Below are positions 1-64,000 of a DNA stretch of 64,000 nucleotides, in pieces. The stretch comes from Macrostomum lignano (lineage: Eukaryota), in the NCBI GenBank assembly GCA_002269645.1, contig NIVC01000530.1, forward strand, positions 124,001-188,000, given 5' to 3'. The notes beneath the pieces were generated by a model. It had not been told where the DNA came from. It did no database searches and was given only the letters and a program-made list of their open reading frames with translations. The position numbers and the translations under genes are program-made. Within the stretch, counting starts at the first letter, position 1. Each line of letters starts with the position of its first letter.

Positions 1-127
1 TGGTGGGTGTCATTATTAAATTTACCAATGCAATGTGCACGTATATAGCATACCTATTATTGCACCTAGATGACCCATGTAGAATTGTATGAGTCCTTAC
101 ATAAACCCTGTTTATTGTTGTTAGTCT

Positions 128-420
128 CCTTAAATGTCCTCTGTAGTACTATAGGCATGCCTTTAAATGATCCTTCTGTAGTATTACACGCGTCCTTAAA
201 TGACCCAACTGCAGTATTACACGCGTCCTTAAATGACCCAACTGCAGTAGTACACGCGTCCTTAAACGACCCAACTGCAGTATTACACGCCTGTCCTTAA
301 ACGACCCCAATGCAGTATTACTCGCGACTCACGTGTCCTTAAATGACCCCTATGCAGTATCAGTGTTAAAAGTGTGTCCTTAAATGACCTTTGTATTATT
401 GCATGTGTAACCCTCAATGA
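128..420. repeat. 33-bp intronic minisatellite (CACGCGTCCTTAAATGACCCAACTGCAGTATTA), degenerate at the edges
   Basis: About 4 clean units plus decayed flanks, directly upstream of the pumilio acceptor. Confidence 0.9.
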
Positions 421-467
421 CCCCTGCCCTAAAATGACCCCAACCCTCACCCGTCCCTCAATGTCAG

Positions 468-926
468 CACGTGCTGGAGCACGGCAAGCCGGAAGACAAG
501 AGCCGCATCGTGAGCCTATTGCGCGGCAAATTCATTTCGCTATCGTCGCACAAATTCGCCAGCAATGTTGTTGAAAAGGTGGTGGCCCACTCAAGTCGAC
601 AGGAGCGCCAGGCTTTGATAGCCGAAATACTGGACGATCCGGATCCGCAAGCTCTGTACAATATGATGAAGGATCAGTTTGCTAATTACGTCATCCAGCG
701 GATGCTGGACGCTGCGGATCCGGGCCAGCGCAAGGCCCTGATGCACCGGATCCGGCCGCACATACCCGGGCTGAGGAAGTTCACCTACGGCAAGCATATT
801 ATAGCTAAAATTGAAAAGTACTTTCTAAAATCTGGCGAAGGACAGCAGCAGCATCAGCAGGACTTGGACGGGCACTCTAGCGGCGCCAGCAGTCTTAACA
901 GCAGCCAAAACAATGGCGGATTATAA
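468..926 (+). CDS. pum: Pumilio (PUF family) terminal coding exon: end of PUF repeat 6, repeats 7-8 and C-terminal tail
   Basis: Acceptor tgtcag| at 467, then HVLEHG...[10 protein letters not shown]...[15 protein letters not shown]...[15 protein letters not shown], the canonical Pumilio repeat 7 (SNVVE) and repeat 8 (NYVIQ) motifs; TAA at 924-926. Upstream exons lie outside the window. Confidence 0.95.
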
Positions 927-1219
927 TTACTTATTCATTGTTTCCTTTTGGTTAGTTCCCAATCTAATTAGTGTGCTCTATAATTATATATTTATCATCT
1001 AATGGAATCGGTGATCCCCCATCTTGTCTTCCCTGTAAATCAATAGGTTGTTGCGGTTGTGCTGGGTTGTCATGTTATTAAATTCCCTGTCGATAACTGA
1101 CTGGTTTGCTACTAGTTATACTACTGGTAATTAGTTTATTTAGTAGTATAATCTTATCTTAATTACTTGATAGAGTTGAACATGTCAATCTCAAGTTAAA
1201 TTCTGAATGGTATCATAAT

Positions 1220-1798
1220 CATTAGTGACAGCGTGAACAGTCAGTGATTACCATTAGTGACAGCGTGAACAGTCAGTGATTATCATTAGTGACAGTGTGA
1301 ACAGTCAGTGATTACCATTAGTGACAGCGTGAACAGTCAGTGATTACCATTAGTGACAGCGTGAACAGTCAGTGATTACCATTAGTGACAGCGTGAACAG
1401 TCAGTGATTATCATTAGTGACAGCGTGAACAGTCAGTGATTACCATTAGTGACAGCGTGAACAGTCAGTGATTATCATTAGTGACAGCGTGAACAGTCAG
1501 TGATTATCATTAGTGACAGCGTGAACAGTCAGTGATTACCATTAGTGACAGCGTGAACAGTCAGTGATTACCATTAGTGACAGCGTGAACAGTCAGTGAT
1601 TACCATTAGTGACAGCGTGAACAGTCAGTGATTACCATTAGTGACAGCGTGAACAGTCAGTGATTACCATTAGTGACAGCGTGAACAGTCAGTGATTACC
1701 ATTAGTGACAGCGTGAACAGTCAGTGATTACCATTAGTGACAGCGTGAACAGTCAGTGATTACCATTAGTGACAGCGTGAACAGTCAGTGATTATCAT
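1220..1798. repeat. 32-bp minisatellite (CATTAGTGACAGCGTGAACAGTCAGTGATTAC), about 18 near-identical copies
   Basis: Direct tandem units about 300 bp after the pumilio stop, probably within the 3' UTR region. Confidence 0.97.
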
Positions 1799-2664
1799 TT
1801 CTGAACTCTGAAAGGAGTTTATTAGTAATAAGAAGCGGAATTTAGCGAAATTGACTCACCATTCTACTGATTAGTAGTTGAAGCAGCCAGGAGACTTGTA
1901 GTTTGCATGCAGAAGTGGAACTCCAGCTAACCGTTTTTTACCTATGAAGTCACCTTGTATAATTAATTTCATTTTCTATCGAGTTAGTTTAGCAGCTTTA
2001 CTTATAAATTTTCAATTGTTTTGAACTTTCCTTCCTCTAATCTGTCAACATCTGTCTCTGAAGTGTTTGTCTTTGTACGCACCGGCTTGCACTATCATGT
2101 TTGTCTTGGGCACTCAACTGCTAATGCTAATTTGTTTGTTTTTTGCTGTAATTTTATTTATTTTAATATGAAGCTCCTGTTAGTAAATGCCCCCCGGCAC
2201 ATGGTGTAATTATGTATCATATTGTTTTTTTGTATAGGTATTTTAAACTGTGCGTTTTGTTGTCCTTCATTGTTTTAATTATCAGCACAATACATAGTCT
2301 AGCCTTTAACTGTGTTTGATTGAGCAAAATGAATCAGTAATTTTTGAAGCAATTTCACTCCCAAGGCAAGCATTAATGATTAATGAATGTGAATAATTGT
2401 ATTTTGTAATTCCCTGAATCATATTTATCTATTCACCTTAATTTTGTCTTATTAATACATTAACAATATAATTATCAAAATTGCATCAATTTCCTATTGT
2501 GGTGCAAGTTAATCCATTCTCGGTGCGGGACTGCTTAACGAAATCTCTTACTCGTCTGCTTGTTTTAGTGTCTTCTGCTTTTTGCTTTTTTTTGAAGCTT
2601 TTCTGCTTCCGGTGATTGTTGTTTACCGAATTAGACCTGTGTATGCTGTGTACCGTCTCACCCA

Positions 2665-4380
2665 CGAACTTATCTACCCTCTCAGTGTCTACCTTCTCAC
2701 CCACTCCCCTATCTACCCTCTCAGTGTCTACCTTCTCACCCACTCCCCTATCTACCCTCTCAGTGTCTACCTTCTCACCCACTCCCCTATCTACCCTCTC
2801 AGTGTCTACCTTCTCACCCACTCCCCTATCTACCCTCTCAGTGTCTACCTTCTCACCCACTCCCCTATCTACCCTCTGAGTGTCTACCTTATCATCCACT
2901 CCCCTGTCTATCTCAGTGTCTACCTTCTCATCCACTCCCCTGTCTATCTCAGTGTCTACCTTCTCATCCACTCCCCTGTCTATCTCAGTGTCTACCTTCT
3001 CATCCACTCCCCTGTCTATCTCAGTGTCTACCTTCTCATCCACTCCCCTGTCTATCTCAGTGTCTACCTTCTCATCCACTCCCCTATCTATCCGTTAAGT
3101 GTCTACCTTCTCATCCACTCCCCTGTCTATCTCAGTGTCTACCTTCTCATCCACTCCCCTGTCTATCTCAGTGTCTACCTTCTCATCCACTCCCCTATCT
3201 ACCCTCTCAGTGTCTACCTTCTCATCCACTCCCCTATCTACCCTCTCAGTGTCTACCTTCTCACCCACTCCCCTATCTACCCTCTCAGTGTCTACCTTCT
3301 CATCCACTCCCCTATCTACCCTCTCAGTGTCTACCTTCTCATCCACTCCCCTATCTACCCTCTCAGTGTCTACCTTCTCATCCACTCCCCTATCTACCCT
3401 CTGAGTGTCTACCTTCTCACCCACTCCCCTATCTACCCTCTGAGTGTCTACCCTCTCATCCACTCCCCTATCTACCCGTTAAGTGTCTACCTTATCATCC
3501 ACTCCCCTATCTATCTCCGTTTCTACCTTCTCATCCACTCCCCTGTCTATCTCAGTGTCTCCTTCTCATCCACTCCCCTGTCTATCTCAGTGTCTACCTT
3601 CTCATCCACTCCCCTATCTATCTCCGTTTCTACCTTCTCATCCACTCCCCTATCTATCTCCGTTTCTACCTTCTCATCCACTCCCCTGTCTATCTCAGTG
3701 TCTACCTTCTCACCCACTCCCCTATCTCACCCTCTGAGTGTCTACCTTCTCATCCACTCCCCTATCTATCTTAGTGTCTACCTTCTCATCCACTCCCCTA
3801 TCTATCTCCTTTTCTACCTTCTCATCCACTCCCCTGTCTACCCTCTGAGTGTCTACCTTCTCATCCACTCCCCTATCTATCTCCTTTTCTACCTTCTCAC
3901 CCACTCCCCTATCTCACCCTCTGAGTGTCTACCTTCTCATCCACTCCCCTATCTATCTTAGTGTCTACCTTCTCATCCACTCCCCTATCTATCTCCTTTT
4001 CTACCTTCTCATCCACTCCCCTATCTACCCGCTAAGTGTCTACCTTCTCATCCACTCCCCTATCTATCTCAGTGTCAACCTTCTCATCCACTCCCCTATC
4101 TATCTCCTTTTCTACCTTCTCATCCACTCCCCTATCTACCCGCTAAGTGTCTACCTTCTCATCCACTCCCCTATCTATCTCAGTGTCAACCTTCTCATCC
4201 ACTCCCCTATCTATCTGAGTGTCTACCTTCTCATCCACTCCCCTATCTATCTCAGTGTCTACCTTCTCATCCACTCCCCTATCTATCTGAGTGTCTACCT
4301 TCTCATCCACTCCCCTATCTATCTGAGTGTCTACCTTCTCATTCACTTCTCTATCTAAATCTCAGTGTCTACCCTCTCTA
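2665..4380. repeat. Pyrimidine-rich 36/39-bp minisatellite (CTCAGTGTCTACCTTCTCATCCACTCCCCTATCTA[CC])
   Basis: Mixed 36- and 39-bp units; source of the repetitive shadow ORFs at 2486-4358. Confidence 0.97.
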
Positions 4381-5827
4381 AGCCAGCCCCTCTACTCCCT
4401 AAGCCACTTTTTATAATTTATTCTATCACGAATCGTCACCATCAAATTTTATGCACCCCCGCTACTCTCATCCTTCGAATAAGTGAGATGATAAGAAAGC
4501 CGCAGAAAAATCTTTCAAAATCCGAAATTTAATATCCGCCCATCTGTTTTGAGCAGAACTTAAACAATTCAATTTTAGGAAGACCATGCAGCTAACAACT
4601 ATAAAAGCATTAGCCTTCCCAAGCCATGTATGGCTAAGAATATTATAGTTTGAGCGAATTTTTACCAAGCAAGCAGAACCTCATCTGTCTCCTGCTCAGG
4701 GTGGGTGAGCAGAGCGAGTTGCTTGCTCAGCTTGTTTGCTCTTCTGCCGCCGCCGCCGCCCCAGGGGGTACCACCGACGTCAGCCCCCACCCCAAACAAC
4801 ACAAACAAGGGGGGTCGGTCGCCCCCCCCCCGCTGCCGCCAACTTTCACTTTACCGCGACAATCGGCTGAGCTATGGGTGGGGGGCGTTCCTTTGTTTGC
4901 TCTCCTCCTCTCTCTCTCCCACGTTCGACGGCGACCGTGAGTGCAGGCCTAGGAATTGGGGTCCGCTCTCGCGGTTTCCTAGAATTATTCGGGCGGTAAT
5001 GGGTATTGGAGCCGGCCGCCTGCTCACTTGTTTGCCGAAGGCCTACTAGGCTCTTCAGGCCTTGCTAGCGGAGCGACATGTGATTCAACCTAGGGTAAAC
5101 CCTAACAGCGCTCACCAACCAACCAAGGCTCTGGTAAACACAAATTCTGTCGTTGCTATGACAACGAAACGAAACGGGAACGAATGAATCCAGAGAAAGT
5201 TCCTAACTGTGGGGGCCGTTGTGTTCAGCGTTGAATAAGGCTGAACGGAATAGAATGAGCAGGACTCGACGGAGAGCTGCTGAAGTATAAGCTTGAGAGA
5301 ACTCCCGGCGGAAACCGGATCCCTTGTTTGCTCGGGATTGGAGTCCGTGGCGGCAGCTTCCCAGCTGCATCATGGCCAGCTTGTGCCGCTGCTGCATGCT
5401 GCCTTATCAGTTGTTTGCTCAAGTTCTGCAGGGCCCCCGGACGGGGATGTTGGAGGCACCAGCAGCAGCAGCACAAGGCAAACACTGGGCCTCGGCTCTT
5501 CCTCGCGGCCTGACATCTTCCATCCTGCAGGAAGTGGATGGATGGATGAAGCCAAGAGGACTGACGAAGGGAGGGGGTGATGAGGAAAATGAGAATATGG
5601 GAGAGATCCATTTTTCTGTCCGGAGATCGGTTTTCTGTACGCCGATAAGTGTAAGCCGTGCAGCTCGAGTCCTAATTGAAATTTTGCAATCTGAACAAAA
5701 TTTTCGAAACCTTTTATGTGGAAATGAAGATCAGCAGAGTAAGAGATGAAGATTTACATGCAACGGCAAATTAGGGGAGAGAGAGACGGTGCAATAAAGA
5801 GGGAGGTTGCGTTGAATGAAAAATTGG

Positions 5828-7215
5828 TAGAGTGAGGGATTGGGTAGAGTGAGGGATTGGGTAGAGTGAGGGATTGAGTAGAGTGAGGGATTGGGTAGAG
5901 TGAGGGATTGGGTAGAGTGAGGGATTGGGTAGAGTGAGGGATTAGGTAGAGTGAGGGATTGGGTAGAGTGAGGGATTGGGTAGAGTGATGGATTGGGTAG
6001 AGTGAGGGATTGGGTAGAGTGATGGATTGGGTAGAGTGAGGGATTGAGTGGAGTTAGGGATTCGGTAGAGTGAGGGATTGGGTAGAGTGAAGGATTGGGT
6101 AGAGTGAGAGATTGGGTAGAGTGAGAGATTGGGTAGAGTGAGGGATTGGGTATAGAGTTGGGGACTGGGTAGAGTGAGAGATTGGGTAGAGTGAGGGATT
6201 GGGTAGAGTGGGGGATTGGGTAGAGTGAGGGATTAGGTAGAGTGAGGGATTGGGTAGAGTGAGGGATTGGGTAGAGTGAGGGATTGGGTAGAGTGAGAGA
6301 TTGGGTAGAGTGAGGGATTGGGTAGAGTGAGGGATTGAGTGGAGTGAAGGATTGGGTAGAGTGAGATATTGGGTAGAGTGAGGGATTGGGTAGAGTGAGG
6401 GATTGGGTAGAGTGAGGGATTGGGTAGAGTGAGGGATTGGGTAGAGTGAGGGATTGGGTAGAGTGAGGGATTGGGTAGAGTGAGGGATTGGGTAGAGTGA
6501 GGGATTGGGTAGAGTGGGGGATTGGGTAGAGTGAGAGATTGGGTAGAGTGATGGATTGGGTAGAGTGAGGGATTGAGTGGAGTGAAGGATTGGGTAGAGT
6601 GAGAGATTGGGTAGAGTGAGGGATTGGGTAGAGTGAGGGATTGGGTAGAGTGAGAGATTGGGTAGAGTGAGGGATTGGGTAGAGTGAGGGATTGGGTAGA
6701 GTGAGAGATTGGGTAGAGTGGGGGGATTGGGTAGAGTGAGAGATTAGGTAGAGTGAGGGATTGGGTAGAGTGAGAGATTAGGTAGAGTGGGGGATTGGGT
6801 AGAGTGAGAGATTAGGTAGAGTGAGGGATTGGGTAGAGTGAGAGATTGGGTAGAGTGAGAGTTGGGTAGAGTGAGGGATTGGGTAGAGTGAGAGATTAGG
6901 TAGAGTGAGGGATTGAGTGGAGTGAAGGATTGGGTAGAGTGAGAGATTGGGTAGAGTGAGGGATTGGGTAGAGTGAGAGATTGGGTAGAGTGAGGGATTG
7001 GGTAGAGTGAGAGATTAGGTAGAGTGAGGGATTGAGTGGAGTGAAGGATTGGGTAGAGTGAGAGATTGGGTAGAGTGAGGGATTGGGTAGAGTGAGAGAT
7101 TGGGTAGAGTGAGAGATTGGGTAGAGTGAGGGATTGGGTAGAGTGAGAGATTGGGTAGAGTGAGGGATTGGGTAGAGTGAGGGATTGGGTAGAGTGAGGG
7201 GTTGGGTAGAGTGAG
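5828..7215. repeat. 17-bp G-rich minisatellite (GAGGGATTGGGTAGAGT), about 80 copies
   Basis: Tandem units, two GGG runs per unit. Confidence 0.97.
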
Positions 7216-7896
7216 ATATGACATGTAGGTATACAGGGAAGGATAAAGGAGGAGATAAGACCTAATGATAAAGATGGAGATAATAGATAGATTTTAATGA
7301 TAAGGTAGAGGGAGAGAGGGAGAGGCAATTGAAGCCAGAGGGGTAGAGAAGTACCCGTTAGTGAGTTGAGCTGTCAAGAGTGGCACTGCGTGTAAATGGA
7401 TTGATAAAGCAATTACGAGCGTATTAAGAAATTATTAACAAGTATTACGCTACACTCCATTGCTCCACCAATTGTCTCACTTTTTGAGCCTACGAATTGC
7501 AGGCCGCATACACCGTAAGTAGGAGCTCTGCTGCAGGCTGGGACGCCAAGGCTGTTAACGGAGCTTCCCCAGATTGGCAATGCGCAAGTGTTGGGGGGTC
7601 TCGGAGGACTGAAGACTGTTGGAATTATTGCACACTTGAAATCCTGCCCCACTCGAAATGAAACATGCAGGGGGGGGGGCAGCGCAGGGCTCTTGTCTGA
7701 TATTGCTTCCACCGCCTCACGCCAAGACTGTTTGCACCAAGACGGTCTCACCCACTTCACAGCTGCAGCCGGGGTTCGACTTCTGCTAACCCCTTTTTCT
7801 TCGCGCGTTGGAGCTCTGTAGCTGTTATTTGCTGAGCTGTTTGTGGCCTGGAGATTAACCTGACCTCAGCTCATAACTGCTTTATGTATGTATGCA

Positions 7897-8390
<494 letters not shown>

Positions 8391-8999
8391 ACCGCAGCCC
8401 CCTCGCACTTGCACAGCCACCCGCTTCTCTGGCAGTCTGTCGGCGGCTCTGCTTGCAAAAGCAAGACAGCCCAAACCGAGTTGAGCTGGTCTGCAGGCGG
8501 GCGTCCCCCCCCCCCTATCCGGCGGCCCCAGCGCGCAACCCGAACAGTTGAGCAAACACAAAGGCCAGCTTGGGAATACGTGAGCACAAGCCGACTTGAG
8601 CTGCTCGTATCGCTGAGATTCGAGCTCCCCATCCATCGTTTATTCCGGGGAAGGCTGGCTGAGCAGTCGGTGGGAGCGGGGGGGGGGTCGGGTCTGTGTT
8701 TGCACTGGGACCTGCTGTTCAGACCCGATCCGGGACCTCCCATGCAGCGGCTTAGGGATTTTTGTTGGAATCTTTTAGTCCCTGATAATCGGGGCAAAAA
8801 AGTTAGCGCTGGAAGTGGACGGGCTTGCTCCAGTGTAGCTTAAATTGCCATTTTCTTGGTTTCCCGACAGGTATCATGACTGGTGCATGACGCTTATAAT
8901 CTGATAGTCCACTCTACGAGTATGACTATTTTTTGTCCATATTGTTGTCATTAACTGTTATAATTTTTTTAACATAACTTCGTGTTATTGAGAGTAGTC

Positions 9000-9308
9000 C
9001 TAGAGTAAGTTCATAAAGAGTAGGTCATAGAGAGTAGGTCATAGAAAGTAGGTCATAGAGAGTAGATCATAGATATTAGGTCATAAAGAGTAGGTCATAG
9101 AGAGTACGTCATAGAGAGTAGGTCATAGAGAGTAGGTCACAGATATTTGGTCATAGAGAGTAGGTCATGGAGAGTAGGTCATAGAAAGTAGGTCATGAGT
9201 AAAAGATTATAGAGAGTAGGTCATACAGAGTAGGTCATAGAGAGTACGTCATAGAGAGTAGGTCATAGAGAGTAGGTCATAGACAGTAGGTCATAGACAG
9301 TAGGTCAA
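9000..9308. repeat. 14-bp minisatellite (AGAGAGTAGGTCAT), about 20 copies
   Basis: Directly visible tandem units. Confidence 0.95.
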
Positions 9309-9769
9309 AGAGGATGATGTCAAGCGAAGGCCGACCAACCACAATGGACAGCAGATAATTCTAAATGTCCCAAATCCCAGTGATTACTGTCCGCTCGATA
9401 GCCAGATCCCCCGTAATTTTCTGTTTAATCTGGCATTTCCTCTCCCAGCCGAACCAAATTGCCTTCATTGTTGACCGAAGGCGAGCTCACATTAGTGCTA
9501 TCAGAGTTATATAACTCATTTAATTAAATCTGTTTGCTTGCCAACCAGTCAATGCTATGCAGTTTTTATTTGTGTGAATTTCAACTTCGACCAATCGCCT
9601 ATGCAATCGATGTCAATATTGAGAGATTCCCAGTGATCTGGGTGGCCAGTGGTTTGATTGACAGGTCGGCACTGCTGATTTTGTGCAAGTTGAAAGAATA
9701 TTGCTCAAAAACTGCCTACAAATTTGGCTATGAGAGAGGTAGAGAAGTAGAGAGACATGTCGAAAATTA

Positions 9770-10692
9770 GATGGAGACAGGTAGACAGTAGATAGAGACA
9801 GGTTGAAAATTAGATGGAGACAGACAGTAGATAGAGACAGGTAGAAGGTAGATAGAGAGGTAGACAGTAGATAGAGACAGGTTGAAAATTAGATGGAGAC
9901 AGACAGTAGATAGAGACAGGTAGAAGGTAGATAGAGAGGTAGACAGTAGATAGAGACAGGTCGAAAATTAGATGGAGACAGACAGTAGATAGAGACAGCA
10001 GATAGAGACAGTAGATAGAGACAGCAGATAGAGACAGTAGATAGAGACAGGTAGACAGTAGATAGAGACAGGTAGACAGCAGATAGAGACAGTAGATAGA
10101 GACAGTAGATAGAGACCGGTAGACAGTAGATAGAGACAGTAGATAGAGATCGGTAGACAGTAGATAGAGACCGGTAGACAGTAGATAGAGACCGGTAGAA
10201 AGTAGATGGAGACAGGTAGACAGTAGATAGAGACAGGTAGACAGTAGATAGAGACAGGTAGACAGTAGATAGAGACAGGTAGACAGAGACAGTAGATAGA
10301 GACCGGTAGACAGTAGATAGAGACAGGTAGACAGTAGATAGAGACCGGTAGACAGTAGATAGAGACAGGTAGACAGTAGATAGAGACAGGTAGACAGAGA
10401 CAGTAGATAGAGACCGGTAGACAGAGACAGTAGATAGAGACCGGTAGACAGTAGATAGAGACAGGTAGACAGAGACAGTAGATAGAGACCGGTAGACAGT
10501 AGATAGAGACAGTAGATAGAGACAGTAGATAGAGACAGTAGATAGAGACAGTAGATAGAGACAGTAGATAGAGACCGGTAGACAGTAGATAGAGACAGTA
10601 GATAGAGACAGTAGATAGAGACCGGTAGACAGTAGATAGAGACAGGTAGACAGAGACAGTAGATAGAGACAGTAGACAGAGACAGTAGACAG
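9770..10692. repeat. Purine-rich compound minisatellite built from AGACAGTAGATAG / AGACAGGT / AGACCGGT modules
   Basis: Directly visible, variable unit length. Confidence 0.95.
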
Positions 10693-11374
10693 TTACGTGG
10701 CGATGGAACGGTACGTCACAGAGCCATCAAAAGCGCGGGGCACAATGGGGCTAGCAATGGCGCTTTGTCTCCTGTGAAACAGGCAGTGTCAGACAATACA
10801 GCGGCTACTAAAATCCATTGTAATCCATACAGCTCTGGGCTGCAAACATTATACGATTTTAATACGATCACAGAACAGTGCTTTCCTGTCCCCCTGTGCA
10901 TGCGATTCCGTTCCGCACACCACTGCTTTCTATAATCTCTCACCTTTCCACTCTCATGTGTATATAATATGGTGTGCAATAATATGTGGGGCCTCTAATA
11001 TTATTATGCATCTTGCCCATGCACTGAGGCTGTTACTGTTATACTCGCCGGTTAAGCGTGAAGTGGGCCCTTATAATCGACTCCAACTTAGCTAACTAGC
11101 TGCACACAACTGGCCTCCTAGCTCCTAGCCAGAATCACTTTGCCCGCCCCCTGTAGGAGAACTCTGTTTTTAGACAAGTGTAGGCCGATTGCAAGTTTTC
11201 TATTCATTTTGCACTGCGAGTCAGCCTACAGTTGTATAACTATGAAGGAGTCTGGACAAAGAGTTTCTGCTCCCAGTTTGTGCTTCCAGACCCCTTCTTG
11301 GCTTTTCCCAAAACCGTCTGCACATTGAGTACGATTATTATCACTGCGGAGCTATCGATATGAACTTGTCCAGG

Positions 11375-12320
11375 TCCTGTCTTTGTCTGTCCTGTCTTTG
11401 TCTGTCCTCTCTTTGTCTGTCCTGTCTTTGTCTGTCCTGTCTTTGTCTGTCCTGTCTTTGTCTGTCCTGTCTTTGTCTGTCCTGTCTTGTCTGTCCTGTC
11501 TTTGTCTGTCCTGTCTTTGTCTGTCCTGTCTTGTCTGTCCTGTCTTTGTCCTGTCTTTGTCCTGTCTTTGTCTGTCCTGTCTTTGTCTGTCCTGTCCTTG
11601 TCCTGTCTTTGTCTGTCCTGTCTTTGTCTGTCCTGTCTTTGTCCTGTCTTTGTCCTGTCTTTGTCTGTCCTGTCTTTGTCCTGTCTTTGTCCTGTCTTTG
11701 TCTGTCCTGTCTTGTCTGTCCTGTCTTTGTCTGTCCTGTCTTTGTCTGTCCTGTCTTTGTCTGTCCTGTCTTTGTCTGTCCTGTCTTTGTCTGTCCTGTC
11801 TTTGTCTGTCCTGTCTTTGTCTGTCCTGTCTTTGTCTGTCCTGTCTTTGTTTGTCCTGTCTGTCCTGTCTTTGTCTGTCCTGTCTTTGTTTGTCCTGTCT
11901 TTGTCTGTCCTGTCTTTGTTTGTCCTGTCTGTCCTGTCTTTGTCTGTCCTGTCTTTGTCTGTCCTGTCTTTGTCTGTCCTGTCTTTGTCTGTCCTGTCTT
12001 TGTCTGTCCTGTCTTGTCTCTCCTGTCTTGTCTCTCCTGTCTTGTCTCTCCTGTCTTGTCTCTCCTGTCTTGTCTCTCCTGTCTTGTCTCTCCTGTCTTG
12101 TCTCTCCTGTCTTGTCTCTCCTGTCTTGTCTCTCCTGTCTTGTCTCTCCTGTCTTGTCTCTCCTGTCTTGTCTCTCCTGTCTTGTCTCTCCTGTCTTGTC
12201 TCTCCTGGCTTGTCTCTCCTGTCTTGTCTCTCCTGTCTTGTCTCTCCTGTCTTGTCTCTCCTGGCTTGTCTCTCCTGTCTTGTCTCTCCTGTCTTGTCTT
12301 GCCTGTCCTGTCTTGTCTCT
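11375..12320. repeat. Two adjacent pyrimidine-rich arrays: 15-bp TGTCCTGTCTTTGTC followed by 14-bp TGTCTCTCCTGTCT
   Basis: Directly visible; the unit switches near 12010. Confidence 0.96.
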
Positions 12321-13234
12321 TACACATGTGTCTTGTCTGTCACTCCTTGCAGAAACCAGCTTACTACAAATCTATAACACTTGCGCAGCTCTGCTCAGTA
12401 CACAAAGTTGAAGCATAAACAAGATTAATAATTATTTCTATTTCAAAATAAGGCACGCGGCTCTCAGCTTAGGTTGGAGTCTGCTGGAGTGTTGAGGAAC
12501 TGGCTCGGGGTTCAAGTGGCCCTGGGTGGCAAGGGTTTTTTCGTTTTGGCTCAATTTTTTGAACCTGCTCAGACTCAAGAGCTGAGACAGGAGTCACCCG
12601 CAGTCCTTATATAATAAAGCATATATTCATATCATGGCTAAGCCAGATTATGATGAATTATCACAGGCAAATAACTAAAGCAGGAAGGCTGATCGACCAC
12701 AATTTATAAATAATTGATCATTGTTCACAATTCGCAGAAACTGCCGCAGTTTTCTCAGGTGGCGTGCAGTGCACATTATATAATAATGTAAAATTTTCAT
12801 TCCAATTCACTGCATTGCAGGCACTTGAGGGAATTAGTTCAAGATGATAAATGAATAGTTATGTAAAGTTGGTTTTAGTTTGAGTTCATTCTTTATACGC
12901 TTATAAATATTTATATATAAATGATAGTTCAGATGGTTAATAAATTGTAAATATAGAGAGATTTGAAATTCAAACACGCGGGTTTGCAGAAGAGCAGATA
13001 AATAAATATTTATAGGAAATAGTTTCTTAAAGAAGATAAGTAATATTAAATTCAATTTGATTTAGGCATACAGTACAGTTTACAGGGGCGACGGAATCTG
13101 TGCTTTTCGGTTACAAAATCTGAGGGCAAGCAGTCACCTGCAATTCCTGGGCTTGTCATTTTGGAGTTTATGACGTATTTGTAATTGGTGTAGATCAGTC
13201 TGTTAGAGCCATTGCTAGGGTTGGTAGAGTGTGA

Positions 13235-14460
13235 GAAAGATGAGGGAGACAGTGAGATAGATGAGGAAGATAGTGAGATAGATGAGGGAGACAGTGAGAT
13301 AGATGAGGGAGAGAGTGAGATAGATGAGAGAGAGGGTGAGATAGATGAGGGAGAGTGAGATAGATGAGGGAGAGAGTGAGATAGATGAGAGAGAGAGTGA
13401 GATAGATGAGGGAGAGAGTGAGATAGATGAGGGAGAGAATGAGATAGATGAGAGAGAGAGTGAGATAGATGAGAGAGAGTGAGATAGATGAGGGAGACAG
13501 TAAGATAGATAAGGCAGACAGTGAGATAGATGAGGAAGAGAGTGAGATAGATGAGGGAGAGAGTGAGATAGATGAGGGAGAGTGAGATAGATGAGGGAGA
13601 GAGTGAGATAGATGAGAGAGAGAGTGAGATAGATGAGAGAGAGAGTGAGATAGATGAGGGAGAGAGTGAGATAGATAAGTTTGAGTGTGAGATAGATGAG
13701 GGAAAGAGTGAGATAGATGAAGGAGAGATTGAGATAGATGAGGGAGAGAGTGAGATAGATGAGTTTGAGTGTGAGATAGATGAGGGAGAGAGTGAGATAG
13801 ATGAAGGAGAGATTGAGATAGATGAGGGAGAGAGTGAGATAGATGAGAGAGAGAGTGAGATAGATGAGGGAGAGTGAGATAGATGAAGGAGAGAGTGAGA
13901 TAGATGAGTTTGAGTGTGAGATAGATGAGGGAGAGAGTGAGATGGATGAAGGAGAGAGTGAGATAGATGAGGGAGAGAGTGAGATAGATGAGTTTGAGTG
14001 TGAGATAGATGAGGGAGAGAGTGAGATAGATGAGTTTGAGTGTGAAATAGATGAGGGAGAGAGTGAGATAGATGAGGGAGACAGTGAGATAGATGAGGGA
14101 GAGAGTGAGATAGATGAGGGAGACAGTGAGATAGATGAGGGAGAGAGTGAGATAGATGAGTTTGAGTGTGAAATAGATGAGGGAGAGAGTGAGATAGATG
14201 AGGGAGAGAGTGAGATAGATGAGGGAGAGAGTGAGATAGATGAGGGAGACAGTGAGATAGATGAGGGAGAGAGTGAGATAGATGAGTTTGAGTGTGAGAT
14301 AGATGAGGGAGAGAGTGAGATAGATGAGGGAGAGAGTGAGATAGATGAGGGAGAGAGTGAGATAGATGAGGGAGAGAGTGAGATAGATGAGGGAGAGTGT
14401 GAGATAGATGAGGGAGAGAGTGAGATAGATGAGGGAGAGAGTGAGATAGATGAGGGAAAC
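13235..14460. repeat. 21-bp purine-rich minisatellite (GAGAGTGAGATAGATGAGGGA)
   Basis: Directly visible; about 400 bp beyond the foxA stop codon. Confidence 0.96.
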
Positions 14461-14861
14461 AGTGGGATAGGGTAGGGAGTGTGTGATAGAGGGGCAGAGA
14501 GTCAGACACGTGGAGTCAGGCGGTTTTACAGTGAAAGTGCAGCCCGATAACAGGTATTTATGTACTGTACAAAAGCTACTAAAGAATTCTGCAATACTCG
14601 AATTCAAACTCATGGACAGACTCAGAGAATTCAAAGGTACAAAATACAAACAACGGACAAAAGAAAGGTCAAAAGAGCGTCAGGACAGAGAAAAAAATTT
14701 AACAGCAAAACAGGATAAGAATGCAGATAACTGTTAACTGTAAATATGGGACAAATAGGCATGACGTACCCCACACTAACAACAACAAAAGCTGTTTGTG
14801 TAGCAATGGACAGCTGGATTCTTGAAGGTGGAAACTGCATGTCCGTGGCTTATGGTGCAGC

Positions 14862-15340
14862 TTATAGCGCTCCGCCGCTATGATACTTGTAATAGTACTG
14901 ATGCTGGGCAGCTTCATCAGCCTTCAGCTGCCCGTAACCGGCTGCGGCGTAGCCAGCGGCGCTCATGTCGTTATAGTACTTCAGCTCGCCCGCATGCATC
15001 AGCGAGCTGATGGAGAACGGGTGCGAGTGATGCTGGTGATGCTGAAAATTGCCTACCAGACTCGGGTCCATGTGAGGCATCATTTCGGGAGACAGGAAGT
15101 AGCCGGACATTGACAGCGGGTCCTGCTGCTGCTGCTGCTGCTGATACTGCTGAGAGTACTGCATCTGCTGCTGCTGCTGTTGCTGATGCTGCTGAAGATC
15201 CATACCATCCATTGGATGGCTTTGCTGCTGCTGAAGGTAGTGATGCAGCTCAGTTCCGCCTTGGTGCATCGCCAGCGGCTGCTGAGACTGCTGAGGCTGC
15301 AGTGGCTGCTGCATTTGCATTTGCATGTGCTGTTGGAGCA

Positions 15341-15377
<37 letters not shown>

Positions 15378-16517
15378 AAGGCTGAGACTTGAAGAGGCTC
15401 GACTGCTGCACCGCTCGGAGATACCAGCATCCGGTTCCTCCTTCATCTTGCTGCTGTCGGCCTCGCCGTCCTCGTCGTCGTCACCGCCAGTCGCAGCCCG
15501 GTTGGCCTGCCTGGTGGCCTCCCGCTGCGGATCTTTGAAGCGCTTCTGCCTGCGCAGGTAGCAGCCGTTCTCGAACATGTTGCCGCTGTCCGGGTGCAGC
15601 GTCCAGTAGGAGCCTTTGCCCGGCTTGTCCGGGCTGCGCGGCACCTTCAGAAAGCAGTCGTTGAATGACAGCGAGTGCCTGATGGAGTTCTGCCAGCGCT
15701 GCTGGTTCTGCCTGTAGTAAGGGAACAAATCCATGATGAACTGGTAGATCTCCGCCAGGGTGCACATCTTCTGGGGCGACTGTTGAATAGCCATGGTGAT
15801 GAGGCTGATGTAGCTGTAAGGCGGTTTAGCGTGAGTGTAGCTTCGTCTGTAGGCCGCCGCCGCTGCCGCTGCGGCCGCTGCTTTGCCGCCGTCCAGACAG
15901 CCGCTCATGACTGCCGCAGCCGCTGCAGCCGCTCCCGGATGCTGCTGCTGAATCTGCTGCAGATGATGATGCTGCTGCTGCTGCGATGGATGCTGCGAAT
16001 GATGCAGCTGTTGATGCTGCTGTTGTTGCTGTTGAAGATGGTGCAGATGGTGCTGCGGCGGCTGCTGCTGCTGCTGATGCAGATGATGCGGATGCTGGAC
16101 GGCCTGATGATGCTGCAGAGCGCCGCCTCCGCCAGCTGTTGAGTCGCTCGAATAAGCGGCAGCAGCGGCAGCAGCGGCGGCAGCGCTGGCCCCGGTCGGG
16201 TAGCAGGAGACTGCAGCAGCGGCCGCGGCAGCAGCGGCAGCAGCAGCGGCAGCCGCAGCAGCCGCCGCAGAGCCCGGAGCGTTGGACATCGTTGAGGAAG
16301 TGACCCCGGCCAGCGGGTCGCTGTACAGGGCGGCAGAAGCCGACTCCGACGGCGCGGACGAAGTCGAAGCCGCTGTCGGCAGGTCGATGTCGGTACCGCT
16401 ATCGGCGTGAAGGTCGCCGCCGCCGCCGCCGCAGCCGCCGTTACTGCTGCCGTTGACGCCTGCGCCGTCGTTAGACAACGACGAGGCGGCGCCGGCGCCG
16501 CCACCGGCGCTGAGCAT
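14862..16517 (-). CDS. foxA: Forkhead box A transcription factor, single coding exon, about 551 aa
   Basis: Forkhead domain [23 protein letters not shown]...[16 protein letters not shown]...[29 protein letters not shown] is FoxA-diagnostic; C-terminal EH1-like HPFSISSLM; first ATG (MLSAGG) at 16517. Confidence 0.97.
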
Positions 16518-17196
16518 TCCGCCGCGCGCGGCAGGGGGGTCGGCAGTGGGCGAGAGGGAAGACTTCAAGGAATTAAGAAACGAGGATCTCTGCAGTATAA
16601 TAGTTGAACAAAGTTTGTTTTCAGTGGATTATGGGAGGGAGGGGGCGGCAGGGCGCCTCCGTGCACAGGCGGCCCGGCGCGGTTTTTAGCAAACAAGAAT
16701 TCGATCAATGACAAACTTCTAGGAGAACAGCGCGCGGATTACACAGTACACACAGACTATAGCCAGCGAAGACTTTGATTTCGAAGAAGAGGTTGAGGCT
16801 GAAGGAGCTCAGGATTTGTGTGCGCTCGCGTGTGTGTGCGCTGTGTGCCCTCTCCGGGGCGGCGGGGGAGGCGGTGGTTGCCGAGGGGTTGGCTATAGCT
16901 GGCTGGCGTTTATGCGCGAGATTCGCGATAGAGGAGGCGCGGAGTAAGGGGGTCGCTCGCAAGGTTTGGCCTGGGCAAATTTGCTAACTCTGATTGCTCT
17001 GCTCTCGGGCAGCGCCGCGGCCTGTGGGGGAGCATAAATTCTCGAACCGGGCTGGGGAGGTGGCGGACCTTTGAGAAGAAAAGACGCGGAGCCTCGGAGC
17101 TCAGCTCAATGAAAGGCAAATGGAGGGAGAGTCCGGCTAGGGAGCTCCAAGCCAGAAGCGCTCTGCAGCCAGGATTCTTTGTGCCGGAGCTTCCTG

Positions 17197-17234
17197 ATTG
17201 GCTGCAGTTCGACCCCCAACTCATAGCCTATTGG
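17197..17234 (-). promoter_or_regulatory. Pair of NF-Y-type CCAAT boxes (CAGCCAATCAG, CAGCCAATAGG) upstream of foxA
   Basis: ATTGG on + at 17197 and 17230, 33 bp apart, at the end of a CpG-rich stretch about 0.7 kb upstream of the foxA ATG. Confidence 0.5.
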
Positions 17235-17324
17235 CTGCGACACACAACTGTGCCGCTCTGAGTGTTCTCAAACTCCAGTCATGATGATGCATGGACTCAG
17301 TTTTAAAACGACTGTTGGCTACTG

Positions 17325-18430
17325 ACAGCTGGCTGCAATGCGCCATCCAATTTGGCGCCCTTCCCATTGTGACATAGCTGACAATGCGCCATCCAATTTG
17401 GCGCCCCTCCCATTGTGAATAGCTGACAATGCACCATCAAATTAGCGCCCCCTCCCATTGTGAATAGCTGACAATGCACCATCAAATTAGCGCCCCCTCC
17501 CATTGTGAATAGCTGACAATGCACCATCAACTTAGCGCCCCCTCCCATTGTGAATAGCTGACAATGCACCATCAAATTAGCGCCCCCTCCCATTGTGAAT
17601 AGCTGACAATGCACCATCAACTTAGCGCCCCCTCCCATTGCGAATAGCTGACAATGCACCATCAACTTAGCGCCCCCTCCCATTGTGAATAGCTGACAAT
17701 GCACCATCAACTTAGCGCCCCCTCCCATTGTGAATAGCTGACAATGCACCATCAACTTAGCGCCCCCTCCCATTGTGAATAGCTGACAATGCACCATCAA
17801 ATTAGCGCCCCCTCCAATTGTGAATAGCTGACAATGCACCATCAACTTAGCGCCCCCTCCCATTGTGAATAGCTGACAATGCACCATCAAATTAGCGCCC
17901 CTCCCATTGTGAATAGCTGACAATGCACCATCAACTTAGCGCCCCCTCCCATTGTGAATAGCTGACAATGCACCATCAACTTAGCGCCCCCTCCCATTTT
18001 GAATAGATGACAATGCACCATCAACTTAGCGCCCCCTCCCATTGTGAATAGCTGACAATGCACCATCAAATTAGCGCCCCCTCCCATTGTGAATAGCTGA
18101 CAATGCACCATCAAATTAGCGCCCCCTCCCATTGTGAATAGCTGACAATGCACCATCAACTTAGCGCCCCCTCCCATTGTGAATAGCTGACAATGCACCA
18201 TCAAATTAGCGCCCCCTCCCATTGTGAATAGCTGACAATGCACCATCAACTTAGCGCCCCCTCCCATTGTGAATAGCTGACAATGCACCATCAAATTAGC
18301 GCCCCCTCCCATTGTGAATAGCTGACAATGCACCATCAACTTAGCGCCCCCTCCCATTGTGAATAGCTGACAATGCACCATCAACTTAGCGCCCCCTCCC
18401 ATTTTGAATAGATGACAATGCGCCATTTAA
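17325..18430. repeat. 45-bp minisatellite (TGAATAGCTGACAATGCACCATCAA[A/C]TTAGCGCCCCCTCCCATTG), about 24 copies
   Basis: Period 45 confirmed (17461 to 17506); immediately upstream of the foxA promoter region. Confidence 0.97.
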
Positions 18431-19601
18431 TTCGTCGCCCCATGTCGACAAAACAACGTCATGAACATTCCTAAATAACAGAATCCAGAAACACAAAAAA
18501 CATTTTTATTTAGACAATTAAAAGCGTGCCAAGTGGGTGATTTATTTATTAATTAGCCTCCTAGTTGAATTGTATATAGATTAAATTAAATTAAAAGATT
18601 ATATTGCACTTTCCATTGCAAATTTATCAAATAAAACTCTTGTGTGTGTACTTACTCCAGAGTGCTAGACAGATGTCAGACTGGATGCCAGACTGGCTGT
18701 CGGAGGCTGTTGTTGTGAAACAGAAAATTTCAGACAGTTTTAGCTCAAAAAACCATGGCTCAGTAAATCTTCTGCGTTCAAATATTACTATTGAAAACAA
18801 GTATTGCACGAACAGTAGGATGGTACTTATATAGCTAGCAGTAGTAGTATAGATAGAGTGCAGTAAGAAAAAAGCAAAGAATTAATCGCAAAAATTGATA
18901 AATTTATCAAATAGTAAAGTAAATAAAGATGATTGAAGCAAAAGAAGGAAAATTGCCAATTTGAAGAAAACAGACAATACTTAATGCTGACACACAGAAT
19001 ACCATGTCTGATACACCTATAATAAACAACTATTAAGTATTAATTAATTAATTATTATTAAATTAAACTAGTAAAACAACAGACACTGCTGTTACTATAC
19101 GGTTTATCTATTTATAAATTAATATAGTTGCGTATAACAAAAACTGCGAGGAATGCGACCAAGTATAAAATTGAATAGAAATAATTAAGTATTTAAGCTA
19201 TGCAAAATTAGTAAAGCAAAACACTAACAATGCAAAGGAACCCAAGTAGTAAAAAGAAAAATTAAAAAATAAATACTTATTGCACCCAAATTTTCTAGAA
19301 TAGATACGCCAATGTCGCTACTGACTTGAGTATACTACACTAGTAGTAGTTGTTGCAATTTAAAAATATGACTGCAGAGAGGAAAATATAATAATGTAAG
19401 ATTTAAGTTGACAATATTTATAGTAACCATATTTATTAAATAGTAAAGTCTTTGTACGGGGACACAGCGACAGAAGTATATTTTGCGACAGACACACAAT
19501 TTCTCTTAATTAAAGTCCAATATTATTGTTAATAATAAACAATTTTTATAAGTCTTGGCTTTGCCCGAATTTTTTTCAGCTCGACAGAAGATCCAAATTT
19601 C

Positions 19602-19630
19602 TTATTTTGTAGTCATCATGGTGACGAATT
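19602..19630 (-). CDS. cam: Calmodulin distal alternative last exon (E)FVTMMTTK*
   Basis: tttgcag|AA TTC GTC ACC ATG ATG ACT ACA AAA TAA; phase 1 matches the exon 2 donor. Confidence 0.75.
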
Positions 19631-19734
19631 CTGCAAATGATACAAATAAGAGGTTATTTACGATGCATGTTTTTAACGGTGGTAATTTTTATGCAGAATT
19701 AAAATTATGCTTGAAATATTCAGGCCAGAGATCT

Positions 19735-21175
19735 TCAGCAATAGTAACTTCAGGTCAGAAATCTTCAGGGAAAAGAACTTCAGATCAGAGATCTTCAGGG
19801 AAAAGAACTTCAGGTAAGAAATCTTCAGGGAAAAGAACTTCAGATCAGAGATCTTCAGGGAAAAGAACTTCAGGTCAGAAATCTTCAGGGAAAAGAACTT
19901 CAGATCAGAGATCTTCAGGGAAAAGAACTTCAGGTAAGAAATCTTCAGGGAAAAGAACTTCAGATCAGAGATCTTCAGGGAAAAGAACTTCAGGTCAGAA
20001 ATCTTCAGGGAAAAGAACTTCAGATCAGAGATCTTCAGGGAAAAGAACTTCAGGTAAGAAATCTTCAGGGAAAAGAACTTCAGATCAGAGATCTTCAGGG
20101 AAAAGAACTTCAGGTCAGAAATCTTCAGGGAAAAGAACTTCAGATCAGAGATCTTCAGGGAAAAGAACTTCAGGTAAGAAATCTTCAGGGAAAAGAACTT
20201 CAGATCAGAGATCTTCAGGGAAAAGAACTTCAGGTAAGAAATCTTCAGGGAAAAGAACTTCAGATCAGAGATCTTCAGGGAAAAGAACTTCAGGTCAGAA
20301 ATCTTCAGGGAAAAGAACTTCAGGTCAGAAATCTTCAGGGAAAAGAACTTCAGATCAGAGATCTTCAGGGAAAAGAACTTCAGGTAAGAAATCTTCAGGG
20401 AAAAGAACTTCAGATCAGAGATCTTCAGGGAAAAGAACTTCAGGTCAGAAATCTTCAGGGAAAAGAACTTCAGATCAGAGATCTTCAGGGAAAAGAACTT
20501 CAGGTAAGAAATCTTCAGGGAAAAGAACTTCAGATCAGAGATCTTCAGGGAAAAGAACTTCAGGTCAGAAATCTTCAGGGAAAAGAACTTCAGATCAGAG
20601 ATCTTCAGGGAAAAGAACTTCAGGTAAGAAATCTTCAGGGAAAAGAACTTCAGATCAGAGATCTTCAGGGAAAAGAACTTCAGGTAAGAAATCTTCAGGG
20701 AAAAGAACTTCAGATCAGAGATCTTCAGGGAAAAGAACTTCAGGTAAGAAATCTTCAGGGAAAAGAACTTCAGATCAGAGATCTTCAGGGAAAAGAACTT
20801 CAGGTAAGAAATCTTCAGGGAAAAGAACTTCAGATCAGAGATCTTCAGGGAAAAGAACTTCAGGTCAGAAATCTTCAGGGAAAAGAACTTCAGGTCAGAA
20901 ATCTTCAGGGAAAAGAACTTCAGATCAGAGATCTTCAGGGAAAAGAACTTCAGGTAAGAAATCTTCAGGGAAAAGAACTTCAGATCAGAGATCTTCAGGG
21001 AAAAGAACTTTAGGTCAGAAATCTTCAGGGAAAAGAACTTCAGATCAGAGATCTTCAGGGAAAAGAACTTCAGGTAAGAAATCTTCAGTGAAAAGAACCT
21101 TATGTCAGAGGACTTCAGGGAAAGGAACTTCAGGTCAGAGAACTTCAGGGAAAAGAACTTCAGGTCAGAGATCTG
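19735..21175. repeat. 30-bp minisatellite with 60/120-bp higher-order alternation (AAAAGAACTTCAG[GTCAGAA/GTAAGAA/ATCAGAG]ATCTTCAGGG)
   Basis: Directly visible; lies between the two calmodulin last exons. Confidence 0.97.
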
Positions 21176-21563
21176 CAGAACTTATGAAAATTTTACTGTA
21201 CCGTATTTATCTTTTTTACCACAGCTTTGCTGACAGGTAAACTAATAAATAATGTTGAGAATTAGATACAGAAAAACGATTTAAATTTAATAAAACGATT
21301 CTACAAGAAATTTGGTAGAAATCGCGAGGCAAATAATTTCAGAACCTGAAACAATCAGTTGAAAAGAGATTAACAAAGTCATAACTGTTTCTCCAACCAA
21401 AGATTAAGTAAGCCTACCATGATTTCGAGATTCACTACCAATCATTGAAAAGATTAGGAAATTTTTAGTGTAATAAAAAACAAGTAATTAAAATTTGAAA
21501 GTCAATTAAAATTAATAATTTTAAATAAACAAAACAAATTCTCCCGTTAGCAAATTAGTGACC

Positions 21564-21592
21564 TTATTTTGTGGTCATCATTTTGACAAACT
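21564..21592 (-). CDS. cam: Calmodulin proximal last exon (E)FVKMMTTK*
   Basis: ttgcag|AG TTT GTC AAA ATG ATG ACC ACA AAA TAA; completes the phase-1 Glu codon from exon 2 and gives a 149-aa CaM. Confidence 0.88.
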
Positions 21593-21829
21593 CTGCAATT
21601 GGTAACAAAAATGTTTAAATTGACAACACCGAATATTATGTAAAAAATCGTTGCTCAATGCTAATTCAGAAAAAAACTTACTATATAAATAAGACACAAC
21701 ACAACGCGTGTAATATAAACGTTTTTAGTAAATAAAGCATTATGCTCGGATGAGTCATTAACTAATTTAATAGGAATTCGAAATAAATTACACAAATTAG
21801 GAGTTTAAAGACAATTAATTTAGGGAATC

Positions 21830-22492
21830 TCAAATCCTCAATCCTAAATAGGGGATCTGGGAGATCTCAAATCCTCAATCCTAAATAGGGGATCTGGGAG
21901 ATCTCAAATCCTCAATCCTGAATGGGGGATCTGGGAGATTTCAGATCCTCAATCCTGAATAGGGGATCTGGGAGATTTCAGATCCTCAATCCTGAATAGG
22001 GGATCTGGAATATTTTAGATCCTCAATCCTGAATAGGGGATCTGGGAGATTTCAGATCCTCAATCCTAAATAGGGGATCTGGGATATTTTAGATCCTCAA
22101 TCCTGAATAGGGGATCTGGGAGATTTCAGATCCTCAATCCTGAATAGGGGATCTGGGAGATTTCAGATCCTCAATCCTGAATAGGGGATCTGGGAGATTT
22201 CAGATCCTCAATCCTGAATAGGGGATCTGGGAGATTTCAGATCCTCAATCCTGAATAGGGGATCTGGGAGATTTCAGATCCTCAATCCTGAATAGGGGAT
22301 CTGGGAGATTTCAGATCCTCAATCCTGAATAGGGGATCTGGGAGATTTCAGATCCTCAATCCTGAATAGGGGATCTGGGAGATTTCAGATCCTCAATCCT
22401 GAATAGGGGATCTGGGAGATTTCAGATCCTCAATCCTGAATAGGGGATCTGGGAGATTTCAGATCCTCAATCCTGAATAGGGGATCTGGGAG
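21830..22492. repeat. 37-bp minisatellite in calmodulin intron 2 (GATCCTCAATCCTGAATAGGGGATCTGGGAGATTTCA)
   Basis: Period 37 confirmed (22141 to 22178). Confidence 0.97.
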
Positions 22493-22546
22493 GTTCCCTT
22501 AAAATTATTTATTTTCTATAAAAAATTATTTTTTATACTTTTTTCA

Positions 22547-22996
<450 letters not shown>

Positions 22997-24903
22997 TTAT
23001 TTGGCAATAGATTCAAATGCGTACTTAGCTCCAGAGATAGCATGGTAGCTTAATCCTGTCTGATCCCAGACTCTTTTACAACTCACATAATGCATTGTGA
23101 CTTAAAGTCGCCTCTCTATCAAATTACAGTCGTTTGACTTATGCCTAGTAAAAAATTAAAACTGCTAGCATATTGAAGTATCTGAATCAGAGTGGTCAAA
23201 ACTGTGCATTGGATTTAATGTACTTTTTCTTTCTATCATTTAGTTTATTGTGCTCATGCCATACTACTAACTATAGATAGATTTACAACAAACATCAGAT
23301 ACTTGAATATAGAATATATCTATAACCAAAGAGATTTTACCCATTTCAATTGAATCTTTGTAAAAATTTAGAAAATAATCAGAATAACTTATCAAATCTC
23401 TGTAATTAAAAAGGCATGCAAAAATAAAAAACAGGTGAAAATTATATATACAAGCTTGAGGAAATAAGTATCATCTGATTAAATACCAACAGTAAAGAAT
23501 GTTTTAATATATAAATAAATTAAATTAAATTTTGAAAGCTTTACCAAATTTGATGTTACTTACAGTAGTCTAAAATGAAGTCATATCAAATGAAATTAGA
23601 TGCAAATTAGTAAGTTACTTAACTAATTTGACTATTTATTATACAACTTAATTTATTTATCATAAACTTGAAAAGAAGTATCTTTTTAATTGTCATAGTA
23701 TAAAAACTTACAAAATTATTCTATAACATTAAAAGTATGTTATAGTCTAAATCTAAACTTGGTTTGCATTATACTTTGATCTATTTTATTATAAAAATAT
23801 TTGGTTCTAATAGATATAAGCAAAATGGCAAAAGTTTTGGCATGGGTATGGCATGGCATGGCACCAAAAGGTATGACATGGTACAGTTTTTAGGTAAATG
23901 GCAGGAGTAACTATGACTGTCTTATCTAGAGATGACCTGAAATTTTGGGCATTTTCATTGAAAATTTTTGGGTATTATTCTTTTGGGTACATTGATACCC
24001 AAAATTTCAAGCTCACTGTCTTTTATCTAAAGCTGAGCAGATCGATTGACAAACCAGCCAGGTTTAATGCATATCTCCTGCTAGATGGCTACCAATTCAA
24101 ATGCAAAACTTATATGTATGAATGCAGATTTTTTGTAACCTTTTTTGGCCAGTCTGCCTCTCCAATGGAAGGATTGCAGCCTGTTTGTAAAAATAGCCAC
24201 CCCAACCTCTGCTTGCAGGTCTTGTATTGGAGGGATGGGTGTGTTCAATGCAAATAAAACCCCAGCATGTTGGGGGTTCAATTAAATTTAATGATTTCCC
24301 CAAAATGGAGGGGGGTTGGGCTTGGGCTAAGTATATATAGCAGTTGTAACAGTAAGCAGATAGCTAGGGCTGTGCCAAGATTTAATTGGTTTTAATATCG
24401 GCGCATTTCCCTATGTATTAGCTGAGCAATGAAATTACCTTAACACTAAAGTCCAAGCTATGTACTGATAGGGGATTGACAGGATACTAGACATACCATA
24501 GTCAGAATTAGTGAATCAATCTGAATCAATCAATGGATAGTAATGTCCAATCCAGTATAGGATAGCCCCAAATGGACATTGGGGATATAGACAATGCCAA
24601 AGGAATTCCTCAATGTGTGCATCAAAGTCGAAGAGAGCATCGCTCGTGCTATGCATGTTGCAGATCTTGCACTTTGCGTGGGCCTATGTGCCCTCCATGG
24701 TGTTGGTGTGGACTGTTGGGTCTGCTGGATCTACGAAGTGCAGCCGATGGGAAATGAGAAATTGAAGCTCAAAAAACAAGCAGCTCACAAGCAACAGCTC
24801 CCTTAAACTGACACCCCCTTAAACTCTGTTCGCTCAAACTTTTGGCCATAGACACATTGCCAATTGATGTCATTTGACTCGGTGGTACAAATTCAATATG
24901 TTA

Positions 24904-25077
24904 AAATAATTTACTGAACGGAAGTGTAGGATTGCCAATAAATCTTATTCTTAAAATGGCATAATTGGTTTCCCACTTTAAGTAAATGTATATATTTAAG
25001 TAAAGTGGGAAACCAATTATGCCATTTTAAGAATAAGATTTATCGGCAATCCTACACTTCCGTTCAGTAAATTATTT
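24904..25077. mobile_element. Foldback/MITE-like hairpin: 77-bp arms with 1 mismatch and a 20-nt loop, in calmodulin intron 1
   Basis: 24904-24980 is the reverse complement of 25001-25077 apart from one difference (CCAAT vs CCGAT). Confidence 0.8.
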
Positions 25078-25426
25078 AAGACTAACTTATTTAATTATCT
25101 AGTTTTTTTCAATTTTTTTTAAAAATATAAAAGTAAAAACTAAGAAGTCAACAAGTCACAGCATATTAGTATGAAGTAGGAAAAAAAGCAGGTTGCTGAA
25201 TTGCCAATCTAGAAAATAATCCAGAATGCCAAAAACAAATCACACTATTGTATTGCTTTGATGCAATATAGGAATTATTATTAAAAACTAATTTTTAGCT
25301 TGTTTGATCTCATTAGAGAATGACTAAAATATAACTTTGTTGCTAATATTTATCCATTCAATTTTGAAATGTAGTAAGTAGTTTCTTTTTTATTTAGGCC
25401 CTAATCTCCATCAAAACATAACTTAC

Positions 25427-25429
25427 CAT
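25427..25429 (-). CDS. cam: Calmodulin initiator ATG at the end of the first coding exon
   Basis: aaaaATG|gtaagt; an intron directly after the ATG is the conserved metazoan calmodulin arrangement, and phase 0 fits exon 2. Confidence 0.8.
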
Positions 25430-27533
25430 TTTTAATGTAGCCTTTGTAGGTTTAGTTAGTGAATTAGAGACGCTGAAATATAGGAACTTGGTGCTTTAAA
25501 AGGTAAGGTAATCTACAGATAGCCGAGGTAAAGAACGTTAATGTAGGTCTTGAGGGAAGAGTAGGTTTTATGTGTAGTGTATAGTATATAAAATATGAAA
25601 TAAGCAATATAACTTGACTCGGATATTTATTAAGTTTTTAATTTCGTGAAATTATTTGTAAATGGGCACTAATAAATGTTTTTAATTACAAAATCTTGAA
25701 TAAAAACTAAGAAAAATAGTTTCAGTCAATTAATCTTACTAAATATCAACTGCTTTTCGTTCAATCTTTGTATTTTGTTTAAATATGTAAACACGGACCA
25801 AGCTCTAAGCTAAATTTATTTGCATGAAATATATAACATGTTTAAAAACATGCATAGCAGTTAAGTACTGAGTCCGCTTCTTACCCACCCCCCCACCTTC
25901 ACGTTTTCAAAAAATCTGGATCTTTTTTAAAATGCTATTGTAATTACGGTTATATATGCTTTGATATATTGGCATAAAATAGTTATTTTTTTTCTCTTTT
26001 CTTGTGGATTTTTCGTTCGAACTTCACTGGCACCTTATCGTAACCAAAGTAATCTCGTAATTAAAGCTATACCTCGTAATTCGTACTCATTTTTGTATTA
26101 ATATTTATACTCGTTGTTAGTTTTTAGTCGTCACTTTTCGTCCAAAAATACCGTAAAAATTCTGGCGCGCTTTCAAATACTTTATCTTTTACAATAACTC
26201 GGCAAATCGTCGTCAAATCGTCTTTATAAACTTCTATTTCGAAAATTTTTCCAAATACATAGCTCTATAATATATTGGCCAAACAGGCTAATTGCCTGAG
26301 CAAAATTCTCTTACTACTGCTTCATCAAGATATGCCACAATCCTAACATATTTTTTTGCAGTCAGTTTCAGGCAGTTAACATAATCCAGAGTGCCAAACC
26401 ACTACACACAAGACAAATTTTGCCCCCTCCCCCCTAGTCTGACTGGTGAGCAAAGAATTCAAGGTAATGTTCCTTTCCTCTATGTTCCATCTTATTACAG
26501 AACTCGTAGCTAGTTTGCAGTATTACATGTAGTTTCACTGTATTGATTTACGATTTATAACAATCAAGTCAAGAATCAAGAAAAGGATGAAATGAACTTA
26601 CTTAAATGTTCCAAAGATTAAGCAGTCTTTGCTCTTAGTCACACTTTTGGACCATAGCCAGGAGCAAGCAGCTATCGGCCTGGTACTGGTATAGTTGCAG
26701 GTCTTGAGTACTGCATATGTATACGTGTGCATGTAAGCGCTCTGCCACTCTGGTTAAGTTAACTAATCCTAAACTCAAACTGACTGCAAAAGGCTATATC
26801 ATATACGAGTTGTGTTGGTAGCTTTTGGTCTAAAACAAAACGGTCTCTACTAGTACTACATGTATATGTAGCATGCAGTAATACATATCCTACTACATGT
26901 ACATATACAGCAGTGTAGGTACACTGGATTACTTCCAGCAGTACAAGCATCATATGTAAGTACGCTTTATATCAGATACTACATGAATAGTGCAGACCGG
27001 ACGGGTTGCTACCAAGTTTCAAGTCTAGTACATACAGAGTCTACATGTTGTACATGTAAGTGTCTAATTATTAAGTCAAGCGGTTTGAGAAAGGTCAGCA
27101 TAATCAATACTTTATAAGTGTCAGTAAATGGCAGTACGATCTTAACCATCACTGATCATGAGGCTTCAGCCAGGACTACATGTAGAACTTTCGGTATACC
27201 CGGACAAAAAATAGTGCAATATGAAACTAGGAAAAGTAGGTTACATGCATGGCATTGCAGCCGAAGCTCAGTTAAAATAAATAACAATCGAATAAACCGA
27301 GCTTTTTCAGACAGGAAAGCAATTAATAATGAATTCGCTGCCCCTGATTTGGCTTGGGCATAAAAACAATGTGTCCAATTGCTTACATTCATAACCGTAA
27401 GACACGATTTCTAATTGAACTCCAGCCAGTACAGATACATTGTACATGTACGCCAATATTTGCTCGCGTGCATGTATCAGAACTTGACTTAAGCATACAT
27501 TTACATTGCAATCATGTATCTATAATCCTATCT

Positions 27534-28257
27534 TCAAACCGTCTGCGGTATTGTCGGACGTTTCGCAGCGCGTCTCTGGCATGCAGCTCTCCAGCAGAAT
27601 TTGCCGCATGAGCGACGCTTGTGCCGTTCAGACCAGCGCAGTCGAAGCGTCACCGAGGCCGGCGGTCGCATTCGAGTGAACACAAAATCGTAGCGTCGAT
27701 GCAGCAGCCACAGCTCGTGCAGGACAAACACGACAGCCAGCAGAGTGCCCGAGCCCAGCAGGATGGCGTTGACAATGTTGATCCGACCGCCGGCTGGGTG
27801 CAGCATCGACCACAAGCCGAAGCCAATCAGCAGGCCGGACAGAACCAGCGCCGCCGACAGGTGCCTGGCGAACGACAGCCGCGCCGAACTGTCGCAGGCT
27901 CGACGACCGCGCCGACGCGTTACAACGAAAGCGTCGCCGCAGACGCTGCAGCGCAGGCTCAGCTGGCGACCACCGCCGCCGCTCCTGGCGTTGCTGTAGC
28001 CGTAGGCGCAGCCGGCGTAGACGGCGTCGTCGAGAAACTTCGCCTCCAGGCAGGCCAAGTGAAGCCGGCGATCCTCGCACGAGCAGGGCAGGCGTTTCGT
28101 GGGCGGCGGCGTCTCGTCCAGCATCAGCTGCAACTGCTGCTGCTCCTCCGGCTGCTGCTGCTGCTGATGTCCGTGAGGGCACAGCTGGCAATTGATGTCG
28201 TCGCGCCAGATCGACTGCTGACTGGCTCTGCTTTGATAGCTGCTGCCACCACTGCTG
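27534..28257 (-). CDS. MARCH-type RING-CH membrane E3 ligase, last coding exon (RINGv plus two TM helices)
   Basis: ttctgcag| acceptor (phase 2); CQLC...PCSC...HLAC...CSVC Cys/His pattern followed by the hydrophobic segments LSAALVLSGLLIGFGLWSML and INIVNAILLGSGTLLAVVFVL. Confidence 0.82.
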
Positions 28258-28339
28258 CTGCAGAACCGGTTGTAGTTTAGGGAGGACTACTAATTATAGG
28301 TTTAGTTTAGGGAGGGTAGATTAGGGAAGATTAGAAAGG

Positions 28340-29690
28340 GTAGTTCAGGGAAGATTACTAAGGCCAAGGGTAGATCAATGAAGATTACTAAGGGTAGATC
28401 AGTAAAGATTACTAAGGGTAGATCAGGGAAGATTACTAAGGGTAGATCAGTGAAGATTACTAAGGGTAGATCAGTGAAGATTACTAAGGGTAGTTCATGG
28501 AAGATTACTAAGGGTAGATCAGTGAAGATTACTAAGGGTAGATCAGTGAAGATTACTAAGGGTAGATCAGTGAAGATTACTAAGGGTAGATCAGTGAAGA
28601 TTACTAAGGGTAGTTCATGGAAGATTACTAAGGGTAGTTCAGTGAAGATTACTAAGGGTAGATCAGTGAAGATTACTAAGGGTAGTTCATGGAAGATTAC
28701 TAAGGGTAGATCAGTGAAGATTACTAAGGGTAGATCAGTGAAGATTACTAAGGGTAGATCAGTGAAGATTACTAAGGGTAGATCAGTGAAGATTACTAAG
28801 GGTAGTTCAGTGAAGATTACTAAGGGTAGTGCATGGAAGATTACTAAGGGTAGATCAGTGAAGATTACTAAGGGTAGATCAGTAAAGATTACTAAGGGTA
28901 GATCAGTGAAGATTACTAAGGGTAGATCAGTAAAGATTACTAAGGGTAGATCAGTGAAGATTACTAAGGGTAGTTCAGTGAAGATTACTAAGGGTAGATC
29001 AGTAAAGATTACTAAGGGTAGATCAGTGAAGATTACTAAGGGTAGATCAGTAAAGATTACTAAGGGTAGATCAGTGAAGATTACTAAGGGTAGATCAGTA
29101 AAGATTACTAAGGGTAGATCAGTGAAGATTACTAAGGGTAGTTCAGTGAAGATTACTAAGGGTAGATCAGTAAAGATTACTAAGGGTAGATCAGTGAAGA
29201 TTACTAAGGGTAGATCAGTGAAGATTACTAAGGGTAGATCAGTAAAGATTACTAAGGGTAGATCAGTGAAGATTACTAAGGGTAGATCAGTGAAGATTAC
29301 TAAGGGTAGATCAGTAAAGATTACTAAGGGTAGATCAGTAAAGATTACTAAGGGTAGATCAGGGAAGATTACTAAGGGTAGATCAGGGAAGATTACTAAA
29401 GGGTAGATCAGGGAAGATTACTAAGGGTAGATCAGTGAAGATTACTAAGGGTAGATCAGGGAAGATTACTAAGGGTAGATCAGGGAAGATTACTAAGGGT
29501 AGTTCAGGGAAGATTACTAAGGGTAGATCAGGGAAGATTACTAAGGGTAGATCAGGGAAGATTACTAAGGGTAGTTCAGGGAAGATTACTAAGGGTAGAT
29601 CAGTGAAGATTACTAAAGGTAGTTCATGGAAGATTACTAAGGGTAGATCAGTGAAGATTACTAAAGGTAGTTCATGGAAGATTACTACCA
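28340..29690. repeat. 24-bp minisatellite filling the MARCH-like intron (GAAGATTACTAAGGGTAGATCAGT)
   Basis: Directly visible, between exon boundaries 28257 and 29795. Confidence 0.97.
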
Positions 29691-29794
29691 CGTGTAGTTT
29701 TGGACCGATTACATTGACAGGATTGGTTTCGTACTCAACACTAGACACCTTAGAGCACGAACCCTAGCCCTAAAACATAATCTCTTTTACTCAC

Positions 29795-30180
29795 CTTAAA
29801 GCTGGTGACTCCGGTTGCAAACGATGAGGCACTTGTAAATTCTGCCGCATCAAGTGCAGCTGGCTGTCAGACCAGTGATTTGGCGGTCGCCTCATCCCAA
29901 AACCGGCATTATTTGTACTTTTATTATTAATATTATTATCAATTGCGGAGCCGTCGTTACAATCGGAATCGGGTACAGAAAAAATGACAGGCTCCTTCCT
30001 GTCCAAGTTGAACCGGGTCACTCTGCTCCGATCTTCGTTGACTTTGATGACTGGCAGCAAGCCGGTTGCTGAGTAAGCTGACGGAGACGGTACCAGCGTC
30101 TGCTCTTCATCATGTTGCCGCTTTTCAAGCAGCTCCACTGTCTCTGAATCGGTTTTATCCTCATCTGCAGCTGCTAGCAT
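29795..30180 (-). CDS. MARCH-type E3 ligase, first coding exon (disordered N-terminus)
   Basis: Acceptor ttcag| at 30203, ATG at 30180 (MLAAADEDK), donor tttaag|gtgagt in phase 2 matching the next exon; total about 369 aa. Confidence 0.7.
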
Positions 30181-30244
30181 TGTTCCTCCGTTCGGTTGCA
30201 GTCTGAAGAGAGAAGAATTATTTCTGGGATTTACTAACGATCTG

Positions 30245-31470
30245 AAGGACATGATTATCTTGCAGCTTCCGACACTATTATCCTGCATCCCCCCACATGA
30301 TTATCCTGCATCTCCCCCCACATGATTATCCTGCATCTCTCCCCCACATGCTTATCCTGCATCTCCCCCACATGATTATCCTGCATCTCCCCCCACATGA
30401 TTATCCTGCATCTCCCCCCACATGCTTATCCTGCATCTCTCCCCCACATGCTTATCCTGCATCTCCCCCACATGATTATCCTGCATCTCCCCCCCCCCAC
30501 ATGCTTATCCTGCATCTCTCCCCCACATGATTATCCTGCATCTCCCCCACATGATTATCCTGCATCTCCCCCCACATGCTTATCCTGCATCTCCCCCCAC
30601 ATGCTTATCCTGCATCTCCCCCCACATGCTTATCCTGCATCTCCCCCCCACATGCTTATCCTGCATCTCCCCCACATGCTTATCCTGCATCTCCCCCACA
30701 TGATTATCCTGCATCTCCCCCCACATGCTTATCCTGCATCCCCCCACATGCTTATCCTGCATCTCCCCCCACATGCTTATCCTGCATCCCCCCCCCACAT
30801 GCTTATCCTGCATCTCCCCCCCACATGCTTATCCTGCATCTCTCCCCCACATGCTTATCCTGCATCCCACCCCCACATGCTTATCCTGCATCTCCCCCCC
30901 CCACATGCTTATCCTGCATCTCCCCCCACATGCTTATCCTGCATCTCCCCCCACATGCTTATCCTGCATCTCCCCCCCACATGCTTATCCTGCATCTCCC
31001 CCCCACATGCTTATCCTGCATCTCCCCCCACATCCTTATCCTGCATCTCCCTCCCACATGCTTATCCTGCATCTCCCTCCCACATGCTTATCCTGCATCT
31101 CCCTCCCACATGCTTATCCTGCATCTCCCCCCCCACATGCTTATCCTGCATCTCTCCCCCACATGCTTATCCTGCATCCCACCCCCACATGCTTATCCTG
31201 CATCTCCCCCCCCACATGCTTATCCTGCATCTCCCCCCCACATGCTTATCCTGCATCTCCCCCCACATGCTTATCCTGCATCTCCCCCCCACATGCTTAT
31301 CCTGCATCTCCCCCCACATGCTTATCCTGCATCTCCCCCCACATGCTTATCCTGCATCTCCCCCCACATGCTTATCCTGCATCTCCCCCACATGCTTATC
31401 CTGCATCTCCCCCCCACATGCTTATCCTGCATCTCCCCCACATGCTTATCCTGCATCCCTCCCACATGAT
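30245..31470. repeat. About 24-27-bp minisatellite CATGCTTATCCTGCATCT(C)n with variable C-run, in the putative 5'UTR intron of the MARCH-like gene
   Basis: Directly visible; a candidate upstream donor (aacag|gtaaga) is at 31544/31543. Confidence 0.95.
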
Positions 31471-32454
31471 TGGTAAAAATATCAATATTAGAAATTAACT
31501 ACAAATCCAGAAATATCTGTAAAATAGAATCCAAGTTTCTTACCTGTTAAACTTGCTTGCCCCGACAGCTAAAGCAGTTCTGTTTACTGTTTAATTGTTA
31601 GCACTCGATGATATACTAGAAGAAAGTCACTGGCCTTAACAGATGAGAAGCAAAGCATTTATATTTGTGTTTAAAATATTCAAAGTGCGATAAAATTGTA
31701 AAGAGAAAGGCCTGAGTTTGGCTTCTAGCTTGTAAGCTGGTTGGGGCCAGCATATAACAGTACAATATAATAGCAGAGTGCTGGGCACAGGCACACAGGG
31801 GTCAGAGTGGGGTGGCACTACTGCCAACATTCAATGAGCACAATGACAATGTCTAGATGCCTTCTCCATTTTCATTTACCTGGCTTGGCTTGTTTAACTG
31901 GACAAACAAGCATAACAATGTACAGTAGCAGCGAGTAGCGACTGCACAGTGCCCGCATGCGCTATACACATGATGTGTAATACGGTTACAGGCAGTATAA
32001 CAGCTGACTAATAAATGCCACCCTAGAGCCTAGGCACAGGTGTATGATGTTACAGGGGTAGATTCGAAGGTATTACATTTTTAGGCGTGAACCTGCGAGT
32101 GAGAGGAAAGGGGAATGAGCGGAGGAGGGGAGAGGGGATCGGAAGAGAAAGAGAGGAGAAGGGGAGAGGGGAGGAAGATGGGTGGAGGAAGAGGGGAGGC
32201 GGAGAGGGAAGAGAAAGGCGAGAGGGGAGTAGCAGGAGAGAGGGGAAGAAGAGGGGGAGAGGGGAGGAACAGGTCTCGCGAGAATTGAGCATTTCCTCGA
32301 GAACCCAACTGTGTACTATATATACTAAACTAAAGCTTACAATGTATGTAATGAGAACATATATATATATATATACAATGCTCAAAATAAAAATAAAATT
32401 ACAATAGCTTGCTATGTCAGAATAGATACATGTGTAGATACATGTGTATGTTTT

Positions 32455-33273
32455 GGGTGTCCCAAAAGTTCCCGGAATGTCTAACGTAGCTCTTCAACAG
32501 AGCCATGAAATTTCACGCCCATGGTGTCAAATGAAAGGAAATTTTGTCACAAAGAATACAAAGTTAAAATCATGTTGATATCTTTTTTATTCAAGAGCAA
32601 CAGCAAGAAACGTGCGCAAAGGTCAGGGGTAGTGTTACACAACCTCAACAATCTATGGCAATAATTTTTTCATCTCCATTTTTGGAGTTTTTCATTTTGA
32701 ATTCATTCACAGCAGACTGGCCATCTCTAAAGCGTTCGATCCATCCGTAAATTGCAGTTTTTTTCAGGCTGTTCTCACCGTGGATGGAGAATAAGTGGTC
32801 AGAAATCTTGGCTCCACTCCATCCTACTGACCAAAGGGCAAAAACTTGACTTCGCTGACTTTCAAGGCTCTGAAGAGAACTCATTTTCGCAAAGAAATTT
32901 CAAGTTGAAAGCAAGCGCTTGGTACGAATTATCTGCACTCGCGCAAAAGCTCAGATTAGCTTTATGAGCATTTCTGCTTTTTTCCATAGACACTACCACG
33001 TCTTCCTGACACGTCAGTAGCACGAATTCAAAATGAAAAACTCCAAAAATGGAGATGAAAAAATTATTGCCATAGATTGTTGAGGTTGTGTAACACTACC
33101 CCTGACCTTTGCGCACGTTTCTTGCTGTTGCTCTTGAATAAAAAAGATATCAACATGATTTTAACTTTGTATTCTTTGTGACAAAATTTCCTTTCATTTG
33201 ACACCATGGGCGTGAAATTTCATGGCTCTGTTGAAGAGCTACGTTAGACATTCCGGGAACTTTTGGGACACCC
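32455..33273 (-). mobile_element. Non-autonomous mariner-derived element with 250-bp inverted arms and a truncated transposase HTH
   Basis: 32455-32704 reads as the exact reverse complement of 33024-33273; internal ORF from ATG 32884 (SQRSQVFALWSVGWSGAKISDHLFSIHGENSLKKTAIYGWIERFRDGQSAVNE) resembles the mariner N-terminal HTH; end GGGTGTCCCAAAAGTTCCCGG is mariner-like. Confidence 0.85.
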
Positions 33274-33389
33274 CTCACTCGTAGATTAGTACTTCTACAT
33301 TAGTACATAGATTTCGGCGATGTGACTTTTCGAGCTTGTGACGGAGCCCTGTTTCGACTATGTAATTTTTCGAGCTTATGACGCCGACC

Positions 33390-33675
33390 CGGAGGAAGAG
33401 GGGAGAGGGGGGGAAGAAGGGAGAGCGGAGTAAGGAGAGAGGGGAAGAAGAGGGGGAGAGGGGAGGAACAGGGGGAGGAAGAGGGGAGAGCGGAGTAAGG
33501 AGAGAGGGGAAGAAGAGAGGGAGAGGGGAGGAACAGGGGGAGGAAGAGGGGAGAGGGGAGGAAGAGGGAAGAGGGGACGGAGAGGAGGGAAGAGGGGAGG
33601 GAGAGGAGAGGAGAGGGTAGGAAGAAGGGGGAGGGAAAGGGGAGAGGGAGGGGAGGAAGAAGGGAGGAAGGAGAA
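33390..33675. repeat. (GA)-rich low-complexity tract; shares a 39-bp segment with the similar tract at 32100-32275
   Basis: GGAGAGAGGGGAAGAAGAGGGGGAGAGGGGAGGAACAGG occurs at about 32245 and about 33434. Confidence 0.85.
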
Positions 33676-34364
33676 ACGCCAAAAGAAAGAAAAGAACCAA
33701 ATAATTCCTTAAATTTTTCAGTTTCAGCTGAACTCAACCAGCAAGGCGGAACCAGAGAAAATGATTGATAGTTATAATTTTGATTATTATTATGAATACA
33801 CAAGTTATTATTAGGCAAAAGCAGAGATAAAGTAGTAATAATAATGTTAATGGATAAAAATTGAAGCACAAACAGAAGAGCATAGAGCAGAGATATTTCG
33901 GAGAGAACACTGATTACTACACAAAATAAAAAAAACAGAGCTGCCAAAAACATTAATTGAACAATGCACTTCGTATACTACTGATAAAGATATACTAAAA
34001 CTACTTATTAACTAGCAGGTAAGAGCGTCAATAACATAGGTAGGATTACAATTTAAAGCGCAACAAAAATAGAAATTAGAAGATTACAGGTTGAAAAGGA
34101 TGACAGAACAAAAAAGGTAATTTTAAGATTTTTTGTACAAAAAATATTTATTAAGTAAAAACTTCAGACTGAAGTGTAAATAACAACATAATAATTGTTT
34201 AAGGAGCCAGTTAACAAAACCTTAACTTAGCCATAGGTATTATAATGTCAGGATAGTATACACTGCACATGATTACAGAATCGTTGAACATGTACAGAGC
34301 AGATAAAGTGATTTCCACTTATTTAGTGATTTACAAATATTAGCTTCAATTTCAGATTCAGGGC

Positions 34365-35405
34365 GATTCTAAGGACACATTAGGGCGATTCTAAGGACAC
34401 ATTAGGGCGATTCTAAGGACACATTTAGGGCGATTCTAAGGACATATTAGGGCGATTCTAAAGACACATTAGGGCGATTCTAAGGACACATTAGGGCGAT
34501 TCTAAGGACACATTAGGGCGATTCTAAGGACACATTTAATGCGATTCTAAGGACATATTTAGGGCGATTCTAAGGACATATTAGGGCGATTCTAAGGACA
34601 CATTTAGGGCGATTCTAAGGACACATTAGGGCGATTCTAAGGACACATTAGGGCGATTCTAAGGACACATTTAGGGCGATTCTAAAGACACATTAGGGCG
34701 ATTCTAAGGACACATTAGGGCGATTCTAAGGACATATTAGGGCGATTCTAAGGACACATTAGGGCGATTCTAAGGACACATTAGGGCGATTCTAAGGACA
34801 CATTAGGGCGATTCTAAGGACACATTAGGGCGATTCTAAGGACACATTAGGGCGATTCTAAGGACACATTAGGGCGATTCTAAGGACACATTTAGGGCGA
34901 TTCTAAGGACACATTAGGGCGATTCTAAGGACACATTAGGGCGATTCTAAGGACATATTAGGGCGATTCTAAGGACACATTTAGGGCGATTCTAAGGACA
35001 CATTAGGGCGATTCTAAGGACACATTAGGGCGATTCTAAGGACACATTAGGGCGATTCTAAGGACACATTTAGGGCGATTCTAAGGACACATTAGGGCGA
35101 TTCTAAGGACACATTAGGGCGATTCTAAGGACATATTAGGGCGATTCTAAGGACACATTTAGGGCGATTCTAAGGACACATTAGGGCGATTCTAAGGACA
35201 TATTAGGGCGATTCTAAGGACACATTTAAAGCTATTTTAAGGACACATTTAGGACAATTCTAAGGACACATTTAGGGCGATTCTAAGGACAGATTTAGGA
35301 CAATTCTAAGGACACATTAGGGCGATTCTAAGGACACATTTAGGACAATTCTAAGAACAGATTTAGGGCGATTCTAAGAACAGATTTAGGGCGATTCTAA
35401 GAACC
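34365..35405. repeat. 22/23-bp minisatellite (TAGGGCGATTCTAAGGACACAT), about 45 copies, 100 bp after the Rb stop
   Basis: Directly visible. Confidence 0.97.
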
Positions 35406-35503
35406 CCTTCAGGATGAATACCAAGCGACAGATTAAGGACTAACGATTAAAAAATTCGGCATAAGCATTAACAATGTCAAAGTCCCCAGATAGTTAATCA
35501 AGC

Positions 35504-35797
35504 TCAACGAGCAGTGGTAGACGTACTCAACAAGTTGAGCTTCTTGGCAGCATTAGGCGACAATTCCATGCCAATATGATGCGAAGTGGCCTGCCGTTTG
35601 CCCAGCAGTTTGGTGGCGTGCTGCAGTATGGCGGCGTTGATCGCTTGAACGTCCTTGTCAGAGGAGGTGAGAAAATTGTAACCGATCCGTTTAGAAGACG
35701 GTATGCCGGAGGTCAACAGCAGTGTGCTAGACGTGCCCGATCGAATGATGAGGTGCGCCTCAGCTTCCTCGTCAGTCAGTAGTCGACAGGCCAGCAC
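35504..35797 (-). CDS. Rbl: Retinoblastoma-family (p107/p130-like) protein, exon 8 (C-terminus)
   Basis: ttcag|GTG; RIGYNFLTSSDKDVQAINAAI resembles the RbC core of p107/p130; TGA at 35504-35506. Confidence 0.85.
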   Translation of the reverse strand: MLACRLLTDEEAEAHLIIRSGTSSTLLLTSGIPSSKRIGYNFLTSSDKDVQAINAAILQHATKLLGKRQATSHHIGMELSPNAAKKLNLLSTSTTAR

Positions 35798-35849
35798 CTG
35801 AAGTTAATAAGTGTTAATAAGGATGTTCTGTTGGGACTGTTGGTGTCTG

Positions 35850-36845
35850 TTCTGTCATCCAATATGACCTCAGTCTGACACCCCAATATGACCTCATTCT
35901 GACACCCCAATATGGCCTCATTCTAACACCCCAATATGGCCTCATTCTAACACCCCAATATGGCCTCATTCTAACACCCCAATATGGCCTCATTCTAACA
36001 CCCCAATATGGCCTCATTCTGACACCCCAATATGGCCTCATTCTGACACCCCAATATGGCCTCATTCTAACACCCCAATATGGCCTCATTCTGACACCCC
36101 AATATGACCTCAGTCTGACACCCCAATATGGCCTCATTCTGACACCCCAATATGGCCTCATTCTGACACCCCAATATGGCCTCATTCTGACACCTGAATA
36201 TGGCCTCATTCTGACACCCCAATATGGCCTCATTCTGACACCTGAATATGGCCTCATTCTGACACCCCAATATGGCCTCATTCTGACACCTGAATATGGC
36301 CTCATTCTGACACCACAATATGACCTCATTTTGACACCACAATATGACCTCATTCTGACACCACAATATGACCTCATTCTGACATCCAATATAGCCTCAT
36401 TCTGACATCCCCAATATCACAATCCACCATACCCTACCCCTACATCAAATAACAGAGCCTCTGACACCCCATAACAGAGCCTCTGACACCCCATAACAGA
36501 GCCTCTGACACCTTACAACAAAGCCTCTGACACCCCATAACAGAGCCTCTGACACCCCATAACAGAGCCTCTGACACCTTACAACAAAGCCTCTGACACT
36601 CCATAACAAAGCCTCTGACACCCCATAACAGAGCCTCTGACACCTCATAACAGAGCCTCTGACACCCCATAACAGAGCCTCTGACACCCCATAACAGAGC
36701 CTCTGACACCTTACAACAAACCCTCTGACACCCCATAACAAAGCCTCTGACACCCCATAACAGAGCCTCTGACACCTCATAACAAAGCCTCTGACACCTC
36801 ATAACAGAGCCTCTGACACCCATAACGGAGCCTCTGACACCCACA
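35850..36845. repeat. Two related arrays in Rb intron 7: 24-bp CCCCAATATGGCCTCATTCTGACA then 22-bp ATAACAGAGCCTCTGACACCCC
   Basis: Directly visible; shared core TCTGACACCCC-ATA. Confidence 0.96.
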
Positions 36846-36894
36846 ATAGAGACACAATTACCCCGTCCACCGACAAAAGCAGCCAGAACCGCAC

Positions 36895-37314
36895 CTGTCT
36901 GATATGATCGCCCTCTTCGGTGGTGAACACGGCATTGTAAAACTGGATAATATCGCCAGCATTGCCTCGATTATCCAGCGGCACAGTTCGAAACAGAGTG
37001 TCGGTGGCCTGACCGCCGGCAGCCACGGTGGACGAACTGCCAGTCAGATTGGCTACCCGGCGATGAGCGGCCAGGATGTGCGCGAATCTGATTGGACAGG
37101 GGGGCGACGGTTGAGCCGCCCTAGCCGCGGCGAATAGGCCGCAGGCGATCACGTGATCTAGATGGCGATTGCGCAATAGGCCGGGATTGTCGCGCAGCAC
37201 CCGATTAATGATGACGGCGGCTCGTTGCTTAGAGACGGGGTTCAATAGGTGCAACTCGGAGGACAGCTGGGCTAGACGGGTGTCGCACAGGCGGTGCAGG
37301 TGACGGTAGAAAGC
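36895..37314 (-). CDS. Rbl: Rb-family exon 7 (pocket B)
   Basis: AFYRHLHRL...LLRNRHLDHVIACGLF...GDIIQFYNAVF matches pocket-B motifs (FYRKVY, DRHLDQ, GDLIxFYN); AG/GT boundaries, phase 0. Confidence 0.93.
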
Positions 37315-37444
37315 CTGACAGAGGAGGGGATTAAACAGGGATTTTAATAGTGAAATTGAATAGAATAGTTTCTTAGAACCTTTTTGAAGGCAAGCTATCA
37401 AAAATTGTATGGTTTGACGTATTCTACCTAATTAGGAAGGGAAT

Positions 37445-37935
37445 TCAGTAACTAGGCAGGGATTCAGTAACTAGGGTGCGGGATTCAGTAACTAGGGTGC
37501 GGGATTCAGTAACTAGGGTGCGGGATTCAGTAACTAGGGTGCGGGATTCAGTAACTAGGGTGCGGGATTCAGTAACTAGGGTGCGGGATTCAGTAACTAG
37601 GGTGCGGGATTCAGTAACTAGGGTGCGGGATTCAGTAACTAGGGTGCGGGATTCAGTAACTAGGGAGGGAATTCAGTAACTAGGGAGGGGAATTCAGTAA
37701 CTAGGGTGTCGGATTCAGTAACTAGGGTGCGGGATTCAGTAACTAGGGGGCGGGATTCAGTAACTAGGGTGCGGGATTCAGTAACTAGGGTGCGGGATTC
37801 AGTAACTAGGGGGCGGGATTCAGTAACTAGGGAGGGAATTCAGTAACTAGGGTGCGGGATTCAGTAACTAGGGTGCGGGATTCAGTAACTAGGGGGCGGG
37901 ATTCAGTAACTAGGGAGGGAATTCAGTAACTATGG
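37445..37935. repeat. 21-bp minisatellite in Rb intron 6 (GGGTGCGGGATTCAGTAACTA)
   Basis: Directly visible. Confidence 0.96.
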
Positions 37936-38137
37936 TCAGGGAATCCAGTAACTAGAAAGGGAATTCAGAGACTTGGGAGTCACTTCCTTGACCCTACCAA
38001 AACACAATAAGCTCCATTTAAGCTATTTTAAAATGACAGTCAAAGAATTGGGTAAACAGAAGAGTAACTAAACTGCCCTCGTCACTGCCCTCGTCATCTA
38101 AATAGTGCCCCAATAATTTAGATCAAGCAAGACGCAC

Positions 38138-38368
38138 CTGCAGTGCGGACAATCCTTTGCCCATCTTAGGCGAAGTGGCTGAGGCAGCCACCAGAGGACG
38201 CTGGCATTCAACGGCCGAGTAGCCGCGGCCGCGATTCTGCTGCACCAGCTTCCAGAGCGGACTGCCGGCAGTCCAGGCTAGAGAGTCCACAACGCGATCA
38301 ACGCACAGACGGAGGTGTCGAACAATGTCGCGAGGAAAGTCCACCGCTTCAATGAGGCTCTCTACGAT
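38138..38368 (-). CDS. Rbl: Rb-family exon 6 (end of pocket A and short spacer)
   Basis: ctacag|IVESLIEAVDFPRDIVRHL...DSLAWTAGSPLW aligns with the pocket-A motif VIEVVIR...LSRDMVKHL...ESLAWS.DS.LW; phase 0. Confidence 0.9.
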
Positions 38369-38544
38369 CTGTAGGGTGGTATGATCGAAACAAAATGAAG
38401 GGCGCTGGTACACTTTGCGTTTCTTAGAAAACGCTCGCTAATTGATAGTGCGTGCTATCAAGACTTTTGAATCTAAGGTCCAATTTAGTACTAGTCTCTG
38501 GCAATGGGACAGTCAAGGGCCGATGTACACCAGCAGGAGGCGAT

Positions 38545-38752
38545 AGCACCAGAAGCGCCAGCACCAGAAGCGCCAGCACCAGAAGCGCCAGCACCAGAGG
38601 CGCCAGCACCAGAGGCGCCAGCACCAGAGGCGCCAGCACCAGAGGCGCCAGCACCAGAGGCGCCAGCACCAGAGGCGCCAGCACCAGAGGCGCCAGCACC
38701 AGAGGCGCCAGCACCAGAGGCGCCAGCACCAGAGGCGCCAGCACCAAGAGCG
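38545..38752. repeat. 15-bp minisatellite in Rb intron 5 (GCACCAGAGGCGCCA)
   Basis: Directly visible. Confidence 0.96.
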
Positions 38753-38816
38753 CAAGCATCAAGGGTCAGATGACCTCCCTTCCACTATAAAAATCGAGTC
38801 TAGCCGAGGCACCCAC

Positions 38817-39143
38817 CTTGAACAGGTGAAACGCGTGAGTGCCAGACGCCTCCAAGCACCACGCTAGCGAGTTGGAGCAGCCGAAGCTGTACAGCACCAC
38901 CTGGGAGCAGGCAGCGAACAGGCAGGCTAGCAGAGTCCGGTTACCCAATAGAGACGACAATCGAACGCCAAGCTGATCTTCATCTGGCACTTTATCAGCT
39001 TCGCAGGTGAGAATAGCGTCTAGCGTCATGTAGAACAGAGTCTCAGTGAGATTCGCACGGCGCTGCATTTCGTTGCGATTCACGTCGGCTTCCGTGACGG
39101 CTAAATCGTAGGCCGACAGAAAGTTGCTGCGCAGCTGGTTCAC
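38817..39143 (-). CDS. Rbl: Rb-family exon 5 (pocket A)
   Basis: RANLTETLFYMTLDAIL...TLLACLFAACSQVVLYSF...AFHLFK; AG/GT boundaries, phase 0. Confidence 0.92.
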
Positions 39144-39199
39144 CTGGGGAAGTGCGGGTGGGGATAGTTTGGGTCTGCGACACGAGCAGATGGACTTGG

Positions 39200-40600
39200 G
39201 AAGGAATTCAGCTCGTAAGTAGGGAATTAAGTGACTAGGGAGGGAACTCAGAGACTAAGGGGAAATTCAGTGAATATGGAAGGAATTCAGTGACTAGAAA
39301 GGGAATAAAGTAAATAGGGAGGAAATTCAGAGACTAAGTAGGGAATTAAGCGACTAGTGAGGGAATTCAGAGACGAAGTAGGGAATTGAGTGACTAGTGA
39401 GGGAATTGAGTGACTAGTGAGGGAATTCAGAGACTGGTGAGGGAATTGAGTGACTAGTGAGGGAATTCAGAGACTAGTGAGGGAATTGAATGACTAGTGA
39501 GGGAATTCAGAGACTGGTGAGGGAATTGAGTGACTAGTGAGGGAATTCAGAGACTAGTGAGGGAATTGAGTGACTAGTGAGGGAATTGAGTGACTAGTGA
39601 GGGAATTCAGAGACTGGTGAGGGAATTGAGTGACTAGTGAGGGAATTCAGAGACGAAGTAGGGAATTGAGTGACTAGTGAGGGAATTGAGTGACTAGTGA
39701 GGGAATTGAGTGACTAGTGAGGGAATTCAGAGACTAGTGAGGGAATTGAGTGACTAGTGAGGGAATTGAGTGACTAGTGAGGGAATTGAATGACTAGTGA
39801 GGGAATTGAGTGACTAGTGAAAGAATTCAGTGACTAGTGAGGGAATTGAGTGACTAGTGAGGGAATTGAGTGACTAGTGAGGGAATTGAGTGACTAGTGA
39901 GGGAATTGAGTGACTAGTGAGGGAATTCAGTGACTAGTGAGGGAATTCAGAGACTAGTGAGGGAATTGAGTGACTAGTGAGGTAATTCAGTGACTAGTGA
40001 GGGAATTCAGAGACTAGTGAGGGAATTCAGAGACTAGTGAGGGAATTGAGTGACTAGTGAGGGAATTGAATGACTAGTGAGGGAATTGAGTGACTAGTGA
40101 AAGAATTCAGTGACTAGTGAGGGAATTGAGTGACTAGTGAGGGAATTCAGAGACTAGTGAGGGAATTCAGAGACTAGTGAGGGAATTGAGTGACTAGTGA
40201 GGGAATTGAATGACTAGTGAGGGAATTGAGTGACTAGTGAAAGAATTCAGTGACTAGTGAGGGAATTGAGTGACTAGTGAGGGAATTGAGTGACTAGTGA
40301 GGGAATTGAGTGACTAGTGAGGGAATTGAGTGACTAGTGAGGGAATTCAGAGACGAAGTAGGGAATTAAGTGACTAGGGAGGGAACTCAGATACTAGAGG
40401 GAATTAAGTGACTATGGAAGGAATTCAGTGTCTAGAAAGGTGAATTAAGTGACTAGAGAGTGAGTTCAGAGACTAAGTAGGGTCATTAAATGACTAGGGA
40501 GGGAACTCAGAAAGTAGGGAGGGAATTAAGTGACTAGGAAGGCAATGAGATGACTAGGAAGGGTAGCGAGGGAATTCAAAGAGTAGGGAGGGAATTCAGT
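39200..40600. repeat. 20-bp minisatellite in Rb intron 4 (GGGAATTGAGTGACTAGTGA) with decayed flanks
   Basis: Directly visible. Confidence 0.96.
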
Positions 40601-40768
40601 GACTAGGAAAGGAATTTGGAGATTAAAAAGTAGATTTAGATACAAGAAAGGTGAATTTAGAGCCTATTAGAAAAGGGTTTACAACTTTGGGGGGGGACAC
40701 TAAGGCAAATAAATGGGATAAAAGTATCCCACGCCGGTTAACACAGCGATAAAAAAGCTGTCGCTCAC

Positions 40769-41095
40769 CTGAGCCCTAATATCATCCCAAGGAGCCTTTC
40801 CCGAGCAGTACTGCCTCATCTTAGACAGAGTGGCCTCTCCAAACTCTCGCCTGCGGCCGGCCAGCAAAGCCTGCAGTCTGGCGACGCCCTGCGCTTGTAT
40901 AGTTGGCGTCAAATAATCCCCTTTGTAGCCTTGAAGCAGCAGCTTGTCCGGATTAGAAAACTGTTGCACAATATCAACATCCTCAGTTGCTAGGCGAAGC
41001 TGAGCGCCGGCCAACACGCGTTGTAGGCGGGGATTCAAACGGCTGGCTTCTTCGTCTAGTAGAAGGCGGCAATCACCGCGAATTGGGGCGCCGAC
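40769..41095 (-). CDS. Rbl: Rb-family exon 4 (linker and start of pocket A)
   Basis: LTPTIQAQGVARLQALLAG corresponds to TPVxxAxQSVSRLQSLLAG; AG/GT boundaries, phase 0. Confidence 0.88.
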
Positions 41096-41249
41096 CTGAC
41101 AAATATGCAGTGATTAAAGGGTAGAACAGTAACTAGACTGAAGGATCGAAGGGTAGAAAACTGGGTAGCTGAATTACATGTACAAAGAGGGTAAAAGGGG
41201 TAGGTAGGTTAATCATAAAGCGGGGTAGACGAGATGGTAGTTAATGAAA

Positions 41250-42200
41250 AAACAGGGGTAGAAGAGGGAGTAGGTAGGTTAAGGTTAAACAGGGGTAGAA
41301 GAGGGAGTAGGTAGGTTAAGGTTAAACAGGGGTAGAATAGGGAGTAGGTAGCTTATGGTTAAACAGGGGTAGAAGAGGGAGTAGGTAGCTTATGGTTAAA
41401 CAGGGGTAGAATAGGGAGTAGGTAGCTTATGGTTAAACAGGGGTAGAAGAGGGAGTAGGTAGCTTATGGTTAAACAGGGTAGAAGAGGGAGTAGGTAGCT
41501 TATGGTTAAACAGGGGTAGAAGAGGGAGTAGGTAGCTTATGGTTAAACAGGGGTAGAAGAGGGAGTAGGTAGCTTATGGTTAAACAGGGGTAGAAGAGGG
41601 AGTAGGTAGCTTATGGTTAAACAGGGGTAGAAGAGGGAGTAGGTAGCTTATGGTTAAACAGGGGTAGAAGAGGGAGTAGGTAGCTTATGGTTAAACAGGG
41701 GTAGAAGAGGGAGTAGGTAGGTTAAGGTTAAACAGGGGTGCTCGTAGAATAGGGAGTAGGTAGCTTATGGTTAAACAGGGGTAGAAGAGGGAGTAGGTAG
41801 CTTATGGTTAAACAGGGGTAGAAGAGGGAGTAGGTAGGTTAAGGTTAAACAGGGGTACTCGTAGAATAGGGAGTAGGTAGCTTATGGTTAAACAGGGGTA
41901 GAAGAGGGAGTAGGTAGCTTATGGTTAAACAGGGGTAGAAGAGGGAGTAGGTAGCTTATGGTTAAACAGGGGTAGAAGAGGGAGTAGGTAGGTTAAGGTT
42001 AAACAGGGGTGCTCGTAGAATAGGGAGTAGGTAGCTTATGGTTAAACAGGGGTAGAAGAGGGAGTAGGTAGCTTATGGTTAAACAGGGGTAGAAGAGGGA
42101 GTAGGTAGGTCAAGGTTAAACAGGGGTAGAAGAGGGAGTAGGTAGGTCAAGGTTAAACAGGGGTAGAAGAGGGATTAGGTCAAGGTTAAACAGGGGTTGA
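41250..42200. repeat. 37-bp minisatellite in Rb intron 3 (AAACAGGGGTAGAAGAGGGAGTAGGTAGCTTATGGTT)
   Basis: Period 37 confirmed (41521 to 41558). Confidence 0.96.
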
Positions 42201-42314
42201 AGAGGGGTAGTCGGGTAGATCCACAGATATCTACAGAGAATGGTCCAGGATTTGCAGGTCCTCAGTAACACACATACACTGAAATTCATTAAGATTTCAA
42301 CCAGCTATTCTCAC

Positions 42315-42734
42315 CTCTTTCTCAGCCACATCCGACAGTAGAATCCGTTCGTCCAGATCGCCATCGGACAGCACAAACATCTCGTAGGTGCTATTGAGAT
42401 GCAGCGAAGAGTGATCGAAGTCGGACGTCTCCAAGCTCAAATAGAAATTATTAATACCCGTGAGAATTTTCTCCTCAAACAGTCGTTCTAAACTGGCTCG
42501 AAAATAATTGGCCTGTACAACTTTGGCGTTGACGCAGGACGCGTGAGCCAGTTCGCACAGATCCTCCAGGATGCTTAAACTGGATCGATCGCGCGGCGCG
42601 AACTGCGGGTTCAGCAGATCAGACCTGCTGTTCTTGTCTGACAGGCAGACCATGTAAAGCCAGTCGATGGTCACTAGCAGCAGCAGGTGGCAGTTGACCA
42701 GATCGTCTGCTATTGTAGGATAGAATGCCTTCAC
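42315..42734 (-). CDS. Rbl: Rb-family exon 3 (N-terminal domain)
   Basis: VKAFYPTIADDLVNCHLLLL...DGDLDERILL matches the p107/p130 motifs I.DDLVNSYHLLLC and GDFDERIFL. Confidence 0.93.
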
Positions 42735-42874
42735 CTGCGGGATTGTGGGTTGGCGATTGTGGCATGGATTTGAATCGATTAGGAGGTGAGATTAATAAAA
42801 CTATGCCTACAAACTTATTATATAGAGTTAATAGTTAATAAGATCTAATAAAGGACTGAAAATATTTAACATAG

Positions 42875-43040
42875 GATAGGAAGAACCACTGTAGGATTAG
42901 GAAGAACCACTGTAGGATTAGGAAAAACCACTGTAGGATTAGGAAAATTCATTACTGTAGGAGTAGGAAGAACGAATTTACGATTATAAAAAACCACTGA
43001 AGGATTAGTAATAACCACTGTAGGATTAGGATTAGGAAGT
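42875..43040. repeat. Short 21-bp array in Rb intron 2 (TAGGATTAGGAAGAACCACTG), a few copies
   Basis: Directly visible. Confidence 0.85.
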
Positions 43041-43156
43041 ACCATTCACGGATTAAAAAGATAAGTTTTAGGACTACAAAGAACTTTTCAATCCCAAAGA
43101 TTGAAATTATATAGATAGGATAGCAGATAAATGAGCAAAATGAAGAGCCTCCTCAC

Positions 43157-43641
43157 CTGCAAGAACAGAGTCCAAGCCAGATTAAACAAATCATGGCTGC
43201 CAACCTGTCTAACCGTAGCGGAAGCGCCGCCCTTCTGCCTGGACTTGCTAGTTGTCGAAGCATTATTACCAACAGTGCCAGCATTGCTCAAATTATCCGC
43301 ATCATCCGACACATCAGTTCGGAATATTTTCGGAAACACTACAGTCATCTTGCGAAAACAAATAGCCGTAATGCTGAACTGGCGTTCCAGCATCATCATT
43401 CGAGATTTAAAATCTGTCGACATATCGACCATGTTAACCCACTGGCGCATTCGGTGAAAGAACTGCATCAGAGTGACGCCAGATAGCTTTAATAAGCGCG
43501 ACAATGACAGCATACCGGAGCTGATGTCGCTCAGGTGCGTGCCAGACGTCTCGGCGTGACTGCGCTGTTTGACGCAATCGAACAGGGAACAGACTAGCCA
43601 CTGCATTGGCTCACCATCCAGCGAGTAGTTGGACCAGACAG
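43157..43641 (-). CDS. Rbl: Rb-family exon 2 (N-terminal domain)
   Basis: ttag|CT; NYSLDGEPMQWLVCSL...SLSRLLKLSGVTLMQFFHRMRQW...LERQFSIT...FNLAWTLFL aligns with the p107/p130 N-terminus. Confidence 0.94.
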
Positions 43642-46600
43642 CTAAATTCAAACAGTTGAAGGTGAGAATTCAAAATTAAATATCTTTCAATAGAAGCATT
43701 TCAATCTACACATACCCCAGACAAAGTAAGTTGCAAAATTCCCACCCAAAAAGACAGCACTAATTAGATGACAAGGCATTCAGCCTTAGTAGTACAGATA
43801 TAGTTACTCCCGCCATTTACCTAAATTACGTTAAGTGACATTTTTTTCTTCAAAAAGTAAGTTGCATGGCCAGTGTAAACTTAATGAGTTGCGCATGTAT
43901 GTCAATCTAAAACACATAAATCTTTCTTTTGAAAGAATTTACGACATTGTTATTGCCTACACCCTACACGAATGTGGGCCTTCTGCAGGAGGCCCACTGA
44001 GTTTTAATTCCTACTTTTTTACAACATAACATGTAACATGTTACATGTAATACGTAACATATAACATGTAATGCTATGTCAAATTATAACTTCATTTTAG
44101 ATAAATTTTCGCTTAGTATACTTGAGTCATAGACTTACACAACTTCCCATTTCTACAAAATGTATATTACTAGAAAAGAAATGATAGTTGACAAAAGCAA
44201 CTATCAAATAATGGGAAAGAACAAATAGGTCTCTAAATGAAAAGCTATTTAAAAGTTGAAAATGGAGCAAATAATTATTATTGACATTTTTTAGGGTCAA
44301 ATGTATATGCATACAGTTTACTTAGAATGGGCTTAAATAAAAATTCACTATATTTTCTATATTCAATATATTCCTTATATTTAAAATAAAAAACATGCAA
44401 TGAATAAATTTTGGTACACAATGATAGAGATAGATTTTTTTAATGTCTATATTGTATTCTAAAAAAGTAAAATAACATGGTTTTTATATAGTAGAGAAAC
44501 TATATATAGTCTTATAAGTAACCTAACTACAAATCAGTGTTGTATAATGAATTATTTTAATATCTTAATGTATAGAATTAGAAAAAGATTAAGAGTCATC
44601 CAAAATCTAGAAGATAAGAATTATTAATAAAGGTGCTAGATCAAACATTGGCAAACTCTAGCCTATAGGACACATGTAGCATACAAAGACTATCTAGTCC
44701 TTCAGGTTCTTTGAAGCTTCTTAGTAGCAATCACAGTCACTAAAAGGTTTGCATCTTCTTAGCTTTTTTCTTCTAGATTTTCTCTCATCTCTCTTCTCCT
44801 TTTTCCTTTCTATTTTCCCTTTTCCTCCCTTCTTTCTTCTTTGCACTTCTTTCTCCCTTTCTCTCGCCTTTTTTCTCCCCTTTACTTTTCTCTCTATAGT
44901 CTATATTGTCTAATAGTCAATAATAGAGGTTGGATTTTATATTTGCAAACATGTATTACAAGCTTGTAAGTTACAAATGTAAAAAATAAAAAAACAAGAA
45001 AATAAACCATTATATATTAGATAATAGATACTTGGTAATGTTTGCAAGTCAACAAATATAATATATATTAGGGTAAAACATCATCAACCAGACAGTGAAT
45101 CTTCAAAACTGGACAAGTTAATCAGCTTCTATTTTACTACTGTGCTTGACAATAACAAAATTAAGAGCTTAACTTAACCACTCGTTTGAAAGAACTTATA
45201 ACTATCTGCAAAATGACACATCCATTGTTTGAAAGTTTTCTATAGAAAAAAAGATATTTGTGTTTATCCATGAAAAAATCATGAAATTTACATTTTGCAA
45301 AGATTTTTGTTTTTCAGTAGTTCCTAAAAATGTTTATAACTTTATAATCATGGCTCCGTTTCTTATACCCAATGTCTCATTTTATTCAGCATAAAATGAT
45401 CTATTGATTGACATTAAATATGTGACTTAAATTTGCTGGTAACTTTCATATTTAGCCCTGTCCAGTTGGTGATGCAATTCTGTCCATTCGGTTCGGTTTA
45501 CAGATTTGTGCACCATCAACTGGACAAAGAATCATCAACCGGACGCATACATGCGCAACAGTTGGCCGATCAATTTGGCGGCCAACCAAGGTAGTCACAA
45601 AAATGCCCACCTGAAAAAACACCGAAGTACCAGGTATAGTAGTACTAAGTAGCTGATGAGGCACTTGGCTTAACAGGACAGTCATAGTTACTCCTGCCGT
45701 TTACCCAAAGTTGCATTAATTTTGATTTTGGGTTCTTTTTTAACATGTAAGTTGCATTTTTGGCCAAAAACTGTTGCATTTTTGTTAAAACTGAGTCGCA
45801 CGGATGACAGAATTTTGGAGGTTGCGCATGTATGACTGGACAGGTAAAAAATGCAGGCAATAAAAAGTTTTTAGCTAGTAAAATAAACAGAATATATGTT
45901 TTGTCTTTACCTAAAGTACAAATCAAAGCAGTTTTTATAAGTTTGTTGTTAAAAAACAATAACCGCACATATTTGAGCTTTGAGCACTGGACTTTCACAT
46001 TTTTTTTTTGTAAATCTCTAATAAAAAGAACAGTCAAATGTTTTATTCACTACATACAGTAGTAAAGCAAAGGCTGGCAAAATATCAATTATTTTCAGAC
46101 AATTCAGTGTCAAAAAGTGGCAGACTCCAACTTTCTAAACTCTACAGAGTAAATAGGCCTAGCTTATTTTAACTAGCTACATTAATGCACCAACTTTAGT
46201 ACTGTGGCTAGTAACTCTATCTGCATTGAGCACCAGAGATGTATATATATTCAGTAGGTAGATGTAGTAGTGGCTTTGAAAAGGTGCTTGAATAGTTTGA
46301 TGCAGGCTAAAGCCAAAACCAAATAAACAAACATGGGTGTCCCCAAGCTGGCCACCTCCAACAGTGCCCCCCTTGCCGCCACTAAAATTATCGCCATTAC
46401 AAAGTAGTGCCAGTGCCTTCTAGTAAACATATAAATGTGGCATTCCATGCCTTTTATCACCCCTAGCGTGGCGCCCCAAGCATGGTGCAGGGCATTGTCA
46501 ATATTCAAGTAAAAGTATAATTTTTCTGCAAATGCATATCTAATCAGCCATAAAATACCATACTGAAAAGTTTTCCAGTATAAAATAGACCTTGGTTTGT

Positions 46601-47679
46601 GGAACCCATTTTCACTCTGGGGTGCAAAATGTTTGTGTGCTGCTTAGCTTTTTTGGCGCCACTTCCCCACTTGGCACTGCTGTGCTCATTCTGTGCCCAA
46701 ATCCACCATGACTGCCAAAAATGTTCAAATGTTAAAACTACACTCATTGAAATAATTTCTTGGCTCCATCTCTATTTGTCTGTTTCTGTATATTGACTCA
46801 TTATCCTTGCCTTGACCCATTTCTCCCAGTTTCCCTACCTCACCTAGTTTCAACTGACTTCATATCCATGATTTTTCTAGACTCAATATCAGATTTGCCA
46901 AATAGTTTAGTCTTCCTTCTCTCAGAATTTTGAGATGGATGATCTCAAGAGACAAAAAGAGAACAATAAGGCCCTACTGCCAATGACAAGTGCCAGCATT
47001 TTACTATTGGCTAGCGCTAGGTTGCACATTATACTTGCAACCAGTTCGCAAGTTGGGATGAACTCCCAATCCCATTTTTAACCAGTTGTATAAAAAAATA
47101 GCTTGCCATTGCCATTTTCATAGCCCATAATCAACTCTAGTTCTGATCATAAGAAATACCAACTAAAGCGCCTGTATATCTAAATTAACTAGGCCTAATT
47201 AATGGCTTGCCAACAATGGCAAAGCCACAGCAGTCAAAAGTCAAAAAGCCAACTTTGGAATTTGCAGTTCAAAGTGTGCTGCAATGTATTCAGAGTGGCT
47301 TAGATGGTTACTACCACAATGTTGCTGATTCTTTTTGCATTTCAAGATTGACACTGTTTGATTGCATTCAAAAATTAATAAATGGCAAAAAGCCAAGAAG
47401 TAGAAACAACTGTAAGTGCTATTTTACAAGAGGCAGAAGAATGCCTTTTTTTCTAATATCATACAGTGGGTGGCCATGCAGCAGCTTCTAGTTTCAAGGA
47501 AGTTGCTGCTGCAAATGGCATCAGATACTGTCTGCAACTTTGCCAGCAAGGAAGACAGGAGCATCTTGCGCCATGTCTAGGCAAGAATATTTATAAATAA
47601 AATTTTTTTAAAAAGGGCTGGATCTCAAGTCTGCTTTATCCTTACAGTAGTAGACAACAAAGTGCAGTTCATTATAGTA

Positions 47680-47825
47680 TGACCCAGTTCTCCTGCTGCC
47701 TGACCCAGTTCTCCCGCTGCCTGACCTGGTTCTCCCATTGCCTGACTCAGGTCTCCCACTGCCTGACCCAATTTTCCTGCTGCCTAACCTGGTTTTTCTG
47801 TTGCCTGACCTGGTTCACCCTGGCC
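47680..47825. repeat. 21-bp decayed minisatellite (CTGCCTGACCCAGTTCTCC...) inside the intervening sequence of the pogo remnant
   Basis: About 7 units. Confidence 0.85.
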
Positions 47826-49159
47826 CCCAGTTCCCCTCTAGTTGCTGCTTTTCATTATTTTAGTATTATATTGTATTTGTCATTTTTAGTTATTATTCAT
47901 TTTCTTATTCCCAGGGTAACACTGTGATACGAGGCTGGGTGGACAGCTTTCTTTAAAGACATCTAGAGCTTGCGTTGCATATTCCTTAGGCTGTGAATCC
48001 TGGTCGGACAGTCATCACAGAGGGTAGAATCCGCAACTTGTTTGAGGCACTTGCTGCATTTGAGACAGATGAGCTACTTGATGGAGCACTGCAGGATCTT
48101 GAGAGAATTTTCAACTGTGATGAGATTGCTGTTCCTCAGGGAATAAAGCCATTTTAGCACCAAAAGGAATGCTTAATGTTATTCAAAAGGTGCATGGCAG
48201 TGATTGAAAGTTTACAACTATTCTAGTTGCTGTTCAATGCGCAAGAAAGCTTCTGCCACCTTGATTTGTTTTTCCTGGCAAAATTCAGCAACGAACAGAC
48301 CACTTGCCACTGGACTGCCACTATAGTTTTTTGCCAAATGGGTAGATGACTACCTCTGGATTCGAGACTTTCATCCACGAGAGGAAAAAGGAGAAGAGAG
48401 ATAAGAGAAGATCTAGAAGAAAAAAGCTAAGAAGGCGGAAACCTTTTAGTGATTGCTACTGTGATTGCTACTAAGAAGCTTCAAAGAAAAAGTGCACTGT
48501 CTGGTGGTTCTGTTTATGGATCTTCACAAATCTCGACTATTTATTGAGCTGCTGGAATATCTCCCATGAACAGGTGGTTCTCTATGGACTAGTTCCAAAT
48601 GTGACACACGTTAAGCAGCCACTTGACCTTGCTATTTTTTGCACAGTCAAGTGTGGGTGGCAAGAACTTCTTGCTGACAGATCACAGCTGGCTACATTTA
48701 GCAGCAGCAGTTTGTGCACTTATTTTGCTACATGCTTTAATAAAAGGCAAACGCATGCAACATTGCAGCTGGTTTCCAAAAAATGGAATATTTCCAAGAA
48801 ATCTAGATGCACCACCTTACAACAAGTTACTAAAGAGAGTTGACATATCCGAAAGTGGTGGTGTTACGCCAAAAAACAAGCTTTCATCTGGCAATGAGAA
48901 GCAGTTGAAAATGACTCCTAAACCAGAAAAAACCTATTAGACTATTAGTGGATCAGTGGAGCAGTGCTTTGAGCAATTTTTCAGCACAGAAAAGCTGTTT
49001 CAGCTGCAAACTCAGCCGCCTGTCTCTGCAGAAGATCAAAGCTTTAGCAACTTTTCTGGTTGCTATCAGGCAACGTAAGGGCAGACAGGCCATGTGATAA
49101 CCACATCGCAAACTCTGGTAACATAGTGGAGAGCCTTCTGGGAAGCCTGCCATCTTTGC

Positions 49160-49490
49160 AACAGCCCGCCGCCTCTTGGCAGCAGCCCACCAACTCGCGC
49201 CAGCAGCCTGCCGCCTCTTGGCAGTAGCTTGCCACCTTGCGACAGCAGCCCGCCAGCTTGCAACAGTAGCCTACCACCTCGCAACAGTAGCCTGCTGCCT
49301 CCCAACAGCAGCCCATCTCCTCACAATAGCAGCCCATCTCCTCGCAACAGCAGCCCACTGCCTCCCAACAGCAGCCTGCCCCCTTGCAATAGTAGCCCAT
49401 CGCCTCGCAATAGCAGCTTGCCATCTCGCAACAGCAGCCCACCACCTCACAATAGCAGCCTGCCGCCTCACAATAGCAGCCTGCCGCCCC
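49160..49490. repeat. 21-bp decayed minisatellite, inferred consensus GCAACAGCAGCCCGCCGCCTC
   Basis: Units differ mostly by CG to TG/CA changes. Confidence 0.85.
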
Positions 49491-50219
49491 CTTGAAGACC
49501 CCAGGCAAGAACCTTTGATCAGCCACTGGGCACTATCTTTCCAGAAAACAAAAAATTTCAGACTGTCTACTTTTATTACAAGACTAGAATTTTTCCAAAG
49601 ATCTCTCCCTTGAGAGCTGTCCACAGCTGGGACTTGTGGGTCATTAAGTGCACTCCTGCTTTATTTATGTAATTGACTCACTGGTACATATTGAGCCTTT
49701 AGGAAGACATTAGAAAGACAGCTTCAAACAGCCTTGAAGACTACCACAGATTTATTTTAGGCAATGATATTTGTATAAGAGTAAGCAAATTCTAAATACG
49801 AGCTAGATGTTTACTCTACCTAATTCAATAGGTTTGTTCTGTTCTGTTGAGTCTATCTTAGCTGCAGTGGCAGCTGCAGTTTTTTCTTTCATTCTACCTA
49901 CATAGACAGAAAGAGTAAGGCAACAGAGGAGGCCTTAAGTTTGAAAAGAGGTAAATTGATTTGCCAGGTCCTGCTGGACTCCAACTTCACAAGCCTATCA
50001 ATGCTGTCCTATTTACGAAACAAGGCCAACAACCGGCGAGCACTGGCTGATGCCAAGAAGATGCATATAGCAAAATATCAGCTCAACGCATAGAAAAAAA
50101 CCAAATGAGCAACCCAGCAGAAAAAAAGCTGAGTGAATGAATGCTAGTGTATCTGCAAAGCAGGTCTCTTAAAGTGCATACACCGCTAAATTGAAGGCAA
50201 AAGCAAGTTCCTTGGATTG

Positions 50220-50600
50220 CATCCTTGGCCAAACAAAATCCTTTGGCAACTGCTTTTTTGAGCCAATTGCTCAGTTGCTACAATACAAAGATTCTGATGC
50301 CAATATGCAGTTTTGTCAGCAGTCTTGTGACTACCTGGTTGAAAATCCAGTAATCTGCAGAACAGTCTTGACTGATTTCATTGAAGGCAATGACTTTGAG
50401 AACTACATCAACAGAATGCGCCGCTTGGGCACATATGCTGATCACATCGCAATAATTGGCATTGTCAATTTGCTAGGCTGAGCCATTCATATTTATCAAA
50501 CCAACAAGCTGGTGCCAGTCAAAATTATAGCTACCAGTGCAAAGCAGATGAAATTGCCACTCAAGATTGCCTACATTCCTGAGCTGCATTATCAACTGCT
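50220..50600 (+). pseudogene. OTU-family cysteine protease (deubiquitinase) domain remnant
   Basis: GNCFF...FIEGNDFENYINRMRRLGTYADHIAI...LLG*AIHIY...IAYIPELHYQ shows the catalytic Cys loop (GNC), the variable-loop motif and the His motif (LHY); in-frame TGA at 50479-50481. Confidence 0.8.
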
Positions 50601-50974
50601 TTTGCGAAATCCAAGTGCTCTACTAGAGAATTCAACCCTAGTGCCTCTGCGCAGGGGATTGGACCCTTGTTGCCATGAAAGCTGAATTGCGCAACAAAGC
50701 CACCTAGAAATGTTTTCCATCCCATATTGAGCAACTTGACAACAAACAAGCCATGGTTTTGGCCTGCGCCATGTCTATCTTGGAATGGATCACACAGGGG
50801 AGACGGCGGCCATTTGTCTTCCTGGTCAAGGAAGACTTAATCTCTGTTCACATGAGTGAGCTGGCCCAATTGCCAGAACTGGCTGCCGCAGCAGGACAAG
50901 CACATAGATGGCAATGGGCGCACACTGAGCTCATGGTAGCAAAAAATAAGATAAAAAACCCATTAGCTCGTAGT

Positions 50975-51290
50975 TGACCGCAGGGCGCCAAAAAGAGCTG
51001 CAGTGTGCCAAAAAGAGCCGCAGTGCACTAATAATAGCCACAGGGTACTAAAAAGAGCTGCAGGGCACCAAAAAGAGCCACAGGGTGCAAAAAAGAGCAA
51101 CAGGGCACCAAAAAGAGCTGCAGTATGCCAAAAAGAGCCATAGGGCACTAAAAAGAGCCACAGGGTGCCAAAAAGAGCCACAGGGCACGAAAAAGAGCCA
51201 CAGGGCACGAAAAAGAGCCACAGGGCACCAAAAAAACTGCAGGATGCCAAAAAAAGCCAAGGGACACCAAAAAGAGCCACAGGACATCAA
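50975..51290. repeat. 20-bp decayed minisatellite, inferred consensus AAAAGAGCCGCAGGGCGCCA
   Basis: About 15 units differing at CpG positions. Confidence 0.9.
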
Positions 51291-53039
51291 AATGAGTACT
51301 AAAGGGTGCCTCTATGGCACTCCTATGAAGTTCCTTCTATGGCGCTTATGTACAAGGTGCCTCCCAAAGTGGGCCCCAAAAGGGTCCCCCAAAAGGGCAC
51401 CTCTTTGTGCCCCCCCAATTCTTAGCCTCATTCTTCCCAAAGCAAATGTCTAGATCTGCCACTAGACAGGACATTTAATTGTACAAACAGAATTTTAATT
51501 CTGCATGCTAAACTCTGCAATGCGCAGAGTCCCTACTCAAGAAGCTTGCTTTAATTGCATACTGTAATCTATAGCCCTACCACCCCTACCCCCTGCTGAG
51601 TTTCTAGAAGCTGGAACGGGCAAATGGCTCAGTGCCATCTATGTGGGATATACTTATAATTGACCAAATTGCTGCCCTATTTACATGATTGCAAAAACAG
51701 TTGATTTTCCCTGTGTGAATTAAAGTTTAAGCTTAGTTGTAATCCAAGGGCTATCTGTATATGCAATTTGCACATTGAGTGCGCAATGACTATTATATAG
51801 CTTTTGGCTCACTGCATTGGCTGGCGGTTATCGATAACCATTATGTAAACAACAGGATAGAATCAATTTTTGTTGACAATATGGTTTAGGATTTTGCACC
51901 TCCTTGTGGAGCAGAAAACTGATTCCCACATTGTCTCACATCACTCAACCTTGCTATGGTTATGCTTTTTGTGGGATAAAAATTTGCTTTCTTCACACCT
52001 TGCTTTACCCCAATTGAACTTGTCAAAAAGGTGTAAGTTGAACTTTGCACACCCTCTTTCTGTGAGTGTACCAGTCCCTACAGCAAGGCTTGTATAAATA
52101 CAGAAAAGCATCCAATGTAGGCTTGCATCATTGGAACACTGCCTATTGTAGGCCATTCTAGTTATTGCTCTTTCTCACTTGTCTTTACCCCTCTTATCAT
52201 TTACCTGAGGAATGAAATAAATACCTAGCAACTGGGTTTTAAGCAAAAAAGAATTTTCCACATAAAATACTGATTTAAAAGGCGTTAATGATCAACTGGT
52301 TGCATGCAATACATTTTAGAGATTTAGAAAAGCAGTTTGCAGGGAGATTGGGTTGATTGGCAAAATATTGAGTAAGGAGACATGCATGCAGGGAAATGGG
52401 AGATAGGCAGGGAAAGGGGGCAATGCAAGCAGTCTGCGAGATAGGAAGCAAGAGCTAACACCCTCTGCTCACTAGGACTCTACTGTTCACTACTCCCCCT
52501 TTTCTGCTTAGCACATTTAGAGCCTGAAACCAGGGCTGCTACATGGTACCTCAGAAAAGGATCAAGAGCGTGATTAAGAGGATAAAGGTGTGAGAGACAA
52601 GAGAGCAAAAAAACATTGCCCTTTCTTATTGTCTCTGCTCACCACTCCCCTTCTCTTGCTCATGCTCCTGCTCAATCGCCATCCTCTCTATTCCCTCTCT
52701 CCTATATGAGCCCTCTGCCTATCTCTTCTGCCCTAGGCACCACTAACAAGAGGAAGGGATGCTGCGGCCCTTCCTCCCCCATTTTGGGTGAGGGTAATGG
52801 CACCCCCTCTTTAGTCTTTGGCACTTTAGCATTTCTCGATCAGTGGTGTGATTGGCAAAGGGCCATTTTTTTGCGCCTAAATTTAAAAGTTTAAATAAAG
52901 TTATTTAAAAAGTAAACTTTATTCTGTGTTAATTTTTTTTAAACTGTTATTTAAAAAGTTTAAATAACATGCTAACTACTTATATGTACATGTAGAAAAC
53001 CCATATTTTTATGTTTTTGCTTCTTTTTTCCAGCACTAA

Positions 53040-53440
53040 GGATCAATCCTTGCTGTGGCAGTACTTTACCACTCATAAAAGTTTGGCCTGCACAACTAAA
53101 AAGCGAGCAGCAAATGTCCTTGGACAAAAAATGGGTGTCAAAACTTCATGGTATTTGATTTCTAAACTTTTTTGAAGGACACTCTGGGGCAGGCAATGGC
53201 TATTCCTAACTTCCTGCTCAACAGCCTTCCATTTCAGCACTTGCTCAGCAATTCTTTCAGCTTCCTTCAATTTCTTCTGCTGGAGCTTGCATTTCTCCTG
53301 TCAAAGCTGTTCCAACTCTTGATCCTTCTCCTTGTTACGAGTCAGCTCCAGCAGCAGTCGTTGGAGCTCTCTTCAGTCTGCTTCCGTTTTGACTAGATCT
53401 TGTCTTCTTTCATTTTCAGCTGCTGCTCCAGATCCAGATT
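53040..53440 (-). pseudogene. Decayed coiled-coil coding remnant of unknown origin
   Basis: Reads ...LLLELTRNKEKDQELEQL*QEKCKLQQKKLKEAERIAEQVLKWKAVEQEVRN...; no recognisable domain. Confidence 0.35.
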
Positions 53441-54654
53441 TGCATGTATTGTACACCATAACATAAAGTTTAAATTTGAATAAAGCGTGTGTGAATAGAC
53501 TAAATGTTATCAGTTCATCAGTAAAAAATGAAAATTCGAAAATTGAAAAATTGCACCTCTGCTTGACAAAAATTTGCGCTTGCCCTCAGAAATTGCATAT
53601 TTGTGCCTTTTTCATGCCTGGCGCGAATTTGCGCCTCAATCACACCACTGCTCTTGATGACCCTTAAGGTGCTCTCTTACACCCTGGCGCCACCCTCTGG
53701 CTCCCTGGTGCTGCCTATAAAGCACCCATTCAGTGCCAAAGTGCCAAAAGATGCCCCAACTTGCCCGAAGCTTTTCTGGGTACAATTTATATTTACAAGC
53801 ATCAAAGCTTTGGTGCAAAGAAAAAGTTAAGGTGCCAAAGTTTAAAGGGCCCTCTAGGCATCCCAAATCATGCCTTATGTAGCATCTTAAATCCTTACTT
53901 AAAGCCACTAGTGCATACTTGCAGAAGGCCCTTTGTTGCTGTTTTAGCGCCTTTCCACATGTGACCCAAATAAAAATCCTGGCTGCACACCTTACTAGGC
54001 ATTTCTCTTTTCCTGAGTTTCCTTGTTCCAAGTCTGCATAGTCTTATATCATAAGCAAGTCAACAAATGATTAGACCTTTACATGATTAATTAACTTTTC
54101 CAAAGTCTTATATTACAAAAATGCTGTTTTACTTTTTACTCTCATTGTACTTCATTTTGATCTTACTAGGGCTAACAAATTTTTAAATAGAGCCATTCTC
54201 ACTTGTAGTAGCATAAAAAGAGTTTTATGCATAAACAAAAAGTGTTTTTATTTTTTTCTTGACATTTTACAATATAAAAATCATATTTTTGAAAATTTTA
54301 ACAACAGAAAAAAACCAGATGGGCTTGTTGCCACTCATGGAAAAGTAATGCTACATAGGAACATTTTTATAAGTTCCAAACAAAAAATACTTTAAAAAAT
54401 GCTACAACATGTTAAATAGTACTTTTTAAACAGACATGCAATGGAGGAATGTAGATTCATCATAGTCTAACTGTACCTCCCATTACAAAATCAAAGCCAA
54501 AATTTTGTTCAAAACCAACAATGCAAAGGTATATGCATCATTCACATTGTTTATCTCCCTGATTTAGTATGCATGTTTGGCTAAAAGCACAGTTTATCCT
54601 ATGCAATAGGAAAAAATTAACTTTGGACAAAATTTTGGATAACCTACTTTAAAG

Positions 54655-57575
54655 GGTCCCTGGACATTTCAGTGACAAGACATTTCAGTGACAGCCTTTT
54701 TGGTGACAATTTAGGACATTTTGGTGACAAATTTAGACAATTCAGTGACACATTTTAAATATGAAAGTTAATTTTGTCTGTAAGATAATAAACTCATGAA
54801 CAAGACTTAATACTCAGAACTTGTCATATATTTTATTGTTTTGTGTTTATTTTGTAACTGACTTTGTTATATCTCTACACTTAAATAAAGGGTCATCTGC
54901 ATTTCTAGATAAGTCAGTCCGCCGACGCGACACATCAAGTTGCTTATTTTACACACTATAACGGCATCATTTTTGCGACACTATCTGGATATATACCTGT
55001 GTTCAAGGCAATTTGTATAAAAAATGTACATGTAGCATATTTTCATTAGTCGCCTGATTGATCTACTGTATTGATGCAAACAAAAGTTGTGGTTGTAGTT
55101 TGTTACTCTACTATCAGGGCTATGGAGAGGGGGCTAGGACATTCCATTGCTTTATCCCCCTGCCTAAACCCCAACCCCACTTTAATTTGTTGACCTGTTA
55201 TATGGAAATAATGTAATACATTAGGGAATTTAGTCATGTACAATCTACATGTAGAATTGTTGGCATGGTAGACTGGTAGACCAATAATTGGCTGTATGAT
55301 TGCTGACCATATTGACCAGGAAAGTCAAAGGAAAAATGAGGCCACATTAAGTTATTAAATTGCATAGTTTACTTTTCAGAACTTACTTTAAAGGTTTTGC
55401 TATGCTATGTAAATAGGCAATTCCAGTGTTTAATCTTTCTTCATTGTTCAATCGATATTAGCACCTTTGATAGCTCATTAAGTGAACCAATTGGGCTTAG
55501 AGAATCAAATTTCGATATCTACATGTATTTAATTACTAACAATGCTAATTCTGGAATGGCAAGCACCAATGATTTAGTTGCCTGCTATAATTGCTACCGT
55601 GCTAAAGCAAAATCATTGCTAGCAGAGAAGCATTGCTTGTACGGTGATATTATGTTTGTTTTTGCCACGACACTAGCTACCCCTAAAAGTAGCTTGGGAT
55701 TAGCGATTAGTGATTTCTCTTCATTATCTTCACTTTCTATTTAATAAGAGCTTTCTAATGTATATTTTTTTATTAATTTCTGTCAATCCTACGCAAAAAG
55801 TCATAAATCATTTTGTTGCGATTTTGATTGATTTATGGCTGCACCTGTCATCTTTTTACAACCCTGTGGGAACTAATAGGATCTCCCAGTCACATGATTC
55901 TGAGTAGCAACAAGCTTAGCCAATCAGAAAATTCAGCACTCATTTTAACAAATCAGCTCAGCCAATCAGAATTGACATGTCCCATTATAACAAACTGCGG
56001 TCCAGTTGGTGGCTATTTAAACCAGCATTTTTGGCCCGCTTGGACCAACTCCTCTTGGGACCTTAGCCTGGCTTGAGACATCCTGGAGCGCAACCATCGT
56101 TTCTTGATCCCCGGATTGCGACTTCCCCCATCATCATCATCAAAGACGAGTCCCCCCTGTCATCAGCAGTGAACATCAAAGTTAAGAGCATCACCTGCTA
56201 GCTATCTGCAAAGACCGTGACATTAGCATCATCCTGGAGCTGCGAAGCACTAAGCCAATTTGGTCACTATGGATTACCTGGTCTCTGGCTATTGAGTTCT
56301 GATTGGTTGGGTGAGAGACTTGCTTGATTGGGTGATTCCCTACGCTTGTATCTGTCCCCTGTTTCAATAGCTGGATTAGGCGCACACTTTTGCTCATTTT
56401 GTTTAGTAGTGCTGTTACTGAGGCAGAAATCATTTAATAATACTGCTAGTAGTCTGAAACTCCAATTCAATCTGAAGTGTGAAGTAATTAAAGAAGATTA
56501 AATCTGACAGTTATTTTCACTGGTTTTATTTTTGTTCGCTGATGGCTCAGATGAGTAGCTAAGCTAGTAGGCGCCGGTCACAATGGAGCAATGGCAAGGC
56601 GGTTCTCAGTCGATCAATCTATCAAACCAGTGAGCAAAATTGCCAATAGTGCAAAATCGGCACTAGAGATGTACTCTGTGCACTCTAGGTTAGCCAAGCG
56701 GCTCGGGTGATGAATCATGCAGTCTCTGAAGTTCAAGTTAGTCTATCATCAGCGCTATGAGAGGCTAGTTGGCGCCTTGAAGGCCAAAAGTACAATTCTT
56801 TGTATTTAGCTATGTAATAGTACATGTAGCTACCCCATAGACTCGCCACTGTAAGAATCCCCTGCACAAGTCCCCTCTGTACCTGCATGGCCAATGTGAT
56901 CTAGTCCCAGCAGTGTCCCTTATCATCGGCTATGACTTCGAGATAGACAGCAAAAAGACACTAGTTGGCAGGTAAGTCTAAAGCCTCTTCTAGTCAGAAT
57001 CCCGATTTTGAGAGTCCCAGTATGGTGAGCCAGGATGTATGGGCTAGTGGCAGCAAGTTAGCTAATCTGCAGATTAACTAATTTCTACTTTCAAAATTCT
57101 CCCTGCTTGTCTCTCACTGTCCCTCTCTTAGCTATAGGACCTAGACTGCTCACCACACGATCTAAGCTACCACCTGACAGGAGTGGGGGGCCAGGACTCT
57201 AATTGATTTATTTCTGAGACCTGAGGCCTAAAGGCTTCCCCTCAAGGGGGCTGGAAGGTCGAAACCCATCAACAGGTATATATCCAGATAGCGTCGCAAA
57301 AATGATGCCGCTATAGTATGTAAAATAAGCAACTTGATGTGTCGCGTCGGCCGACTGACCTTATCTAGAAATGCAGATGACCCTTTATTTAAGTGTAGAG
57401 ATATAACAAAGTTACAAAATCAACATAAAACAATAAAATATGATGAGTTCTGAGTATTTAGTCTTGTTCATGAGTTTATTATCTTACAGACAAAATTAGC
57501 TTTCATTTTTTAAACGTGTCACCAAATTGTCTAAATGTATCACTGAAAAGGCTGTCACCAAAATGTCCAGGAACC
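54655..57575. mobile_element. Mutator-like (MULE)/foldback non-autonomous element, about 2.9 kb, with 300-345-bp TIRs and a 9-bp TSD
   Basis: Perfect TSD ACTTTAAAG at 54646-54654 and 57576-57584; ends GGTCCCTGGACATTT / GGTTCCTGGACATTT (reverse complement); arms 54655-55000 and 57272-57575 with subterminal GACATTT(C/T)(A/G)GTGACA repeats; no transposase inside. Confidence 0.88.
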
Positions 57576-58411
57576 ACTTTAAAGAACTAAAATAAGCTTT
57601 TCTTCTAAGTCAAATTAGATGAAAATGCACACAAATATACCTTAGTGTAGTAATTTATCATTCTAATAACATAAGTTGTAAGTATTATACTAAAAAATAG
57701 AAGCTACTAGTACAATTTAAACTTTAAAACTAGACATCAATTGCGCTGTCTGGTTTGAAGATACACATACATCATTGTCCAGTTTTGGATGAAAAATGGT
57801 TAGTTATAATTTATTTTTTCTGAATCAAAATACTTGAGTCAACACTTTTCTTAAAGTTGAGAAAGTTTTCAACAACTTTGTTTTTTTTTGGCTCTAATAT
57901 ATGCAAAATACAATTCACAAATTCAATTTTATTTGATAAAATATTACTTTCTTGTTCAGTTGATGATGTTTTACACTATGCTTTTATTTGGTGAAATCCA
58001 AAAATCGGGGGCAAGTTTTATGAAAATTCGTTTTTTGGCAATTTGAAAGCAATAAAGCTATAAAATAAATTTATTCAAGTTTTTAAAAGGTAAAAAAGTC
58101 CATTAAAGCACAAATTATTTTCATATAGCTTTATTTTTAATAAAATGATTTGTTAAAATGGTAAGTTTAATTACGACCTAAAATGAGTCTAATGAAAATG
58201 ATAGAAAAGCTATAATAATGTATTTTATTAACTTTAACTATCTTATAATGTTACACTCTATAATTCTACAACATATTTAACATTATTTTCAAGGGTTTAT
58301 TTGTTTATTACTTTCGTTACTCTTGACAACGTGTATTTTGTAGAGTTTGTTTGCAATAAATTGTATTCAACGTAAGTTTATTATTTAAACATACAAATTC
58401 CCGTAAAAATC

Positions 58412-59097
58412 GGAAAATTGCATTTTACTCAGCTTTTACTAAAGCGATTTGGAAAATTCTTTTTTTCCTGCATACACGCCGCAATGATACATGTTTTAGT
58501 GTAATTTCATGGTTCTTCGTCACTTAATGAGCATACAGTAAGCATCTGATTTGGAAGCCGGGTAACACATTGGAATTCCCATAAGGATTGGAAAATTGCA
58601 TTTTACTTAGCTTCTACTAAAACGATTTGGAAAATTCTTTTTTTCCTGCATACACGCTGCGATGATACATGTTTTAGTGTAATTTCATTGTTCTTCATCG
58701 CTTAATGAGCATACAGAAAACATCTGATTTGGAAGCCGGGTAACACATTGGAATTCCCATAAGGATTGGAAAATTGCATTTTACTCAGCTTCTACTCAAA
58801 CGATTTGGAAAACTCTTTTTTTCCTGTATACACGCCGCGATGATACATGTTTTAGTGTAATTTCATTGTTCTTTGTCGCTTAATGAGCATACAGTAAGCA
58901 TCTGATTTGGAAGCCGGGTAACACATTGGAATTCCCATAAGGATTGGAAAATTGCATTTTACTCAGCTTCTACTAAAACAATTTGGAAAATTCTTTTTTC
59001 CTGCATACATGTCGCAATGATACATGTTTTAGTGTAATTTCATTGTTCTTTGTCACTTAATGAGCATATAGTAAGCATCTGGTTTGGATGCCGGGTT
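58412..59097. repeat. 178-bp tandem repeat, about 3.9 copies
   Basis: GGAAAATTGCATTTTAC recurs at 58412, 58590, 58768 and 58946. Confidence 0.95.
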
Positions 59098-59722
59098 CAC
59101 ATTTTGTGGTACCATTTTTTATCCAAAATTTTTAAGTCTAAATATAGGCATATTACAAATACTAATACTATGCAAGTTGATATTTAAATGAAAGAAAACA
59201 ACTTAAAGATTATTTTGCAACAAGGAATTAGCAATATATTTACTTTTACAAAAAGATGTTTGCTGGCAAACTTTGCACTTTATATTAGTATGAAGTTTCG
59301 CGAGTTTATATGGTTTTAGAAAAACTTTGAAATCCTTAGAAATACTTTATCTTTTTGAATTGAATAAAAAGTAAAACACAGATTACTTTCTGTTTTGTAA
59401 GTAGTAAAAAATTAGCCTTCTCTAAGGCCTACAAGTCTTAAAATTAATTGTTTAATAAAGAAAAAAAGTGAAACAAAAAATTGCAAATTGGTCAACTCGG
59501 ACTTTCAAAATGCTTTTTTGTGGTTTTTTCTTATTTATTCAACAATATAAAACATGAAAACAATAGTTTTTATCCAGAACTATTTTCTAAAGACCTATCT
59601 ATCTTTTAAAAACCTTTTTTAGATACATTACTTTCCATCAAATGTCCGCAGATTTGTTTTACCGTTTTATCCCACGTTTTTGGATTTCGCCATTTAAGTC
59701 CTAATAGTAATAAGCAACAATT

Positions 59723-62468
59723 CCCGATCAAAAAGTTGTCTTAAGACGTCTTATAATTGTCTTAAGATGGCTAAAAACACCTCAAGACAATTCCAAGATA
59801 TCTTCCACTTTGCTTTCACAAGCTATCCTGATAAAGTTGTCTTTAAGATGACTTGAAATTGACTTTTATGAGATGTCTTGTTGAAGACATCTTTAAGACA
59901 TCACCTTAAAGACTAAAAATTTACATAAACAACTGTTTCTACTGTAAGTAGGAAGTTTCAGATACAAATTTATCCAGATCATTAAAATCAATAAAAAATA
60001 AAACAAGCAACTATTGTGACATTTATCTAAAAATTTTGTTGTATTGTAGTCTGTGGAGGGTGTGCCTTTTATTAAAAATCCTTTACGCTTTTGGAGTGCA
60101 ATTATATGCAATTTTTTGTATTGAGTCGTTACAAACTTTGAGACAAAGTTTAACTACAACAGTTTTGATTGGAGCAAATATATTTACAAAATTCTAAACA
60201 GCTAAGCATTAAAAAAGACAAAGTTGAAATATATATCGGTGATGCTTTTGTTAAAAACAGCTAAAATCAATATGGCGGAACGACATTTTTAAAAAGGACT
60301 AAAAGACAACCTTGTGACCGTGAAGGCCGCCTAATTGTCGAACACTTGCTTCTTTTGTGATAAGTTTCAATTTTTCATTGGCTGCTATAGCCTATATAGA
60401 TTTCTGGTATAAGCCCTACCCTAGATTTATCTTTACTTAATGCGATAGTGTATTACTATTTGTGATGATACATCTACTATCCTCAAATTCGACTTTCCTA
60501 GTAGTATTTTTTACTAATTCTTCCTTGGATAGCTTCTAGGATTGTATTTCATATTCTAGTGCCAAGTGCCAGCAAAAAACCCAGATTGGCCAGAAATGTT
60601 TTTATGCAATAGGCAATAGGGATGCTATGTAACATCTTGACTTAAAAATTACAATTTTAAATTGGACCTTGGATGCAATGTTTTTTTAGTTAGGCCTAGG
60701 CCTACTGCATATCTATTGCTATGCCTAGCACTAGTAAGCACTAGTTAACTAATGCATAGTCATGTTTACATTTTAAGTTAGGCCTTAAAAGATTCAGGCA
60801 TTAACTAGGCCTAGAGGCCCATGTACTAGGCCTAAAACTAAAAATATATGTTTTATTTACTTCTGGCTTTTTAAAGTCAAAGTTTTATAGTTGTTGAATT
60901 GGCTTATTAGGCTATTTTGTTCTGTTGTAGGCCTCTTAGCCTTAGATAGGCCCTAGCTTCTTCCTTAGGTCTAAATAGTTTTTGTTTTGATTTTTATGTC
61001 AAAAGTAATAAATAATTTCCATGAGCCTATAGCTAGGTTTATTTTTTATATGTACTGTGTATGTGTATATGCACTTTTAATTTAAAATTGCACCCAGAAA
61101 TTGAAAATTGCAATTTAGGGACAGTCTTTTAACCTGTTTTTCTGTTAAACTTGAAGCCTCATTTGCATTGCCCTAAAATAAGAAAAAAAAGAAATTGCAC
61201 TTTGAGCCTTAAAATTGCACTATAAAAATGAGTATAGAGTGCACTTTTGCACCTTGTCTCTGGCAAAAAAGAAAACATTGGCCTATAGGCCTTTATATGT
61301 TGCTTCCTCTTTGCCTTTATTATTGGCTAATGGCATATATATGATGTTTTAAATATATCAATATTTTGAATATTAGGCCTAGTCATTAGTGCTTTTTTTC
61401 TTGGCTAGGCCAATGAAAATTTAAATAAGAAATAGATATAGCCTTATAATTTATTATTAGGCCTATATCACATTCAAAAATTGGATTAGGCCTAATAAAG
61501 AATAAATAGAGTTGGTATGCCTAGAAGTTTTATATAAAATTGATATTCTAATCTTTTTATTTTGCTTTGAGATTAGGCCCTAAGCTTTAGCCTATGTATT
61601 TAAGCCTAAGGCAAAGTTATTGTATAATACACTTGTATGAATATATAGTAGGGGCCTAGGCAATTTATTTATTAGATTTTTAAAGTATATTAGTATAATA
61701 ATCTATTATTTATTATTTTTTGTTTTTTTACTTATGAATTTCAAATTATTTCAGCCTAACAACCTATAAACTATAACCTTTATTAAACTTATCCTTTTCA
61801 GCCTTATCAACACATGCTATCCATCATAGTGGAAGCTAACCTGGATCTTGAATCTTCCTGGATTGAGCCAATTCTAAACTAGTAGTTGGCTCGCAAAGGA
61901 TCAATTTACAGCAAGTTTTCCACCAAGCAATGAGCAACTTAGTCATTATTGAACTATACCCTTGCACTTGAGTATTTTTGCATTTTTATTTAGTGTATTT
62001 TAACTTGTTTTTGATTCACCATTTTATTGCTTCTGTGACTTTTAAACTGTGCCTTTTATAAAATGAAAATATAAATCATAAATCATAAATTACATTGAAC
62101 CATGTTTAGAAGCCTACTAAATAGCTTCTCTTTCATATCAATATTGCCTGAAACGAAACAAAAGAGTGCTGTAATATTTTTAGTCATTTTTCTTTTAAAC
62201 AACTGTGATTGCAATGGCAACAGCATTTCTTAAATGATCTTGGGCAAGACATCTTCTGCAAGTCATCTGGAAGATGTCTTTAAGTAGATTTTAAGATGTC
62301 TTGAAGATGTCTGAAGACGTCTTTAAGTTATCTCTAAGTTGTCTACAAGTGTTGCAAGGAGCCAATTTTTAGACCGAATTAAGTCAATTGTAAGATGTCT
62401 TGAAGACATCTTTCTGTCTTATGCAAGACATCTTTAAGACATAATTAAGCCAACTTTTTTTGATCGGG
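59723..62468. mobile_element. CMC/EnSpm-like non-autonomous DNA transposon with CCCGATCAAAAA termini, TT flanks and palindromic subterminal repeats
   Basis: Left tt|CCCGATCAAAAAGTTG, right CAACTTTTTTTGATCGGG|tt; many AAGACGTCTT/AAGACATCTT/AAGATGTCTT motifs within about 200-250 bp of each end. Superfamily assignment is inferred from the termini and 2-bp TSD. Confidence 0.7.
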
Positions 62469-62803
62469 TTAGGCCTAGTCTCTATACTTTCTACCTAGAG
62501 TTATAATTATAAAATGAATTTAATTATATTGTTTAATAACATATGATTATCAATTTGACAAATATTATTAAGTAATTAAAAATTTTAATTTCTTGAGAAT
62601 TAGAATCCCAAGACTCCTAACTATTAGGCCCTAGTAATACTATTATTAGGCCTAGTCATTATTAGTCCCTATTCAATAGATAGAAAACTGAAACTTACAT
62701 AAGGTAACAAATATAATACATCCATGCAATGATAGGGCCTACTCAGTGAAGACTAAGTAAAGAAATCTAAAAACTACAAGTTCAATATTCCAATCCAACT
62801 TAC

Positions 62804-62909
62804 TTCGATACTTCTCCCAGGCCTCAACTCTTTCTGAGTTTTGAAGACAGAGCTCATCACAAAGCTCATTGAAAGTACGTTCTAAAGGTTCTTCATCCTC
62901 GAAGTCCAT
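62804..62909 (-). CDS. Rbl: Rb-family exon 1 (not in the ORF track)
   Basis: ATG at 62909: MDFEDEEPLERTFNELCDELCLQNSERVEAWEKYR + A|gtaagt; phase 1 joins exon 2 to give [27 protein letters not shown], collinear with the p130-type motif EAWDSYRSMSESYTLEGNDLHWLACAL. Confidence 0.88.
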
Positions 62910-62979
62910 AGCGTTCCACTAAATTATTGTTAGTTGATAGTTAAAAAACAAAACGCAATTTTACCGAGCAATTCACCTT

Positions 62980-63300
62980 TTATTTTCAGATTTTGCATTT
63001 TCCAAGACAGATTCGCACGGCTAAAAAATACAAAATGGCGGCTAAACTAAAACAAAAGAAAAATGTTTTTTTTAAATTAGAGCTTTCTTTTTTGTAGCTA
63101 TATTATAAAAATAATTTAAAAGTTTCTAATCAACACAAAAGTTTTTTAATTTCTTAACTAATTGAGCACTGGACTTTTCGCATTATTGGATTCAAATTCG
63201 CAGATGCAGATTATCTCGAGTAAAGTGCGTTAAAATTGAAAGCGTATGCGCTTTCTGGAGAACAAGCCATTTATTTATTTTGAAATGGATAGTGAATAAT
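62980..63300 (-). promoter_or_regulatory. Candidate Rb promoter/5' region: local retention of CpG, with a YY1-like AAAATGGCGG at 63032
   Basis: CpGs reappear here after the CpG-poor intron; a possible 58-nt 5'UTR intron spans 62919-62976. Confidence 0.35.
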
Positions 63301-64000
63301 GGTAGTGAATAATCTTAGCTATGGTTTTTTTAAAACTAGAAATAGGCGGATAGTTGCAGTGTTAGCTAGGCCCTATTCATCACGACATCAGTATCAAAAA
63401 CAAAAAGTCACTGTGAGATGATCTATCTGGACTGTTGCCGGGCATTGGATGAATAAAAATTTATGTATATCGGTGGATGTATTGTCAAAGTTTTCTGATA
63501 TTTTAGTACCAAAAATTAAATACAAATATTTTTTTACCATTTTATGCATACTGTACTGTAGTGCAGTGCAGTGTATAGTAAAGCTTTTTGAATTGCTGTC
63601 TATTGTGTGGTGTGTCATGTGTGCTACCTACAAGTAGGTCTACTACCTAAGCCAAGGCCCTATAAAAATGGTTCTCATGAACATTCATTTGACATTTGTC
63701 AAAAAATTTAGTTGTATGGATATTTACATATATTAAAAATTTACTTGCATATGCTACTTTGGTTTTACCTAGAAACTTACTTTTTAAGCCTAGTATAGGC
63801 CTAGATATTGAAATTAGTTGTCATAGGATTGGTTTTGAGCCTAGGAATATACACTTTACTATTTAGGCCATAGTCAAATACTTAGCCCACAGTATAGCCA
63901 TGGTATACCTAGTAGCTATAAGAGCATATTGCTAGTGCTGGTTTAAATTCCTAAGTACTTAGGCTAAGTTTTTGTTTAGATATTGCCTGCTGTGCCGACC

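Follow-up and report, generated by a model that had tools for sequence, protein, structure and literature searches.

Calmodulin is among the most conserved of eukaryotic proteins, and the locus described here raises the question of whether a single calmodulin gene can encode two slightly different proteins through a choice between two last exons. Our analysis covered a window of 64,000 nucleotides (64 kb) of contig NIVC01000530.1 in NCBI assembly GCA_002269645.1, where the contig position equals the window position plus 124000; NIVC00000000 is the Mlig_3_7 assembly of Macrostomum lignano (PMC5730564). All positions given below are those of the window. The reading that we favor, with a probability of roughly 0.55, is that an old duplication event placed two copies of the terminal exon in tandem, and that these would now serve as alternative last exons, each with a poly(A) hexamer.

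The calmodulin gene and its two terminal coding exons

On the minus strand of the window we identified one canonical calmodulin gene with two homologous 29-nt terminal coding exons, referred to here as 3a (proximal) and 3b (distal). An earlier note on this DNA had described two intact, homologous, in-phase 29-nt terminal exons in one calmodulin locus, about 1.96 kb apart; all of its coordinates were right, its assignment of acceptors, phase and stop codons was confirmed, and the starts of the two exons lie 1962 nt from each other. The features of the gene are as follows, with a slash marking the borders between exons and introns.

25427..25429, minus strand: ATG start codon, with which exon 1 ends; the donor gtaagt comes next (aaaaATG/gtaagt), the first intron is in phase 0, and the gene model on record starts here
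22982..25426, minus strand: intron 1, 2445 nt, which holds a 174-nt palindrome
22564..22981, minus strand: exon 2, 418 nt, codons 2-140 and the first base of codon 141, with acceptor cgctcag/GCT and donor GAAG/gtgagt
21593..22563, minus strand: intron from exon 2 to exon 3a, 971 nt, mostly 37-nt minisatellite
21823-22492: 37-nt minisatellite, 18 copies, within the intron from exon 2 to exon 3a
21593..21609, minus strand: TTTGTTACCAATTGCAG, the exon 3a acceptor region, which shares homology with that of 3b; the 47-nt blastn block discussed below begins here
21564..21592, minus strand: proximal terminal coding exon 3a, 29 nt, aattgcag/AG TTT GTC AAA ATG ATG ACC ACA AAA TAA, translated as EFVKMMTTK and stop
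21286..21291, minus strand: ATTAAA, candidate proximal poly(A) signal, 272 nt past the 3a stop, with a T-rich stretch after it
19719..21178, minus strand: 60-nt minisatellite, 24 copies, 96% matches, lying between the two terminal exons
19631..19646, minus strand: acceptor region of exon 3b, TTTGTATCATTTGCAG
19602..19630, minus strand: distal terminal coding exon 3b, 29 nt, catttgcag/AA TTC GTC ACC ATG ATG ACT ACA AAA TAA, translated as EFVTMMTTK and stop
19432..19437, minus strand: AATAAA, candidate distal poly(A) signal, 164 nt past the 3b stop

Both acceptors read TTGCAG, both exons are in phase 1 and both end in TAA, while the pyrimidines in the acceptors, by our own count, amount to 11/16 for 3a and 12/16 for 3b. 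A separate 3' splice site, stop codon and poly(A) hexamer can be assigned to each terminal exon, the hexamers being consensus matches only, and the ATTAAA at 21286..21291 is the only hexamer of canonical type between exon 3a and the 60-nt minisatellite. Unique sequence continues for 385 nt after exon 3a before this minisatellite begins, and 88 nt separate the end of the array from the start of exon 3b.

Joining the ATG, exon 2 and either terminal exon gives an ORF of 450 nt, encoding 149 amino acids and a stop, with the ending FVKMMTTK (3a) or FVTMMTTK (3b). Exon 2 encodes residues 2-140, which match canonical invertebrate calmodulin at 100% identity (tblastn); four Pfam EF-hand_1 matches are found in each isoform, and solved calmodulin structures match both products at full length, over residues 1-149, with an E value of about 1e-91. 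The gene structure is also that of a calmodulin gene: the first intron directly follows the start codon, and the last one, in phase 1, precedes a terminal exon with 29 coding nt. Calmodulin genes of other animals contain internal introns; these are absent from exon 2, and the first and last introns are retained. Such a structure may have arisen by partial intron loss via a cDNA intermediate, and exon choice might explain why the last intron was spared while the internal ones were lost.

With regard to codon usage, exon 2 has a GC3 of 84% and encodes Lys by AAG six times and by AAA once, and the short last exons, with AAA, ACA, TTT and GAA, have a GC3 of 56%. The palindrome in intron 1 (24904-25077) is near-perfect, consists of two 87-nt arms that are 95% complementary and have no spacer between them, and is hairpin- or MITE-like.

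About 3 kb downstream of the calmodulin gene and on the same strand lies a FoxA-type forkhead gene (14862-16517, minus strand), a single exon whose 551-aa product contains long poly-Q, poly-A and poly-H tracts. Its forkhead domain reaches 93% identity with matches that include chiton, brachiopod and octopus FoxA (local blastp ranking), and in the rest of the protein no similarity to database proteins could be detected. Elsewhere in the window, positions 471-926 (plus strand) encode the C-terminal PUF repeats of a Pumilio homologue, and 36799-37401 and 43088-43651 (minus strand) are exons of a retinoblastoma-family gene (RB_B domain; DUF3452/Rb N-terminal domain). Homogeneous minisatellites with units of 45, 60 and 37 nt and 96-97% matches are found at 17332-18426, 19719-21178 and 21823-22492, respectively, and others are visible as repetitive ORFs at about 2486-4358, 6744-8797, 11341-12418, 13052-14649, 28378-29406, 30397-31498 and 35814-36389. 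The minisatellites occupy introns and intergenic DNA, consistent with the content of 15% simple and tandem repeats reported for M. lignano.

Homology, constraint and the residue at position 144

Exons 3a and 3b are identical at 24 of 29 nucleotides. Three of the five differences are single synonymous substitutions and the other two distinguish AAA from ACC, giving K in 3a and T in 3b at residue 144, so that the claim of several synonymous differences and one residue change was accurate. The homology is limited to 47 nt, made up of the 17-nt acceptor region, the 29-nt exon and one more base (83% identity, E = 4e-8); outside this block, the flanks of 3a and 3b contain no alignable sequence according to sensitive blastn and MAFFT, which also delimited the block. 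Homology that is confined to the acceptor and the exon fits an old duplication of which only the functional core survives, although rapid minisatellite turnover in the M. lignano genome could be another cause of the loss of homology in the flanks.

Over the two strands of the 64 kb together, a degenerate pattern for the terminal exon matched at exactly two places, 3a and 3b, where 0.00-0.05 matches were expected from dinucleotide shuffles. We also considered whether exon 3b might be part of a second or decayed gene copy, the case in which the earlier note would have been wrong, and this was ruled out: tblastn found no further calmodulin exon and no exon-2 remnant in the 64-kb window, and since the window lacks a second calmodulin exon 2, the distal exon is not the tail of a second gene copy.

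The question of constraint was addressed in two ways. For five random substitutions, the probability that the stop is retained and no more than one residue changes is 0.003-0.005. When one copy was taken as neutral and the other as accepting synonymous changes only, with five differences in total, the neutral copy retained its AG and its stop and had no more than one residue changed in 1.3% of simulations. These values, in a test that rests on 29 nt and five differences, suggest that selection has acted on both copies of the terminal exon; the earlier view that both are under selection is in this respect supported at a suggestive level (P about 0.013), within the limits of a 29-nt exon.

Position 144 had been described as variable among calmodulins, and Q, T and K all occur there across the database matches. 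T is the common protostome residue (FVTMMTSK), Q is found in vertebrates, and K is found in corals and Aplysia as well as in two endings, FVKMMMSK and the plant-type FVKVMMAK. Because T is the common residue in protostomes, the distal exon 3b is probably of the ancestral type. The presence of K in other species indicates that K at 144 is tolerated in nature, and as both residues occur naturally elsewhere, the difference between K and T may be nearly neutral.

In the mechanism that we propose, an ancient tandem duplication would have copied the ancestral 29-nt terminal coding exon along with its 3' splice site, and both copies have remained intact. Splicing from the exon 2 donor at 22564 to the proximal acceptor at 21592, with cleavage after ATTAAA (about 21290), would produce CaM-K144 with a short 3' UTR, while skipping of the proximal acceptor and poly(A) site would connect exon 2 to the acceptor at 19630 and, with cleavage after the AATAAA at 19437, produce CaM-T144 with a different 3' UTR. 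Since the two acceptors are alike, both in the TTGCAG and in their similar pyrimidine content, a proximal site that was never used would be surprising. Both of these hexamers would be used and the choice of exon may be regulated, and the benefit may come from the differing 3' UTRs no less than from the K/T difference.

Transcript record and competing explanations

The gene model on record for the contig has a CDS of 25429..19602 and a 149-aa product; its coordinates correspond to 1089..6916 of locus L001, which is the reverse complement of window positions 4862-26517. As the model starts at the ATG, ends at the 3b stop and comprises 149 codons, the succession of exon 1, exon 2 and exon 3b is its sole fit. 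The collection holding this model stores one product per gene, and the source of the model is the GenBank annotation or another gene caller. The GenBank annotation of Mlig_3_7 is based on genome-guided RNA-seq assemblies (StringTie/TACO), with transcript boundaries taken from trans-splicing and experimentally defined poly(A)-site data; alternative transcripts with identical CDS were dropped, and transcripts separated by repetitive gaps as long as 10 kb were merged (PMC5730564). Through the gene model, exon 3b has indirect transcript-based support, while the splicing-in of exon 3a is predicted from the conservation of the exon. The proposal of the earlier note, one locus making two isoforms by alternative terminal exons, is accordingly borne out in its anatomy, has indirect support for the 3b product, and holds as a prediction from conservation for 3a.

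Neither spliced junction, exon 2-3a or exon 2-3b, had a match among metagenome contigs. An exact look-up of the two 149-aa isoforms among 15 billion proteins found neither, an outcome that carries no weight because the FoxA protein of the window was likewise missing from a search with itself; the genomic exon-2 ORF, begun with ATG or GTG, was not on record either. A homology search with the K isoform and a second search with a profile built from the two C-termini listed 240 proteins. FVKMMTTK terminates none of them, FVTMMTTK terminates a single one (P0028, UniParc UPI0006140DD1), and only four have the ending MMTTK; the TTK ending is rare. P0028 is identical to the T isoform with an N-terminal extension of 96 aa that resembles a translated GC-rich 5' UTR; the extension is not encoded within the 64-kb window, and P0028 lies on no contig on record. 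M. lignano also has two calmodulin-named UniRef entries, P0009 with 241 aa and P0364 with 506 aa. The calmodulin-like part of P0009 stops at NYEEF, where the last exon would start, and is succeeded by another EF-hand protein; this entry resembles a fusion of adjacent calmodulin-like genes and suggests that gene predictors easily miss the short terminal exon.

Of the competing explanations, the one that survives best, although we consider it unlikely, is that only exon 3b is functional and that 3a is an unused, skipped pseudo-exon, intact by chance or through a duplication younger than the flanks suggest. The sole gene model on record uses 3b, which also holds the T typical of protostome calmodulins, and the hexamer after 3a is only ATTAAA, a weaker variant, and not AATAAA; yet the acceptor of 3a equals the distal one in quality and, at a distance of 971 nt from the donor, ought to be used. 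An exon this short could have stayed intact under neutrality (P about 0.013), but 3a has kept its AG, frame and stop, with one amino-acid change in five differences. As for the flanks, minisatellite turnover in this genome could quickly erase their homology, whereas the limits of the homology block coincide precisely with those of the functional unit, which speaks against a pseudo-exon.

Proximal 3' splice sites usually win, and this general tendency favors the opposite explanation, in which 3a is the main or constitutive exon and 3b is either rare, arising through read-through, or present in the model as an artefact of transcript merging or homology-guided gene calling. The merging of transcripts across repetitive gaps in the annotation pipeline would point the same way, but merging alone would leave the stop in 3a, and a 149-aa CDS that ends exactly at 19602 requires a true exon 2-3b junction. 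With 3b itself intact and followed by a canonical AATAAA, we regard this explanation as improbable.

Least credible, and in our judgment very improbable, is an assembly artefact in which two paralogous or allelic loci of the partly duplicated DV1 genome, one of K type and one of T type, were joined within the minisatellite: it would need the same 60-nt satellite 3' of 3a in one locus and in intron 2 of the other, where intron 2 here carries the 37-nt satellite, the flanks of 3a and 3b are unrelated and not allelic, and the 1.5-kb array is short relative to the long reads that we take to underlie this assembly. What speaks for it is the 1.46 kb of minisatellite between the two exons and a DV1 assembly that is highly redundant and repeat-rich (PMC5730564).

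Alternative last exons are the reading that we retain. A fuller version of it, which we put forward tentatively and at somewhat less than even odds, is that this one locus yields K144 and T144 calmodulins with different 3' UTRs through regulated exon choice, and that the arrangement is perhaps shared by other flatworms, whose "gene pairs" (SmCaM1/2, Smp_026560.1/.2) would possibly be isoforms of a single locus. If true, it would be the first case known to us of canonical calmodulin coding diversity generated by alternative splicing, and a compact natural experiment on whether selection acts on residue 144 of the C-lobe, on the 3' UTRs (mRNA localisation, stability, translation) or on both. Working transgenesis and an RNA-seq-based annotation are available for M. 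lignano (PMC5730564), which makes the question of exon choice directly testable. Since the change is a single substitution at a naturally variable position, its wider impact would be moderate.

Comparison with known systems

The acceptor of the last exon has the same position in the CaM/CaM-like genes of Mytilus and Aplysia as in M. lignano, and vertebrate calmodulin genes have the same 29-nt last coding exon and phase-1 intron position. The 29-nt last coding exon and the position of its intron appear to be ancestral. The Mytilus and Aplysia loci consist of clusters of separate CaM/CaM-like genes with one last exon each, and no tandem alternative exons were found in them.

Calmodulin diversity in animals is ascribed in the literature to separate genes (PMC6171432), in agreement with the earlier note. 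Those of sea urchin, ascidian and amphioxus, SmCaM1/2 of Schistosoma mansoni and CaM A-D of abalone are described as separate genes (PMC6171432, PMC3968167), and for abalone CaM alternative splicing was tested and rejected by the authors (PMC6171432). The view of Halocynthia CaM A/B as splice variants was not supported, the two being cited as two genes (PMC6171432). The S. mansoni calmodulin has been cited as transcript model Smp_026560.2 (PMC4438872), a label suggestive of multiple transcripts from a single S. mansoni gene. These multi-calmodulin invertebrates resemble M. lignano in having near-identical isoforms with few residue and UTR differences (PMC6171432, PMC3968167), but the isoforms are reported from separate genes there and would come from one locus in M. 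lignano.

The vertebrate genes CALM1/2/3 are similar to the M. lignano locus in that several mRNAs with different 3' UTRs encode the same or nearly the same calmodulin. They differ from it in being separate genes, whereas in M. lignano the diversity would arise at one locus by the choice of terminal exon, and in encoding an identical protein, whereas the M. lignano proteins would differ at residue 144. In the literature we found no description of canonical calmodulin coding isoforms made via alternative last exons.

Alternative last exons that arise by tandem exon duplication, that is, homologous alternative exons, are a known mechanism. The M. lignano exons conform to it in having the same length and phase and one shared donor, with an acceptor, a stop and a poly(A) hexamer for each; they depart from it in that the duplicated unit, with its 29 coding nt, is extremely short and alters only one residue, and in that the use of both exons is predicted. 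The locus would be a new example of this known mechanism in an unusually conserved gene.
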